Below are positions 1-64,000 of a stretch of 64,000 bases of DNA, in pieces. A model generated the notes under the pieces. The model worked only from the letters and a program-made list of their open reading frames with translations. It ran no database searches and was not told the DNA's origin. The translations under genes and the position numbers were made by a program. Origin of the DNA: an uncultured Fibrobacter sp. (GTDB lineage Bacteria > Fibrobacterota > Fibrobacteria > Fibrobacterales > Fibrobacteraceae). Positions within the stretch are counted from its first letter, which is position 1, and every line of letters starts with the position of its first letter. The stretch spans positions 13,397 to 77,396 of the forward strand of contig NZ_CAMZCS010000011.1 in NCBI RefSeq assembly GCF_947305105.1, in the 5' to 3' direction.

Positions 1-1613
1 TGCGCCTCGTCGCGGGCATTCTGCAAAAGTTTTAGGGCCGGGCTCGTGCGGTGCAGCACGATAGACTTGCGGTCGTCGGGGAACACAATTTCTTCGAGAC
101 GTTTGGCAAGGCCAATCAGCGGCAAGTCCTTGTCGTGGCCTAGTTCCTTAAGAATCTGCATCGTCGCATCCACCTGGCCCTTACCGCCGTCGCACACCCA
201 CAAATCGGGCATGGGGATTCCCTCGCTTTCGAGCCTGCGGATACGGCGGGTCATCACCTCGCGCATGCTGGCAAAGTCGTCCACGCCCTCGACTGTCTTT
301 ATGATAAACTTGCGGTAGTTCTTCTTGTCGGGTCGCCCGTTCCTGAACGCAACGAGGCTTGCGACCGTATTCGTGCCGCTCAGGTGCGAAATGTCGACGC
401 ACTCGATGCGGAACGGAGTCTTCTTGAGCCCGAGCACCTTCTGCAACTCGAACACGCTCTGGTCGACTTCGCTGTACTTCTGCACCTCGGCCCGCATTTC
501 CACAAGGATCATGTCAGCGTTGGCTCCGGCCAGTTTGAGGAACCCGACCTTGTCGCCGCGCTGCGGCTGCGTCAAGAGCACCCTGTGGCCAGATTTCTCC
601 GACAGCGCCTGGGCAAGCATATCACGGTCCGGAAGGTCTTCCACGTCTACCGCGATTTCGGACGGAACCATGGGCACGTCCATGTACCACTGCACAAGCA
701 TCTGTCTCAAAATTTCTGCGACATCGTCTTCTAGCCTACATTCCATGCGGTAATGACGCCGCCCGGTGAGCACGCCCTTGCGGTATTCCAGGATTACTGC
801 AGCGGCCATGGAGCCATTGCGTTTTAAACTGAGCACGTCCAAAGAGAGGTTCGGGTCGCTCGTATCCGTCTTCTGGTGAATCCCGGTAGCCTGCAGCGCC
901 TGGATGGCATCGCGCTTCTTGCCCGCCAACTCAAAGTCCAGATTTTCGCTCGCCTGCTGCATTTCGGCCTGCCACTGCGCAACAAGGTCGTCGCGTTTGC
1001 CCTCGAGCAGGAGCTTTGCCTGGGCAACAGACTTCGCATAATCTTCTTCGCTTATAAGCCCAGCACACGGCGCATCGCACCGACCGATATGGTAGTTGAG
1101 GCACGGCCGCGCCGGGCTTGCAAGCGGCAACTTCAGCCGGCACTCGCGGATATGGAAAAGCCTCGCCGCCAAATCCGTCAGCTGCGACACCACGCGCGAA
1201 TTCATGTAGGGGCCGTAATACAGGCAGTCGTCCTTATGGACCGACCGGCTCAGAAACAGCCTCGGGAACGGCTCCTTCACCGAAAAAGCCAAGTACGGGA
1301 AATGCTTGTCATCTTTCAGCAAAACGTTGTACTTGGGCGTATGCTTGCGGATTAGCGTCGCTTCGAGAATCAGCGCTTCTTCTTCGCTTTCCGTAATAAT
1401 CCACTCGATATCGCGAATAAAAGGGAGCATCAAGGTCGCCGCACGGTGCCCGGCATGGTCGCTCCCGTCAAAATAGCTGCGGACACGGTTCTTGAGGACC
1501 TTCGCCTTGCCGATATAGATAATCTTGCCCGACGCGTTCTTCATCAGGTAGACTCCGGGCCTTTCGGGCAATTCGGCTATACGGCGGCCTATATGTTCGT
1601 TCACTTCAATCAT
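1..1613 (-). CDS. uvrC: Excinuclease ABC subunit C (UvrC), N-terminal ~537 aa; the 3' end runs off the window
   Basis: Absent from the ORF track (no stop in the window). My reverse translation from the ATG at 1613-1611 gives MIEVNEHIGRRIAELPERPGVYLMKNASGKIIYIGKAKVLKNRVRSYF (GIY-YIG), then CLNYHIGRCDAPCAG, a UVR-type FELAGKKRDAIQAL, and IECVDISHLSGTNTVASLVAFRNGRPDKKNYRKF (endonuclease core). Confidence 0.9.
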   Translation of the reverse strand, partial: MIEVNEHIGRRIAELPERPGVYLMKNASGKIIYIGKAKVLKNRVRSYFDGSDHAGHRAATLMLPFIRDIEWIITESEEEALILEATLIRKHTPKYNVLLKDDKHFPYLAFSVKEPFPRLFLSRSVHKDDCLYYGPYMNSRVVSQLTDLAARLFHIRECRLKLPLASPARPCLNYHIGRCDAPCAGLISEEDYAKSVAQAKLLLEGKRDDLVAQWQAEMQQASENLDFELAGKKRDAIQALQATGIHQKTDTSDPNLSLDVLSLKRNGSMAAAVILEYRKGVLTGRRHYRMECRLEDDVAEILRQMLVQWYMDVPMVPSEIAVDVEDLPDRDMLAQALSEKSGHRVLLTQPQRGDKVGFLKLAGANADMILVEMRAEVQKYSEVDQSVFELQKVLGLKKTPFRIECVDISHLSGTNTVASLVAFRNGRPDKKNYRKFIIKTVEGVDDFASMREVMTRRIRRLESEGIPMPDLWVCDGGKGQVDATMQILKELGHDKDLPLIGLAKRLEEIVFPDDRKSIVLHRTSPALKLLQNARDEA

Positions 1614-1711
1614 CTGTTCATAGAAAAACTAAAACTTTTTCTTTCTTACGGCTTAAATATTAATTATCTTATAACCATAAGGAACGGCTCGAACGCCATA
1701 ACGGAGAAAAA

Positions 1712-2584
1712 ATGAATTTTGACAACATGAATATCCTTTCGCAGAAGGTCGAGGGAGTATTGACCACGGTAAGGAACCTGCGCGCGCAAGTCGGCGCCCT
1801 GCAACAAGCGCTACAGAATTCGCAGGCCGAAGCTCATGACAAGTCCATGCTACTTGACGCAGCCAATAAAGACCTCATGGACTGCAAGGCTGCCCTGAAC
1901 GCCCGAGCCAACCAAGCCGCCGCACAGAACGAATCCCTGAACGAAATGCGTTCCGAGCTCGATATGCTCAACGGCAAACTCTCCGAAAGCGCAAACGCCA
2001 TCAACATGCTCAATGGCAAAATTGCCGAACAAGCCAGCTCCATCGCGACACTTAGCAAGCAAGTCGAAGAGCGGAACACCCAAATCGGCAGCCTGAACGA
2101 CCATATCGGCGAGCAGGACGAAATTATCAACACGCTCAATGCGCAAGTCGCCGAGAAAAACGGCCTCATTGACACCCTTAACGCACAGGTCATCGAAAAA
2201 GGCCGCCTTCTCGAAGAAAAGATTCAGATTATCAATTCCCAGGGCGAAGAAATCGCCGAAGCGCAGGAACGTTTCCAGCAACTGCTCGCCACTATCGAAA
2301 AGGAACTCGGCACCGAGATTCCCATAGAGCAGCACACCATGCCGGCACAAGACCCCATACAGGAGCCCGAAGCCCCCGCCGAGGAAACTCTGGAAGAGGC
2401 CGCCGCCCCTGCCGAGGAACCAGCCGACGAACCTATCATCCAGTCTTCACGCAGCGATTTCGATATCCCGCAAGAAGAACCCTCCATCGATGACGAACCC
2501 GCCATCGAAGTTCACCCGGCCAACGAAAGAGACAACGACCTGTTTGCGAGCAATGGAGGCTCGCAAGGCGGTTTTTTCGGCTAA
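1712..2584 (+). CDS. Coiled-coil protein with an acidic Pro/Glu-rich C-terminus; possibly a ZapB-like division-associated protein
   Basis: 290-aa ORF with heptad-like repeats (LNGKLSESANAINMLNGKIAEQ.., TLNAQVAEKNGLIDTLNAQVIEKG). It lies immediately upstream of and co-directional with the zapA-like gene. The function is inferred from context only. Confidence 0.55.
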   Translation: MNFDNMNILSQKVEGVLTTVRNLRAQVGALQQALQNSQAEAHDKSMLLDAANKDLMDCKAALNARANQAAAQNESLNEMRSELDMLNGKLSESANAINMLNGKIAEQASSIATLSKQVEERNTQIGSLNDHIGEQDEIINTLNAQVAEKNGLIDTLNAQVIEKGRLLEEKIQIINSQGEEIAEAQERFQQLLATIEKELGTEIPIEQHTMPAQDPIQEPEAPAEETLEEAAAPAEEPADEPIIQSSRSDFDIPQEEPSIDDEPAIEVHPANERDNDLFASNGGSQGGFFG

Positions 2585-2627
2585 AGTGGCTGATGGACGA
2601 TGATCCATTCGGCGTAGGAATGAGATA

Positions 2628-2942
2628 ATGGCAGACTTAGAACTCAGATCCGTCACAGTCACGGTTGCACAGGAAAGGATCCAGATCCGCACGGATTTGC
2701 CCGATGCGGAACTGGGTGAAATCATCGCCTTTATCGACGAACGCTTCAAGCGCTACGAAAAATACCAGATGGACTACAAGAAGCGGCTCTCGCTCCTTGC
2801 AGTCGAACTGACCTCGGAGCTGTTCGAGGTGCGCAAGAACATGCGCCGTGCAAAACTGTACTGTGAACAGATGGACAAGTCCGCCAGAGACCTCGGGAGC
2901 TTGCTCGAAGAGGGCATCGACCGCCCCGAGCAACAGATATAG
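2628..2942 (+). CDS. zapA: Cell division protein ZapA-like
   Basis: 104 aa. It has the N-terminal beta pattern VTVTVAQERIQIRTD, then ..IIAFIDERFKRY.. and RLSLLAVELTSELFE followed by a coiled coil, matching the ZapA family layout. Confidence 0.7.
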   Translation: MADLELRSVTVTVAQERIQIRTDLPDAELGEIIAFIDERFKRYEKYQMDYKKRLSLLAVELTSELFEVRKNMRRAKLYCEQMDKSARDLGSLLEEGIDRPEQQI

Positions 2943-3059
2943 CCCACGGCTGTTTTGTCACGTTTGTGTTAAAAAAAGCCGATTTTAGGCGAATATCGCG
3001 AGATAAAAAATACAAAAATATTACTTGCTTTCTCAGTTTCCCGATAGTATATTATAATC

Positions 3060-3227
3060 ATCGGCGGTCCCACGGTATTAACGCCCGATCTAACAGAATT
3101 TATACAGCTCGTTGCTCTTGCGGTTCAGTTTAGGCGCACTCCGATGCGAAAAACAAAGCCCCGAGGCGCTGCTATCATTACAAGATTAGTAGTTTCGAGT
3201 GTTTCAACCGAAGGGACCGTCTTTTTT
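3060..3227 (+). ncRNA. Candidate small RNA, possibly 6S (SsrS)-like
   Basis: A sigma70-like promoter TTGCTT(3025-3030)-17 nt-TATATT(3048-3053) precedes it. The 5' CGGTCCC (3065-3071) pairs with the 3' GGGACCG (3212-3218), followed by T7 (3221-3227). Internal CAGCTCG/CGAG..CTG pairing suggests a rod-like fold. No credible ORF is present. The position 3' of zapA mirrors the known zapA-ssrS synteny. Confidence 0.35.
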
Positions 3228-3236
3228 TGTACCCTG

Positions 3237-3560
3237 TCAGCGGTATTCGCGTTCCTTTTCCACAGCATTGGCTTCCATGGAATTCGGGGAAAGCATCCCC
3301 TTCAACGTCTGCCCGACAATTTCGGCACCTTTCGAGATGGCTCCTGTACGCACCGCATCGACTAGCGTCGGATCCTTGTTCACGGTATTGACGGAATCGT
3401 CCAGAGCCTTTACCTTATTGAGTGAATCACCAGTCACGACAAGCGGCTGCTGCATAGATAAATTCACCTTGTCCTCTGGAGCGCCGCCCTTCTGCACAAG
3501 TTGGGCATTGGCCGCACCGATATAGAACAAAGTAACAGCTATCAGGATTCTCTTGAACAT
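3237..3560 (-). CDS. Small secreted hypothetical protein
   Basis: The internal Met gives MFKRILIAVTLFYIGAANA/QLV, a signal peptide. It starts 33 nt downstream of the SIR2-like gene on the same strand. Confidence 0.55.
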   Translation of the reverse strand: MFKRILIAVTLFYIGAANAQLVQKGGAPEDKVNLSMQQPLVVTGDSLNKVKALDDSVNTVNKDPTLVDAVRTGAISKGAEIVGQTLKGMLSPNSMEANAVEKEREYR

Positions 3561-3593
3561 ACAATGAATCTCCGCCATGTAAGATAGCAAAAA

Positions 3594-4583
3594 CTACCCG
3601 CAAGTCGACTTCAAGTACTCCTTAGCGTCACAGTCCACGACAATGTCCTTACCAAGCAGGGCCCGGAGGCGTTCCAAATCCGGAGTTCCTTCTTTCTCGA
3701 ATATGACGGCAGTCTTGAAGCGGTCGCGATGCTTGAGCAAGAACTCAAGATTGTTCACGTCGGATTTGGGGAAACCGTACCCGACAAAAATGATTTCGCG
3801 CGCATGAGCGAGGTAGTAGTCAGCCCGCGACCAAAGCAGATTGAACAGGCTCCCCCGCAAAAAAGATTCCTTTGCATGCGCCATCGGGATATAGATGGGA
3901 GTGTCCTCGCTGTAGATCGGGAAGCTGCGGTCCTGCGGTTCCACCTGGCAGACGTTCTTCAGGTCGAGCTCGTCGGTGGCGCCCTTCACCGGGAACCAGT
4001 TGAGCGAGCCGTGCAGCTTGATGAAGTCGACCGTCTGGGGTGCGGCAATCCGGTGGGCGGAACGGTCGGCAGGCTCGATGCGGACACCGTAGTCCACGGA
4101 AATCTGTTCCGACAGTTCGGGATAGTTGGCAATGGCCGTCTCGATAAGCGTGTCGTAGTTGAAGCTGAGCAGCAGCGTCTCGCGTTCACCCGATGCAGTG
4201 TGGTTAGCACAGGACTTCAGAAAATTCTTCAGAATAAACGAAGCCTCGCCCTTCACGATTTCGTCACGGCGAATAACACTCGCAATAAAACGCAGCAGTT
4301 CAAAACGCAACGTCGCACGATAGAGGCGGTCGCGTTCGCCCGGGAATATACGGGCCGAGAGAATAGACGTGGCCAACTGTTCTATGCCAAGATATTCGCG
4401 CTGTCCGTTACAAAGGCAAAGGAAACGCTGGCAATATTCCTTGAAATGCGGGAATTCGTCCGGAATGCCATCGGGAATCAGGGCATTCAAATCCTTCAGC
4501 GTGGGCATGCTCGGCAAGAAAGACTTGCTGAAACCGGAACCCAGCACAAAAACACGGCGATAAGTACTAGAAGAGGAGACCAT
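3594..4583 (-). CDS. SIR2_2-type (non-sirtuin, defense-type) SIR2-like domain protein
   Basis: 329 aa with FVLGSGFSKSF (Rossmann G-loop), LLLSFNYDTLIE (conserved N/D), FIKLHGSLNW (catalytic His) and IIFVGYGFPKSD. It lacks the Zn-ribbon Cys pairs of true sirtuins. Confidence 0.75.
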   Translation of the reverse strand: MVSSSSTYRRVFVLGSGFSKSFLPSMPTLKDLNALIPDGIPDEFPHFKEYCQRFLCLCNGQREYLGIEQLATSILSARIFPGERDRLYRATLRFELLRFIASVIRRDEIVKGEASFILKNFLKSCANHTASGERETLLLSFNYDTLIETAIANYPELSEQISVDYGVRIEPADRSAHRIAAPQTVDFIKLHGSLNWFPVKGATDELDLKNVCQVEPQDRSFPIYSEDTPIYIPMAHAKESFLRGSLFNLLWSRADYYLAHAREIIFVGYGFPKSDVNNLEFLLKHRDRFKTAVIFEKEGTPDLERLRALLGKDIVVDCDAKEYLKSTCG

Positions 4584-4608
4584 GGTAGTAATATAATAAA
4601 GTGGTTAG

Positions 4609-4720
4609 GGGTTAGAATCTAGGAGCTAGGGAAAAATTTCACGGCTTCGCCGTCTTATATTGACGCACGAAGTGCGTGATTCTTATTCACTAGCCTCTAT
4701 TCTCTAGTCTCTATTCTCTA
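4609..4720. repeat. REP/BIME-like hairpin-mosaic repeat, copy 1 (inverted copy at 56263-56349)
   Basis: The ~88-nt core contains hairpins ACGGC-ttc-GCCGT and ACGCAC-gaa-GTGCGT plus the words ttagaatctagg and ctattctctag. Its reverse complement matches 56263-56349 at roughly 90%+ by eye. Confidence 0.8.
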
Positions 4721-4723
4721 GTT

Positions 4724-5437
4724 TCAAAACTCCAACCAGCCGGTTTCAAGGCCGGTCACGGGTACAATGCGACGGACATTCTTTTGCGCATCCGTCACCA
4801 CAGCCATCCCTGTCAAAAAGTTCATCCAACGCTGCGGCGTAAAGCGCATCTTGCAAAAATGCGTAAGGCACGGAACGGACCAAGCGTCGTGCGTCACGAA
4901 AATATTGAATCGCATATTTCCCTTTTCAAGCATCATCGCAAGCATCTCTTCGGAACGGTTCGCAAGCGGGCAGAACGCCTCGATTTGATTACGCGGATTG
5001 CCAGCCACCTCGTTCACCAGCCATTCGCAGATGCCCTCGTAAAAACCGGCACGCAGCACCTTCGTGAACTCGTCGTAGTCCTGGACAAAAAAATTGCCAA
5101 GAGCGTCGAGAGGTTCCACCAGCGGCATGTCCGGAGCCAACGCAACACCAGCGGCGGCAGCACGCCCCTTCCCTATGCATCGCGCGGTCTCCACGCAACG
5201 CCCCACCGGGCTCGAAAAAAACACCATATCACCATCAACAGGAATACAGCGCCCCAGAGCCAGCGCCTGTTCACGGCCGCGTTCCGTAAGGCCGACATGC
5301 GCACCATAGTCGGCATCGGTGGGCTTGATGTGGTCACGTTCGGCATGCCTCACCAAGAAAAAGACACGCTCGTCCGGAAGGATTCCCTTGAAGAAATCCT
5401 TGGCCTGAACAAAATCTGCGTTTTCGTTGAGCATCAA
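4724..5437 (-). CDS. Histidine phosphatase (phosphoglycerate-mutase-like) family protein
   Basis: 237 aa with the FFLVRHAERD catalytic RH motif, GLTERGREQA, and a downstream FVTHD His motif. Confidence 0.8.
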   Translation of the reverse strand: MMLNENADFVQAKDFFKGILPDERVFFLVRHAERDHIKPTDADYGAHVGLTERGREQALALGRCIPVDGDMVFFSSPVGRCVETARCIGKGRAAAAGVALAPDMPLVEPLDALGNFFVQDYDEFTKVLRAGFYEGICEWLVNEVAGNPRNQIEAFCPLANRSEEMLAMMLEKGNMRFNIFVTHDAWSVPCLTHFCKMRFTPQRWMNFLTGMAVVTDAQKNVRRIVPVTGLETGWLEF

Positions 5438-5490
5438 GGTGAATTTAGAAAAAAATGCTATTATTTAAACAAAAGGACGGGATATCATCC

Positions 5491-5523
5491 CTAGACCCTA
5501 GATTCTAAATCCTAACCCCTAAT
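5491..5523. repeat. Stop-rich 'ctagattctaa' word repeat
   Basis: The sequence ctagaccctagattctaaatcctaacccctaat lies directly upstream of ackA. The same word occurs at 56335-56346 and, reverse-complemented, at 4611-4622. Confidence 0.6.
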
Positions 5524-5529
5524 TTAACT

Positions 5530-6702
5530 ATGCGCGTACTCGTTCTCAACTGCGGCAGTTCTTCGGTCAAGTTCGCCGTCATCGATACCCAGACCAAGCA
5601 GTCCATCTCCAGCGGCCTCGTCGAAAATATCGGCGTGAACGGCCACGTGAAGGCCAAGGGCCCCGAAGGCAACATCGACTTCAACTTCGACTGCCCCACG
5701 CACGCCGAAGCCGTCGCCGAAGTCCAGAAGTTCCTCGCCGAACAGAAGCTCATCGACACGATCGAAGCCATCGGTCACCGCGTGGTGCATGGCGGCAAGT
5801 ACATCAAGAGCGAGAAGGTTTCGCAGGAAGTCATCGACTACATCCGCAGCATCACGCTGTTCGCCCCGCTGCACGAACCTGCACATGCGACCGGCATGGA
5901 ATGCGCAACCAAGTTCTTCCCGACGCTCCCGCAAGTGGCCGTGTTCGACACCGCCTTCCACCAGACTATGCCGCGCAAGGCCTTCCTCTACGGCATCCCA
6001 TACAAGTTCTACGAAGACGACGCCATCCGCCGTTACGGTTTCCACGGCACCAGCCACCGCTTCGTGACCGCCGAAGCCGCAAGCATCCTCGGCAAGAAGC
6101 CGGAAGACTGCTGCTTCATCACCGCCCACCTCGGTAACGGTTCCAGCTGCTCCGCGATTCTCAACGGCAAGTGCGCCGACACCACCATGGGCTTCACCCC
6201 GCTCGACGGCCTTATCATGGGTACGCGCTCCGGCAGCCTCGACCCGGCCATCCTCTTCTTCATCAGCAAGAAGTACGGCTACGACATCGACCGTCTCGAC
6301 AAGCTCGTGAACAAGGAATCCGGCCTGCTCGGCCTCTCCGGCTTAAGCAACGACATGCGCACCCTGACGCAGGCCGCAAGCGAAGGCCACCTCGGCGCAC
6401 AGATTGCCCTTGAAACCTTCTGCTACAAGTTGACCCGTGAAATCGGCGGCATCGCCATGGCACTCCCGCGCATCGACGCACTCGTGTTCACCGGCGGTAT
6501 TGGCGAGAACAGCCGCGTGGTTCGCAAGACCGTCATGGAAAACCTGAAGATTCTCGGCTACCAGATTGACGACACCCGCAACGAGGACAACGGCAAGAAC
6601 TCCGGCCACATCATCAGCAAGGACGGCACGCCGACCGCCATGGTCGTCGCCACCAACGAAGAACTGCTGATTGCGCTCGACACCGAAGCATTAGTAAAGT
6701 AG
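5530..6702 (+). CDS. ackA: Acetate kinase
   Basis: 390 aa with MRVLVLNCGSSSVKFAVID, GHRVVHGG, FDTAFHQTMP, RYGFHGTSH and VFTGGIGENS. Confidence 0.95.
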   Translation: MRVLVLNCGSSSVKFAVIDTQTKQSISSGLVENIGVNGHVKAKGPEGNIDFNFDCPTHAEAVAEVQKFLAEQKLIDTIEAIGHRVVHGGKYIKSEKVSQEVIDYIRSITLFAPLHEPAHATGMECATKFFPTLPQVAVFDTAFHQTMPRKAFLYGIPYKFYEDDAIRRYGFHGTSHRFVTAEAASILGKKPEDCCFITAHLGNGSSCSAILNGKCADTTMGFTPLDGLIMGTRSGSLDPAILFFISKKYGYDIDRLDKLVNKESGLLGLSGLSNDMRTLTQAASEGHLGAQIALETFCYKLTREIGGIAMALPRIDALVFTGGIGENSRVVRKTVMENLKILGYQIDDTRNEDNGKNSGHIISKDGTPTAMVVATNEELLIALDTEALVK

Positions 6703-6822
6703 GAAGTTAGAAGTAGACAGTAGACAGTGGCCCTACGGGCCTATCCGCCAGGCTACTTGAAATATGCAAAGGCTCCGCATCGCGGAGCCTTTACTGTCTA
6801 CATTCTACTGTCTACTTCCTAC
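6699..6822. repeat. Palindromic MITE-like element filling the convergent ackA/adhesin gap; contains a bidirectional terminator
   Basis: The 30-nt arms gtaggaagttagaagtagacagtagacagt (6699-6728) and actgtctacattctactgtctacttcctac (6793-6822) are about 24/30 complementary. Inner hairpins are GGCCC-tac-GGGCC and AAAGGCTCCGC-atc-GCGGAGCCTTT (6768-6792). Confidence 0.7.
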
Positions 6823-9608
6823 TACTTGACCGTCCAAGTTTGGTTATTCACCCGCAGGATCTTGCGGCCCTGCACGGCAGCGGCAGCGGCGCGAACCTGG
6901 GCCTCAGACACCGGAAGTTTAGCCGTCCACATCACTCGGCCCTGCATATCAAGGAGAACAACTGCACCACGGCTGGCGGCAATTTCGCCCATCCAATCCT
7001 TCTTGGGTTGGACAATGGTCCTGAGCTTGGTCGACGAGCCTGTAGTGAACGTCAGCACCAATTGCACGGACTTCTCGGAATCCTTGACATCGATCGTGAC
7101 AGGATAATCGGTATTCTTTTCAAGGCCAATAGAATGCGGCTTGATAGTGAATATAGAACCTTTGATTTTCATATCCAGATATTGCGACAACCTAGAGGAA
7201 CTCTTGGCAACAGAATAGGTCAAAGAATCGTCATCAATATCTGAAACAAGAGTATCCAAATCAATTTTCATCTCCCAGCCACTAGTTTCAACTTTGTAAC
7301 GGGCATCCTCGGGAGAGACCACAACAGGAGCGTCGTTGACCGGCTTGATTTTCACAGGCACAGTCAGCTTCGTCTCTGCGCCAAGGCTATCCGTTGCAAT
7401 GAAGGTCACTTCGGATTCACCGCAGGAATCTGGAGCCGGAGACAGCACGATAGCCGTTTTGGAAACAGTGATTTTGAGCTTGCCATCTTCATTGACGGCA
7501 TCAAAAGTCATCGGATTATCATCTGGATCTTCGAACCAGGAATTCAAAACCTTCGTATTGAAAGTCTTCGCCGTGGTAATCTTGTCTTCGACAAAAGTAG
7601 AAAGCACGGTTTCCAGAGAGTCTGCGATTCCCTCGCGGACCACAGGAGGCATGTTCTTGGCAGCGACATTGATAGTGACGGTCGCCGGTTCAGACTCCAC
7701 ACCGTCTGCGTTGACACAGATATAGGTGAAGGTGACCTTGCCACGGAACGATTCATCGGCCTCGTACTTGAAGGAACCATCTTCGCTCAGGGTCAACGTG
7801 CCATGTTCCGGCTTCGTTTTGACTTTGGCCTTCAGTTCGGCATCGGGATCATCCGGATTCTTGTCGTTTGCAAGTACGCCTTTCTTTGCGGCCACCTTGA
7901 TTGTAGAATCCTGAACGGCATCGTACTTGTCGTCAACGGCCACCGGAGGATCTTCGACCGGAGCCACCTTTACATAAAAGTCTACACCAGCCTGGAATTC
8001 TCCGTCATCTGCATAGTACGTCACCTTGGCCAGGCCATTGGCATCTTTCTTAGCGGTAACCAGGATATACTGGAACTTGCCGATTGTCGCAATTTCTGCA
8101 TTTACCAGCCCGTTCGTCTTCACACGCATCTTGATATCCGAATCCACATCGCTGAATACAGCATTATCCGCAGTGATAAACACACTTATGGAATCTTCGA
8201 AATCCTCGTCCACTTCGATGAACGTTTTTGAATTGTCGAGCTTAATCTGGGCGGTATCGCCCTCCCCAATGACATAGTTAATCGCGGAATCCAAAATTTC
8301 CACAGTCGGAGGATCATTGATATCCAGCACGTTAATCTTGAACTTCACTGTATCGCTAACACTTGTTGGATTATTCGTTTCTATAGCGTACAGCGAGAAA
8401 TACACTTCTCCGAAGGTGTCCGTAGGTGCGATATAGGTAAACTGACCCTTTTCTGCATCAAAACTAAACTCACCAAATTCCGGTTCATCTAAGAGATAAA
8501 GGTCAAACTCATCCTCGTCAAGATCGTAAGCGAATGTATCGTAGAAAGAGCATTTTCCCGTACACCCAATCGTATCCCCTTGAGACAGTTTATACGTCGT
8601 ATCACGGATTGTGGGGACATGAGCAAGGTCAATTGGCTTGAAAACCATATTATGCGTAACTTTCTTATTGGTCTTCACTTCTACTGCAATCAGTTCCACT
8701 TTTAGCGAGTCAGTTTCTTTCGGATTAGCCACCGACACAAACGTCATGGAATCACCCAGGTAGAACTGCTTTGTATCGTTGAAATCGGTATTCACGCCAG
8801 AGCCCAACGGTTTCGCAGTAATGGAAAGGGTATCTCCGTCTGCATCACTGAACACTTCAGAAAGGCGCACAACAAACGATTGCCCCTCTTGCAATTCAAC
8901 ACGGGTCGGATATTCCGGATTCACCACAGGAGGATGCTGCGGGCATTCATCAGCCAAATTTAAAGCATGGATACTGAAAACATTGCTCTGCCCGAACCTA
9001 CTAGCAAGATCCGCTTTGTAACTGAACTGGAGACCCAACTGCTGCTTGACTTTCCATACATTTTGCGATGTATTCTTGTCCCAACCCAATTCAAGGTCTG
9101 CAAAGGCGACGAACACGTTCTTTCTCTGGCCATCCGTAGACGGAAGCCTATAGCCAAAATAGTTGTTATCACCATCAGGATTCACCTCGTCGTCCTGCCT
9201 TATATCGTACTGCACAAAATCCATACGCACTGGATTCGTGGCCGAGTAATTCAAGCAAACGCCACCAAAAGATGAAAGATTGGTTACTGTAGGATTGTAC
9301 TCTGCGTCCACACTCCAATAGAACCCAAAGCCGGCTCCGCCCTTGGCCTTCTCTTGCGCCTCGAACGTCGCCTTCATGTAATAAGGCGCATCGGTTATCT
9401 CGGCAGTATCCAGATCAATAAAGATGTCCTTCTTGCCATTATCCCCAGGATATTCATAGCTATAAATATTCTGCGGACCATAGTATTCGCTTACGCCACT
9501 CTCATCCCATATTAAACGTTCGGCCGCTCCGGCCTGTGCCACTAAACAGAAGCACGCTACCATACAGAGAGGCAGTATGGAAGAATATTTTCTTTCAATA
9601 AAAACCAT
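6822..9608 (-). CDS. Large secreted adhesin-like protein with cadherin/Ig-like (VCBS/Big_9-type) repeats and a beta-rich C-terminal tail
   Basis: An AGGGAGA SD precedes the Met at 9608, followed by a signal peptide ..CLVAQAGA. Repeat linkers are DINDPPTV, VEDPPVAVDDKYDAV..GVLANDKNPD..HGTLTLSEDGSFKYE and VNDAPVV. The C-terminal AVVLLDMQGRVMWTAKL resembles sorting-domain tails. Confidence 0.85.
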   Translation of the reverse strand: MVFIERKYSSILPLCMVACFCLVAQAGAAERLIWDESGVSEYYGPQNIYSYEYPGDNGKKDIFIDLDTAEITDAPYYMKATFEAQEKAKGGAGFGFYWSVDAEYNPTVTNLSSFGGVCLNYSATNPVRMDFVQYDIRQDDEVNPDGDNNYFGYRLPSTDGQRKNVFVAFADLELGWDKNTSQNVWKVKQQLGLQFSYKADLASRFGQSNVFSIHALNLADECPQHPPVVNPEYPTRVELQEGQSFVVRLSEVFSDADGDTLSITAKPLGSGVNTDFNDTKQFYLGDSMTFVSVANPKETDSLKVELIAVEVKTNKKVTHNMVFKPIDLAHVPTIRDTTYKLSQGDTIGCTGKCSFYDTFAYDLDEDEFDLYLLDEPEFGEFSFDAEKGQFTYIAPTDTFGEVYFSLYAIETNNPTSVSDTVKFKINVLDINDPPTVEILDSAINYVIGEGDTAQIKLDNSKTFIEVDEDFEDSISVFITADNAVFSDVDSDIKMRVKTNGLVNAEIATIGKFQYILVTAKKDANGLAKVTYYADDGEFQAGVDFYVKVAPVEDPPVAVDDKYDAVQDSTIKVAAKKGVLANDKNPDDPDAELKAKVKTKPEHGTLTLSEDGSFKYEADESFRGKVTFTYICVNADGVESEPATVTINVAAKNMPPVVREGIADSLETVLSTFVEDKITTAKTFNTKVLNSWFEDPDDNPMTFDAVNEDGKLKITVSKTAIVLSPAPDSCGESEVTFIATDSLGAETKLTVPVKIKPVNDAPVVVSPEDARYKVETSGWEMKIDLDTLVSDIDDDSLTYSVAKSSSRLSQYLDMKIKGSIFTIKPHSIGLEKNTDYPVTIDVKDSEKSVQLVLTFTTGSSTKLRTIVQPKKDWMGEIAASRGAVVLLDMQGRVMWTAKLPVSEAQVRAAAAAVQGRKILRVNNQTWTVK

Positions 9609-9796
9609 TGGAATCTCCCTCGTCATCTTTCAATTACATTACTATAAAATTATATCAAAATGTGCATTTTGTCACACGGGAAACTCAAAATATAGTTTAG
9701 AATGTTTACAACGGCGATTTTGAGCAAAAAAAAGGAAAAATGGCTAGTAGAATTGCATTTTTTCGTGATAAAAAAAGCAATAAATAGACACGGGAC

Positions 9797-11611
9797 TTAG
9801 GAAGAATACGAATCCAGGATTTCGTAGCGTTCGTAAGCCTTTTCAAGTTCCTGTTCGCGGTCGGCAATTTCCTTCTGGAGTTCGACAATACGGGCCGCAT
9901 TGGTAAAAACTTCAGGTTTTGAAAGTTCCGACTGGAATTCGGCGATTTCGGCCTCCAGTTTTTCGATTTTGTCGGGCAGGGCCGCATATTCGCGCTCTTC
10001 GTTGTAACTGCGCTTTTTCTTTTTGGCCGGGGCAGCAACCACCTCGGAATTCTGGGATACCCGAGCAGCCTTTTCGGCCTCTTTTTCGGCGGCGATACGG
10101 GCCGCATTCGCCGCTTCCTTGTCACGGACTTTCTTTTTGGCCTCGTAATCGCTGTAACCGCCTACCGATTCAAAGACGGTGCCGCCTTCCTCGATAGCCA
10201 GAACACTCGTGACGACGGAATCCAAGAAGGCACGGTCGTGGCTCACAGTAAGCACGGTCCCCTTGTAATCGGCCAATAGTTCCGCCAACAAGTCTAGCGT
10301 TTCCATGTCGAGGTCGTTCGTCGGTTCATCCAGCACGAGCACGTTGCTCGGATGGCTAAACAGGCAAGCGAGCAAAAGGCGGTTCCTTTCGCCACCCGAT
10401 AGCGCACTGATAGGGCCACGGGCGCGGTCTGCCGAGAAAAGGAAGTCTTGCAGATAACTTAATACATGGCGTTTAACGCCGTTCAGCGTAATGTAAGCCT
10501 GACCATCGCCAATGTTCTCGACCAGCGATTTGTCTTCGCGAAGCTTGGTCCGCATCTGGTCGAAATAGGCAATTTGCAAGTTGGTGCCGAGGCGCACGTC
10601 ACCGGAATCGGGCTGAAGTTCCCCCAGAATCAGGCGGAGCAACGTCGTTTTGCCGCTGCCGTTCGGGCCCACGATGCCAATGCGATCGCCACGGGAAACC
10701 TCGGTCGTCAAGTGGCTAATGAGGGGGGCGCCGTCGTAAGAGTAATTCACGTCGGTGAGGCGAGCCACCAGGCGCCCGGAGCGTTCCGCCTCGGTAATCT
10801 GCATGTTCACGCTACCTGTGCGGGTACGGCGGGCGGCACGCTCCTCGCGCATTTTAATCAATGCGCGAACGCGGCCCTCGTTCCGGGTCCGCCGCGCCTG
10901 GATTCCCTTGCGGATCCAGACTTCTTCTTCGGCAAGGCGCTTGTCGAAAAGCGCATTGGCCTTGTCTTCTTCGGCGAGTGCCTGATCCCTGAACTGCACG
11001 AACTTGTCGTAAGGGAAATCCCAGCCGCGCAAGCGACCACGGTCCAGTTCAAAGATGCGGCTTGCCACGCGGCGCACAAAGGCACGGTCGTGGCTTACAA
11101 ACATCACGGCGCAATTCAGCCGCGTCACGATTCCTTCCAGCCACTGGATAGCGGGAATGTCCAAATGGTTTGTCGGCTCGTCGAGCAAGAGCAAATCGGG
11201 ATCCTGCGCCACAGCACGCGCAAAAAGCACACGGCGCTTTTGCCCACCGCTCAAGTCGTCGTACAGGGCGGTCGCATCGATACCCGTCTTGCCAAGAATT
11301 GCCTCGGCGTGGGAATCATGCGCACTGTCGGAAACCACTCCTGCCATCACCACATCACGGACCGTCCCTTCGATGTGCGCAGGGATTTCCTGAATCATGC
11401 GCGAAATCCGGAGCCCGGATTTTTTTACGATGTCGCCCGACTGGGCCTCCATCTCACCGCTAAGCACCTTGAGCAGCGTGCTCTTGCCCTCGCCATTGCG
11501 GCCGACCAGGCAAATGCGGTCGCCCGCCTCGATGTCGAACGACACGTTGTCGAGCAGCGGTGCATTCGCACCGATACGCAAGAGCAGGTTCTGGGCGGTA
11601 AGAATCGGCAT
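9797..11611 (-). CDS. ABC-F family ATPase (two ABC domains, C-terminal coiled coil; Uup-like architecture)
   Basis: It has two Walker A motifs (GRNGEGKST, GPNGSGKTT), two signatures (LSGGQKRRV, LSGGERNRL), no TM segments and a Lys/Glu-rich coiled-coil tail. The start is taken at MPILTAQNL. Confidence 0.9.
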   Translation of the reverse strand: MPILTAQNLLLRIGANAPLLDNVSFDIEAGDRICLVGRNGEGKSTLLKVLSGEMEAQSGDIVKKSGLRISRMIQEIPAHIEGTVRDVVMAGVVSDSAHDSHAEAILGKTGIDATALYDDLSGGQKRRVLFARAVAQDPDLLLLDEPTNHLDIPAIQWLEGIVTRLNCAVMFVSHDRAFVRRVASRIFELDRGRLRGWDFPYDKFVQFRDQALAEEDKANALFDKRLAEEEVWIRKGIQARRTRNEGRVRALIKMREERAARRTRTGSVNMQITEAERSGRLVARLTDVNYSYDGAPLISHLTTEVSRGDRIGIVGPNGSGKTTLLRLILGELQPDSGDVRLGTNLQIAYFDQMRTKLREDKSLVENIGDGQAYITLNGVKRHVLSYLQDFLFSADRARGPISALSGGERNRLLLACLFSHPSNVLVLDEPTNDLDMETLDLLAELLADYKGTVLTVSHDRAFLDSVVTSVLAIEEGGTVFESVGGYSDYEAKKKVRDKEAANAARIAAEKEAEKAARVSQNSEVVAAPAKKKKRSYNEEREYAALPDKIEKLEAEIAEFQSELSKPEVFTNAARIVELQKEIADREQELEKAYERYEILDSYSS

Positions 11612-11621
11612 GGCCTTGCAA

Positions 11622-11954
11622 CTATCCCAATTCCGGCACGGTAGCACAGAACACGAGCGGTTCTGCGCTTTCGTTAATCAAGCTGTGGGAATGGCCCTTG
11701 GGGCAAAAATGGCACTGTCCGGCCTTCACGTATTCCACGCCGTCGTCAAAGAGCACCTTGCCTTCGCCACTCAAGATGAACATGATTTCGCTGTTGGTCT
11801 CGTGCTTGTGGAACCCGATAGAAGCGCCCTGTTCAAGCGTGCCGCGCATAATGCGGGTTGTGCCGTCGAAATACATCTTGGCCTTGAATTCCTTCTCGCC
11901 ACCCTTGAAGTTCGGGAGGACAGTCGTCTCCATGCCATTCAAATCGATAATCAT
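11622..11954 (-). CDS. Cupin domain protein
   Basis: It has GFHKHETNSEIMFILSGEG..(cupin motif 1) and CPKGHSHSLIN (motif 2). The start is taken at MIIDLNG to avoid overlap with the upstream gene. Confidence 0.75.
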   Translation of the reverse strand: MIIDLNGMETTVLPNFKGGEKEFKAKMYFDGTTRIMRGTLEQGASIGFHKHETNSEIMFILSGEGKVLFDDGVEYVKAGQCHFCPKGHSHSLINESAEPLVFCATVPELG

Positions 11955-11991
11955 AATACTTTGCCTCGTTTGGCTATAATATAGAAAAGGG

Positions 11992-13239
11992 CTAGTGTCC
12001 CTGCGACCCCGCAAGGGATTCATTGATAAACCGGAATGTCAAATCGTAAGCATTGTCGCGCACTTCTTTTTTCGAGAGGAACACGTCGTGCAAGGCACCG
12101 TCAATTTGGGCCGTTTGCACCTTCGGTCCCAATTTCGGCGATGCGTCGCGGATAAGACGCGCATCAAGGATACCGTCGCAACGGGTATATTCTTCCACCC
12201 ATTCCTCTCCCTTCACGCTGCAACCGCTATGCAACACAAGTACAGGGGATGCAATATGCAGGCCTTCGCGCACCTTGGTTTGAGCCTTGTGAATCGCGCG
12301 CACCCAATGGAGATACGTTTCCGGACGCTTGAAAGGTTTCCAGTCCGTATTGTATTCCCACTCGCCCTTCTCTCCCTTGTACAAGGAATTCGCATAGTTC
12401 GGGTTCCCGGTGGAACCCACCGAATAATCAGGGAAATAAAGGCCAATCGAAGCAACCAAAGGCAAAACAATTTTGCGTATCGGGAAACCAAAATTCATCT
12501 CCAAAAAGGGGCTGTTCATCACGACCGCACCAAACTTGTCCCTACGGCCATCTTCCATGTAGAGCGATGCAATCAAGCCACCTTGCGAATGAGCCACCAA
12601 TATACTCGGCGGGCGCTTTATCGCCGTAATAGCCCTTGTAATCACCTCGTTCGAGGAATCCCGCACTGTATCATAAACCTTGTGCTCCAGATTCGACTTG
12701 ACCAAATGCCAACCCATCTCCACGGCATAATCAATTTCGGCAAAGAACTCCGAAGCAAAGTGCATGTCGCTACGCGGCTCGCCTTCGCGAATGGAGCGAC
12801 CATACCCATGCAAGTCCACAGCAAAGAAGGCATACCCTGCAGAATCCATCTTTTCCGCCATTTCTCTCTGGAAAAAATAATCGTTGAATCCGTGTATGTA
12901 CAATGCGATTCCCTTGGGAGTCGAAGCGGAATCTGTGCGTCGCGGGGAACTCCCGAACGGGTACTCCACCAATGTCGCATGGTGACCGTCCACATCTATC
13001 GGGTATGCCTTGAACGGAGCTCCAAGCGAAGAATCTTCCACACCGCGAACGAGAAACGAGTAAAGCAGTTGGAGGTCTACATGGTGCGATGGTCTCGGTT
13101 CCGCAGCACTTTCCCAGCCACCATAATTCTGTGAGAAATACATTGCAAAAATGAGGATAGGGAGCAACGCGAACGACAGCAACGAAGCTTTTATCCGCTT
13201 ACGGACTATTTCTTGCAACAAATCCTTGTCTATATTCAT
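11992..13239 (-). CDS. Membrane-anchored alpha/beta hydrolase (lysophospholipase-like)
   Basis: 415 aa with an N-terminal TM segment, YIHGFNDYFF (oxyanion region), LVAHSQGG (GxSxG nucleophile elbow) and a C-terminal GALHDVF His motif. Confidence 0.8.
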   Translation of the reverse strand: MNIDKDLLQEIVRKRIKASLLSFALLPILIFAMYFSQNYGGWESAAEPRPSHHVDLQLLYSFLVRGVEDSSLGAPFKAYPIDVDGHHATLVEYPFGSSPRRTDSASTPKGIALYIHGFNDYFFQREMAEKMDSAGYAFFAVDLHGYGRSIREGEPRSDMHFASEFFAEIDYAVEMGWHLVKSNLEHKVYDTVRDSSNEVITRAITAIKRPPSILVAHSQGGLIASLYMEDGRRDKFGAVVMNSPFLEMNFGFPIRKIVLPLVASIGLYFPDYSVGSTGNPNYANSLYKGEKGEWEYNTDWKPFKRPETYLHWVRAIHKAQTKVREGLHIASPVLVLHSGCSVKGEEWVEEYTRCDGILDARLIRDASPKLGPKVQTAQIDGALHDVFLSKKEVRDNAYDLTFRFINESLAGSQGH

Positions 13240-13253
13240 GAAGTTCTCAAAAA

Positions 13254-14147
13254 CTACTTCGCCAACTGCCTATGCTTTTGTGCTTCCTTTTTCAAAAAGC
13301 TGCACAGGAATGCAAAGAACTGTTCAACGCGTGCATTGTTCTGTTTATTCTTGCGCAAGCGGACAACGATATCGCGCTTGAATTCCCCATCGGTAATTTC
13401 AAGCAACCGAACCTTGTGCCGGTCCATCCTTCCCCACGAAAATTCAGGCCAGAAACCTACACCGACACCACCGGCAATGGCATCCTTGACCGCTGTCGCA
13501 TTGTCGCTCACAAACGAAGTGTTGGAATGGAACCCCACACGGTTACAGAACTCGGCATAAATGGAACTCAAGCGTTTCGACCCGTAGAGCCCGATAAAGT
13601 TTTCGTCTTTCAAGTCTTTGAGCGAAACACTCTTCCGTTTTTTGTACTGTGGCGTATTCGGAACCGCAAGGAAAATCTTTTCGGTACAGACAAATGTCTC
13701 CTCGTCGGAGCCCTGCACGGGTACATACTTCTCGCTGGTACTCACGCAGACATCGTACAACGTCGTCGATTCGTTCTGGATCAAGTTAATTCTCAAGCCG
13801 GGATCCGTCTGCTTATACTTAATCACGGCGTTCGTCACGAGTGTCGAGGCCGCAAGCACATTCAAGTTCACAGTCTGGTTTAGTTCGTTCGCCATCGCAC
13901 GAAGGCGGTCTGGCAGCGCCTCGATATCGTCGTAGAGCGGTTTGAGGCTCTTGTAGAAAAATCGGCCGCACTCCGTAAGCTTGATGTTACGCCCCTGTAC
14001 TTTGAAAAGGTCCACGCCCAACTCCGCTTCTAGCTTGTGAATTGCCTGCGTCAGCGCCGGCTGGACAATACACAAGTTGCGGGCACTCTTGGTAACGTGT
14101 TCGTTTTTAGCAACTTCCAAAAAATATTTTAAGTGTGTTAATTCCAT
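13254..14147 (-). CDS. LysR-family transcriptional regulator
   Basis: 297 aa with MELTHLKYFLEVAKNEHVTKSARNLCIVQPALTQAIHKLEAELGVDLF (wHTH) and a LysR substrate-binding-type C-terminus. Confidence 0.9.
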   Translation of the reverse strand: MELTHLKYFLEVAKNEHVTKSARNLCIVQPALTQAIHKLEAELGVDLFKVQGRNIKLTECGRFFYKSLKPLYDDIEALPDRLRAMANELNQTVNLNVLAASTLVTNAVIKYKQTDPGLRINLIQNESTTLYDVCVSTSEKYVPVQGSDEETFVCTEKIFLAVPNTPQYKKRKSVSLKDLKDENFIGLYGSKRLSSIYAEFCNRVGFHSNTSFVSDNATAVKDAIAGGVGVGFWPEFSWGRMDRHKVRLLEITDGEFKRDIVVRLRKNKQNNARVEQFFAFLCSFLKKEAQKHRQLAK

Positions 14148-14212
14148 ATCTCAATCAACCCATATAAACCTTTACTTATAATAATAATTAATTTATCCAT
14201 TCACGAAAAAAA

Positions 14213-14255
14213 CCAATAGATTTTTCTTATCAATTTAATATATATAATCTATTGG
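14213..14255. promoter_or_regulatory. Perfect 9-bp inverted repeat CCAATAGAT-N25-ATCTATTGG in the LysR divergent promoter region
   Basis: Seen directly at 14213-14221 and 14247-14255, 66-108 bp upstream of the LysR start, in an AT-rich region. Confidence 0.3.
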
Positions 14256-14447
14256 ACAACATAATTCCAAGAATATATTTTTGAAGCACCTTAAAAGGTT
14301 GTTAGAGTCCATTTATCAACCTTTTGTTTTCCAATATACTCCTGCAGACAACTCATGAGAGCGGTTCTCTTGAAAAAGAGACCGCTCTTCCATTATTTTC
14401 AGCACAGCATAAATACAAAACAGCGCCAAAAATGCTATGGTTAGGCA

Positions 14448-15575
14448 ATGTTCTACTGGTTAACATTCCTGCCGCTGTCGCTCATTCTTGCCTCTTGTGC
14501 CCTATTTCAGTCGTCCCCCAAGGTTCCCCTTTTTTCCGACGGAACTCCGTGCGGGGAATGCAAGTACATCCAACGGGACACTCTAGCAAACGGACACATA
14601 CAGGAAACTGCCGTACAAGGGAAAAAATACAACGGAGAACAGAGGGAATTTGAAAACGGCAAGTTGGTCCGACTGGCACACTTTGTTGACAACCACAAAG
14701 CCGGCAAGGAATACACCTACGAAAACGGAGCGGTCAAGGATTCCGTCACTGCAGACTTCCTGAAAGGGAGCGCCCTTTCGATGGCGATGATCCAGTCCAA
14801 ACTGCCGGATATCGTCGTCAAGAGATTCTCGGCGACGTTGCAGGCATCGCTTGCGAACGACTCCTCGGAAACATTCACCGAGACCCGTGACGGCAGAATT
14901 ACGAAAGCCGGGGAAAAGCGCAACGCGGTCAACTACATATTCTTCGACATCGAATACAGCAAGGACGCCCCCGACAAGAACTACCGCTTGCAGACAGGGA
15001 AAAACTTCTTTGTCGTAAACGACGGGATTATCACCGAAGAGAAAGGCTACGAAGGCGAAGTCCTTGTGAAAGACTTCCAAAAGTCCCACCACTACAAGTC
15101 GTACTACCCGAGCGGGACTCCTAAAGAAGATCACGAAGGGGACGTGACCATCAATGTGGACAAGGCGGCGTGTTCGGGCAAATGCCACGTGACCTCGTTC
15201 AACGAGAAGGGGCAGAAATACATTGAATACTGGCAAGAAATCACTGATTCTGCCGGGACAATACAAGACAAAGTCACGAGCAAGTCGTACCGGAACGGCA
15301 CTTCGCTAGAATTTGAACTGCACACGGTCAACGGCGAAACAATTTCGTATAAGTTCTTCGACGACAACGGCAACCTGTCTACCGAGTACAATAAATCAGA
15401 ATTTTACTTTATTTACAACGACCGCGGAAACATGATGCACGAATTCCACGGCACAAGCCGTTCAGAGGGCAAAAAGATTTACTACATCGACGGAACCCAG
15501 ACCATCTACCTGCCCAACGGCCTTCCCTTCTCGATATTCAAGTGGGAAAACGGGCGCGGCAAGCAGATCAAGTAA
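14448..15575 (+). CDS. Hypothetical lipoprotein with MORN/YwqK-like repeats
   Basis: It has the lipobox LILASC and repeats of the type ENGKLVRLAHF..GKEYTYENGAVKD. Confidence 0.65.
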   Translation: MFYWLTFLPLSLILASCALFQSSPKVPLFSDGTPCGECKYIQRDTLANGHIQETAVQGKKYNGEQREFENGKLVRLAHFVDNHKAGKEYTYENGAVKDSVTADFLKGSALSMAMIQSKLPDIVVKRFSATLQASLANDSSETFTETRDGRITKAGEKRNAVNYIFFDIEYSKDAPDKNYRLQTGKNFFVVNDGIITEEKGYEGEVLVKDFQKSHHYKSYYPSGTPKEDHEGDVTINVDKAACSGKCHVTSFNEKGQKYIEYWQEITDSAGTIQDKVTSKSYRNGTSLEFELHTVNGETISYKFFDDNGNLSTEYNKSEFYFIYNDRGNMMHEFHGTSRSEGKKIYYIDGTQTIYLPNGLPFSIFKWENGRGKQIK

Positions 15576-15593
15576 TATCAAAACTAGGCTAGA

Positions 15594-16259
15594 CTAGTAG
15601 AACATCCCGTAGAACTCATCTACGGCAAAATACACATCCCGTTTTTCGCCCGTGGAATCGCGGGCAGCGAACACGTCGTAATGGCGATTGTTTTTCTGTT
15701 CCAATCTCTGGGATTCTTGCGTCAATCCGAGTTCTTGGAGCGCTTCGTATTCTTCGGCAACGCCAATGACGTACATAGCAGTCTCGGGAGACTTGCCATC
15801 ACCGCTATTGACAATGGATTTTACCAGCGCATTCCTGACAGCACCATGGAATTCACGCACGGTCGGGTAAATCGAAAGATTTTTCGACAAGGCCGCATGC
15901 GCCGCAATGCTCGTGTAGTCTCGTTCCAAGATATCGTAAGCAAGCTTTGCAACGTCCCCCTCATAGCTGCCATTCGCAGCCTTCGTCAGTTCCATCGTCG
16001 TCTTGAGCGGCACGCCGAGATTTGACGGGTTTGCAAGGCGGCATTTGAAAAAGGCAGTGCGGAACTGGCGCCAGTTTGTATAGGGAACGGCCGAGAGGGA
16101 GTCGCGCTCGATAGCCTCAAGTTGCTTTTTGTAATAGGTTCCCTCTTCCGGAACAACGAGTTTGCCCCGAAGCAGGGCGGTATTCCCACGATTCACGCTA
16201 CACGCCGCGAGAAGGAGCAGCATGACAAGCACCGAAACGCCGTACCATTTCCTTTTCAT
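15594..16259 (-). CDS. Hypothetical lipoprotein
   Basis: 221 aa with MKRKWYGVSVLVMLLLLAAC (lipobox). I could not name a family with confidence. Confidence 0.65.
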   Translation of the reverse strand: MKRKWYGVSVLVMLLLLAACSVNRGNTALLRGKLVVPEEGTYYKKQLEAIERDSLSAVPYTNWRQFRTAFFKCRLANPSNLGVPLKTTMELTKAANGSYEGDVAKLAYDILERDYTSIAAHAALSKNLSIYPTVREFHGAVRNALVKSIVNSGDGKSPETAMYVIGVAEEYEALQELGLTQESQRLEQKNNRHYDVFAARDSTGEKRDVYFAVDEFYGMFY

Positions 16260-16262
16260 ACA

Positions 16263-16868
16263 TTACTTCTTGCTAGAAGAGCTTTTGCCCGAATCGGACA
16301 AGGTCTCCTCGGAATCCGGGGCAATCTGGATGAAGCCCCAAAGGGTATCTATAACGTAGCCTCCACATTCCATCTCGATTCCGTAATCGGTGCTATCCTT
16401 GCTCATAATGACTCTTGCATTGCAGCCGAGATCCATATCGGGGCTATCGGCGCTCCAGAGCGTATCCACGACTTCCTCGTCGCAGCGCACTTCGATCCCC
16501 TTACGGGTCTTGGTCTTGTTCGATACCGTCTGTGCGGAACAGCTAGTGCCATTGTCGCCGCGATCGCCCTTCGCGCCCTTTTCCCCGTCAATACCGTCTT
16601 GGCCGTCGATTCCATCTTTGCCATCACGGCTTTTCACGTTGATCCATTTTTTCCCGTTGCAATAAAAAACGCTACTGGAATCGGTCACATACAGCATATC
16701 ACCGAGTGCATTCTTGTCGCAGGTGGGCATTTTCTGCTTGGATTCAAGAACCTCGAGACCCGTCGTATAATATTCGCTGACTTCGGTGACCTCGTCCCCG
16801 CACGCAACAAAAGTAGCCACAGCCGAGACAAGGAGTCCCATTGTCAAAAAAGACTTCTTCCTTCTCAT
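16263..16868 (-). CDS. Lipoprotein with a collagen-like G-X-Y tract and a Cys-rich YxCxGxW module
   Basis: Start is at MRRKKSFLTMGLLVSAVATFVAC (lipobox). It contains GKDGIDGQDGIDGEKGAKGDRGDNG (8 G-X-Y triplets), and CDKNALGD..VFYCNGKKW matches the module of the 23.3-31.3 kb paralog array. Confidence 0.75.
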   Translation of the reverse strand: MRRKKSFLTMGLLVSAVATFVACGDEVTEVSEYYTTGLEVLESKQKMPTCDKNALGDMLYVTDSSSVFYCNGKKWINVKSRDGKDGIDGQDGIDGEKGAKGDRGDNGTSCSAQTVSNKTKTRKGIEVRCDEEVVDTLWSADSPDMDLGCNARVIMSKDSTDYGIEMECGGYVIDTLWGFIQIAPDSEETLSDSGKSSSSKK

Positions 16869-17159
16869 GACTCCTCCTAAAAATATAGCCAATAAGGAAA
16901 TCCACGGATAATTTACAAAAAAATGGGGGTCTACATACCATAAGGAAAATGGACTTTTCGCCTAAAAGCCTGATTACTGCCGAAAAAAATTCATTTGATG
17001 GAGTTAATAACCTATTTTATGTTCATTTTTTAGTGGACTCCCCCCTCTTCACTTTATTATATTTTTCTTAGGCTATCTCTAAAAAATGCCTTATTTACAA
17101 GAAATTGATTTAGAAATGGCCCTTAGTTATCCAACTAGCAACCCTCGGTAGGTAAATAT

Positions 17160-17678
17160 ATGGAACTGACACCATTGGACATCCGAAATCAAACTTTCCA
17201 CAAGAAAAATTTCGGCGGAGTCGACGCGGACGAGGTCAAGGCATTCCTAGAGACTGCCGCCGTCGCCTTTGAACAGATGTCAAGAGACCGCACCGACCTG
17301 ACCGAACGGCTCAAGATTGCGGAACAACGCGTAAACTATTACAAGCAAATCGAGAAGACCATCCAAGACGCAGTCGTCACCATGCAGAAGACGGTAGACG
17401 AAGTCAAAGCGACTGCCGAAAAAGAAGCTGAAATCATCATCGCCGAAGCCAAGGCCAGGGCAACCCGCGAAGTGGAAAACACCAAGCGCGAAGCCGAAAA
17501 CCTCCGCATGGAAATCGAGCAGCTGAAGCAGCTCCGCAGCAACTACTTTATCCGTTGCCGTGCACTCATCCGTGGCCAGGAAGAACTCCTGGAAGCTATG
17601 GAAACCGACCAACGCGAGCTGGAAGCCATGTCTCCGAAGGAGCCCACCAGCGGATCGATCGGGAACGTTTTGGCATAG
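17160..17678 (+). CDS. divIVA: DivIVA domain protein
   Basis: It has MELTPLDIRNQTFHKKNFGGVDADEVKAFLE (the canonical DivIVA N-terminus) followed by a coiled coil. Confidence 0.85.
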   Translation: MELTPLDIRNQTFHKKNFGGVDADEVKAFLETAAVAFEQMSRDRTDLTERLKIAEQRVNYYKQIEKTIQDAVVTMQKTVDEVKATAEKEAEIIIAEAKARATREVENTKREAENLRMEIEQLKQLRSNYFIRCRALIRGQEELLEAMETDQRELEAMSPKEPTSGSIGNVLA

Positions 17679-17694
17679 GCGGGAATATCGGGCC

Positions 17695-17919
17695 ATGCGC
17701 ATCAACATCAAGGTCCATGCGCGGAGCAAACGTGACAGCATCACGGCCCTGCCCGACGGAAGTTTCAAGGTGGATGTCAAGGCCCCACCCGTAGACGGGG
17801 CGGCCAACGAAGCCATCTGCGAACTTGTTGCAAATCACTTCAAAGTCCACAAGCGGGATGTAGAAGTCGTGTTGGGGAGCACTAGCAACAAGAAGGTCAT
17901 CGAAGTGCGAGGAAAGTGA
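17695..17919 (+). CDS. DUF167 (YggU-like) protein
   Basis: The internal ATG at 17695 gives MRINIKVHARSKRDSI..VDVKAPPVDGAANEAICELVANHFKV.. (the DUF167 hallmark PP..GKAN-like motif). Confidence 0.8.
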   Translation: MRINIKVHARSKRDSITALPDGSFKVDVKAPPVDGAANEAICELVANHFKVHKRDVEVVLGSTSNKKVIEVRGK

Positions 17920-17934
17920 CAGAAGGGAGAAGAC

Positions 17935-19533
17935 ATGAGAATACCGATTCACAGGAAAATATTCGGGTTGTCGCTGTCCGGCTTGATCCTCTGTACCCTC
18001 TCGCTAGGAGGGCTGGCACTTTATTTCACCAGCGACATTCTGCAGAAGCGTTCGCAGGAATTCCTCCAGAACAGGCTTATCGTTGAGCAGCACAAGATTG
18101 TTCCCCTCTTTACCGATATCGAGCATTTCGCAAACGGCATCGCAGCACCCATCCTCAGCGACATCCCCTCGATAGAAGCCCTCAAGCAAGAAAAATCCCG
18201 CAACGAGATTACAGAAAAAATCAACGACTACATCATGGCCTCGCTGGGCAACATCAAGAACGCAACCTCGGCTTACTTGCGGTACAATCCGGAACTTACG
18301 CCCCCCACCTCCGGGCTTTTCATCTCGAAAAATCCGGAAACCGGCGAATTCCAGAACATGACCCCCACCGACCTTTCGAAATACGACTCCAGCGATACGG
18401 AGCACGTAGGCTGGTATTACCAACCCACCAAAGTCGGCAAACCCACATGGCTGCTCCCCTACCAGAACAAGAATATCAACGTCTACATGATTTCTTACGT
18501 TGTCCCGCTCACCAAGTTCGACCAGGACATCGGCATCATCGGGATCGACCTGAACTTCAGCCATATTATCAAATTCGTTTCTAGCATTAAAGTTTACCAA
18601 ACAGGATACGCATTCCTCGAAGACGAAAACGGGAAAATCATCGTCCACCCCAAGCTGAAACCGGGCAGTACCCTCAAACCTAAAAAAGGGTACCGCGCAC
18701 TGCGCACCCAGCTACCGAACGGGATGTCTTTTGGCATCCGGGTTCCCGAAGCCGAAATCAACGCCGAGCGTTACAAGCTCCTTGTGGAAATTTTCATCTT
18801 CGCCGTCTTCCTGCTAATCCTGTTCTCGTTCATATCGGCAATGGTGGCCTATTCCATCACAAGGCCCATCCTCAACTTGACAGAAACAGCGAACAAGCTG
18901 ATTAGCGGCAATATGAAGGTGCAATTCAAGGTCGAGACCAACGACGAAATTGGCGACCTTTCTAAAAGTTTCCAGACAGCGAAAGACCACATGCAAGAAT
19001 ACCTTGGCCAAATCCAAGGGCTCGCCTACAGGGACTCGCTTACCGGCATACGCAACCGCACCGCTTACGACGCCTACTGCAAAGAAGTAGACACAAAAAT
19101 AGCGAGCAAGCAACTGCGCGAATTCGGCATCCTGGTTTGCAACCTCAACTACCTAAAGTCCATTAACGACAATTACGGGCACGACAACGGCAACGCCTAT
19201 CTTGTCAACTGCTGCAAGTTGATATGCGATATTTTCTGTCATAGCCCCGTTTTCCGCATCAGTGGCGATGAATTCGTTGTCATTCTCATGGGCAACGACC
19301 TGCGAAACCGCGGCGACCTCATCACGCGCATCAACAAGAGGATGAACGCATCGACCACAGCCGAGAGCGCTTGGGAACGGTTGAGTATCGCATGCGGATA
19401 TTCACTCAAAGACATCAACGACACAAACGTCGCCATGGTCCAAAAGCGTGCCGAAAAAGAAATGTACCGAATCAAGAAAGAGATGAAGAATTCACGGAAA
19501 GTCGACCACGAAAGCGGCTTGCTCCACCAATAA
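17935..19533 (+). CDS. Diguanylate cyclase with a periplasmic Cache-like sensor, HAMP and GGDEF domain
   Basis: It has two TM segments flanking a ~270-aa periplasmic domain, HAMP (ITRPILNLTETANKLISGNM), RDSLTGIRNRTAYDAY, and the active-site variant RISGDEFVVIL. Confidence 0.9.
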   Translation: MRIPIHRKIFGLSLSGLILCTLSLGGLALYFTSDILQKRSQEFLQNRLIVEQHKIVPLFTDIEHFANGIAAPILSDIPSIEALKQEKSRNEITEKINDYIMASLGNIKNATSAYLRYNPELTPPTSGLFISKNPETGEFQNMTPTDLSKYDSSDTEHVGWYYQPTKVGKPTWLLPYQNKNINVYMISYVVPLTKFDQDIGIIGIDLNFSHIIKFVSSIKVYQTGYAFLEDENGKIIVHPKLKPGSTLKPKKGYRALRTQLPNGMSFGIRVPEAEINAERYKLLVEIFIFAVFLLILFSFISAMVAYSITRPILNLTETANKLISGNMKVQFKVETNDEIGDLSKSFQTAKDHMQEYLGQIQGLAYRDSLTGIRNRTAYDAYCKEVDTKIASKQLREFGILVCNLNYLKSINDNYGHDNGNAYLVNCCKLICDIFCHSPVFRISGDEFVVILMGNDLRNRGDLITRINKRMNASTTAESAWERLSIACGYSLKDINDTNVAMVQKRAEKEMYRIKKEMKNSRKVDHESGLLHQ

Positions 19534-19745
19534 CATTTAACACTGGCAAAATTATTTAGACAGTTGTCTAATTTGTAAAAAGACCTCCTTAAGAAAAAAC
19601 ACAAATTGTCATATTCTGACATTTGTTATTTATATATTTGTAACTGTTGGAAGTTTAATCATTCCTGATTTTCAAGGGGATTTTTATGTGTTTTTTTGTT
19701 CCGAAACAGGCAAAAGTGAATGATTTTTAATACATTGTATTGCTC

Positions 19746-19777
19746 TTTTACTAAATTTTATGTATTTTTTAGTAAAA
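19746..19777 (+). promoter_or_regulatory. Inverted repeat TTTTACTAAA-N12-TTTAGTAAAA overlapping the dinJ promoter/RBS (candidate TA operator)
   Basis: The 10-bp arms at 19746-19755 and 19768-19777 end 11 nt before the antitoxin ATG. TA operons are classically autoregulated through such palindromes. Confidence 0.4.
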
Positions 19778-19788
19778 AGGAGCGCATT

Positions 19789-20073
19789 ATGGGAACCACA
19801 ATGAATACAATCAGCGCAAGAATTGATTCAAAGCTCAAAACACAAGCCGAAAACCTGTTCGACCAACTCGGGATGAACATGTCAACGGCAATCACCGTTT
19901 TCTTGAAGCAGGTCGTCCGTCTACGCAAGATTCCTTTTGAAATTGCACTTGACACCCCAAACGACGAGACCATCGCTGCCATGACCGAAGCAAACGAAAT
20001 TGCCAGCGGCAAGCGCAAGGCTAAATCTTACAAGAACGCAAACGCAATGATCAAGGACATTCTAAACGAATAA
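19789..20073 (+). CDS. dinJ: Type II antitoxin, RelB/DinJ family
   Basis: It has TISARIDSKLKTQAENLFDQLGMNMSTAITVFLKQVV (the RHH DinJ signature), and its stop overlaps the toxin ATG (TAATG). Confidence 0.85.
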   Translation: MGTTMNTISARIDSKLKTQAENLFDQLGMNMSTAITVFLKQVVRLRKIPFEIALDTPNDETIAAMTEANEIASGKRKAKSYKNANAMIKDILNE

Positions 20074-20348
20074 TGGAAATCAAGACCACATCAAAGTTCA
20101 GGAAGGATCTTAAGCAGGCAAAAAAGAAAGGGCTAAATATGGCCCTCCTGCAAAAGGTCGTTGATGATTTGGCGGCAGGGAAAAAGCTAGACGACCGGCA
20201 CCATGACCACGCCCTCGTCGGCGATTGGGTTTCTTTTCGCGAATGCCACATTCAGCCGGACTGGCTGTTGATTTACAAGATTTCAGGCGACACGCTCATA
20301 TTGACGCTAGCGCGAACAGGCTCGCACAGCGAGTTGTTTAGGAAATAG
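20073..20348 (+). CDS. yafQ: Type II toxin, YafQ/RelE-family mRNA interferase
   Basis: 91 aa with TSKFRKDLKQAKKKG, HHDHALVGDWVSFRECHIQPDWLLIYK and ARTGSHSELF (the YafQ C-terminal motif). Confidence 0.85.
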   Translation: MEIKTTSKFRKDLKQAKKKGLNMALLQKVVDDLAAGKKLDDRHHDHALVGDWVSFRECHIQPDWLLIYKISGDTLILTLARTGSHSELFRK

Positions 20349-20351
20349 AAG

Positions 20352-20383
20352 AAGACCGCAGCGGTTAGGCTACGGTCTTTTTT
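20352..20383 (+). terminator. Intrinsic terminator after yafQ
   Basis: AAGACCG-loop-CGGTCTT followed by TTTTT. Confidence 0.6.
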
Positions 20384-20460
20384 AATGCTGTTAGAGATTG
20401 CCACGGCCTTCGGCCTCGCAATGACAATGAGGCTATTCGCCCCTCGCCATGACATGCGGA

Positions 20461-23154
20461 TTATGCCGGCTTCACAACGATGTTGACCAGCTTACCCGGC
20501 ACAACAATCGACTTGACAACCTGCATTCCGTTCATAAATTCCTTCATGCGTTCATTTTCCATGGCGAGCTTTTCGAGGGCGGCCTTGTCCATGTCCTTGG
20601 CAACGGATGCCTTCGCGCGGACCTTGCCGTTCACCTGGAACACGACTTCCACGGTGTTTTCGACGGCCTTGGAGTGGTCGGCTTCCGGCCAGGCGACGTT
20701 CGTGAGCGATTCGTTGTGTCCGAGGATGCTCCACATTTCTTCGGCGATGTGCGGGGCAAACGGGTGCAGCAACTTCACAAAGGTTTCGCACGGTTCGCGG
20801 TAGCGCTTGTCCATCTTCATCATTTCGTTGTTGAAGATCATCAGCTGGCTAATCGCGGTGTTGAAGCTCATGTTCTCGATGTCGCTCGTGACCTTGATGA
20901 CGGTCTGGTGCATCACCTTCTCGATTGCTTCCGGGGCAGTTTCATCAACGAACACCGGGGCTTCGTCAGAATCGCCCACCACAGAACGCCAGGCGCGGCC
21001 GAGGAAGCGGTTCATGCCTTCGATGCCCTTGGTCTGCCACGGCTTCACGGCATCCAGCGGGCCCATGAACATTTCGTACAAACGAAGGCTGTCGGCACCG
21101 TAATCGCGCACAACGTCATCGGGGTTCACAACGTTCTTGAGGGACTTACTCATCTTCGCCACAATCTGCTTGAGCTCGATGTCGGTTCCCTTCTTGAAGA
21201 ACTTTCCGTTCTTTTCTTCGACTTCGTCAGTCGGGACCTTGGAGCCAGCGGCGTCTTCGTAAGCGAAGGCGAGAATCATGCCCTGGTTGAAGAGCTTCTG
21301 GAACGGTTCGTCGGTAGAGACGAGGCCGAGGTCGAAGAGCACCTTGTGCCAGAAGCGGCTGTAGAGCAGGTGGAGCACGGCGTGTTCGGCACCGCCCACA
21401 TAGAGGTCGACCGGCATCCAGTACTTTTCAAGTTCCTTTGCAACAAATGCGTCGCCGTTGCAGGCATCGATGTAGCGCAGGTAATACCAGCAGGAACCAG
21501 CCCACTGCGGCATGGTGTTCGTTTCACGGATACCCTTGCGGCCGTTCTTGTCGACGACCTGGAGCCATTCGGTAGCGTTGGCGAGCGGAGACCGTCCGCC
21601 GTCACCCGGCTTGTAGTCCTTGAGTTCCGGCAACAGCACCGGCAGTTCGGAATCATCGACGGTAGAGATTTCGCCATCTTCCCAGTGGATAATCGGGAAC
21701 GGTTCACCCCAGTAGCGCTGGCGGCTGAAGAGCCAGTCGCGGAGCTTGTAGTTCACAGTGGCCTTGCCGATCTTGTTGGCTTCGAGCCATTCGATGACCT
21801 TCGCGATACCCTGCTTCTTGTTGAGGCCGTTCAGGCAGAGCGTTGCATTTTCGCTGTTGATGTAGGTGCCGTCGGCAGCCCAGCAGGCTTCGCCCTTGAG
21901 CACGAGCGGCTTCACATCTTCGGGGCAGCTTGCATCGGGTTCCATGATGCAGATGACGGGCAAATTAAACTTCTTCGCGAAATCGAAGTCGCGGGTATCG
22001 TGGGCGGGCACGGCCATGATGGCGCCCGTGCCGTAGCCGGTCAGAACGTAGTCGGCGACCCACACCGGAATCTTGGTGCCGGTAAGCGGGTTCACGGCAT
22101 AGCTACCGGTAAACACGCCGGTCTTTTCCTTGGCGAGTTCGGTACGGTCGAGGTCGCTCTTCAAAGCGGCGGCGTGCACATATTCTTCCACGGCGGCCTT
22201 CTGTTCGGCAGTCGTGAGTTCCGGCACCATGGCGTGTTCCGGGGCGACGACCATGTAGGTGGCACCGAACAGCGTATCGCAACGGGTGGTATAGACGCGG
22301 AGCTTCTTTTCGGTCGGCTTGCCTTCAGCATCGGCGATGGCAAAATCCACTTCGGCACCGAAGCTCTTGCCAATCCAGTTCTTCTGCATGTCCTTCACGC
22401 CCTGCGGCCAGTCGAGCTTGTCGAGGCCCTTCAGCAGGCGGTCGCCATACAGAGGAATGCGCATGAGCCACTGCTTGAGGTTACGGCGTTCCACTTCCTT
22501 GGTGCCGCACTTTTCGTGGCTGCCGTCGTTCAAGACTTCTTCGTTCGCGCACACAATCTTGCAGTGCTTGCACCACCACACCTGAGCGTCGGCGTAGTAA
22601 GCGAGGCGCTTGGAATCCTTGTACTTGCGGACTTCTTCCTTGCCCTTTGCTTCGACATCGGCAGGAATCGGGAGTTCTTCGATGGGGCGGCCTTTCTGCT
22701 GTTCTTCATCGAACCAGGTGCCGTAAAGGCGCTTGAAAATCCACTGCGTCCACTTGTAATACTTCGGGTCGGTGGTGTTGACTTCCTTGTTCCAGTCGTA
22801 GCTCAAGCCAAGGCGCTTGATCTGGCGGCGGAAATTGTCGCAGTTCTTCTTGGTCGTGATGGCCGGGTGCGTACCGGTCTGGATGGCGTACTGTTCAGCG
22901 GGGAGGCCGAAAGCGTCCCAACCCATCGGGTGCAACACGTTGAAACCGCGGCTGCGCTTGTAGCGGCAGATGATATCGGTAGCGGTGTAACCTTCGGGGT
23001 GGCCCACATGGAGGCCTGCGCCACTCGGGTACGGGAACATGTCCAGGCAGTAATACTTGGGCTTGGACTTATCGGTGCCCGTCTTGAAAGTCTGATGTTC
23101 TTCCCAGTAGGCTTGCCACTTGGTTTCGATCTCTTGCGGATTATACTTAGCCAT
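20461..23154 (-). CDS. leuS: Leucyl-tRNA synthetase
   Basis: It has [31 protein letters not shown] (HIGH), KMSKSLKN (KMSKS) and a full-length class Ia architecture. Confidence 0.97.
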
Positions 23155-23245
23155 TATTTTATACCTCAATAGATTCTGCTAGGTATGAGGTTTGAGGTCG
23201 CCGAGCCCATACCTCATAGCTCTATATTTTTCGGGCATAAATTTA

Positions 23246-23281
23246 GAAAAAGCCCGGGAGAGCGGCTTGCAATCCCGGGGC
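23246..23281 (-). terminator. Intrinsic terminator after the lipoprotein array
   Basis: On the minus strand, CCCGGGA-loop-TCCCGGG is followed by CTTTTT, 32 nt downstream of the stop at 23313. Confidence 0.5.
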
Positions 23282-23312
23282 TAGTCATCCACAAAAATGC
23301 GCATTTATAAAG

Positions 23313-24800
23313 CTAATCCGCCGTTGTCTTCTTTTCGTAGCGATTCCAAAGGCGTTCAACTAGAACCGTCTCGCCAGAAATGCACTGGTAGATTTTTTCG
23401 GGTTCATCAAAAGAATACCCATTAGCCCTCCGCTTCATTCCTTCGGTCTCCGTACAACACCACGTGGAGCCTCCGCAGGGTAAACTATCCAGGTCAATAT
23501 CATCGGCATGTATGTCTTCGATTGTTTCCCGCGACCATTTGCCATCCCCACGGTATCGATAGTGATTCGGGGAGAAGCAGTAATCGTAGACATTCGGATA
23601 ATCAAAACCCAAGGTTTTATTATGTTCACAATATTCAAGCAGCCCACTAGCGCGGTCGCCTACCTTGGCGTCTTTGGGCAAATCAAGCATATCGTATTCC
23701 TCGTCGGTCAAGCCTTCTTTCCGTGAATCCGTATATTGCCGCGGTACAAACTTTGTCGGCAACCATGAGTTAACGTCGCAGTAATAGTATTCCTCGCCTT
23801 TTTTAGCATACCGACGGCGCCAATAGTTACCATCGTTCTCCGTACAAAAACCTAATTCGGGGTCAAAGACTGCTGCAGTCCAACGGCCGACATCCGTATC
23901 AACGCTATCGTACCGGAAAAAATTTATTTTGCCGAATCTTTCAAAAGAACATGTATCTCCAAAAACATCATTTTCCGTTGCGCAATAATAATTCTCTATA
24001 CTTAACTCCACCCACTTTCCGCCATTGCACTTATAAAAAAGCGTATCATTGGTGAAGACAAGCTTTTCTTTAACCTCTTTGTTTTCGTCATTACATTCTT
24101 TTTCTGGACCCGCAGGGCAATCTACATTTTTCCAAGAACCATCACCAGCATACCTGTAGCATTCCCAGGTGTCGGAACCAAACTGGATTCCACGAAAAGA
24201 AGTTTGCAGCCGACAAAGATCCCCTTCGTTCACCCCGGTGGTATCACAGGCAACCCATGCCGGACTTTCAACCCAATTCTCTTGTTCACATCTGTAATAG
24301 ACACGTGCGTTCCCGCCTTTGGGATTGGGACTTCCAGTCGTTAAACTATCGACAATGCCCTCGTTTTCGGCGTTGCATTTCTTGAAATGCAGTACTTGAG
24401 CGTATTCTGGTTCAGCGATACGGTCCTCGTCCGAAACGATGATCGCAGTATCAGGGATATCCTTGGCGGGAACGAAGGACCACTTATTGTCCTGGCACTT
24501 ATAAGTACAACCTGCAGCCTCTTGCCGCAAGATACCGGTCTCTCTGTAGTATACCCCGTCTATTTCCAATGAATCGCCACATACATATGGCAGTCCAGTG
24601 CGAGTCACGGAATCGCAATAAGCAGAATCTAGTTTAACAGAATGTGTTTCTGAGAACCCCAGAGCAGGGGCCTCAGGCGCAAACTCCAGAACAGGGGCCG
24701 ACGATGAATCGTCGCAGGCGGTCAAGGCAAGAGTCAAGCCAAAGGCCAACGCGCAGGCGGCCGTGAACAAGCATTTGTTTTTCGTGAGCAATATTGACAT
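23313..24800 (-). CDS. Cys-rich lipoprotein, paralog P1 of the tandem array
   Basis: A GGAGG SD precedes MSILLTKNKCLFTAACALAFGLTLALTAC. It carries the modules FKKCNAENEGIVDS, YYRCEQENW, FYKCNGGKW and QYTDSRKEGLTDEEYDMLDLPKDAKVGDR. Confidence 0.85.
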   Translation of the reverse strand: MSILLTKNKCLFTAACALAFGLTLALTACDDSSSAPVLEFAPEAPALGFSETHSVKLDSAYCDSVTRTGLPYVCGDSLEIDGVYYRETGILRQEAAGCTYKCQDNKWSFVPAKDIPDTAIIVSDEDRIAEPEYAQVLHFKKCNAENEGIVDSLTTGSPNPKGGNARVYYRCEQENWVESPAWVACDTTGVNEGDLCRLQTSFRGIQFGSDTWECYRYAGDGSWKNVDCPAGPEKECNDENKEVKEKLVFTNDTLFYKCNGGKWVELSIENYYCATENDVFGDTCSFERFGKINFFRYDSVDTDVGRWTAAVFDPELGFCTENDGNYWRRRYAKKGEEYYYCDVNSWLPTKFVPRQYTDSRKEGLTDEEYDMLDLPKDAKVGDRASGLLEYCEHNKTLGFDYPNVYDYCFSPNHYRYRGDGKWSRETIEDIHADDIDLDSLPCGGSTWCCTETEGMKRRANGYSFDEPEKIYQCISGETVLVERLWNRYEKKTTAD

Positions 24801-24855
24801 GACAACCTCCATGCACAGAAGCACTTAAAAAATACAATAGGAACACAAAGCAAAT

Positions 24856-26844
24856 CTACTTCTTTTCGGACCGGCCAAAAGTATACCCCACAAGCTCGTC
24901 TTTACAAGTGCATTCTGTTTCACTCTCACACTCAACGCTGATTCGCTTGAAGTTCTTTCCAGGCTCTCGCGATTCGAGCAAAGAGATGTATTCCGCGCCT
25001 TCCGATTCAGGAGTACATTCAGGTGGATTCTTGTGCTTGTCGCTTTCCAGATCTTCTTCCGTTTCCAACGTCCAGGTGCCATTTTCACGATATCGATAAT
25101 ATTTTTTCGACATGCAGTAATCATACGTCTCGTAATACAATTTATGCGACACGTAAAATCCCATATCCATATCGTTAAAGCAGTTCTCCAACAAGCCGCC
25201 GACACGGTCCCCTACCGAAGCCTCTTTCGGCAAGTCCAGCACATCGTATTCCTCGTCGGTCAGGCCCTCTTTACGCGGATCCGTATATTGATGCGGGACA
25301 AGACCTGCCTCCAACCACTCGCCCCCATAGCAGTAATAAAATTTTTCGTCTTTCTGAATATACCTCGTTTCCGTATGAACCTGCGGACAGTAGCCAAGCA
25401 CAGAGTCTACAGTGGATTCTACCCACATATTTCTTGGGTCCTGAGAACTTTCCAGTTGCACATCAATAAACAAATAATGCCGCGTGCTATCTCCCAACTT
25501 GACGGAGCATGTATCGCCAATTTTCGGTTTCTCCGGTTTCTCCGCAGTGCAATAATATTCAATTTCATAATCGTTTTCATAATCGCTTTCACTCATCTCG
25601 ATCCACTTGCCGTCAACGCACTTGTAATAGAACTCAATAACATCTGGAGCTACACCATAAGAATGTTTTTCTTTTCTCCCCTCGTTTTCAGCAGTACATT
25701 CCATTGTCCATTGAGCCAAAGAGCTATCAGAATTACTTCGATTACCAAGAACATCAGAAAAGGCCAAAGGCTCCCAAACGCCGTCACCCATATAGAGATA
25801 CGTATTTTTGCCATAACAAACAGAATGACATCCCATGATGGATTTTCCCGTATTAACGCAAACCGATCTTTTACAAATTGCCCCTACTGACACTCCCGCA
25901 GTATCGCACACGAGATTCGAGCCGTCTTCATCAGAATTGTCCACTCCACAAAGACCTTCATAATGGCCATCAAATTCATTCCAAGAGCCTTGTTCGCACC
26001 TGTAATATTTTGTGTAACCGTAATCGATCTTTGGGTTCCAAGGTATATGAACGACGGAATCTACCAGCCCCTCATTTTCAGTGTTGCATTTCTTGAATTC
26101 AAGCATCTCCCTTTCACCACTAAACCTAAAAGGTTCAATAGCATAAGTTAGCACCATCGCACTATCAGGCGGTTCATCCCCTTTGGAAAGAAGAGACCAT
26201 TTACTATTTTCACATTTCCAATATCGCGGCATCGAGGAACAAGTTTCCGTGACTTTATAATATGCACCATCAATTTCAAGCGATTCATCACAGGACTCTC
26301 CAATTTCAAAATGACGAAGAGACGCTTCACACGAAGTTTCATCATCACGCACCCACTCATTGTTTTTACACGTGTAGAAATCTACAAACATGTGTACATT
26401 TTCTTGCCCCGTTGAATCAACAAGGCCTTCGTTCTTGGCATTGCACTTCCGGAAATCGGCGAAGGTTCTCTTTACATCGCAAGCAACACCCAAGCATTTT
26501 TCGAAAACTATAGTTTCCTCAGTAGAATCTTTTGCTTCAGAAACTTCCGCTTCAGTAACGCTGATCCATTTGCCATTTTCGCATTTATAGTAAGAATATT
26601 CATCATCTTCTGGAGTGAAGACTCTTAGATATCGGCCGTCAACTTGCATGTCATCGCTACAAATCAAATCCTCAACTTTCAAGGGCAACTTTGTTGCAGG
26701 AGACGGAGTCTCGGCACCGGAATCATCCAATCGCACCATAGTCTTATCATCGCCATCGCAGGCGGTCAAGGAAAGCGCCAGCAAGAAGGCCAGCGCGCAG
26801 GCGGCTTTGAAAAAGCATTTGTTTTTCGTGAGCAATATTGACAT
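24856..26844 (-). CDS. Cys-rich lipoprotein, paralog P2
   Basis: It starts MSILLTKNKCFFKAACALAFLLALSLTAC and has the same modules. About 760 bp (25175-25937) and 248 bp (26543-26790) are virtually identical to P4. Confidence 0.9.
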   Translation of the reverse strand: MSILLTKNKCFFKAACALAFLLALSLTACDGDDKTMVRLDDSGAETPSPATKLPLKVEDLICSDDMQVDGRYLRVFTPEDDEYSYYKCENGKWISVTEAEVSEAKDSTEETIVFEKCLGVACDVKRTFADFRKCNAKNEGLVDSTGQENVHMFVDFYTCKNNEWVRDDETSCEASLRHFEIGESCDESLEIDGAYYKVTETCSSMPRYWKCENSKWSLLSKGDEPPDSAMVLTYAIEPFRFSGEREMLEFKKCNTENEGLVDSVVHIPWNPKIDYGYTKYYRCEQGSWNEFDGHYEGLCGVDNSDEDGSNLVCDTAGVSVGAICKRSVCVNTGKSIMGCHSVCYGKNTYLYMGDGVWEPLAFSDVLGNRSNSDSSLAQWTMECTAENEGRKEKHSYGVAPDVIEFYYKCVDGKWIEMSESDYENDYEIEYYCTAEKPEKPKIGDTCSVKLGDSTRHYLFIDVQLESSQDPRNMWVESTVDSVLGYCPQVHTETRYIQKDEKFYYCYGGEWLEAGLVPHQYTDPRKEGLTDEEYDVLDLPKEASVGDRVGGLLENCFNDMDMGFYVSHKLYYETYDYCMSKKYYRYRENGTWTLETEEDLESDKHKNPPECTPESEGAEYISLLESREPGKNFKRISVECESETECTCKDELVGYTFGRSEKK

Positions 26845-26859
26845 AATTGACTTCTTGAG

Positions 26860-28275
26860 TTACAAGCCACTTTTTTGTGATCGACTATAATTATAGTCCA
26901 CAAACACCAACTTTCCAGAAGTACATTTGTAAATCTCACCAGGCGGATACGCATCTTCTGAAGTAGGCAATACTTCAACTTCACGGCCCTCGTTTTCTTC
27001 TGAGCATTCAAAATCCTCAAACCGAGAATCTTTTTCTATATCGTCTTTCGTTTCCGAGGTCCAAGAGCCATTTTCGCGATACCTATAATAGTTTCGTGGC
27101 AAACAGTAATCGTACTTATCACCAACCGAATCCCCAAATTCTAGATATGCATTATACCAACAATCTTCCAATAGCCCACCGGCACGGTCTCCAACCTTGG
27201 CATCCTTGGGCAAGTCCAGCACATCGTATTCCTCGTCGGTCAGGCCCTCTTTACGCGGATCCGTATATTGATGCGGGACAAGACCTGCCTCCAACCACTC
27301 GCCACCATCACAATAGAAATATTTCTCATCATCTGATTTAGCATAAATCGTTCTATATTCCGGATCAAAAAGGTGCGGACAATAACCAAACTTGGAATCA
27401 TACGTACTTTCCCGCCATCCATATTGCTCAACAAAGTAATAGTACTCCATCTTGCCATCGTCCGATTCATAGGAACACGTATCCCCATCTGTCGGTTTTT
27501 CTTTGGCGCAATTTTCTTCCACAGTACGAGCATCCCCATCAAACCAATCTCCATAAATACATCGATAAGAACGTACTATCGTATCTGATCCAACAATCCA
27601 TGAATAATCCTTATATTCATTATTGCATTCGCCCAATATATCTTCTGCAGGCTCCCAAATTCCATCACTTGTATATATGTATGCTGTCGCGACCGAGCCC
27701 CTTCTGTAATAAATTGTATACAAACATGGTTGCCCAACTTGCACGTCCGTGGTACCACAAGTAAATCCTACATCGTCATTAACCCAGGAACCTTGTTCGC
27801 ACTTGTAATAGTGTTTGAGTTCGATAGGGCCATCTGGTACAACAATAGAATCGACTATCCCTTCATTTTCAGCGTTGCATTCCTTAAAATCATTCTTTTG
27901 GAACATGTCTCTATTATCTGCAGTTGATACATAAACCGCACCAACAGGGATTTCTGTACTAGAAACAGCGTTCCATTCATTATTTTCGCATTTGTAATAA
28001 ATAATATCAGGCGATGCGCCACATGGTGATGACTCTAAAATCCAATTATTGCTCCCTCTGCTCGCAAAAAAATATCCCTCTAAAGAATCATTGCAAGGTT
28101 GCATCGGTTTAATAACGCTAGCACGAAGAGAATCGCAATGGGCCTCATGGGAATCATTCTCGGATGCCGACACATTATCATCGCCATCGCAGGCGGTCAA
28201 GGAAAACGCCAACAAGAAGGCCAGCGCGCAGGCGGCCGTGAACAAGCATTTATTTTTCATAGGCAACATTGACAT
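26860..28275 (-). CDS. Cys-rich lipoprotein, paralog P3
   Basis: It starts MSMLPMKNKCLFTAACALAFLLAFSLTAC. It contains YYKCENNEW, FKECNAENEGIVDS, YYKCEQGSW and FYCDGGEWLEAGLVPHQYTDPRKEGLTDEEYDVLDLPKDA. Confidence 0.85.
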   Translation of the reverse strand: MSMLPMKNKCLFTAACALAFLLAFSLTACDGDDNVSASENDSHEAHCDSLRASVIKPMQPCNDSLEGYFFASRGSNNWILESSPCGASPDIIYYKCENNEWNAVSSTEIPVGAVYVSTADNRDMFQKNDFKECNAENEGIVDSIVVPDGPIELKHYYKCEQGSWVNDDVGFTCGTTDVQVGQPCLYTIYYRRGSVATAYIYTSDGIWEPAEDILGECNNEYKDYSWIVGSDTIVRSYRCIYGDWFDGDARTVEENCAKEKPTDGDTCSYESDDGKMEYYYFVEQYGWRESTYDSKFGYCPHLFDPEYRTIYAKSDDEKYFYCDGGEWLEAGLVPHQYTDPRKEGLTDEEYDVLDLPKDAKVGDRAGGLLEDCWYNAYLEFGDSVGDKYDYCLPRNYYRYRENGSWTSETKDDIEKDSRFEDFECSEENEGREVEVLPTSEDAYPPGEIYKCTSGKLVFVDYNYSRSQKSGL

Positions 28276-28330
28276 CTCACCTTCCATGCACAAGAGCACT
28301 TAAAAAATACAATAAGAACACAAAGCAAGC

Positions 28331-30304
28331 CTACTTCTTTTGGGACCTAACAAAAATGTAATCAATGATTTCATCTTCACAATCATAATAGGGACCGGAT
28401 TCAGAAGCCCATGGAGTCACCACCTTCTCGCGTTTGTAAATTGTTCCCGGTTCATCTGAAGTAGGCGGCTTACTCCATTCCATACCTTCTGTTTCTGGAG
28501 TACAATCGGGGACATCGAAAGACGGGTCATCTTGTATGTCATCCCATGTTTCCAAAGTCCAGGTACCATCCTCGCGATAACGATAGTAGTTTTGACGCAA
28601 ACAAAAATATACATCATAATTTTCAGTAATTAGTTTACTATTAAAGCATTTCTCCAACAAGCCGCCGACACGGTCCCCTACCGAAGCCTCTTTCGGCAAG
28701 TCCAGCACATCGTATTCCTCGTCGGTCAGGCCCTCTTTACGCGGATCCGTATATTGATGCGGGACAAGACCTGCCTCCAACCACTCGCCCCCATAGCAGT
28801 AATAAAATTTTTCGTCTTTCTGAATATACCTCGTTTCCGTATGAACCTGCGGACAGTAGCCAAGCACAGAGTCTACAGTGGATTCTACCCACATATTTCT
28901 TGGGTCCTGAGAACTTTCCAGTTGCACATCAATAAACAAATAATGCCGCGTGCTATCTCCCAACTTGACGGAGCATGTATCGCCAATTTTCGGTTTCTCC
29001 AGTTTCTCCGCAGTGCAATAATATTCAATTTCATAATCGTTTTCATAATCGTTTTCATAATCGCTTTCACTCATCTCGATCCACTTGCCGTCAACGCACT
29101 TGTAATAGAACTCAATAACATCTGGAGCTACACCATAAGAATGTTTTTCTTTTCTCCCCTCGTTTTCAGCAGTACATTCCATTGTCCATTGAGCCAAAGA
29201 GCTATCAGAATTACTTCGATTACCAAGAACATCAGAAAAGGCCAAAGGCTCCCAAACGCCGTCACCCATATAGAGATACGTATTTTTGCCATAACAAACA
29301 GAATGACATCCCATGATGGATTTTCCCGTATTAACGCAAACCGATCTTTTACAAATTGCCCCTACTGACACTCCCGCAGTATCGCACACGAGATTCGAGT
29401 CGTCTTCATCAGAATCGTTCACTGCACAAACATTTTCATAATGGCTATCATATTTAATCCAAGAGCCTTGTTCGCACTTGTAATAATCTGTGTACCCGTT
29501 ATCGAACTTTGACTCAGCCATATGAACGACGGAATCTACCAGCCCTTCATTTTCAGCGTTGCATTTCTTGAAACGAAGTCTTTGGATTAAATCCCTACTT
29601 GATAATGGAAACGGATCATACACAATTCCATCTACACCCCTAGAAATAGACCATTTATTATTCTCACATTTATAATATCTATCACCACAACCTCCATTAT
29701 AAAAACTACTGTATTTGTAAAACGCCCCATCAATCTCATACGATTCATCACACAATATATTCGGTTCAAAATCACGAAGATATGCATCACATGTAGCATC
29801 AATATCATACACCCACATATTGTCTTCGCACGTATAAAAACTTACTTCTCTAGAATCATCTAAATCTACCGTTGAATCAACAAGGCCTTCGTTCTTGGCA
29901 TTGCACTTCCGGAAATCGGCGAGGTCTCTTTTAATATGGCAATCAACGCCTAAGCATTTACTGAAAACCAAATCTTCCTCAGTAGATTCATATGCTTTAT
30001 CAACTTCCGCTTCAGTAACGCTGATCCATTTGCCATTTTCGCATTTATAGTAAGAATATTCATCATCTTCTGGAGTGAAGACTCTTAGATATCGGCCGTC
30101 AACTTGCATGTCATCGCTACAAATCAAATCCTCAACTTTCAAGGGCAACTTTGTTGCAGGAGACGGAGTCTCGGCACCGGAATCATCCAATCGCACCATA
30201 GTCTTATCATCGCCATCGCAGGCGGTCAAGGAAAGCGCCAGCAAGAAGGCCAGCGCGCAAGCGGCCTTGAACAAGCATTTATTTTTCATGGGCAATATTG
30301 ACAT
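28331..30304 (-). CDS. Cys-rich lipoprotein, paralog P4
   Basis: It starts MSILPMKNKCLFKAACALAFLLALSLTAC and is mosaic with P2 (see findings). Confidence 0.9.
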   Translation of the reverse strand: MSILPMKNKCLFKAACALAFLLALSLTACDGDDKTMVRLDDSGAETPSPATKLPLKVEDLICSDDMQVDGRYLRVFTPEDDEYSYYKCENGKWISVTEAEVDKAYESTEEDLVFSKCLGVDCHIKRDLADFRKCNAKNEGLVDSTVDLDDSREVSFYTCEDNMWVYDIDATCDAYLRDFEPNILCDESYEIDGAFYKYSSFYNGGCGDRYYKCENNKWSISRGVDGIVYDPFPLSSRDLIQRLRFKKCNAENEGLVDSVVHMAESKFDNGYTDYYKCEQGSWIKYDSHYENVCAVNDSDEDDSNLVCDTAGVSVGAICKRSVCVNTGKSIMGCHSVCYGKNTYLYMGDGVWEPLAFSDVLGNRSNSDSSLAQWTMECTAENEGRKEKHSYGVAPDVIEFYYKCVDGKWIEMSESDYENDYENDYEIEYYCTAEKLEKPKIGDTCSVKLGDSTRHYLFIDVQLESSQDPRNMWVESTVDSVLGYCPQVHTETRYIQKDEKFYYCYGGEWLEAGLVPHQYTDPRKEGLTDEEYDVLDLPKEASVGDRVGGLLEKCFNSKLITENYDVYFCLRQNYYRYREDGTWTLETWDDIQDDPSFDVPDCTPETEGMEWSKPPTSDEPGTIYKREKVVTPWASESGPYYDCEDEIIDYIFVRSQKK

Positions 30305-30310
30305 GATAAT

Positions 30311-31330
30311 TTACTCCGCCGATTCCTTGCAATGAGGCAAATCGTAATATTCTTTGACTCTCCATCCAAAATAGGTTTCGTAAACATAAATGGCACTCCC
30401 ATACCAAGGATACTGTTCAGTAACCTCCGCAGGCGGCGTATAGCAACACCGATTATCGTTTCCATTGTTCGGCTCGCCACAATAGGAATGCACCGCCACC
30501 TCATCTGCAAAAAGCGTCTTCCATTCTTTATTCAAGCATAATGAGTAACACGTCTTCGAAGTTTTTGCAGACTTGAGCGTAGAATCAATTTTATTGTTGA
30601 TGCTTTCAGTACACGCATCGGCCGGAACAGAGCACGAATCTGCAGGATCATAGCTGAATTCTTTACATTCAAGGTCGCTATATACGCCCTGATTCGTCCA
30701 GCCATCTTCAGTGTACTTATAAAGGACGCTATAAGATGGGTATGTCACCTTAAAAGTACTATAAATGACATCACAGCATTCATCACCAACCTTTGTTTCT
30801 GCCGTGGTACACTTAGCGAGAGTGCCGTTAATCAAATTCCACTCGCTTTTTTCGCACATGTAATATTTCACGCCCTCATCGAGAGTTACCGTTGAATCAA
30901 CAAGGCCTTCGTTCTTGGCATTGCACTTCTGGAAATCGGCGAAGGTTCTCGTATTGAGGCAGGCAACACCCAAGCATTTATGCAAGATCAAATCATCCGC
31001 AACAGGAATTTCCGCATTAGAGACGCTGGCCCATTCGCCATTTTCACACTTGTAGTAAGCTTTTTCAGCCGGTTTTGAAGAGCTGGTGCTGACCATTTCT
31101 AGATATCGGCCATCGACTTCCATGCTATCGCTACAAACTAAGTCCCCGGTTTTCAAAGGCGAGTTTGTCAAGGGAGACGGAGTCTCGGCACCGGGACCAT
31201 CCCCAGATATCGAGATCACCGAAGGTGACGTTCCGTCTTCGTTACAGGCAGTCAGAGAAAGTGTCAGAGCGAAAGTCAACACGCCAGCAATATTGAAAAT
31301 CCGTTTATTTTTCTCGAACAACATAGACAT
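30311..31330 (-). CDS. Cys-rich lipoprotein, paralog P5 (short form lacking the acidic LVPHQYTDPRKEG module)
   Basis: It starts MSMLFEKNKRIFNIAGVLTFALTLSLTAC and contains YYKCENGEW, FQKCNAKNEGLVDS and YYMCEKSEW. It is first in the presumed operon, with AAGGAG before the ATG. Confidence 0.85.
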   Translation of the reverse strand: MSMLFEKNKRIFNIAGVLTFALTLSLTACNEDGTSPSVISISGDGPGAETPSPLTNSPLKTGDLVCSDSMEVDGRYLEMVSTSSSKPAEKAYYKCENGEWASVSNAEIPVADDLILHKCLGVACLNTRTFADFQKCNAKNEGLVDSTVTLDEGVKYYMCEKSEWNLINGTLAKCTTAETKVGDECCDVIYSTFKVTYPSYSVLYKYTEDGWTNQGVYSDLECKEFSYDPADSCSVPADACTESINNKIDSTLKSAKTSKTCYSLCLNKEWKTLFADEVAVHSYCGEPNNGNDNRCCYTPPAEVTEQYPWYGSAIYVYETYFGWRVKEYYDLPHCKESAE

Positions 31331-31804
31331 GATTGACTCCTTCGGGTTATTGGCATCTCTTATATTAAGATAAAAAAAAAGAAAAGCCTTCTAAAACAAT
31401 TAAACTTGTTTTTGTTGTAAACAATTTCAACAAGCACCGCTTATTGACATATTGGCAACAATATTTTCTTTACACGTATTCTCAGGACACAAAAAAACCG
31501 CCAAAAGCGAAATTCCTCTCATAGTTCAAACAAACGAATGTTTCCTCGTCACCCCTTGAACACACACTTTCTTTCGGCAAAAAAAATTCGTCATGAAAGA
31601 CTTTCTTATAACGCTTTGGCAAGTCGCTCCAAATAGGCGCAGGCCTCAAGGACCTCGGCAATTGCAAACATTTTGGGCCAAAATCTGTCTTTTTTTGAAA
31701 ATTTGCTCACAAAAGCCTTTATTCCATAGAAATATTCCATAATAGGATATAAAAAAACAGCCCTACACCGCCCTAATAAAAAGAATTAAAACTATTTTTA
31801 TAAT

Positions 31805-32797
31805 ATGTTATCAAAACTTCGCATATTTGCTGTCATCTTTTTGTTGATGTGCGTCACATCATTCGGTCAAAACACTTATGAGACCGATGTTGACTCCGCA
31901 TGGATTGCCTCCCAGAACGGCGGCAGGACAGAACTGAACGACGGGAACAACGAGCCCAACCCCGACTGTATCGGTGACGGCTGCGGTGTGACCACCTTCG
32001 AAACTAGGCAAGGCGACACTCAGCAAAGTGCAGCCGCAAACAACCAAGACGACGAAGAAGAGTGTACTCCGGCCGATTCAGCCAATCCGGACTGCGCCGA
32101 CGACACGGCCGATTCCACTGCATCCAAGAAATCTGTCACATACAACGAAGACGCCGACGCATTATACGTAAACGAGAACCGTGAAATTTACCGCGCCCGC
32201 AAGGAAGGTTTCTACACCTCCATCAATTTGGGATTCCGCCTAGGTGGTGGCGTCAACTTGCTTTTCGGCGAAAAAGCCGACACCTGGAACCCCGGTTATC
32301 TCGGCAACTTCGGGCTGTTCGTCAGGATTCCGTTCGGCGCCCAGACATTCAGGATAATGACGGCACTGGATTTCAGCTATCGCCGCTACCTGCACGAAGA
32401 AACCACGGAAATCAGCGACAACGAAGCCTATGTCGAGATGTACATGTTCGAAATTCCGTTCATGCTCCGTTACATTGGCGAAGACGACGGATTTTTCTTC
32501 GGCGTGGGCGGAGATTTGGGCCTCAAGCTCTCCGGATTTTCCGAATTCCGGCAAGAAACGCAAATCGAAGGGAAAATGCAGAAGGACAAACGCGACAAGA
32601 CCATCCCCACAAACGGCGTAGAACTGGGTGCGGTAGTTGACTTCGGCTTTATTTTCAACAGCCACTTCGGGTTCGACATCCGCATCGTGCAATATTTTAC
32701 CAACCTCGTGGACGAAGACAATTTGGCGGAATCCTCACTGTTTGGTTCCGAATTATGGCCTTTTAACGCTTCTTTCGGCATTTTTTACCAATTCTAA
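31805..32797 (+). CDS. Outer-membrane beta-barrel protein (OMP_b-brl_2/PorT-like) with an acidic Cys-containing N-terminal extension
   Basis: It has the signal peptide ..CVTSFGQ, alternating amphipathic strands, MFEIPFMLRY, and the terminal FGIFYQF (aromatic C-terminus typical of OMPs). Confidence 0.75.
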   Translation: MLSKLRIFAVIFLLMCVTSFGQNTYETDVDSAWIASQNGGRTELNDGNNEPNPDCIGDGCGVTTFETRQGDTQQSAAANNQDDEEECTPADSANPDCADDTADSTASKKSVTYNEDADALYVNENREIYRARKEGFYTSINLGFRLGGGVNLLFGEKADTWNPGYLGNFGLFVRIPFGAQTFRIMTALDFSYRRYLHEETTEISDNEAYVEMYMFEIPFMLRYIGEDDGFFFGVGGDLGLKLSGFSEFRQETQIEGKMQKDKRDKTIPTNGVELGAVVDFGFIFNSHFGFDIRIVQYFTNLVDEDNLAESSLFGSELWPFNASFGIFYQF

Positions 32798-32947
32798 TTT
32801 ATTCATGAAACTATCCGCGGGCCCCAAAAGCCCGTTTTTTGCACATTTTTCGTAAAAAACAAATTACCAATATATTTTCTCAACACAAATTTTTGAAGAT
32901 ATTTTTAGGAGAGCGTTGTTTACAATTAATATTGTTATAATTCAAGT

Positions 32948-33781
32948 ATGAAAACGAAAACACTTTCCCTGATTTGTGCTTTTATTTTCGCGTTTTCTGG
33001 AGCCGTCTTTGCACAGGACGACGATTCGGATGATTGGATTGGTGGTGATTCCAATAGCCGCAGTAGGCCAGCAGCATCCAGCTCCTACGACGGCGGAGAT
33101 GACAGCGAATTCGCAAACGACGAAGATTACGCACAGGCTTACGCCCGTTACAAGAACGAGGCGACTTCCAAGGCCGAAATCAACCGTCAGCGTACGGAAG
33201 GTTTCGCCCGTGCCATCATGCTCGGCGTGCGCGCCCAGGGCGGTACAAACACGTTCTTCGGGACCAATTCCGACGGATGGGGTTTGGGCTGGCAGGCCGG
33301 TGGCGGCCTCATGGTCAAGATGCCCCTGGGAATCAAGGACTTGTTTGTCGTTCCGGAACTCACGTTCAACTTCCGCCAGTACCTTTACAAACAGAGCACG
33401 GACTACGGCACGAACGAAGCTTCCATCGACATCATGATGTTCGAAATCCCGATCATCGTGCGCTATGTCCTCGAAGATTACAACGTCTATCTCGGCCTTG
33501 GTCTCAACATCGGCCTCAAGCTCACGGGTTCTTCGGAATTCGATATGGGCCTCGACATGGGCAACGACAAGCACTACGAGAACACCATCGCCACGTCCGG
33601 TGTCGAAGTCGGCGGTGCGCTTGACTTGGGCTACATGTTCAGCCGCTACGTACACTTCAACATTCGCGTGGTGCAGTGCTTCACGAGCCTTTTGAACCAG
33701 ACGCTGGTCGCACAGAAGGAATTCATGGACTCTACCTTGCTCACGTTCTACACGACAGCGGGTATAAACATCTTCTTCTAA
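32948..33781 (+). CDS. Outer-membrane beta-barrel protein, paralog of 31805-32797
   Basis: It has the signal peptide ..SGAVFAQ, an acidic DDDSDDW.. extension, MFEIPIIVRY, and the terminal AGINIFF. Confidence 0.75.
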   Translation: MKTKTLSLICAFIFAFSGAVFAQDDDSDDWIGGDSNSRSRPAASSSYDGGDDSEFANDEDYAQAYARYKNEATSKAEINRQRTEGFARAIMLGVRAQGGTNTFFGTNSDGWGLGWQAGGGLMVKMPLGIKDLFVVPELTFNFRQYLYKQSTDYGTNEASIDIMMFEIPIIVRYVLEDYNVYLGLGLNIGLKLTGSSEFDMGLDMGNDKHYENTIATSGVEVGGALDLGYMFSRYVHFNIRVVQCFTSLLNQTLVAQKEFMDSTLLTFYTTAGINIFF

Positions 33782-33787
33782 ACGGAA

Positions 33788-34507
33788 ATGGCTGTTAAAG
33801 GCTATGTACACTCTTTCATCACCGGGGCCGCATCTGACGGTCCCGGTGTTCGTTTTGCGCTGTTCACTACGGGTTGCCCGTTCCGCTGCCTGTATTGCCA
33901 CAACCCCGACACTTGGAACCTCCACGACGGCAACGAGACGGATTCGGACCACATCCTGGCCGAAATAGGGAAATACGCCGGGTTCCTGCGCATGGCAGGG
34001 GGGCTGACCATCACCGGCGGTGAACCGCTCGTACAGGCTGACTTCGTACACGACATCTTTGAGCGAGCTAAGAACGAGCTGCACTTGCACACGGCGCTTG
34101 ACACGCAGGGATTCCTTGCCGCGGGCCTACCCGACGAATGGTTCGACAGCGTGGACCTCGTGCTGCTCGACATCAAGGAAATGAACCCCGAGACACACCA
34201 GAAACTCACCGGCAAGCCCCTCCAGCCCACACTGGACTTCGCGCAACGGCTCGCCCGCATGGGCAAGCCCGTCTGGCTGCGTTACGTGCTCGTTCCAGGC
34301 CTTACCGACAGCGACGAGGACCTGCAGGCCCTGGCAGACTTCATCGAGCCCCTAAAGAACATTGAGCGAGTGGAAGTACTCCCCTTCCACAACATGGCCA
34401 TCCACAAGTGGGACGACCTCAAAATACCCTATACGCTCCGCGACACGCCGAGCCCGACAACCGAGCAAGTGGAGCACGCCAACAGCATACTTCAACGCCG
34501 TCGCTAA
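33788..34507 (+). CDS. pflA: Pyruvate formate-lyase activating enzyme (radical SAM)
   Basis: It has GYVHSFITGAASDGPGVRFALFTTGCPFRCLYCHNPDTW (CxxxCxxC), GGLTITGGEPL and VEVLPFH. Confidence 0.9.
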   Translation: MAVKGYVHSFITGAASDGPGVRFALFTTGCPFRCLYCHNPDTWNLHDGNETDSDHILAEIGKYAGFLRMAGGLTITGGEPLVQADFVHDIFERAKNELHLHTALDTQGFLAAGLPDEWFDSVDLVLLDIKEMNPETHQKLTGKPLQPTLDFAQRLARMGKPVWLRYVLVPGLTDSDEDLQALADFIEPLKNIERVEVLPFHNMAIHKWDDLKIPYTLRDTPSPTTEQVEHANSILQRRR

Positions 34508-34542
34508 GAGTCCCTTACTCCTAGCCATCCCGGCTATAAAAA

Positions 34543-34568
34543 AAGAGCACGCCCATCGGCATGCTCTT
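34543..34568. terminator. Bidirectional hairpin terminator between pflA and the giant cadherin gene
   Basis: AAGAGCAcGCC-catc-GGCaTGCTCTT, flanked by an A-run upstream and a T-rich sequence downstream. Confidence 0.55.
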
Positions 34569-34592
34569 AATTTCATTATGGCAGCGAGGCCA

Positions 34593-37500
34593 CTATTTCT
34601 TTTTCTTCTTCGGCCTCTTGTAGCCGAACGACTTGAGCAGTTCGTCCGAAGCATAACGCTTGTGGCCGATTTCCTCATCCGGGAGTTTGCAGCGCAGCTC
34701 GGCAACCGACTTGACTTCGGTCTTGAAGATGTACGCGCCCGTACCAAGCAAGCGGCCTTCCTGCGTCACCACGTCGCCATTTAAGTCAGGAGTCAATTCG
34801 AAGAACATCTTGATTTCGCCAACATCGTTGACGAATTCCGGATCGTTCAAGTCTTGCTCAAAACGGTATTCGTTCAAGAATGAACCCAGATTGGAATAAA
34901 CCCAGACATTCACGTGCAGTTTCATCTTGAAGAGGTTGGCCTTCGCGTTGTCGCCCTTGTATTCCTTGCGGAACTCGGCATTACAGTAATTATTGACGTA
35001 TTCATCAACAGTCACCTTCTCGCGGTCCCAGCCACCACCGACATCGAGCGAAATCAGGCCATCGCGTTCGAGGAGGTCGTCCAAGGTGCAGAGGCCGGAA
35101 GCAGGATTGTCGCCGCAACGAGGCGCCACAGCATCAAAGGAGAGCGTCGGACCAAGGTGACCCCCATTGACTCCCGGATAGGGTTCTTCGAGGTCACCCT
35201 TCTTCTTGCCGAACGAGCCACCGACAAGCGTCTTCATTTCCTTGTCTTCCTTCGGATTGTACAGGCTCACTGCAAACGACTGGCCATCCTTCGGAGGATT
35301 GTCGCCATAGTACTTGGCAACGGAATCCGCATCGATTTTCGTGACCGGTTTTACGACATGCACATTGATGGACTTCGGGTTCTTCATGACAACGAAGACC
35401 GTATCCGAAGCCTCGTTACCCGCCTTGTCGCGGTATGTACGTATGATGGCGTTGATGCCCACCTTCAAGCCCTGGATCGTAAGGGTGTCTTGCACTTCGC
35501 CATCCACAGTCCACGTGACATTGACTCCGCGCGTGCGCACGATAGCCTTGTTCTCGGGAGAGGTAATCTTGACCACCGGAACAACCTTGTCCACGACGAT
35601 GAAGATGTTCTTCGTGGCAATGTTGCCGAACTTGTTCTTGTAGGTGTAGCTGACTTGGTAACCGTAGTTGCCTTCTTCGTTCTTGACAATTTCGCCCTTG
35701 TCATCTACAGAATAACGGACGCCCACATGCCCGCCGAAGTCGTCGTCGAACTCGTAGGAGTATTCGTAAGAGCCACCGTTATCGTCCTTAATCAGTTCAC
35801 CGGTAGTGCCGTTCACCTTGTAAGAGACCGTGACATCCTTGCCGCCAATGACCGTCTGGTACTTGACCGTCATCACCACATCGCCGTCTTCGTTCTTGAT
35901 TTCGCGACCCTTCTTGTCGGTGTTGTAAGAGACCTTCACCTTCTTACCGTCTACCTTCATGTCGAAGGAGACTTCGTATGTCTTGTCGTTAATCAGGTTA
36001 CGCGTTGTCTCGGCAGATTCGGCGTCATCCATCGTGATGTCCTTCTTCTTGGACACCTTCTTGACATCCGACAAGGACTTGCTGATATTCAACAGGGAAT
36101 CGAGACGGAGATTCGTATTGAACGTGGAGTCTGTCTCGGTCGCCTTGTCCTTGATATGGATACGCACCTCGTTCAATTCGTGGTTCACGTAGAAGTTCGT
36201 ATCGTTCTCGTCGACTTGTTCAACAATCGTCACGTTCGAAATGGCAACCGTATCTTCGGCAATCTTCGATATCGTCACCTTCGGGATAGAATTGTCCACA
36301 ATGACGACAACGGAATCGCAGCCCGGTTTGTCCTTTGTCGGGTCGTCAAAGCAGACCTTGACAATGTAGGTGCTGTCTTTCGGGAACTTCACCGTGGTAT
36401 CCGGCTGCAGTTTATTGTCGACAGTCCATTCGAAATCGATTTTCCTGGAGTTGGTAAAGATGGTATCGGGTTCAAGCCAGAGGGAATCCTCATCGCTTGC
36501 ACGGGTAATCTTGACATCGGGCACTTCGACGACGTTCTGCACCTTGATAGTCACGTGCGCCGTATCGAGGCTACCATCGTCGCCTTCCACAACCACAACC
36601 AGTTCGTACTTCTTCTTGGTCTCGTAATCTAGCGCTTCAACAAGCTTGATTTCGCCATTTTCCGACACCTTGAATTCCTTGACATTGTTAATGAGAGTTA
36701 CCTTGACCTTGTCGTTCTCAGGATTATCAATGACAAGCTTGGCAAAAGTCGTATCCGGCTTGGCATCTTCGCGAATGACGAGAGTCGTATCGTCCATCGT
36801 CGGAATCTCGCGGATATCATCAATCCAGATTTTCACAATCGCCGTAGAAGAAACTTTCTTCGTGTCGGTCACGAAAACCTTCAAATCGTAGTGGTTCTTG
36901 GTTTCGTAATCAAGGTTTGCGCCACTCTTCACGGTAATACGACCAGAAGAAGAAATCTCGAATTCGTTGGAACTTTCCGCAAGCGAGAACACCAACACGG
37001 AATCCGGGTCTTCGGCATCGTGAGCCACCACAGTCCCGACTTTGGTCTTTGCCGGAGAGTTCTCGGCCACATGGAATTCGGCAGGCTCAATTACCGGGGC
37101 CTCATTCACATCGTCCACGATAATCAGGAACCGGGCCGTATCGGACATGCTGTCCGTATCGGTCACGTAGATTTCCAAAATGTAGCTGGTCGTCGATTCG
37201 TAATCAAGCACGCCGCTCTTCTTCACGGTAATGCGGCCGGACGTAGAAACATCGAACTCTTCCGATGTGCCAATGAGCGTATAGGTCAACAGCGAATCGG
37301 CGTCTTCTTGGTCCATGCCGATAGCCTTACCGACAAGCGTCTTGGCCACGGCCGTTTCGGCCACGTGGAAGGTGTCGGCCTCGAGAACCGGAGCTTCGGG
37401 CACATTCTCGACATTAATCTTCACCTTGCCAATGGAGGTCAATCCCTTAAGGTCGGCCACCTCAACCTGCAACGTGTAAGACTTGGTGCGTTCGTAGTCA

Positions 37501-40500
37501 ATGTTTGCGCCCTTCTTCACGGTGATAATGCCGTCTGTCGAAAGATCGAATTCCTTCGATGTACCCACGAGAGTGAATGTCAACTGCGAAGGCGAGTCTT
37601 CGTCGTCGGTAGCCTTAATCTGGCCGACAAACGTGGATTCTGGAGAATTTTCCTTGACCACGAAGGAATCCGGAGCGATGACAGGCGCTTTGTTGACATC
37701 GTTCACGGCAATGAGCATCACCTCTTCGGCAACGAGCAACTTGCTCGGCACGCTGTAGTCAACAACCTGTACCGTCAAGGAGTAGTCGTTTGCGCCCGTG
37801 TTGCTGTAAGTAAGCACTTCCTTCGTCGTGATTTCGCCCGTCAGGGAATCAATAGCAAACTTGGCCGTATCGCCGTCAATAGCGAAATACTTGTGCATCT
37901 TGAACGCCTTGGCCGTATCCAAATCGCCGTCCTTGACGGGGCTTCCGTTCAACACGGAGCCAGCAGGTTCCAGTTCGTCAATATCGAACTTCTGCTGCAC
38001 AACCGTCGGCTTTTCGTTCACGTCGTTGACATTGATGATGACGAGCATCGTATCGGCAGATTGCGGATCCCTATTGTCGGTCACGCGCACCTTCACCTGG
38101 TACACAGCCACCGACTCATAATCGAGCGAATCTTCCGCCACCTTGATTTCACCCGTCAGAGAGTCAATCTTGAAGAACTTCGTGGAATTCTTGGAAACGG
38201 GGATGAGCGAGTAGACAAGCGTATCCTTCTTCTTGATCAGGTTGTCCTCGTCCTTGGCATAGACGGAAACAGAACCCACGAGCGTTTCCACCAGAGAATT
38301 CTCGTCTACACCGACAGTCACAGAGCTCGAGTCAAAGGTCGGAGGATCGTTCTTGTCGTTGATATGAACCTTGAGAACCGCGGTATCGGCGAGGTCAGGC
38401 GGGAAGCCTTTGTTCTTTCCATTATCCGTAGCAACCACATACATATAGTAGACGCTATCCTTTTCGTAATTGAGGACAGAATCCTTGAGAGTGATTTCAC
38501 CACAGAAATAGCCCTTATCACAAGTGGACGAAGAGGAAATCTTGAAGACGCTCGTAGCACCCGCCGTGGAATCCAGGAGCTTGTAGTCCATCTTTGTCCA
38601 GAGGTCTTCATCCGTGACCTTGACCTTACCGACTGATGTTCCGGTCGACGAGTTCTCGTCAATGTAGAGGTCGGCAGTCACGATATTCGGATACTCGTTC
38701 ACGTCGTTAATCTTGATGGTCACATCGGCCGTATCGCCGGCAATTCCGTCCGTCACAGCGACTTTGAACGTGTAGAGGCTATCGGCTTCGTAATTGAGCT
38801 TCGCATTGCTCTTCACGACCACCTTAATTTCCCTGTCGGATACCTTCTGGAATTCAAACGGGACATCAGAACCGGACAGCACCATATCAAATGTCAGTTT
38901 ATCCTTCAGGTCTTCGTCTTCAGCCTTGATCGTTCCGACAAGCGTTCCCGACTTAGAATTCTCATCGACATCAAAGTTGAAAGGCCTATTTTCGAGGTAG
39001 GGAGGATCGTTCTCGTTGGTCACCACGATTTTCAACTTGGTCGTAGCGGAAAGATCCTTCTTGTTATCGTAGAAGTTCTGCTTCGAACCATTGTCCTTCA
39101 CCGTCACGACAACTTCGAACGTGTGGCCGGCATAGGCCTGACCCAGCATACCCGAAGTTGCCACCAAGACATAGCCCTTGTTACTCGCAGAGGTAATGCT
39201 GAACAATCCGGCCGCTTCAACCTTGTTCGAGGCATCCGTCACATCGTAGACCTTGCCAAGTGAATAAGTCAGGACCGTAGCGGGTTTGGCCTTGGTATCT
39301 TTATCCTTCGCCTCAAAAATCCAGACCGAATCACCGCCACTGTACTTCTCGTTGATTCGAGCGTTGTATTCACCCTTGTCGAAAGCCGGAGCTTCGTTGA
39401 TATCCTGGACATGGACCGTCAAGTTCGCCGTATCCTTAGCCGTGCCATCGTTCACAATGACATAGATATTGTAAACCGTGTCCATCGTTTCGTAATTCAA
39501 TTCCTTATTGGTCTTGACGTAAGCACTGTCCTTACCCGAAACCGGCACAATGTCAAACGGTAACGTCTTGCCATTCTTAGACACCATGCTGAAGGTGAGA
39601 GAATGGTTCTTGTCCTGGTCTGTCGCCTTGAACCCAACCAGGAATTCACCGGCGCTCCCATGTTCCTTGACATTCACATCCGCAGCAACCGGGCCAATGA
39701 CAGGAGGATCGTTCTTGTCGTTAATCTTAATCGTCACGACAGCTGTATCCGACATGTCCGGCGGGAAGCCCGCGTTCTCTCCGTTATCTGTCGCAATCAC
39801 ATACATATAGTAGGTTGCGGTCTTTTCAAAGTCCAGCACGGAATCCTTGAGCTTGATGTCCCCGCAGAAATATCCCTTGTCGCAACTGGACGCCGGAGTA
39901 ATCGTGAACACGTTGGCAATGTTCTTTGTGGAATCCTTGAGCTCATAACCCATGACCGTCCAAGTATCCACGTCCTTCACCTTGACCGTGCCCACCGTTT
40001 TTCCCTTGGGGGAATTTTCATCCACATTGAACGTGTAGTCGGCGATGACGGGCTTTTCGTTCACATCGTTAATCTTGACCACCACATCGGCAGTATCGCT
40101 AGCCACACCGTCCGTCACACGCACTTTGAACGAGTAGGAATTTTTCGTCTCGAAATCGAGAGCGCCGTTCACGGACAGCTTGTACTCTCCCTTTTTCACG
40201 GTCGCAATAGTGAACGGAATCGAAGAAGTGATAATGCTGAGAGTCATACCGTCTTCTTCATCTTCATCCGTGACCTTGATGCTGCCGAAGCGCGTATTAA
40301 GCGGAGTATTTTCATTGACGTTGAACGTGTATTTTTTCTTGTCAAAGACCGGAGGATCATTGACATTCCCAATGTGGACGGCCACCTTGATGTTTCTGGA
40401 AAGGTTCTTCTTGTTCACGGAGAAGTTCTGTTCTTTACCGTTATCCGTAACCTTGACCGTCACCTCATAATCGTGGTTCGCATAAGATTGACCCAACATT

Positions 40501-43313
40501 CCGCTGATGGAAGGATCTACGTTAATTTCTCCAGTCGAAGAATTGACGGTGAACAAGCCCGTTACTGCAGTGGAACCATTCGTCACGTCGTTAACACCCA
40601 CCAAAGAATACGTAAGCACGGTCTTCGGGGTAGCCTTGGTGTCCTTATCCGCTGCAGTCACCTGGCCAACCAGATCGCCACCCTTGTACTTCTCGTCGAT
40701 GGAGAATTCATAACTGGACTGTGCAAAAGTCGGAGTTTCGTTCACGTCCAGAATGTTGATTGTGAGCATTGCCGTAGCACTGCCACCATTTCCATCGTCG
40801 GCAATAATACGGAGATTGTACACCGTCGGCTGGGTTTCGTAGTTAATGCTCACCACCTTAATATAGGCGCTATCGCTGTCTGTCAGCGCGACGAGCGTAA
40901 ACGGAAGCGATGTAGCACCATCCGCAGATTCCATACGGAACGTCACATGCTGGCCAGCATCTTCGTCAGTCGCCTTGTACTCGATAAAGATGGAATCCTT
41001 CGGGGCATGTTCACGTACAGAAATTGTGGTATCTCCACGCAAAATCACCGGCGGGTCGTTCTGGTTCTCAACATCGACATGCACCACAACCGTATCGGTA
41101 AGTTTCTTCGAGCGGTCGCCCGGCACACCGTTGTCGGTCACGATGATTCTCATTTCATATGTCTTTTGCTTTTCGTAATCCAGCGTAGCCGCTTTCACCG
41201 TGATAGCACCGTTCTTGGAGTTAATCTGGAACACGCTGGATGGATTCCCGGAAATGTTTTCGAGCTTGTATGTGAGGGTGTTCCCGAGATCTCGGTTCGA
41301 ATCAACGCTATCCTGGGCTGTAATCGTGCCGACTTTAACCCCGATCGCGGAATTTTCCTTAACCGTCAAATGCAATTTCGAATCCGACGACAATGCGTTT
41401 GTAATTTCAGGCTTGTCGTTGACCGGATTCATCGCGATAGTCATCGTGAAAGTATTCTTAGAGGCCTCACCATAATCATCGACAATCTTGTATGTGAATG
41501 TCGAATACTTGAATTCTGGATTCGTCCCAGTCGTATCACCAAATTCGTTCAAACCGCTCACGTAGGTCAACTTCCCAGCTTTGATGTCTGCAGAGCTAAT
41601 GACGCTTCCCCCATCGACAGCCTCAGCTCCATTTTTGAGGGAGCCCTTCGTGGGAGCGTTTACAATCTGGACCTTGTAGTCCGTCATCGGGGTAAGTACC
41701 ACATTATTGATATTGCTCGTCGCCTTGTAGTAAGCTGGGAACGATTCAATCTTGAAGGGAACGTCCTCATAACCGATGGAATCACCCGCACTACTTACAA
41801 TCGTGGTAATGATCGTGTCCTTGCCACTAGGTTCGCTGTCATTGTCCTCGATGTAGATTTTGAAGTCTCCAGAACGCGCTCCATTCTCCAAGACACCACC
41901 GGTAATGTCCAAAATCCGCAGATAGAAAAACTCCGTATTCTCAGCGAGGATATCGTCCGTAGCAGTTAGGGTAATCGGATTTTCCAAAGATTTACCGTCA
42001 GATTTAAAGGTAGCCGACTTAGAGCCGTTATTAGAGCACAATGTGACTCCACTTGTATTGAGGTCGGCCTGTGCTGCAGCCGTAATGACAGAACCCGTCT
42101 TCCCCGTCTTTCCCTGATTCGCATTCGCTTTTGAATCAAAGGCAATACAATATTTAATCGTCACCGGGACCGAGGGAGCCTTGTCCAACTGGACATTCAA
42201 CGTTTCACTCGTTCTTCCCTCATGAAGGCTTCCCGAAGCCAAGGCCGTGGAATTGATTACCGGAGGATCGAATGGCACATAACGGAACTGGTCAGCTTTG
42301 AAATCCGAATTGATGTAAATGCTTTTTGCAATCAACTGGCCAGCAAAACTCATGTGCTGCTGGATTCTAATATCCGATGAAGAAATGAGCGTTCCCTGCA
42401 TAATTCTATTCTCGCCCGCAGGAAAGGACACCCCATTTTTGAAATAAACAAGAAGATCGCCATTATATTTATCATTCGACGCCGCATCAGAAGGACCTAC
42501 ATCCCAGGCGTTGTTTTTCCATTGAGACGCATTCTTCGCATAAATGACTTTAAAAGAAGTCTTACTGGACAATTCTACATTACCCATAATAAAAATACGG
42601 GTCGGACGACCGCCTGGGGGCATCGCCACATAAAGGTTTGCTTCATTTCTGAGATACAAAGCAGAAATGTTGACATCATAAACGGTAGAACCTGACGGCA
42701 CATGAATAGTGATACTATTTGCATTACCATTTCGATCAACTGTTCCAAGCGAAGCGCTATACGTATGAGAACCGACCGTCGGCAAGGAAAGATCAGAATC
42801 TACCTGCGGAACGATTGCACAAGAATCAACAGCATTTCCATGATTCAAACTGATATGCGAGCTCATGCTCGTAACACAATATGGTCCATAGAAATAGTTG
42901 CTATTGCGACTATTATCTGCGATTGTAAATGTCGCAAAACGGAACGGCCCCGTTATAATCGTATCACTTCCATTTGCATTCGTGAAGTTTCCGGCAAAAA
43001 GAAGCGGGCCACCCAAAGAGTGCTGATCGTTTATAAATTGAAGGCCGCCTTTTGGGGAACCCACAAAACCAACCGTATCGGTTATATGGACGTCCGATTC
43101 AAAAGTAATTGCCGGTGTATTTGCGCCACTTCCTAAAGCCCACAGTTTGTACTTCATGAGCTTGTCCCACTTGGCAGCATCAGCACCGGAGCTTCCGAAC
43201 GAGAACGGAGCCACAGGCACACTCGCGGCCATGGCATAAGCAAGCAAACCCGAAATGGATAGTAATATCAAAGCCCGATGCATTTTAGATGCGACTCTGG
43301 ACATTCTCAGCAT
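34593..43313 (-). CDS. Giant (~2900 aa) secreted cadherin-repeat protein with an N-terminal beta-helix-like domain, a Calx-beta-like domain, ~15 cadherin repeats and a poly-Lys C-terminus
   Basis: An AGGAGA SD precedes the ATG at 43313 and a signal peptide follows. There are fifteen linkers of the type (I/V)xDxN(D/E)xP (VNDKPE, NQNDPPV, DVNETPTF, NVNDPPVF, DVNEKPV ...). The protein ends KSFGYKRPKKKKK. Confidence 0.9.
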   Translation of the reverse strand: MLRMSRVASKMHRALILLSISGLLAYAMAASVPVAPFSFGSSGADAAKWDKLMKYKLWALGSGANTPAITFESDVHITDTVGFVGSPKGGLQFINDQHSLGGPLLFAGNFTNANGSDTIITGPFRFATFTIADNSRNSNYFYGPYCVTSMSSHISLNHGNAVDSCAIVPQVDSDLSLPTVGSHTYSASLGTVDRNGNANSITIHVPSGSTVYDVNISALYLRNEANLYVAMPPGGRPTRIFIMGNVELSSKTSFKVIYAKNASQWKNNAWDVGPSDAASNDKYNGDLLVYFKNGVSFPAGENRIMQGTLISSSDIRIQQHMSFAGQLIAKSIYINSDFKADQFRYVPFDPPVINSTALASGSLHEGRTSETLNVQLDKAPSVPVTIKYCIAFDSKANANQGKTGKTGSVITAAAQADLNTSGVTLCSNNGSKSATFKSDGKSLENPITLTATDDILAENTEFFYLRILDITGGVLENGARSGDFKIYIEDNDSEPSGKDTIITTIVSSAGDSIGYEDVPFKIESFPAYYKATSNINNVVLTPMTDYKVQIVNAPTKGSLKNGAEAVDGGSVISSADIKAGKLTYVSGLNEFGDTTGTNPEFKYSTFTYKIVDDYGEASKNTFTMTIAMNPVNDKPEITNALSSDSKLHLTVKENSAIGVKVGTITAQDSVDSNRDLGNTLTYKLENISGNPSSVFQINSKNGAITVKAATLDYEKQKTYEMRIIVTDNGVPGDRSKKLTDTVVVHVDVENQNDPPVILRGDTTISVREHAPKDSIFIEYKATDEDAGQHVTFRMESADGATSLPFTLVALTDSDSAYIKVVSINYETQPTVYNLRIIADDGNGGSATAMLTINILDVNETPTFAQSSYEFSIDEKYKGGDLVGQVTAADKDTKATPKTVLTYSLVGVNDVTNGSTAVTGLFTVNSSTGEINVDPSISGMLGQSYANHDYEVTVKVTDNGKEQNFSVNKKNLSRNIKVAVHIGNVNDPPVFDKKKYTFNVNENTPLNTRFGSIKVTDEDEEDGMTLSIITSSIPFTIATVKKGEYKLSVNGALDFETKNSYSFKVRVTDGVASDTADVVVKINDVNEKPVIADYTFNVDENSPKGKTVGTVKVKDVDTWTVMGYELKDSTKNIANVFTITPASSCDKGYFCGDIKLKDSVLDFEKTATYYMYVIATDNGENAGFPPDMSDTAVVTIKINDKNDPPVIGPVAADVNVKEHGSAGEFLVGFKATDQDKNHSLTFSMVSKNGKTLPFDIVPVSGKDSAYVKTNKELNYETMDTVYNIYVIVNDGTAKDTANLTVHVQDINEAPAFDKGEYNARINEKYSGGDSVWIFEAKDKDTKAKPATVLTYSLGKVYDVTDASNKVEAAGLFSITSASNKGYVLVATSGMLGQAYAGHTFEVVVTVKDNGSKQNFYDNKKDLSATTKLKIVVTNENDPPYLENRPFNFDVDENSKSGTLVGTIKAEDEDLKDKLTFDMVLSGSDVPFEFQKVSDREIKVVVKSNAKLNYEADSLYTFKVAVTDGIAGDTADVTIKINDVNEYPNIVTADLYIDENSSTGTSVGKVKVTDEDLWTKMDYKLLDSTAGATSVFKISSSSTCDKGYFCGEITLKDSVLNYEKDSVYYMYVVATDNGKNKGFPPDLADTAVLKVHINDKNDPPTFDSSSVTVGVDENSLVETLVGSVSVYAKDEDNLIKKKDTLVYSLIPVSKNSTKFFKIDSLTGEIKVAEDSLDYESVAVYQVKVRVTDNRDPQSADTMLVIINVNDVNEKPTVVQQKFDIDELEPAGSVLNGSPVKDGDLDTAKAFKMHKYFAIDGDTAKFAIDSLTGEITTKEVLTYSNTGANDYSLTVQVVDYSVPSKLLVAEEVMLIAVNDVNKAPVIAPDSFVVKENSPESTFVGQIKATDDEDSPSQLTFTLVGTSKEFDLSTDGIITVKKGANIDYERTKSYTLQVEVADLKGLTSIGKVKINVENVPEAPVLEADTFHVAETAVAKTLVGKAIGMDQEDADSLLTYTLIGTSEEFDVSTSGRITVKKSGVLDYESTTSYILEIYVTDTDSMSDTARFLIIVDDVNEAPVIEPAEFHVAENSPAKTKVGTVVAHDAEDPDSVLVFSLAESSNEFEISSSGRITVKSGANLDYETKNHYDLKVFVTDTKKVSSTAIVKIWIDDIREIPTMDDTTLVIREDAKPDTTFAKLVIDNPENDKVKVTLINNVKEFKVSENGEIKLVEALDYETKKKYELVVVVEGDDGSLDTAHVTIKVQNVVEVPDVKITRASDEDSLWLEPDTIFTNSRKIDFEWTVDNKLQPDTTVKFPKDSTYIVKVCFDDPTKDKPGCDSVVVIVDNSIPKVTISKIAEDTVAISNVTIVEQVDENDTNFYVNHELNEVRIHIKDKATETDSTFNTNLRLDSLLNISKSLSDVKKVSKKKDITMDDAESAETTRNLINDKTYEVSFDMKVDGKKVKVSYNTDKKGREIKNEDGDVVMTVKYQTVIGGKDVTVSYKVNGTTGELIKDDNGGSYEYSYEFDDDFGGHVGVRYSVDDKGEIVKNEEGNYGYQVSYTYKNKFGNIATKNIFIVVDKVVPVVKITSPENKAIVRTRGVNVTWTVDGEVQDTLTIQGLKVGINAIIRTYRDKAGNEASDTVFVVMKNPKSINVHVVKPVTKIDADSVAKYYGDNPPKDGQSFAVSLYNPKEDKEMKTLVGGSFGKKKGDLEEPYPGVNGGHLGPTLSFDAVAPRCGDNPASGLCTLDDLLERDGLISLDVGGGWDREKVTVDEYVNNYCNAEFRKEYKGDNAKANLFKMKLHVNVWVYSNLGSFLNEYRFEQDLNDPEFVNDVGEIKMFFELTPDLNGDVVTQEGRLLGTGAYIFKTEVKSVAELRCKLPDEEIGHKRYASDELLKSFGYKRPKKKKK

Positions 43314-43437
43314 ACGTTCTCCTGTGTTTCCCAAACATCTCCCCCTTTACCAGGATATAAGGCAACGCAAATATACAAACAAAAGCGGTTCCAAAAAAAG
43401 GAACCGCTTCAATTTTAAGGGAAAAAGGCCTCACCTA

Positions 43438-45549
43438 CTAGTAAATGAACAACATTTCGCGATACTTCGGCAGTGGCCAAAGTTCGTCGGGCACAACCTT
43501 CTCAAGGCTATCCACCACCTTGCGGAGATCCGCAATGGCCGAAATGATGCCCTCATGTTCACCATCCAGGGCCGATTCTACAGCAGAAACGGCATCCATG
43601 AGCTTGCTGCAGCCCTCGCCCAGCGATTTCGCATAGCCGTCCAGACCGGGGAAACCCTGGTTCAGGGCCATCTCGTTCGTCCTGAGCGCACCGGAATAGG
43701 CCTCGACCACCTTCGGCAAGATGACGTTCTTGGCAAGGTCGCGGGCAATTTCGCCCTCGATGTGGATGCGCTTGTGGTAATCCTCGACGTTCACCTCGTA
43801 GCGGGAACGCATCTCGGCACGGTTCATCACCCCGTACTTCTCGAACAGGGCGATGTTTTCGTCCTTGACGAGCGCCTTGAGGGCTTCCATGGAGGTGCGG
43901 ATGTTCGGGAGGCCGCGGCGTTCCGCTTCCTTCACCCATTCGTCGGTATAGCCGTTGCCGTTGTAAAGGACGCGCTTGTGTTCCTTCACAATCTTTTGCA
44001 GCAGCTTCTGGAGACCCGTGTGGAAGTTCTTCTCGTCGAGCTTTTCAAGTTGTTCGGCAATCATGTCGAAGGCTTCGGCCACAATCGTGTTGAGCACGAC
44101 GTTCGGCTCGGAACAGCTCTGGCTGGAACCAGGCGCGCGGAATTCGAACTTGTTGCCGGTAAACGCAAACGGCGAGGTACGGTTACGGTCGGTGGCATCG
44201 CGCGGGAGCGGCGGCAGCATGTCGGAGCCGAGCTTCATGGCACCGGCTTGCTTGCTGGACTTGGGCACGCCTTGCTCGATTTGGTCGATTACGTCCATCA
44301 GCTGGTCGCCCAGGTAGATGGAGATGATGGCCGGAGGAGCCTCGTGCGCACCGAGACGGTGGTCGTTGCCCGCACCAGCACAGGTCATGCGGAGCAAGTC
44401 GGCATGGGTATCCACGGCGTAGATGATGGCGCACAGCGTCGTGAGGAACACGGCGTTCTGGTGCGGGTCCTTGCCCGGATTGAGCAGGTTGCCCTTGCCG
44501 TAGGAAAGGCTCCAGTTGTTGTGCTTGCCCGAGCCGTTCACACCGGCAAACGGCTTTTCGTGCAGCAGGCACACGAGCCCGTAACGGTCGGCCACGTTGC
44601 GGAGCGTTTCCATGATCATCATGTTGTGGTCGCAAGCGAGGTTCACGTCCTCGAAAATCGGGGCAAGTTCGAACTGCGCGGGGGCGACTTCGTTATGGCG
44701 GGTCTTGGCCGGGATACCGAGGCGCCACAGTTCCTTTTCTACGTCGTTCATGAAGTTGAGGATGCGGCTCGGGATGCTTCCAAAGTAGTGGTCGTTCATC
44801 TGTTGGTGCTTCGCGGGAGTGGCGCCAAAGATGGTGCGGCCGGCCTGGTACAAGTCAGGGCGTTGCAGGTAGAAGCGCTTGTCGATGAGGAAGTATTCCT
44901 GTTCGGCGCCGAGCGTGACGGTCGTCTTCTTGGGGCCCGCCTTGAAGCAGGTCATGAGGCGGCGAGTGGACTTGGAAAGCGCCTGGAGGCTACGGAGCAG
45001 CGGGGTCTTTTTGTCCAAGGCCTCGCCGGTGTAGCTGCAGAACGCCGTCGGGATGCAAAGCGTGGCTCCGTTGCCGTGGCGCTTGATGAATGCCGGGCTC
45101 GTCGGGTCCCAGGCGGTGTAGCCGCGGGCTTCGAACGTAGAGCGAAGGCCGCCGCTCGGGAAGCTGGAGGCGTCGGGCTCACCCACGATGAGGTTCTTGC
45201 CGCTGAGCGCCATGATGGCCTTGCAGCCGCTCGGTTCGAGGAAGCTGTCGTGCTTTTCGGCGGTAGAGCCGGTCAGCGGCTGGAACCAATGCGTAAAGTG
45301 TGTGGCTCCGCGGTCCATGGCCCACTTCTTCATGGCGTGGGCGACGTCGCCAGCGATGTTCGGGTCGAGAGCGACCCCTTCGTCGATCGTGGCGAGGAGC
45401 TTTTCGCAGATATCCTTCGGCAGGTAGCTGCGCATGGTGTCGGCGTTGAAAACGTCTTCACCGTAAAAGTCGATGTTGACCGGTTCGGCTGGTTTTACCG
45501 GCGCCGGAGTGGCTGTAGCAATGTCGTAAATAGCTTTTGTGCGGTTCAT
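43438..45549 (-). CDS. glnN: Glutamine synthetase type III
   Basis: ~703 aa from MNRTKAIYD.., with GATHFTHWFQPLTG, NEVAPAQFELAP, HEKPFAGVNGSGKHNNWS and NRTSPFAFTGNKFEFR, which are hallmarks of GS-III. Confidence 0.9.
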   Translation of the reverse strand: MNRTKAIYDIATATPAPVKPAEPVNIDFYGEDVFNADTMRSYLPKDICEKLLATIDEGVALDPNIAGDVAHAMKKWAMDRGATHFTHWFQPLTGSTAEKHDSFLEPSGCKAIMALSGKNLIVGEPDASSFPSGGLRSTFEARGYTAWDPTSPAFIKRHGNGATLCIPTAFCSYTGEALDKKTPLLRSLQALSKSTRRLMTCFKAGPKKTTVTLGAEQEYFLIDKRFYLQRPDLYQAGRTIFGATPAKHQQMNDHYFGSIPSRILNFMNDVEKELWRLGIPAKTRHNEVAPAQFELAPIFEDVNLACDHNMMIMETLRNVADRYGLVCLLHEKPFAGVNGSGKHNNWSLSYGKGNLLNPGKDPHQNAVFLTTLCAIIYAVDTHADLLRMTCAGAGNDHRLGAHEAPPAIISIYLGDQLMDVIDQIEQGVPKSSKQAGAMKLGSDMLPPLPRDATDRNRTSPFAFTGNKFEFRAPGSSQSCSEPNVVLNTIVAEAFDMIAEQLEKLDEKNFHTGLQKLLQKIVKEHKRVLYNGNGYTDEWVKEAERRGLPNIRTSMEALKALVKDENIALFEKYGVMNRAEMRSRYEVNVEDYHKRIHIEGEIARDLAKNVILPKVVEAYSGALRTNEMALNQGFPGLDGYAKSLGEGCSKLMDAVSAVESALDGEHEGIISAIADLRKVVDSLEKVVPDELWPLPKYREMLFIY

Positions 45550-45616
45550 GAAAGGAAAAATAGAAACGAAAACAGCTCCGCTGCAGGGAAAAAATCGCAC
45601 TTTTTCTCCATTTTTC

Positions 45617-45659
45617 TTTACATTTATGTAAAAAACTAATGAATTTTACACAAATGTAA
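45617..45659. promoter_or_regulatory. Two TTACA-N4-TGTAA palindromes upstream of glnN, between glnN and the sigma-54 activator gene
   Basis: TTTACATttATGTAAA lies at 45617-45632 and TTACAcaaaTGTAA at 45646-45659. Their centres are 28 bp apart, and they lie 68-110 bp upstream of the glnN ATG. Confidence 0.3.
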
Positions 45660-45788
45660 TACATAAGGGCGAAAAGAAGCTATTTTATAGGTATCAATTC
45701 TCTCCTAGACAGCTTCCTCCGGCCACGGAGGGGCGCAAACCATTCCGGGCGGGGTCTCTCCGCCCGGAACGGTTTTTCAGAGGAAATA

Positions 45789-46925
45789 GTGCAAGTTCAG
45801 GATATCGAAACCGAAGCTTTGAGCGAAATAGAGCAAGCCCTCCGTCAAAAACGGGCCAAGCCGGAGCTTTTTGCCCAAATCCGCGATATCCTCACCGAAA
45901 AGTTCGCAGAAATCGGCCAGGAATACAAATCCATCAACGACAAACTGCGCAACCTTATCGAAGAAAAGCCCGGTGAACTCATCGGCAACTCCCGCGAAAT
46001 GCGCGAAGTTTCAAAGCGCGTCCGCCACATCGCGAACTCCGAAGCGACCGTCCTCATCCGCGGGAAAACCGGGACAGGCAAGGAGCACGCGGCCCGCAGC
46101 ATCCACCTGCTTTCCGACCGCAAGGAAAAGCCATTCGTCCTGATGAACTGCGACTCCCTGAACGACGACCCGGGAGCGAACAATTTTGAGAGCGAACTCT
46201 TCGGCTACGAGCGCGGGGCCTTCGCCGGAGCGACTAGCAGGCACATCGGCAAAGCGGAACATGCGCGCGAAGGCACCCTCTTCTTGGACGAAATCGGCAA
46301 ACTCGGGCGGGCGGCACAAGCAAGGCTTCTACAATTCGTCCAGGAGCGCGGTTTCTGCCGCCTAGGCAGCAACATCTACCAGCGCTGCAACGCACGCATC
46401 ATCGCATCGACCAGCATGAACCTGGAACAGATGCTACAAGAAGGGACCTTCCGCGAAGACCTATACTACCGCCTGAACATTTTCCAAATAAACTTGCCGG
46501 ACCTCGCCCAGCGCAAGACCGACATATTGCTGCTCGCCGACCATTTTATCGAGAAGATGAACCTCAAGTACGGCAAAGGAATCCTGCGCCTGAGTTCCCC
46601 CGCCATCGACATGCTCATGAGCTACCACTGGCCCGGCAACGTGCGAGAACTCGAAAACTGCATCGAGCACGCCTGCCTCGCCACCACCGACACTTGCATC
46701 AACGCGCACGACCTGCCGCCGACACTGCAGACGGGCAGCGCAAGCAACACGGCCCTCATCCGTAACGACAAGACTCCCCTCGCAACCATTCTCGACAACT
46801 TTGAGCGCGAAATATTGAACGAAGCGCTCAAGCGCAACGACGGCAACCTGAGCGCCGCCGGCCGCGAACTCTCCGTGAGCCCGCGAATGATGCATTACAA
46901 GGTAAAACGGCTGGGAATCGCTTAA
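45789..46925 (+). CDS. Sigma-54-dependent transcriptional activator (AAA+ EBP) without a receiver or obvious sensor domain
   Basis: It has a GTG start after AGGAAA, Walker A GKTGTGKEHAA, ESELFGYERGAFAGA (GAFTGA variant), LFLDEIG, RVIAS-like ARIIAST, and a C-terminal Fis-type HTH (GNLSAAGRELSVSPRMMHYKVKRLGI). Confidence 0.85.
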   Translation: MQVQDIETEALSEIEQALRQKRAKPELFAQIRDILTEKFAEIGQEYKSINDKLRNLIEEKPGELIGNSREMREVSKRVRHIANSEATVLIRGKTGTGKEHAARSIHLLSDRKEKPFVLMNCDSLNDDPGANNFESELFGYERGAFAGATSRHIGKAEHAREGTLFLDEIGKLGRAAQARLLQFVQERGFCRLGSNIYQRCNARIIASTSMNLEQMLQEGTFREDLYYRLNIFQINLPDLAQRKTDILLLADHFIEKMNLKYGKGILRLSSPAIDMLMSYHWPGNVRELENCIEHACLATTDTCINAHDLPPTLQTGSASNTALIRNDKTPLATILDNFEREILNEALKRNDGNLSAAGRELSVSPRMMHYKVKRLGIA

Positions 46926-46957
46926 GATTTTTCCAAGCCTTTTTTTATTATTGTAAT

Positions 46958-49846
46958 ATGAACATCCTCGTCTACTTCCTGTTTGCCCTTTCCGGGTTCG
47001 CGGGCCTCATTTACGAAGGCTCGTGGGCACGCTACCTCAAACTTTTCCTCGGACATTCGAGCTACGGGCAGGTGCTTACGCTCTGCATCTACATGGGTGG
47101 CCTTGCCATCGGTAGCTTTGTCGCAGGCAAACTGGTCGAAAAAATCAAGCGCCCGCTGTTGGGCTATGCCGCCGTGGAACTGGCTATCGGTATCGGCGGT
47201 GTGGCGTACCACCCGCTGTACAACTGGCTCACGGGGATTTTCTACGATTCCTCTTTTGTGGCGGGGCTGAGTTCCCGCGGTGCCGAAGTCGTGAAGGTCG
47301 TCCTTGCGACAGGCAGTACGCTTCCCATCGCGATTGCAGTCGGCATGACGTTCCCCTTTATCGCAGCCGGGCTCATGCGTAAGAGCGGTGCGGAAGTCTC
47401 GCTCCCGATGCTCTACTTTACGAACAGCTTGGGTTCCGCCATCGGCATCTTGTTTACGAGCTACACGCTCATCCCCGTTTTCGGTAACCACGTGACGCTC
47501 TGCGTCGCCGCATCCATCAACTTCTTGCTCGCGACAATCTTTGGCGTTATCGGCTTTGGGACATCGCCGGTTCGCGACGAAGACGATGTCGAAGAAACCG
47601 CCGAAGAAACCCATGTCGATCCCAAGTTACCGATGCCGCCCAAGAGCACCTGGTTCTGGATTGCAGCCATTACCGGCCTTACCTCCTTTGTCTACGAAAT
47701 TGTCTGGATCCGTTTGCTCAGCCTGCTCATGGGTTCTTCGAGCCACAGCTTCGACCAGATGCTTTCGGCCTTTATTCTCGGGCTTTCCATCGGCAGTGCG
47801 GTCAGTGGCAAACTGTTGAAAAAAGATTCGCTGGTGGTGCTTTCGCTCGCCCAGATTTTCATGGCGTTCTTCGCACTGTGTACGCTCTATTTCCATCAGC
47901 CGTTCTGGATGATGATGAACGAGGCGAACCAGATATTCAATTCCACGAATGACGGCTACGTGTGCTGGAGCATCTTCAAGTACGTGCTGTCCCTCCTGTG
48001 GATGGTGCCGACGAGTTTCTTTGCCGGCATGACGCTCCCGCTCATTACGATTATCCTCACGCGCGCATTCAAGTCCGAAGCCCCGATTGGCAAGGTCTAC
48101 GGCTGGAACACGCTCGGTTCCATCATCGGTTCTGCTGGCGGTGGCTTGCTGCTGTTGCCCTTCCTGCAGCTCAAGGGCGCTCTGGTATTTGCCGCCGTTC
48201 TCGACTTCGCTATTGGATTTATCCTGTTGGCCATCTACCGCAAACGCTTCCGCCGCAGCCCCATGTTCTACGTGATTGGCGGCGTGATGATTCTCCCCTC
48301 GTTCTTCATGGGATTCGACCCCTCGCTTGTCACTTCCGGTGCATTCCGCGCTTACAAGGATTTGCACCCGGACGAAAAGATTATCGTGCGTGACGGCAAG
48401 ACGGCAACCATCAGCTTCCACGAATCGAACGTCCATTACTACATCAAGACGAACGGCAAGGCCGACGCGAGCATGAGCAAGGACAGGAACCACCCCATCG
48501 AAGGCGACGAACTCACGCAGGCGGCAACCGCATTTATGCCAATGGCCGTGATGTCTAAACCTTACGATGCCGCCATGGTGGGCTTTGGCAGCGGCATGGG
48601 CGCACATTACCTGCTTTCTGACCCGCTGCTCAAGGACTTCGACTGCGTCGAAATCGAAGAAGAGATGATGAACCTCGCGAAGGGTTTCTACCCGTGGAAC
48701 TCCCGCGGCTACGATGACCCGCGCACGCATATCTACATCGACGACGCGAACACGTTCTTCCTCACGAACCGCCGCCAGTACGACCTTATCGTGAGCGTGC
48801 CCAGCAACCCGTGGGTCAGCGGCGTTGCGAGCCTGTTCAGCCACGAGTTCTACGCCAAGATGCGCCGCTACATGAAGCCGGGCGGACTCTGGGTGCAGTG
48901 GATCCAGACATACGAATTCAACGACCAGCTGTTCCTGAACATTCTCAAGGCGCTTGACGTGGTGTTCCCCTACGTGAGCCTGTACAAGGCGCCGGAAGAA
49001 CCCGACATCATCATTATCGCAAGCGACCAGCCCGTCATCCAGAAGTCCATAGACCGCTTCAAGACAGACCCAGTGCTCGTGAAGGAATTCGAACGCATCC
49101 ATCGTGACCCCGAATTCTTTGGCGAAAGGAACTTCCTGTTCACCTCGAAGATGGTGTCGTCGTTGCTGGACGGCGTGGAACCCAACAGCACGTTTACCCC
49201 GATGGTGGACAACAAGGCGGAGGAGGCCAGGTTCATCCATTCCAATGCACACATCGTGCAGGTGTTCGACTCCTGCGAAATCTGCTGGCCCGAATACCTA
49301 GATTCTGCGGACTACGCGCAGCGCCGTCCCGACCGCGTGCAGGCCCTCATGGAAGGCTCGCACGACCCGTTCATCGAACGCGCCTTGCTTGGCTACCTGA
49401 ATAGCATCGACACGACCGTGCAGGAAGTTTCTCCCGAATGGAAGAAGTTCCGCATGCAGTACATCGAGTGGGTGCGTGGAGTCCCGTTTGAGGCCCGCGA
49501 CACCAACGAAATCTACGCGAAGGTCCGCGAGCTCGTGAACCTAGGGCGCTTCCCGGCATCGTTCACAGATGAGTTCAACATCACCGAAGTCGCCCGCGTC
49601 AAGGACTACGAAACTGCGGCACACCTCGTTGCCGATTTCTATGAAAAGTACGAAGTCAAGGACATGGACGAATTCTTCTTGCGTAACGCCATCCTGATAG
49701 CACTCCTCGCAAAAGAACCGGAACTGGCGCACGTGCTCTACAGAGAAGCCATCTACAAGCACGAAAGCTTCTTCCCGGTCGAGAAACTCCTGATATCGAA
49801 GGAAATCAAGAAACTCCGCCGAACCATTGCGATGGAAAAGAGGTAG
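46958..49846 (+). CDS. Fused polytopic membrane domain / spermidine-synthase-like aminopropyltransferase-fold protein
   Basis: 962 aa. The N-terminal ~450 aa has many TM helices (LFALSGFAGLIYEGSWARYL..). The methyltransferase-fold region has MVGFGSGMGAHYLL, CVEIEEEM, IYIDDANTF and DLIVSVPSNPWVSG. Confidence 0.85.
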   Translation: MNILVYFLFALSGFAGLIYEGSWARYLKLFLGHSSYGQVLTLCIYMGGLAIGSFVAGKLVEKIKRPLLGYAAVELAIGIGGVAYHPLYNWLTGIFYDSSFVAGLSSRGAEVVKVVLATGSTLPIAIAVGMTFPFIAAGLMRKSGAEVSLPMLYFTNSLGSAIGILFTSYTLIPVFGNHVTLCVAASINFLLATIFGVIGFGTSPVRDEDDVEETAEETHVDPKLPMPPKSTWFWIAAITGLTSFVYEIVWIRLLSLLMGSSSHSFDQMLSAFILGLSIGSAVSGKLLKKDSLVVLSLAQIFMAFFALCTLYFHQPFWMMMNEANQIFNSTNDGYVCWSIFKYVLSLLWMVPTSFFAGMTLPLITIILTRAFKSEAPIGKVYGWNTLGSIIGSAGGGLLLLPFLQLKGALVFAAVLDFAIGFILLAIYRKRFRRSPMFYVIGGVMILPSFFMGFDPSLVTSGAFRAYKDLHPDEKIIVRDGKTATISFHESNVHYYIKTNGKADASMSKDRNHPIEGDELTQAATAFMPMAVMSKPYDAAMVGFGSGMGAHYLLSDPLLKDFDCVEIEEEMMNLAKGFYPWNSRGYDDPRTHIYIDDANTFFLTNRRQYDLIVSVPSNPWVSGVASLFSHEFYAKMRRYMKPGGLWVQWIQTYEFNDQLFLNILKALDVVFPYVSLYKAPEEPDIIIIASDQPVIQKSIDRFKTDPVLVKEFERIHRDPEFFGERNFLFTSKMVSSLLDGVEPNSTFTPMVDNKAEEARFIHSNAHIVQVFDSCEICWPEYLDSADYAQRRPDRVQALMEGSHDPFIERALLGYLNSIDTTVQEVSPEWKKFRMQYIEWVRGVPFEARDTNEIYAKVRELVNLGRFPASFTDEFNITEVARVKDYETAAHLVADFYEKYEVKDMDEFFLRNAILIALLAKEPELAHVLYREAIYKHESFFPVEKLLISKEIKKLRRTIAMEKR

Positions 49847-49866
49847 CCGTGAGCAATGAGCGATGA

Positions 49867-49890
49867 GGTATGAGGTACCAACCTCATACC
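49867..49890 (+). terminator. Perfect 10-bp hairpin GGTATGAGGT-acca-ACCTCATACC after the spermidine-synthase-like gene
   Basis: Seen directly. It belongs to the 'atgagg' word family also present at 23184-23218 and 63651-63700. There is no clear T-tract, so its terminator function is uncertain. Confidence 0.35.
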
Positions 49891-49928
49891 TACTACCGCT
49901 TTGTTCAAAATGAACGTATATTTATTGT

Positions 49929-50642
49929 ATGCGTTTACCGGTAGTCATACTTGCATTGAATGCGTTGGTTTTCGCCCAAGGAACAATCCCTGATGGTAGG
50001 GATCCCTCCAAACACGAGCAATGCGAACCTAATTATTATGAATGCCTCAATCCAAAAGGCATGCAACGACTGGTGGATAAACCCACAGATAGTACGGACA
50101 TGTCTACATTCCCAAGTCTAAAACATACAGTGAACATCTCAGGAATTGTTGATTCTGTTGTCCCTATAGCCACAGATAGCATGTTGGGTGATATTGACCT
50201 CAACGCCTGTGTTGAGTATGAAATAAACGGGGAAACACACTGCCATTACAGCATTGTTGGATACCTGAACCCCTCTAGCAACCGACAGGAAGAGGTAAGA
50301 CACGTCTTTCTACGAAATTTCAAGGCTTACTTCGAAACAGAATCACCCATGACAAAAGCACTGGATTCTTCTTGGATCTATTATCCCCAAAAAATTGAAC
50401 TTAAAGTCGGAGATTCGCTTTTTATAAAGGGGTATTCGGCACTATTCAACAACGCAAAAAACGAAAACTGCACATATTTTCCTTCAGCCGTAGTTACCGG
50501 CGAATACTTCGTCAACCCGACAGAAGATATTTTGGCAACGCCGCGTTCTCACATTTTGAAGGTTGGAAAGCCCAAAATTCACAACCGTGATGCCGGTGGC
50601 CGCTGCGTGAACGACAAGAAAAGGAATGTGATTAGGTATTAG
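49929..50642 (+). CDS. Small secreted hypothetical protein, paralog A (family of three)
   Basis: It has the signal peptide MRLPVVILALNALVFAQG and the conserved C-terminus GEYFVNPTEDILATPRSHILKVGKPKIHNRDAGGRCVNDKKRNVIRY. Confidence 0.8.
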   Translation: MRLPVVILALNALVFAQGTIPDGRDPSKHEQCEPNYYECLNPKGMQRLVDKPTDSTDMSTFPSLKHTVNISGIVDSVVPIATDSMLGDIDLNACVEYEINGETHCHYSIVGYLNPSSNRQEEVRHVFLRNFKAYFETESPMTKALDSSWIYYPQKIELKVGDSLFIKGYSALFNNAKNENCTYFPSAVVTGEYFVNPTEDILATPRSHILKVGKPKIHNRDAGGRCVNDKKRNVIRY

Positions 50643-50669
50643 GCGCGAGGCTCGAGCCTCACCCCCATC

Positions 50670-53600
50670 TTACCAATTCACGCCTAGTTCCACATTGTAT
50701 GGCAACCCGAGAGAAGCGACACCCATCGCCTGACCAGACACCCATGCATTGACTCTGTACGGGCGGTGCCCAAGGTTATGCAACTTGACAAGGTAACGCT
50801 TACCCCTGACAAACCCGAACGATTTTTCCATGTACCAACCGGACAATGGATATGTTCCGTTGTCGTATGTCATGGAGCCAGTCATTTCGATGCCGTCCTC
50901 CGGAGCGATTCCGAGAGTAACTACAGCCGGAGTCCAATCGTTCGGGAACCCGGTAATTTCAATCCAGAGGTCACCTTCGGGAACGACACGCTTGGACTCG
51001 TTCACATGCAACGTTATCGGCGTAGACGAACTGCATCCGTTGTCCTGCGGGCATGCCGGTTCCACTTGATTGACGGGGTTATCCGTCAACTTTCCGGCAA
51101 AACGCAAATTGTCTATCCAAAGAGAATCCGCAGAATTCAGCACAATCTGGAAACGGGCATCGTGATGCTGTTCTGAAAGAACTTTCTTCACGCGGAACGG
51201 CACCCTGAACTCGTAAGACTTCCAGTTTCCAAAATAGGGATCCAACTGGATCTGCTCGCCAAGTTGGATTCGCTTGTTCGAAGACGGCACGTAGAGCCAG
51301 AGCTCCAGCGTACCGATCCAGTACGGATTCTGCGTACTCGCAGGAACGAAAACATCCACGCTCATTCTCTCACCGATAACATCAAAATCCGATGTCGATA
51401 TGTTGCGGCTCTCGATGATTTTCCACCCAGCAGGAGTGACGAGGCTTGTGTTCCCCTCACTCTTGCGGCTTCCGTCCAAAGTAAGCGTCGTGTGCTGAGA
51501 ATGCCAGTCCGTGGCGACCTCGAAGCGGCCAACGGAGAATTCTGCAGTTTCCTTTTCCAACAGGAACAGGTCGTAGTTCACGCCGGACGAATTTGTCCCG
51601 ACAACAGCCACGATATTGCCAGGTTTCGCAAATTCTGCCGAAAGCGGGATGGAGATGTATCCAGAACCGTTGTTTGCCACGTTCACGGAATAAACAGGAA
51701 TCGAAGAATCAGAGGGTTGATAAACTTCGACCCTGTCAAAAGAGCCCAAATCGTTCGAGGAAAGTCGCAGCGAATAGCTCCGACCCGCAAGAGTGGCCTC
51801 GATTTCAAAACGGTCGGTATCCGAGCCGGATTGCAAGAAGGCGTTCACCCGCTTTTCGGGTTTGAGTTTCACGAGGTTGGTATTTGATTCGTCGGTACAA
51901 CACCCGGTAACGATAAACTGTCCATTACGGACAAATTCAAACGGATTCGGATCTACAATCTCCGTGAACGGAATTGAATCCGGCAGGGTAGTCCCCACGC
52001 GGGTCGTGTGCGCGACACCACCGGGACTGGACATCGTGATTTCCCACCGATAGGTCCCATTCTTGCTTATGGGAGGCATGTCTGCATAATAGAGACCATC
52101 ACCTGCACGGAAATCTCCGCCAAGACCATCGTCGCGCAAAGTGAAGTTCACCACGTTTCCGTCTGGTGACACAAGTTTTCCAATAGCATCAACATCGGCA
52201 AGTATCCCCTTCAGGCCCCGGACCGACGCAGTGAAATACTTCTGCACCGGCCACTCAAACAGCCCTTCCGGGAAAAGAGTCGCATTCATGGAATGCTCCT
52301 GATACTCACCCGTAGCGATAACCCTGAAATCTACATTAGCGCCGGAAAGGTTATTCTTGACCTTGAACGCAGAATTGGGCAACGACACCAGCGTAGCCGA
52401 ATCAACTTCGGCGGTGAAGTAGACCGTATTGCCAATTGTATTGGATGTCGGGAAAAACGGGATGGCCGCCCCGCCTTGAGTAAGCAATTCAATCGGGCTA
52501 CCCGCAGAACCGGAAGACGAACCCGTGGAACTGGAAGACGGAATATCGTAGGACGCATAGACGCGGGCACGCTGGAGGCGCCGAGGAAGATAAACATCAC
52601 CCGAAGTCTGAGCTGGAGCGACTACGGCTGCCTTTAGTTGGGTGTTCCCTGGCATTGCAGCAAGAACATTCGCAGTTGACGCGATTACCTCATGAGCCAA
52701 CCCAGACCCTTCCTCGAAATATTCCCCACCCGTCTCCGCAGCCATCGAAGATAGCAACCCTCGGCATGCCTTTGTTCCATAAGCAAACGTATTGATAGAA
52801 ATATTTTTGGACCTATAGAGATTGACGACCTCCTTTTCGGTATGCGTACTTCTATAGTCAATCCCATCAGAGATTACATACAGAGTTTTTTGACTGGCCG
52901 TATCCGAAAAATTGTCAATGGCCGAATACAGCGCATCAAAGAACGCCGTATTGCCCCCAGCCGTGAGCGAATCTATTGCGCTATCAAGCCCCAATAAAGA
53001 TTGAACCGTAATAAGGGAACGGACCTTGACAACACTGTCATTGAACGCATAGACACCGACAGAAATGTTTGAGTTATTGAACGTCGTATATGCCGGGTCT
53101 TCGTTTAGGGATGACTTTATGTAATTTTTCGCAGACAACTTTGCTTTTTCCAATTTGTTTTCAACACCCATGCTGCTGGATATGTCCACGAGCACGATTT
53201 TCTCCGTTTCAGGGCGATCCCACCGAATGTTTAGGTACTTGTGGGTCTGCCTTCTGTATATGGACGGATCCTGACCGGCGAGTTCGACCTTCATGTACGG
53301 GAGATCATATGTTTTCTCAAGGCCACACGTTTGCTCATGCAGCCAGACCGCATAACCTTCCTGGATTTTGCCCGTGGCAGGGTTATAATTCGTCAAAAAT
53401 GACTTAGCCCTAAACATGTCCGACGCCGTCGGTTTTCGTTTGGCGAGAGACTTGAACCAGTATCTTTGATTTGGATAGCTCCCACCATAAACGAAATCCT
53501 TCTCTGGGTTCATTGTAACCTTATCCCATGCGGAAATTGGCTTGCCATTTTCATCACGACAACACATCCCCTGTGCGGAATAAGGGTCAATATTGAACTC

Positions 53601-54635
53601 GGTACTGAGATTCGCCCACTGCCACTGGATATCCCTGATTCCATCGGGGGAACAATACCATGATGTCGCCACATCATGACTGTTACCCATTATAGAATGG
53701 GCGACAGAACTTCTGTTTGCTCCCGGCAAATCAAGAGCTCTAGCATAACTATTCCTTGCCCAATTCCAACTAGGCAAATCAAGGGTCCATGTCCCAGAAC
53801 CCCCGTTCTTGATATCTATGTGATTTCCATTTGGATCCTTCAAATTGAACGAGAATTTCCCTATGCTGGTACTATCCCAAATCTGGTCAATTGTCGCATA
53901 GTCGTTCACCATTGTCCCGGTACCACGAATCGGTCCGCTGCTCAAGCCTTGAGGAATTATTGATGTATCACCCATGGGGATAAAAACCACAGGTGTTCCC
54001 TTATCTTTGAATGGAGAAATCATATCAATATAATGTGTGGGGTATGTAATTTTATTTGTAGGTTTAAGAGACCCATCTGCGTCACGAACTAAATCCCAAA
54101 TGATAATCCTGTCTGAATCCGGATCTGCCGTAACAACAAACTGAATTGCAGTTTTGGCGTAATCGTCGTCAAGACCATAAAAATGATGAACAGATTCGTG
54201 AGCCAAAGTAATTCCGAAATCAAACCGACTCACTTCATTCCCTAAGTGATCTATCCCCTCACTCCAATCATCCGACACAACCATTCTACCGCCATCTTCA
54301 ACAAATGAGTGGCTATTATGAGGCCATTCATTTTTTTTATTCCATACTATTGTTGTGCTAGAACAGAATCTTTCTCCAGTATAAATGGTAACATTGCCTA
54401 AATAATTGCCCCCATTTGAAACTTCGTATAGGCCATCTGCAAAGTACCCAATAACATCCTCATAAAGTAATTCTTGAGTCTTCGTTGGAGTCCGTTCAAG
54501 GCAAATCGACAAGTCTATAATTTCCTCTTCAGGATCCCCATTAGAATCATAACTAGCAACTCTTACATGTGTAAAAGCAGAATTTGCTGAAAAAACGATA
54601 GAATATGCAAACAAGAATAAAATAATTTTGTTCAT
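50670..54635 (-). CDS. Large secreted zincin metalloprotease-like protein with a vWA domain (CLCA/M64-type HExxHxxxGLxDDY motif)
   Basis: 1321 aa with a signal peptide. AHESVHHFYGLDDDY is at aa 145-159 (nt 54200-54186 encode HESVH). The vWA MIDAS is IVLVDISSSMG at aa ~479-490, with ..GGNTAFFDAL.. downstream. A long beta-rich C-terminal region follows. Confidence 0.8.
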   Translation of the reverse strand: MNKIILFLFAYSIVFSANSAFTHVRVASYDSNGDPEEEIIDLSICLERTPTKTQELLYEDVIGYFADGLYEVSNGGNYLGNVTIYTGERFCSSTTIVWNKKNEWPHNSHSFVEDGGRMVVSDDWSEGIDHLGNEVSRFDFGITLAHESVHHFYGLDDDYAKTAIQFVVTADPDSDRIIIWDLVRDADGSLKPTNKITYPTHYIDMISPFKDKGTPVVFIPMGDTSIIPQGLSSGPIRGTGTMVNDYATIDQIWDSTSIGKFSFNLKDPNGNHIDIKNGGSGTWTLDLPSWNWARNSYARALDLPGANRSSVAHSIMGNSHDVATSWYCSPDGIRDIQWQWANLSTEFNIDPYSAQGMCCRDENGKPISAWDKVTMNPEKDFVYGGSYPNQRYWFKSLAKRKPTASDMFRAKSFLTNYNPATGKIQEGYAVWLHEQTCGLEKTYDLPYMKVELAGQDPSIYRRQTHKYLNIRWDRPETEKIVLVDISSSMGVENKLEKAKLSAKNYIKSSLNEDPAYTTFNNSNISVGVYAFNDSVVKVRSLITVQSLLGLDSAIDSLTAGGNTAFFDALYSAIDNFSDTASQKTLYVISDGIDYRSTHTEKEVVNLYRSKNISINTFAYGTKACRGLLSSMAAETGGEYFEEGSGLAHEVIASTANVLAAMPGNTQLKAAVVAPAQTSGDVYLPRRLQRARVYASYDIPSSSSTGSSSGSAGSPIELLTQGGAAIPFFPTSNTIGNTVYFTAEVDSATLVSLPNSAFKVKNNLSGANVDFRVIATGEYQEHSMNATLFPEGLFEWPVQKYFTASVRGLKGILADVDAIGKLVSPDGNVVNFTLRDDGLGGDFRAGDGLYYADMPPISKNGTYRWEITMSSPGGVAHTTRVGTTLPDSIPFTEIVDPNPFEFVRNGQFIVTGCCTDESNTNLVKLKPEKRVNAFLQSGSDTDRFEIEATLAGRSYSLRLSSNDLGSFDRVEVYQPSDSSIPVYSVNVANNGSGYISIPLSAEFAKPGNIVAVVGTNSSGVNYDLFLLEKETAEFSVGRFEVATDWHSQHTTLTLDGSRKSEGNTSLVTPAGWKIIESRNISTSDFDVIGERMSVDVFVPASTQNPYWIGTLELWLYVPSSNKRIQLGEQIQLDPYFGNWKSYEFRVPFRVKKVLSEQHHDARFQIVLNSADSLWIDNLRFAGKLTDNPVNQVEPACPQDNGCSSSTPITLHVNESKRVVPEGDLWIEITGFPNDWTPAVVTLGIAPEDGIEMTGSMTYDNGTYPLSGWYMEKSFGFVRGKRYLVKLHNLGHRPYRVNAWVSGQAMGVASLGLPYNVELGVNW

Positions 54636-54747
54636 AATGTTATGTTATACATTTATTTTGTCTAGAAAATACAAACGTTTGTTTTTTTTTACAATTTTAA
54701 AATTGAAATTTCTTGCATGTTTGATCATCTATATTTATATTAGATTC

Positions 54748-55392
54748 ATGCGTTATCTTTGCTTTCTTTGCATATTATTATGGATTTCAGGGGCATCTGC
54801 TACTAATTGCAGTTCGTATCCCCATGGAATGCAAAATGTGATAGAAGGCGATACCGTAAGTAAACTTTTAAAGAACACCATAAACATTTCTGGAACCGTT
54901 GTTAACCCTGATGTAGATTACATAACTAGTGCAGCATGTTGGATAAGCGCAGGACCTCGTTGTATTGCTTCTGTAACAACGGAAAAATATTCTCGCAAAA
55001 TGGTATTAGACCACGATACCGTAACCATAAGCTCAAATGCAAGGGTTGCTGCATTGCGTAACTTTAAGATTGATTCCGATGAAATAAACGCAATGTACAA
55101 TGCGGTAGACTCATCATGGATTATCTACCCTGAAGAGCTCAATCTACAGGAAGGAGATTCGCTTTACATTAAAGATTATTCTGCAATATATTCTTTCTTA
55201 TTTAGCGAAAGTACACATTGTGACGGCCCCGCCTACATTCATGCCACTGGCGAATACTTCGTCAACCCGACAGAAGATATTTTGGCAACGCCGCGGTCCC
55301 GCGTTTTGAAGGTTGAAAAGCCCAAAATTCACAATCGCGATGCCGGTGGCCGTTGCATAAACGACAAGAAAAGGAATGTGATTAGGTATTAG
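54748..55392 (+). CDS. Small secreted hypothetical protein, paralog B
   Basis: Start is taken at MRYLCFLCILLWISGASA (signal peptide). The C-terminal 60 aa are nearly identical to paralogs A and C. Confidence 0.75.
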   Translation: MRYLCFLCILLWISGASATNCSSYPHGMQNVIEGDTVSKLLKNTINISGTVVNPDVDYITSAACWISAGPRCIASVTTEKYSRKMVLDHDTVTISSNARVAALRNFKIDSDEINAMYNAVDSSWIIYPEELNLQEGDSLYIKDYSAIYSFLFSESTHCDGPAYIHATGEYFVNPTEDILATPRSRVLKVEKPKIHNRDAGGRCINDKKRNVIRY

Positions 55393-55453
55393 GCTCGAGG
55401 CTCGAGCCTCACCCCCACTACCGCTTTGTTCAAAATGAACGTATATTTATTAT

Positions 55454-56161
55454 ATGCGTTTACCGGTAGTCATACTTGCATTGAATGCGTTGGTTTTAGC
55501 CCAGGGAACATTCCATAACGGCAGGGATCGCGAACGATGCATACCTAGTTACCACGAATGTCTCAACCCAAAAGGTATGCAACGACTAGTGGATGATCCC
55601 ACGGATAGTACGGACATGTCTACATTCCCGAGTCTAGAGCATACCGTGAACATCTCGGGGATTGTTGATTCAGTCGTCCCAATAGTTATGGATACTGCAA
55701 ATGGGAAATTCGATATCAACGCCTGCGTTGAATACGAAAAAGATGGAGAAACATTCTGCCATTACAGCATTGTTGGATACCTAGGCCCTTCTAGCAACCA
55801 ACAGGAAGAGGTAAGACACGTCCTTCTGCGAAATTTCAAGGCTTACTTCGAAACAGAATCGCCCATGACAAAAGCACTGGATTCTTCCTGGATTTATTAC
55901 CCCAAAAAAATTGAACTTAAAGTTGGAGATTCACTTTATATAAAGGGGTACTCAGCACTATTCAACAACGCAAAATCAAATGCCTCATGTATGTATATAC
56001 CTTCAGCCGTAGTTGTCGGAGAATACTTCATCAACCCTACAGAAGATATCCTATCAACGCCACGTTCCCGCGTTTTGAGGGTTGAAAAGCCCAAAATTCA
56101 CAATCGCGATGCCGGTGGCCGCTGCGTAAACGACAAGAAAAGGAATGTGATTAAGTATTAG
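55454..56161 (+). CDS. Small secreted hypothetical protein, paralog C
   Basis: It starts MRLPVVILALNALVLAQG. It is ~85-90% identical to paralog A at the DNA level, including 36 bp upstream of the ATG. Confidence 0.8.
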   Translation: MRLPVVILALNALVLAQGTFHNGRDRERCIPSYHECLNPKGMQRLVDDPTDSTDMSTFPSLEHTVNISGIVDSVVPIVMDTANGKFDINACVEYEKDGETFCHYSIVGYLGPSSNQQEEVRHVLLRNFKAYFETESPMTKALDSSWIYYPKKIELKVGDSLYIKGYSALFNNAKSNASCMYIPSAVVVGEYFINPTEDILSTPRSRVLRVEKPKIHNRDAGGRCVNDKKRNVIKY

Positions 56162-56528
56162 GCTCGAAGCTCGGGGCTCGGGGCGAGAGGCTAGAAAATA
56201 GAGACTACCTTTGACCACTTAGTGCTTTAGCACTTATGTGGGCATGGCCACCTTTAGGTGGGAGGCTAGTGAAAAGAATCACGCACTTCGTGCGTCAATA
56301 TAAGACGGCGAAGCCGTGATATTTCTCCCTAGCCCCTAGATTCTAACCTCTAGATTCTCTAACGGAGATTGCTTCAGGGCTTCGCCCTTCGCAATGACAA
56401 CCAAGGCGAATGCCACGCCAAAACGCTTGCGTTTCAGCATGGCAGAACCGACGAGTCATGCGCCTGCGAATGACAACTTTTTTCTCTCGTCTCTCGTCTA
56501 TCCCTAACCACTTCCTACTGCCTACTGT
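56162..56528. repeat. 367-bp non-coding mosaic of short hairpin modules and word repeats (includes inverted copy 2 of the 4609-4696 element at 56263-56349)
   Basis: Hairpins are CCACCT-tt-AGGTGG, ACGCAC-ttc-GTGCGT, ACGGC-gaa-GCCGT, AGGGC-ttc-GCCCT and AAACGC-tt-GCGTTT. Words are ctagattctaa and cttcctactgcctactgtctac. Confidence 0.75.
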
Positions 56529-56867
56529 CTACTCCGCTTTCTTTACTTCCTCCGCTTTCCATGGAGTAAGGCCCACAACATCGTCTACTGGGAGCGAGAA
56601 CGCGATTCCCTGGCCCATGGTATCAAGCCCAGCCTTCTGATAAAGGGCGTGCAGCACGGCATCTTTAATTTTCGCATCCACCAGAATCATCACGATTTCT
56701 TTTTCAGGCTGGATGGCAATCTTGAAAAACGATTCGGCTTCTTTGTTCGCCGTTCCGCGAGCATTCAAAATCGTGCCGCCGCGTGCACCGGCGTCTTTGG
56801 CGGCCGCCATCACGACTTCGGAAAACCCGGTGTTGACTATACAAAGGATGACCTCGTGCTTGTTCAT
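56529..56867 (-). CDS. P-II-like (GlnB-fold) small protein
   Basis: 112 aa with VILCIVNTGFSEVVMAAAKDAGARGGTILNARG.. and a beta-alpha-beta-beta-alpha-beta pattern. Its start overlaps the upstream gene by ATGA. Confidence 0.65.
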   Translation of the reverse strand: MNKHEVILCIVNTGFSEVVMAAAKDAGARGGTILNARGTANKEAESFFKIAIQPEKEIVMILVDAKIKDAVLHALYQKAGLDTMGQGIAFSLPVDDVVGLTPWKAEEVKKAE

Positions 56868-57316
56868 ACTGAGTCCCTCCGAATCTGCGAACGGTTGTCG
56901 CTCAAGAAATTGAAAATGGATTTTCCGATGATACTCGACATGGGAATGGTGTAGGCGATGCCCTTGCCGCCGTGAATCGTATTGAAACGGTCTTCCAAAC
57001 CGTCCAGCGCATTGCGGAGGCTATCTTCCCCGATGATGCTCAAAATAATGGCGCGGTCGGAATCCGTAAGGCCCATCGCATTCAAAAATTCCTGGGGAGC
57101 CGTGCCCTTGCCGAACAGCACCATCTGCACATTCGCTCCAAAAGATTGGATGAAATCTACGTAGAAGTCCGCCTTTGTACGCCCCACGATAGTCACGAGG
57201 ATTTTCAGCCTGTTCACAGAAACCCGATTGCGTTCGGATTCCTGCCGGCGTCTCCGGTAAGGGACTTTCGCGGCTAGCTTTTCTGAAATCTTCAGTGCAC
57301 TTTGTTTACCCACCAT
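56864..57316 (-). CDS. P-II-like small protein with a basic N-terminal extension
   Basis: LKILVTIVGRTKADFYVDFIQSFGANVQMVLFGKGTAP.. has a P-II-like fold pattern. It lies 8 nt downstream of the DUF1538 gene. Confidence 0.55.
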   Translation of the reverse strand: MVGKQSALKISEKLAAKVPYRRRRQESERNRVSVNRLKILVTIVGRTKADFYVDFIQSFGANVQMVLFGKGTAPQEFLNAMGLTDSDRAIILSIIGEDSLRNALDGLEDRFNTIHGGKGIAYTIPMSSIIGKSIFNFLSDNRSQIRRDSV

Positions 57317-57324
57317 GGCTGCCT

Positions 57325-58857
57325 CTACATAAAGTCAATGATCTGCTCGTCGTCGGCATCCTGGATGCGGCGCATCATCATGCGGTTGCGGAGCGCCCTG
57401 GAGAATGTCGCCCTGAATCCCAGCACCTGGATGGTTATAAGGGGGGTCATCGCCACCATGGCGACAATCCCGAACGCATAATTCAATACCGAATCGCCCC
57501 CGTCGCGCAGCTCGGCGCAGGCGCCAATGGCGAGTGGCAAAATAAAGCTCGAAGTCAAGGGCCCGCTCGCGACTCCACCGGAGTCAAATGCGATAGCCGT
57601 ATAGAGTTTGGGAACAAAGAACGAAAGCCCAAGCGAAATGAAGTAGCCGGGAATCAGGTAATAAATGATAGGGAACCCGACAATGATGCGAATCATCGAA
57701 AGCCCAATCGAAATACCCACACCCACAGAAAGCGCAATCAGCATCGACCGCTTGGTCACAAGTCCGCCCGTAATATCCTCGACCTGCTTGTTGAGCACGT
57801 GAACCGCAGGCTCCGCAAGCACCACCACCATGCCAAGGACAAATCCCGCCACCACGAGAGCACGCGGCATGTTGCCTAGCTGCTTGCCCAGTTCAAAACC
57901 GATAGGCATGAACCCTACCGCAACTGCCGTCAAAAACACAACGAGGCCAACAAAAGTGTAGACAATGCCAAAGGACATCTGCGCCAGTTTAGTCTTGGAA
58001 ACCCTGAGAATAGAAATCTGGAGCAGCATAAAGAATATCACAATCAACCCGAGCGCAACCGAAACTTCTTTCACGACACCGAAAATCGTGGGCCCGAAAT
58101 TTTCCCCCAAAGAGGCTTCGATAGAATACGCCGATTCCGAAAGTTGGTAAGTCAGGTCCCCTTTCGAAAGAATCACAAGCCCCATGAGCGCAATAATCGG
58201 GCCAACAGAGCAAAGCGCAATCAAACCGAAACTGTTTTCGTTCGCATTCTTGCCGCCAATAGCGCCAGCCACACCCACGCCGAGCGCCATAATGAAGGGC
58301 ACCGTGATAGGCCCGGTCGTCACGCCACCAGAATCGAACGCGAGCGGCACAAACATATCCTTGCCAAAGGTCACCATGAGCATGCCGAACATGAACAGCG
58401 CAAGGTAGAAGAAGATGATAATAGTCGAGAGGTCCTTCTTGAAGACAATCTTCACGATAGACAACACCAGGAATATCCCGACACCGATACCGATTGTGGC
58501 AATCAAAAGCGTCGGTTCCACGGCATTTTTCACCTGTTCCGCAAGCACCGAGAGATCTGGTTCCGCCACCGTAATAAGCACGCCCATCACAAAGCACACC
58601 GAAACGAGCAGCATCAACCTACGCGACTTGGCAAGGCCGGAACCCACATGCTCGCCCATCGGGGTCATGGCAAGGTCGGCCCCCAGGTTAAAAAGCCCGA
58701 TGCCCCCTACCAAAAAAACGGCGCAAATGGCAAAAACAATCAGCTGTTTGGGCGAAAAAGAGACAAGAGGGGTAAACGACACCGCAAGCACAATCAGCGT
58801 GACGGGCAAAACCGAGGCAAAAGCCTCTTTCAACTTATCCCAGAAGATTTTGAACAT
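57325..58857 (-). CDS. DUF1538-family polytopic membrane protein (duplicated domain)
   Basis: 510 aa with ~12 TM helices and internally duplicated motifs FDSGGVTTGPITVPFIMALG and FDSGGVASGPLTSSFILPLAIG. Confidence 0.8.
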   Translation of the reverse strand: MFKIFWDKLKEAFASVLPVTLIVLAVSFTPLVSFSPKQLIVFAICAVFLVGGIGLFNLGADLAMTPMGEHVGSGLAKSRRLMLLVSVCFVMGVLITVAEPDLSVLAEQVKNAVEPTLLIATIGIGVGIFLVLSIVKIVFKKDLSTIIIFFYLALFMFGMLMVTFGKDMFVPLAFDSGGVTTGPITVPFIMALGVGVAGAIGGKNANENSFGLIALCSVGPIIALMGLVILSKGDLTYQLSESAYSIEASLGENFGPTIFGVVKEVSVALGLIVIFFMLLQISILRVSKTKLAQMSFGIVYTFVGLVVFLTAVAVGFMPIGFELGKQLGNMPRALVVAGFVLGMVVVLAEPAVHVLNKQVEDITGGLVTKRSMLIALSVGVGISIGLSMIRIIVGFPIIYYLIPGYFISLGLSFFVPKLYTAIAFDSGGVASGPLTSSFILPLAIGACAELRDGGDSVLNYAFGIVAMVAMTPLITIQVLGFRATFSRALRNRMMMRRIQDADDEQIIDFM

Positions 58858-58924
58858 CCAAGGGGAATATAGTAATTTTTATATAATGCAACCGATGCTC
58901 TTTGGTATGCATCAAAAGGGTACT

Positions 58925-59470
58925 ATGGACGAAAAAGTGATACTTCAACATCTCAAGGACGGCAGCCGCGAAGCGCTCTCCCTGCTCTGGCAGGGGCACA
59001 GTTCGAACGTGCTGAACCTCGCCTTCCGCATGCTGAAGGACCGCGACCAGGCCGAAGACATCCTCATGGACGTGTTCGTGCAGGTGCCCAAGGCAGTTCA
59101 AGGTTTCCGGGGGGATTCGGCTCTCGGGACCTGGCTCTACCGCCTCACGGTCAACGCCTGCCTCATGAAGTTGCGCTCACAAAAGCGCCACCGCGAGCTT
59201 GAGGATGAAAAGCTGGATACCATTGTCGAAGAAGTTATTGGCAAGGGGGACCTGCAAAACGGGGACATCGACACCGAACTTCTGGAAAAGGGCCTCGCAC
59301 AGCTGCCGGCAGAAACGCGCAGTATGCTCTGGCTCAAGGATGCCGAGGACCTCGACGTGAAGGACCTCGCCTCGATTTACAAGATGCCCGAGGGCACTGT
59401 CAAGGCACGGCTCAGCCGCGCAAGGCATTTAGTGAGGGACTATTTGAAGGAGCGTAAGAATCATGGCTGA
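58925..59470 (+). CDS. ECF-type RNA polymerase sigma factor
   Basis: The internal ATG gives MDEKVILQHLKDGSREAL... Region 2 has DAEDILMDVF and GTWLYRLTVNACL. Region 4 has LPAETRSMLWLKDAEDLDVKDLASIYKMPEGTVKARLSRAR. Confidence 0.85.
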   Translation: MDEKVILQHLKDGSREALSLLWQGHSSNVLNLAFRMLKDRDQAEDILMDVFVQVPKAVQGFRGDSALGTWLYRLTVNACLMKLRSQKRHRELEDEKLDTIVEEVIGKGDLQNGDIDTELLEKGLAQLPAETRSMLWLKDAEDLDVKDLASIYKMPEGTVKARLSRARHLVRDYLKERKNHG

Positions 59471-59834
59471 CAAAATCGACTTCTCGAAGCTCGAAAGGCT
59501 TACCCCCAGGGAAGATTCCTGGGCCAAGGTCTGCGCCCGTCTGGACGCAGAATCAAGCGCTGCACCTGCAAAGGGCAAAATCATCAGCATCAAGAGCTGG
59601 TACAGTGCCATCCCGATTGCCGCAAGCATCGCCCTCGTTGCCCTCACGGCAATCCTCCCCGCATTTACAGATAACATAAACAACGAAGAAATTCAATCCA
59701 CCGAATACGTATCTATCAGTGATTCTGCGCCCTCCGAAGTTCTGAGCTGGTATTCCAACTTGGGTAACTCGGCAAGCGACGAGTTCGAAACGCTCGAAGA
59801 AACGGTCGGCTTCAGCTATTTAATAAAGGAGTAA
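59463..59834 (+). CDS. Putative anti-sigma factor (single-pass membrane protein)
   Basis: It overlaps the sigma gene by 8 nt (ATGGCTGA). It has one TM segment, AIPIAASIALVALTAILPAF, and is 123 aa long. Confidence 0.6.
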   Translation: MADKIDFSKLERLTPREDSWAKVCARLDAESSAAPAKGKIISIKSWYSAIPIAASIALVALTAILPAFTDNINNEEIQSTEYVSISDSAPSEVLSWYSNLGNSASDEFETLEETVGFSYLIKE

Positions 59835-59838
59835 AAAT

Positions 59839-60465
59839 ATGAAAGGAGCAAAACTCTTCACCGCAAGCCTTGCCGTGCTTGCCTTGGCCCTGGGGTTCTT
59901 CCTGGGGAACGTCTGCGGCAAATGCAGCATGTGCTGTAACAAGAGCGAAATGACCTGCTGCAAAAAAATGGAAGGCCCGTGCCCGCGCCATGGCATGATG
60001 CCGCCCCCAGGCGGCCCGCACCATCCGGGAGAATTCAAGGAGAACGGCCCCCACGGTGACTTCAAGGGTCATAAATTCAAGCACAAGATGGATCCCGCCG
60101 TCATCGACTCCATGCTGGAAGTGACACCGGAACAGAAGACTGCACTTGACGCAAGCCGAGCCAAGGGAGACTCCATCTTCAAGGAACTCCGCAAGAACAA
60201 GCACGAAGCTGAAAAGGCCCTAGGACAGGCCCTCGAGAACAACGACCCGAACGCCATAGAAGTCGCAAAGGCACAAGTTCTCGAAGCCGACAAGGCTCTC
60301 CTTGAACACCGCATCAACGGAGTTGCCGCCCTTTCGAAAATCCTCTCGAAGGAACAGCTCGACAAGTTCAACCAGTTCCGCAAAGAACAGATGAAACAGT
60401 TCAAGGAACTCAAGAAAAACGGACGGCCCGGCCCGCAGGGCAACCCGCCACCTCCACAGCCCTAA
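59839..60465 (+). CDS. Periplasmic Spy/CpxP/ZraP-family protein with a Cys/His/Met-rich N-terminal segment
   Basis: It has an AAGGAG SD and a signal/anchor, then CGKCSMCCNKSEMTCCKKMEGPCPRHGMMPPPGGPHHPGEF. Helical LTxxQ-like motifs follow (VTPEQKTALD, LSKEQLDKFNQF). Confidence 0.7.
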   Translation: MKGAKLFTASLAVLALALGFFLGNVCGKCSMCCNKSEMTCCKKMEGPCPRHGMMPPPGGPHHPGEFKENGPHGDFKGHKFKHKMDPAVIDSMLEVTPEQKTALDASRAKGDSIFKELRKNKHEAEKALGQALENNDPNAIEVAKAQVLEADKALLEHRINGVAALSKILSKEQLDKFNQFRKEQMKQFKELKKNGRPGPQGNPPPPQP

Positions 60466-60500
60466 AGCAATTTTCCAGCAAGCCTGAATTTACCGGACGC

Positions 60501-61013
60501 TTACCCGTCCGGTAAAATTATTTTATACGCATCCACCAACTTATCGAAAGGGACTGCACAATTTGCAGGCGATGTCGAAGGGAGCTTGACAGCATCGATT
60601 CCGACATCCTTCGCGCAGAATTTCTGGTACAGTTTATAGGCTGTCGCTCCGGTGCAGAAAATGCGCGTCACCTGGGAAAACTTCACCAATTCACCAATTC
60701 GGTTGGGGACGGCATCTTCGATGCTCGTGTCGCTCGCCCCCACGATTGTACAGCTTTCCAAAACATCCCACAACGCCACATGATGTTTTTTGAGCATGGC
60801 CTTCTTTTGCGGGATTGTGCCGGGAACTGCCTCGCCAAGGACCTGCGCGAGCACCTTCCAAAAACGGTTTTGCGGATGCCCGTAATAAAAACCGACCTCA
60901 CGGGACTTGGGCGAGGGAATCGAGCCCAACAGCAACACACGGGAATGGCGGTCAAAAACCGCAGGGAACTCGTGCGTAACGAGAGTACGAGCATTTTTTT
61001 CGGAGCGTTTCAA
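60501..61013 (-). CDS. Uracil-DNA glycosylase superfamily, family 6-like (DNA-deoxyinosine/hypoxanthine glycosylase)
   Basis: It has LLLGSIPSPKSREVGFYYGHPQNRFWKVL and ..LPSTSPAN. Confidence 0.75.
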   Translation of the reverse strand: MKRSEKNARTLVTHEFPAVFDRHSRVLLLGSIPSPKSREVGFYYGHPQNRFWKVLAQVLGEAVPGTIPQKKAMLKKHHVALWDVLESCTIVGASDTSIEDAVPNRIGELVKFSQVTRIFCTGATAYKLYQKFCAKDVGIDAVKLPSTSPANCAVPFDKLVDAYKIILPDG

Positions 61014-61022
61014 CGTATCGCC

Positions 61023-61580
61023 TTAAAAGACCTTGTCAATGGTCTCGACGAATTCTTTGTAGGCGAAAGTGGCCTTCAGGCTGCCGAGTGCACGGGCCAG
61101 CCCGCGGAAATGCCACTCGTGCGATGCAGCATCCTTGACACAGAACAAATCCCACACTTTATCGCCTATCGCCTGGTAATCGCGATAGATGGCGCGGATA
61201 TTGCTCAACTTGTCTGCAAGGGCCACGATTTTCACTTCGTTCGTTGCCAAAGTCAGACGTTCAATCGCTTCTTCCTTGCGCAGCCTCCAACTATCTTCGC
61301 GGCTCTTGCCCTCGAATACGATATCGGACTGCGCCTCGACCAGTTCTGCAATGCGCTTGCCAAACTCGCGCTCAACATCCTTGAGCGTCACCGCCGTATC
61401 TTCGACAGTGTCGTGCAATGCCGCCGCGGCCAGGAGTTCCTGGTCGTTTGTCATGGTAGCGGCAATCGAGACGGCCTCCATCGGGTGAACGATATACGGG
61501 AAGCCCTTCCCCTTGCGTTCAGCCCCTTGGTGCGCCTTCACCGCAAAAACAATCGCCTTGTCAAGAATAGAAGTGTCCAT
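61023..61580 (-). CDS. HD-domain protein, RelA/SpoT-type (p)ppGpp hydrolase-like (small alarmone hydrolase)
   Basis: AVKAHQGAERKGKGFPYIVHPMEAVSIAA..AAALHDTVEDT matches the SpoT hydrolase HD signature. At 185 aa it has no synthetase domain. Confidence 0.75.
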   Translation of the reverse strand: MDTSILDKAIVFAVKAHQGAERKGKGFPYIVHPMEAVSIAATMTNDQELLAAAALHDTVEDTAVTLKDVEREFGKRIAELVEAQSDIVFEGKSREDSWRLRKEEAIERLTLATNEVKIVALADKLSNIRAIYRDYQAIGDKVWDLFCVKDAASHEWHFRGLARALGSLKATFAYKEFVETIDKVF

Positions 61581-61595
61581 GGTTTAAATGTATAA

Positions 61596-61960
61596 AAAAA
61601 AGTTGGAAGTAGGAAGTAGACAGTAGGCAGTAGGCAGTGGTTAGTGGTTGGTGGTTAGGAGGCTATGGTACTTTAACACTAACCACTTTATAGATATGAA
61701 TCGAAGCAAAAACCCTTTTGAGCAGTCAGCAATGAGAAGTAAAACTACAGAAACTATACCTCATTCCTCAGAGTGCGAAGCACGACCTCACCGCTCACTG
61801 CTCATGGCTCGAGCCTCACACCTCATTGCACATCGCTCACCGCTCTTAAAGCTGTATTATTTCTTTGCTTTTTAGAGTTTTTATCCTTCCTACATCCTAC
61901 TTCCCCGCTTCTACTTTTTCTAAATTTAGCACCGCAACAAATACCCGCGCTTGCGGAAAG
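61596..61960. repeat. 365-bp non-coding region built of word repeats bracketed by imperfect inverted arms
   Basis: The left arm ggaagtaggaagtagacagtaggcagtaggcagt pairs with the right arm ccttcctacatcctacttcc..cttctact. An inner hairpin is GTGGTTAGTG..CACTAACCAC. The words ctcaccgctcac, ctcgagcctcac and cctcattgc are shared with 49847-49890 and 50641-50668. Confidence 0.7.
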
Positions 61961-61969
61961 GATTAATCT

Positions 61970-63634
61970 ATGTCGAAACTGACTGATTCTCAGGAATGGA
62001 AGGCCCTTGAGGCCCATGCCGAAGTCGCCAAGACCTGGCACATGAAGGAACTCTTCGCGAAGGACCCGGCCCGTGCCGAGAAGTTCAGCCTGGAAGCCTG
62101 TGGCCTCTTCCTGGACTACTCCAAGAACATCATCACGGACGAGACCATGGCCAAGCTCCAGGACCTCCTGAAGTTCTCCGGTTTCGAAGACATGCGTGCG
62201 AAGTTCTTCGGCGGCGAAAAGATTAACACCACCGAAAAGCGCGCCGTGCTCCACACCGCTCTGCGTTACAAGGGCAGCGACGCCATCTGCGTCGACGGCA
62301 AGGACGTGATGCCCGAAGTCCGTGCGGTTCTCAAGCACATGGAAGACTTTACCCACCTCGTCCGCAGCGGCAAGTGGAAGGGCCACACCGGCAAGGCCAT
62401 CAAGTACGTGGTGAACATCGGTATCGGCGGTTCCGACCTCGGTCCGGTGATGGTCACCGAAGCTTTGAAGCCGTATGCCGACAAGCCGATCGCCGGCGAA
62501 ACCTCTCCAGAAGTCTACTTCGTTTCTAACATCGACGGCACGCACATGGCCGAGACGCTCAAGAAGGTGAACATCGAAGAAACGCTCTTCATCGTCGCTT
62601 CCAAGACGTTCACGACTCTTGAGACCATGACGAACGCCGAAACCGCAAAGGCCGCCGTCCTCAAGGCCTTCAATGGCGACGAGAAGTCCATCGCGAAGCA
62701 CTTCGTGGCGCTCTCCACCAACACCGAAGCCGTTGCCGCCTTCGGTATCGATACTGCCAACATGTTCGAATTCTGGAACTGGGTCGGCGGCCGCTACTCC
62801 CTGTGGTCTGCTATCGGCCTCTCCATCGCGCTCCGCATCGGTTTCGAGAACTACATGAAGCTCCACCAGGGCGCCTACGAAATGGATCAGCACTTCAAGA
62901 CCGCTCCGGCCGACAAGAACATGCCTGTCATCCTCGCCCTCATCGGCGTGTGGTACAACAACTTCTTCGGCGCTTCCAGCTACGCGATGCTCCCGTACGA
63001 CCAGTACCTGCACCGCCTGGCCGCCTACTTCCAGCAGGCCGACATGGAATCGAACGGCAAGACTGTCGACCGCGAAAGCAAGCGCGTGAACTACCAGACC
63101 GGCCCGATCCTCTGGGGCGAACCGGGTACGAACGGCCAGCACGCCTTCTACCAGCTGATCCACCAGGGCACCAAGATGATTCCTTGCGACTTCATCGCCC
63201 CGGCCAACAGCCACAACAAGGTCGGCGACCATCACCAGAAGCTGCTCTCCAACTTCTTTGCCCAGCCCGAAGCCTTGATGAACGGCAAGACGCTCGCCCA
63301 GGCCCAGGAAGAACTCCGCAAGGATGGCAAGAGCGAAGAAGAAATCGCATTCCTCGCTCCGCACAAGGTGTTCGAAGGCAACAAGCCGACCAACTCCATC
63401 ATGATGGACTACGTTTCTCCGGAAACGCTCGGCGCCCTCATCGCCATGTACGAACACAAGATCTTCACCCAGGGCGTTATCTGGAACATCAACAGCTACG
63501 ACCAGTGGGGTGTTGAACTCGGCAAGCAGCTCGCGAAGAAGATTCTTCCGGAACTGGCCAAGGCCGACGCCGAACTGAGCCACGACAGCTCCACCAACGG
63601 GCTCATCAAGTGGTTCAAGGCACATCAGAAGTAA
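61970..63634 (+). CDS. pgi: Glucose-6-phosphate isomerase
   Basis: 554 aa with [36 protein letters not shown] and [15 protein letters not shown]. Confidence 0.95.
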
Positions 63635-63720
63635 GCAGAGCTTACTTCTGAGCCATGAGGCATGAGGCCGGTCGCTTCGCTCCCTTTGAGGTATGAGTGA
63701 AGGAGCCTGGCTTTAGAAAG

Positions 63721-63750
63721 GGCTGCGACTTTGAGGTCGCGGCCTTTTTT
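63721..63750 (+). terminator. Intrinsic terminator after pgi
   Basis: GGCTGCGAC-tttgag-GTCGCGGCC followed by TTTTTT. Confidence 0.65.
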
Positions 63751-64000
63751 ATACAAACTATCAAAGGCAATACATGACCGCGAATGGCCGTATATGACAA
63801 GCGGCGTGTCATATAGAAAATTTTTTATAAAAGACATCAACTTTTTTAAATAAATTTCAAATTTTTCATTGCGCCCGAATACAAGGTGCGCGTGGTGGAC
63901 AAGGAAGCCGTCGAGTATTTTGACAGCTGGAAAAATCCGGTGGTTTGAGAATTAGCTCCGATGATGCCCGGCGCCACTCCGAGTAAAATGGCCAAGAGTT

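Follow-up and report, generated by a model that had tools for sequence, protein, structure and literature searches.

Five co-oriented genes on the minus strand (31330-23313, in the order P5>P4>P3>P2>P1) of the 64-kb window, by which we mean the whole 64,000-nt stretch of DNA that was analyzed, were found to encode an uncharacterized protein family that has no name and is restricted to the genus Fibrobacter. Two of these genes, P2 and P4, share near-identical blocks separated by diverged sequence, and this mosaic is real and is the product of recombination. The locus is probably a tandem array of paralogous envelope lipoprotein genes evolving by ordinary homologous recombination, and it behaves as an ordinary concerted-evolution array and not as a dedicated variation machine.

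Gene organization of the array

The genes, spacers and flanking signals are located as follows:
31331..31804, minus strand: AT-rich intergenic region of 474 nt upstream of P5, with a divergent OMP gene beyond it
30311..31330, minus strand: P5, 339 aa, first in the array, with N-terminal family modules and without the conserved C-terminal acidic signature
28331..30304, minus strand: P4 lipoprotein, 657 aa, with ~10 Cys modules
28276..28330, minus strand: P4/P3 spacer of 55 nt, holding the SD of the downstream gene
26860..28275, minus strand: P3 lipoprotein, 471 aa, orthologous to a 424-aa gene of L003
24856..26844, minus strand: P2 lipoprotein, 662 aa, mosaic partner of P4
24801..24855, minus strand: P2/P1 spacer of 55 nt, counterpart of the P4/P3 spacer
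23313..24800, minus strand: P1 lipoprotein, 495 aa, the full-length member diverging most
23247..23279, minus strand: terminator-like hairpin CCCGGGA-N13-TCCCGGG followed by CTTTTT, recognized by eye, 34 nt past the P1 stop

The genes had been described as closely packed on one strand, and they are indeed separated by spacers of only 6, 55, 15 and 55 nt. All five have an SD-like motif; their ATG starts lie at 31330, 30304, 28275, 26844 and 24800, and the SD of P4 sits within the 3' end of P5 at the 6-nt spacer. The five genes are probably co-transcribed, and the region 31331..31804 is presumed to be the promoter region of the array. A consensus scan for promoters and terminators performed no better than on shuffled sequences and gave no convincing consensus promoter in that region; the hairpin at 23247..23279, which stands between the array and leuS, was not picked up by the scan because its loop exceeds 8 nt. 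Rfam returned no RNA family over positions 19000-35000. Two plus-strand ORFs (25033-25890 and 28754-29368) were rejected as genes, since they only mirror the duplicated block on the antisense strand. The array neighbors include leuS, OMP barrels, a radical-SAM activase, a cadherin-repeat protein and a GGDEF protein. Other Fibrobacter carry arrays of 1-7 family genes, several of them upstream of leuS.

Architecture of the encoded proteins

The near-common lipoprotein signal peptide initially proposed for all five proteins was recovered: each N-terminus reads MS(I/M)L..KNK, followed by a hydrophobic stretch and the lipobox LTAC with D or N after it, and 5/5 matched the signal peptidase II lipobox pattern ([LVI][ASTVI][GAS]C with a charged N-terminus and a hydrophobic core). 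Even cysteine counts had been expected as well, and there are 22, 30, 18, 28 and 18 cysteines beyond the lipobox cysteine in the five proteins.

From their sequence, the proteins are predicted to be exported and to receive a lipid at the LTAC lipobox. An acidic disordered tether of ~25 residues follows, and then a beads-on-a-string chain of modules of ~35-45 aa, each a putative three-stranded beta-meander. The staple of a module is probably one disulfide, C-x3-NEG ... YY-x-C-x2-G-x-W, with the pairing a presumed one, and a second module variant has the form C-x-T-x-G-V-x-V-G-D-x-C ... Y-x-Y-x-G-D-G-x-W. The chain is succeeded by a near-invariant acidic segment, LVPHQYTDPRKEGLTDEEYDVLDLPK, together with a C-terminal beta region. 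The two AF2 models were all-beta with a three-stranded meander per module, at pLDDT 72 and 69 and pTM 0.38 and 0.51.

The acidic segment had been attributed to four of the five proteins; it is exact in P2, P3 and P4, but the P1 copy is only a variant, FVPRQYTDSRKEGLTDEEYDMLDLPK. The DNA encoding it was correctly singled out as an island common to three genes, in all of which it is identical:
28697..28789, minus strand: 93-nt island in P4 encoding ...LVPHQYTDPRKEGLTDEEYDVLDLPK..., identical in P3 (27211-27303) and P2 (25231-25323)
The island peptide is near-invariant across the whole family.

Family identity and taxonomic range

The sequence-only reading could not place the module in any named family, and the HMM and structure searches that were run on it, along with a family-wide Pfam scan, agreed with that view. 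Neither Pfam nor NCBIfam gave anything above threshold for the five proteins, and PADLOC gave no match to them. PHROGs gave one weak match, between P3 and phrog_542 (function unknown; E 0.0019), and a sequence profile search of PDB yielded only a signal-peptide-like match (E 0.33). Foldseek against PDB, with the full-length P4 model and a three-module P3 fragment as queries, returned only noise (TM <=0.25, rmsd >7 Å). A literature search did not find the family, and only papers on FISUMP, LES and the S85 envelope proteome surfaced.

All 58 homologs were Fibrobacter proteins or metagenome proteins without a name. When a profile of the C-terminal signature was used as the locus search query against 185,579 species genomes, 9 loci only were found, all of them in Fibrobacter MAGs. 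The module profile was searched against 1.84 billion proteins and retrieved 131 cluster representatives (at 50% identity), mostly lipobox proteins, the named ones among which were all Fibrobacter hypothetical proteins. The module is nearly confined to Fibrobacter lipoproteins, some of which are fused to FISUMP domains.

The P2/P4 mosaic

Within this genome the shared blocks of P2 and P4 are the following:
30003..30250, minus strand: shared block 1 in P4 (aa 19-100)
26543..26790, minus strand: shared block 1 in P2
28641..29415, minus strand: shared block 2 in P4 (aa ~297-555)
25175..25937, minus strand: shared block 2 in P2 (~765 nt)
Block 1 is identical at 248/248 positions, as had been read. 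For block 2 the equivalence and the 12-nt indel held, and there are 3 substitutions, not the 2 counted earlier. The block between them is about 62-70% identical (70% in a gapped nucleotide alignment) and the 3' ends 55%. Synonymous divergence follows the same pattern, with dS of 0 in block 1 (80 codons) and 0.006 in block 2 (265 codons) against 0.47 to saturated in the adjoining blocks. The longest identical run between the two genes is 386 nt; over 10,000 permutation shuffles this length averaged 36 nt and never exceeded 88 (p < 1e-4).

A division into constant scaffold and hypervariable exposed blocks, as suggested originally, was not upheld, because block constancy is limited to the P2/P4 pair in this lineage. 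Genes of L003, L007 and L008 match the variable block of P4 at 85% identity, and that of P2 is 78-81% identical to other genes of these same loci than the counterparts of P4. The variable blocks are therefore old paralog lineages, having 78-86% identical counterparts at different positions in the arrays of other Fibrobacter.

Duplication of a two-gene unit had been proposed from the conserved spacers. The P4/P3 and P2/P1 spacers are 84% identical over their full 55 nt, with 28/31 positions matching between 24825-24855 and 28300-28330, and this part of the argument stood; the duplication itself was not supported, as the DNA of P1 and P3 is only ~40-55% identical once the 5' leader and acidic island are set aside. 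P2 and P4 may be old paralogs that were homogenized, or a recent duplicate that was overwritten later.

Comparison with related strains

All comparison loci came from short-read metagenome assemblies. The near-clonal locus L002 is collinear with the window over 22 kb, and within the array a single 13-difference tract, carried by P2 and P4 alike, is all that distinguishes it:
29219..29335, minus strand: strain-variable tract in P4, with ten substitutions and a 3-nt in-frame deletion relative to L002
25741..25857, minus strand: strain-variable tract in P2, with a change identical to that of P4
29052..29063, minus strand: 12-nt extra copy of the DYEN tandem unit, a P4-specific marker kept in L002 and absent from P4 of L001
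The changes in the tract are mostly nonsynonymous and include substitutions of all types. Within each strain the tract allele is the same in P2 and P4, and the paralog-specific markers are retained. No donor of the L002 variant was present among the first nine loci, and the L019 allele matches it. Outside the array, L002 differs only in leuS, where a 2-kb tract with 58 mostly synonymous differences is imported.

Among the individual genes, P5 is identical in L002 and 99.8% identical in L001. P3 is 97-99% identical at the nucleotide level to its L003 orthologue over the C-terminal two thirds and has a replaced N-terminus, with dS of ~0 in the C-terminal part and 0.6-2.9 at the N-terminus. In the N-terminal modules dN/dS between orthologues is high, at 0.5-1. 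The L001 array differs in its distal half, as do the genes downstream of it, though the upstream flank is 99% identical; its break within P3 may reflect a chimeric contig. L001 has P4 with both shared blocks, here with P2-type internal markers, and another gene at the P2 position; L019 has a P2 orthologue with both shared blocks, lacks P1, and has no P4 on the contig. Between-strain mosaics were seen in P3, P4 and the P2 orthologue. The P2/P4 mosaic itself was reproduced by independent assemblies. Non-reciprocal recombination among copies, which the mosaic had first been taken to indicate, was supported by the dS contrast, the tract common to P2 and P4, and these between-strain mosaics.

Origin of the mosaic

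Segmental copying among genes is a common evolutionary route for bacterial envelope gene families, and concerted evolution is textbook knowledge. In an array evolving in this way, partial gene conversion between paralogs would probably start in the DNA of the conserved 5' leader, spacers and acidic island, unequal crossing-over would change copy number, and alleles of other strains would be imported through conserved flanks; the P2/P4 identity blocks would be recent conversion tracts over two old paralog lineages. It is possible, if on the unlikely side, that inter-strain import of divergent alleles onto a recently duplicated gene, instead of intragenomic conversion, was the main process. The leuS tract, which apart from the array is all that separates the window from L002, the identity of the L002 tract variant as an allele of a third strain (L019), the altered distal array and downstream genes of L001 next to its conserved upstream flank, and a P3 N-terminus that is foreign relative to L003 are all consistent with it. 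Each strain, however, has the identical tract variant in both paralogs, with markers 155 nt off preserved, so that at least one intragenomic copy step is needed; moreover, import and conversion are not mutually exclusive, both being ordinary RecA-type recombination. There are two further accounts. Purifying selection on those regions of the protein under the greatest constraint agrees with the conservation of the acidic segment across the family, but it is scarcely credible as the cause of the shared blocks, in which synonymous sites are identical too and which correspond to regions that are 30-60% identical in P1/P3/P5 and 77-85% in other species. It is also very improbable that the blocks are an assembly or polishing artifact of a collapsed repeat. 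The exact stretches (248 nt; longest about 359-386 nt) do exceed short-read k-mers, and a shared graph node between markers could impose identity and mimic a concerted tract. Against this, two independent assemblies agree on the five-gene structure and on the P2/P4-specific markers, unique sequence flanks the block edges and is collinear in all assemblies, and the blocks are kept by P4 alone in L001 and by the P2 orthologue alone in L019, on separate contigs from separate samples, which speaks against the assembly collapse raised at the outset.

Programmed surface variation by cassette shuffling, in which the copies serve as donor cassettes for frequent and possibly regulated segmental conversion within a population, was the mechanism first suspected, and vls, tprK and pilE/pilS are models of it. 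The sharp edges of the mosaic blocks, the mostly nonsynonymous concerted tract change between near-clonal strains, the N-terminal dN/dS values, and the array being, besides leuS, the sole difference between two near-identical strains all lend it some support. Of the features of a cassette locus, segmental non-reciprocal transfer was observed, and an expression site with silent donors was not: 5/5 copies are complete genes in one orientation, all having an ATG, SD and signal peptide of their own, and no silent or truncated family copy was found elsewhere in the 64-kb window. No recombinase adjoins the array, and the inverted repeats amounted to only five weak ones of 18-27 nt without pattern, so an invertase or shufflon switch acting on these co-oriented genes was rejected. 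A DGR target was rejected likewise, with no RT among the array neighbors, no template repeat, no adenine-specific substitution pattern and no third copy of the strain-variable tract in the window. Since the two strains are set apart by only one conversion event and independent samples share one fixed mosaic, the rate appears to be evolutionary and not per-generation; in addition, the arrays of other species are without large identity blocks. On these grounds we regard programmed variation as quite improbable.

Likeness to known systems

Surface families shaped by segmental conversion include babA/babB of Helicobacter pylori, opa of Neisseria and the vlp/vsa lipoproteins of Mycoplasma. The array resembles them in its co-oriented, complete envelope paralogs with shared 5' leaders, in its patchwork of tracts with dS ~0, and in copy number and content that differ between close strains. 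It differs from them in belonging to a Fibrobacterota rumen commensal and not a pathogen, in its unrelated protein family, and in that no phase-variable repeats and no evidence of host immune pressure were seen. Variation between an expression site and silent cassettes is found in Borrelia vlsE, Treponema tprK and Neisseria pilE/pilS. As in those systems, short tracts have moved non-reciprocally between related sequences of what would here be a surface protein; unlike them, the array lacks both a single expression site and cassettes that are truncated or without a promoter, its copies are intact, and a single conversion event lies between near-clonal strains.

FISUMP/Fib_succ_major (PF09603, TIGR02145) is similarly expanded in Fibrobacter, extracytoplasmic and often carried by lipoproteins. 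This domain of ~180 aa was absent from P1-P5 by Pfam, and relatives of the array proteins combine it with the family core C-terminal to FISUMP domains (P0029, P0051, P0052) or with 8-13 tandem mini-modules N-terminal to one (P0126, P0131, P0138). A cellulose-binding or cohesin-like nature has been proposed for FISUMP, of which genomes have 17-119 copies (PMC4704652), and in gut bacteria the domain is targeted by DGRs (PMC4159848).

The hairpin motif C...G...(Y/F)Y-x-C-x2-G is common to the module and to CBM14 (peritrophin-A)/CBM19. CBM14 and CBM19 were the most frequent sub-threshold Pfam matches (8/58 and 7/58 members; best E for CBM14 0.0079), and hhalign gave a probability of 84% over 30 columns, with targets that had been preselected with the module profile. 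The module was not assigned to CBM14 (PF01607), as the best window score was 14.3 against a cut-off of 22.1 bits; it also has two cysteines where CBM14 has six, and it gave no Foldseek match. CBM14 itself occurs essentially in eukaryotes or viruses. In its first half, C-N-A-x-N-x-G-x-V-D-x-x-V, the module resembles the start of the SprB repeat (PF13573, 37 aa), for which hhalign gave a probability of 94% over only 22 columns, again with targets preselected by the module profile. Membership was rejected here too, with 0 window matches and 3/58 family members at E >= 0.078; the second halves differ, the module being without GGT-PY-Y-W. SprB repeats belong to gliding and T9SS surface adhesins of Bacteroidota, which have a T9SS C-terminal domain where the array proteins have a lipoprotein anchor. 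Both would nevertheless be cell-surface proteins of the FCB group, the surface location being a predicted one for the array family.

Predicted location and possible role

The acidic residues after the lipobox cysteine suggest that the array proteins may lie at the cell surface or outer membrane, as they resemble the Bacteroidetes lipoprotein export signal. That LES signal, K-(D/E)2 or SDDDD at +2 to +6 after the cysteine, was described in a paper that makes no mention of Fibrobacter (PMC5080379). The motifs found here, CDGDDK (P2, P4), CDGDDN (P3), CDDSSS (P1) and CNEDGT (P5), are acid-rich and a loose fit to LES, a consensus that is derived from Bacteroidetes and may not be that of Fibrobacterota. 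By E. coli rules, Asp at +2 would mean inner-membrane retention.

The aromatic-rich hairpins, the sub-threshold likeness to CBM14/CBM19 and SprB, and the FISUMP fusions would be compatible with a binding or adhesive role. A more speculative and rather unlikely extension is that the array is a population-level ligand-diversification locus encoding surface stalks of novel mini-modules, whose aromatic faces bind glycans of the plant cell wall or other glycans. If true, the disulfide-stapled module would be anciently related to the CBM14/CBM19 hairpin, the SprB repeat or both, and modules would be reassorted by conversion and allele import, with leuS and the conserved islands as anchors. Such reassortment would tune binding specificity or evade recognition by rumen phage or protists.

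Significance for Fibrobacter

What is new at this locus is the protein family; the evolutionary mechanism, concerted evolution of tandem genes through conversion, is already known. Fibrobacter is a major rumen fiber degrader, and its attachment to and sensing of plant material are poorly understood. With this locus a lipoprotein superfamily is defined that is genus-restricted and has no annotation; it comprises 131 clusters (50% identity), a few FISUMP-fused ones among them, and is built on a small Cys-stapled module for which PDB holds no structural precedent. The array is also among the fastest-changing sites between otherwise near-identical strains. A fast-changing array within a genus-restricted lipoprotein superfamily may accordingly serve as a strain marker, and it is a candidate for studies of surface interactions such as adhesion, glycan binding and encounters with phage or protists.

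Organization of the array and its surroundings

The five tandem Cys-rich lipoprotein paralogues (P1-P5), a hairpin and leuS are arranged as follows:

31330-30311, minus strand, P5, ORF, transcribed first
30304-28331, minus strand, P4, ORF
28275-26860, minus strand, P3, ORF
26844-24856, minus strand, P2, ORF
24800-23313, minus strand, P1, ORF, transcribed last
23247-23279, terminator-like hairpin in the sequence between P1 and leuS
20461-23169, minus strand, leuS, beyond the hairpin

Spacers from P5 to P1 measure 6, 55, 15 and 55 nt. A mechanical ORF list puts GTG starts upstream of ATG in P1 and P3; the true start is likely the ATG of MSILL/MSML, which has GGAGG or AAGGTG ahead of it. In all five products a basic n-region leads into a hydrophobic core and then the LTAC lipobox, and the Cys counts past the lipobox Cys (22, 30, 18, 28 and 18) are even in every case.

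Around the array lie leuS, a pair of OMP beta-barrel genes, a radical SAM gene resembling pyruvate-formate-lyase activase, and genes for a cadherin-repeat protein and a GGDEF protein. The barrel genes (31805-32797 and 32948-33781, plus strand) are tandem OMP_b-brl_2 outer-membrane paralogues with acidic, low-complexity N-terminal regions, divergent from the array and syntenic in the related Fibrobacter contigs L001 and L002. Also kept in both contigs is the cadherin-repeat protein (34593-43334, minus strand), a giant putative adhesin of 2913 aa with at least 13 cadherin-domain repeats (PF00028, PF17803), two genes from the array. In L002, the region just downstream of leuS holds a toxin-antitoxin pair of the RelB/ParE-YafQ type (16494-17041; window side ~19600-20400). 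Across 24001-32000, G+C is 42-46% versus 51-55% in the flanks, and the strongly negative plus-strand GC skew (-0.20 to -0.24) is consistent with minus-strand coding rich in Asp/Glu/Gly. The plus-strand ORFs at 25033-25890 (285 aa) and 28754-29368 (204 aa) are antisense stop-free shadows, not genes, and occur twice because they lie inside the duplicated block.

Recombination between P2 and P4

The sequence-only reading had described P2 and P4 as a patchwork of near-identical and diverged DNA, and sequence comparison reproduced all of its DNA claims. Block 1 (26543-26790 in P2, 30003-30250 in P4) is identical at 248 of 248 positions, block 2 (25175-25937 and 28641-29415) differs by 3 mismatches and one 12-nt indel, and the 93-nt acidic island is identical in P2, P3 and P4, while the P2/P4 segments between the blocks are ~70% and the 3' ends ~55% identical. 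In codon alignments, dS was 0 (80 codons) and 0.006 (265 codons) in the shared blocks and 0.47 between them (dN/dS 0.77), and synonymous sites in the C-terminal block were saturated (pS 0.85). The longest difference-free run was 386 nt, against a mean of 36 and a maximum of 88 when the same P2/P4 differences were shuffled 10,000 times. Purifying selection was ruled out as the cause of the mosaic, since identical synonymous sites adjoin saturated ones; recombination is therefore required. The proposed recombination among copies is thus supported by the dS contrast, the run-length shuffles and a concerted strain-specific tract.

That tract emerged from comparison with L002 (ERZ14210020), which is collinear with window 36847-14856 at 99.6%, carries the same five genes and differs over ~22 kb at only three places. 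Two are array tracts of 13 differences each, at 25741-25857 (P2) and 29219-29335 (P4), each comprising ten substitutions and a 3-nt in-frame deletion, with nearly all differences changing amino acids; the change is the same in both genes, at paralogous positions. L019 (ERZ1462223) has the L002 allele in its P2 orthologue, and P4 of L001 (ERZ27270648) has P4-type flanks with P2-type internal markers. Together, these observations indicate that the tract allele moves in both paralogues. Its joint movement, with markers 155 nt away remaining paralogue-specific, is the signature of short-tract gene conversion, with the qualification that identity between markers could be imposed by short-read graphs. 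Window P4 and L002 P4 carry an extra 12-nt unit encoding DYEN (29052-29063), which P2 and L001 P4 lack.

The third place is a 2-kb zone in leuS (20686-22702) with 58 mostly synonymous differences and 10 aa changes in 898; the other ~19.9 kb show no differences outside the array tracts. This zone resembles a tract imported by homologous recombination into a housekeeping gene flanking the array.

Evidence against an assembly artefact as the source of the shared blocks comes from three related contigs that derive from other samples. The P2/P4-specific markers (12-nt indel, C/T site) agree between the window and L002. L001, 98.9% identical to the window from 38541 to 27513, has P5 as well as a P4 that contains both shared blocks, but another gene occupies the P2 position. 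L019 has a P2 orthologue with both blocks; P4 is not on that contig, and P1 is missing.

In L001 (10243-16832), 99% identity to the window persists as far as 27513 and then breaks off inside P3, followed by a truncated P3-like ORF, a 591-aa hybrid (N-terminus P3-like, C-terminus P2-like), a 515-aa member and DUF4423 genes in place of leuS. Either the locus was truly rearranged or the metagenome contig is chimeric.

A dedicated variation mechanism for the array was looked for and none was found. There are no truncated or silent family copies in the 64-kb window, no meaningful inverted repeats, no third copy of the 13-difference tract as a possible template and no adenine-specific pattern among its substitutions (window vs L002). 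RNA-family and defence-family scans gave no match, and the phage-family scan gave one weak match only (P3 to phrog_542, E 0.0019, a family without known function). The suggested cassette-shuffling or hypervariable-loop system is not supported.

The variable blocks have relatives elsewhere. That of P4 (29416-30002) is 85% identical to array genes in the related loci L003, L007 and L008 and ~62% to P2, that of P2 is 78-81% identical to different genes of the same arrays, and each C-terminal block has its own separate counterparts in other Fibrobacter arrays; the variable blocks are therefore old paralogue lineages. The constant blocks are constant only within this lineage's P2/P4 pair, with P1, P3 and P5 30-60% and other species 77-85% identical there. 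These results contradict a constant scaffold bearing hypervariable blocks. Duplication of a two-gene unit is likewise contradicted, because P1 and P3 are alike only in the 5' leader and acidic island.

Arrays in other Fibrobacter strains

Every Fibrobacter locus fetched had a tandem array of between one and seven family genes, often immediately upstream of leuS; the leuS DNA of these loci shares 92-97% identity with that of the window. Array content differs sharply between strains even at 97% leuS identity. In the seven-gene array of L003, only the P3 orthologue is close to the window, at 97-99% over the C-terminal two thirds with a diverged N-terminus (dS 0.6-2.9). No large near-identical paralogue blocks were seen in the other arrays fetched, where such stretches span only 124-213 nt and lie in spacers or at the 5' ends of genes. 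Some arrays (L003/L004/L005 1611-5696, L007 1-1592) are preceded by an ECF sigma factor, an 802-aa caspase-like Peptidase_C14 protein and two smaller proteins of 254 and 100 aa; this set is absent upstream of the window array.

Protein family and possible function

The view that the ~40-aa module belongs to no named family held in HMM and structure searches: no Pfam or NCBIfam model matches P1-P5, and neither Foldseek against the PDB nor a PDB sequence profile gave a match. Among the 58 homologues there are only Fibrobacter proteins and unnamed proteins from metagenomes, annotated as hypothetical save for a few fusions to FISUMP (the Fib_succ_major domain), and a C-terminal signature scan of 185,579 species genomes returned nine loci, all in ruminant Fibrobacter MAGs. 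The acidic segment LVPHQYTDPRKEGLTDEEYDVLDLPK is near-invariant across the family. AlphaFold models of P4 (pLDDT 72, pTM 0.38) and of a three-module P3 fragment (pLDDT 69, pTM 0.51) are all-beta, beads-on-a-string chains with one three-stranded meander between the two Cys of each pair; disorder covers residues 1-50, and the acidic segment holds two short helices.

A 39-column module profile (C-x3-NEG...YY-x-C-x2-G-x-W), searched exhaustively against 1.84 billion representatives, matched 131 proteins. In most, D/S-rich sequence follows a lipobox, and the named ones are Fibrobacter hypothetical proteins. Long FISUMP lipoproteins containing 8-13 tandem mini-modules of 36 aa account for several of the matches; in three of these from Fibrobacter (P0126, P0131 and P0138), the mini-modules (CTSEREGDTASVDGSYYKCQNKAWKEI) run head-to-tail before a C-terminal FISUMP, and the module seems to act as a stalk repeat in them. 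The remaining matches are at motif level only, with SprB-repeat T9SS adhesins resembling the first half of the module and eukaryotic CBM14 proteins the second. The commonest sub-threshold Pfam matches in the family are CBM_14 (8/58) and CBM_19 (7/58). The hhalign results against CBM14 (84% over 30 columns) and SprB (94% over 22 columns) are leads rather than membership, because the targets were picked by our own profile. P1-P5 belong to a new, uncharacterised, genus-restricted lipoprotein family.

The lipobox, acidic tether (CDGDDK...), even Cys counts, aromatic-rich hairpins and FISUMP fusion in relatives suggest that P1-P5 are envelope, probably surface, binding proteins. FISUMP has been proposed as a cellulose-binding domain or cohesin analogue (PMC4704652), and gut bacteria use it as a ligand-binding domain that DGRs diversify (PMC4159848). 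The acidic residues past the lipobox Cys resemble, without matching, the Bacteroidetes lipoprotein export signal (PMC5080379), which was defined outside Fibrobacterota.

Altogether, the locus behaves like other tandem envelope gene families under concerted evolution and allele exchange. Its interest is moderate and lies not in the mechanism but in an undescribed module and a strain-level hot spot.
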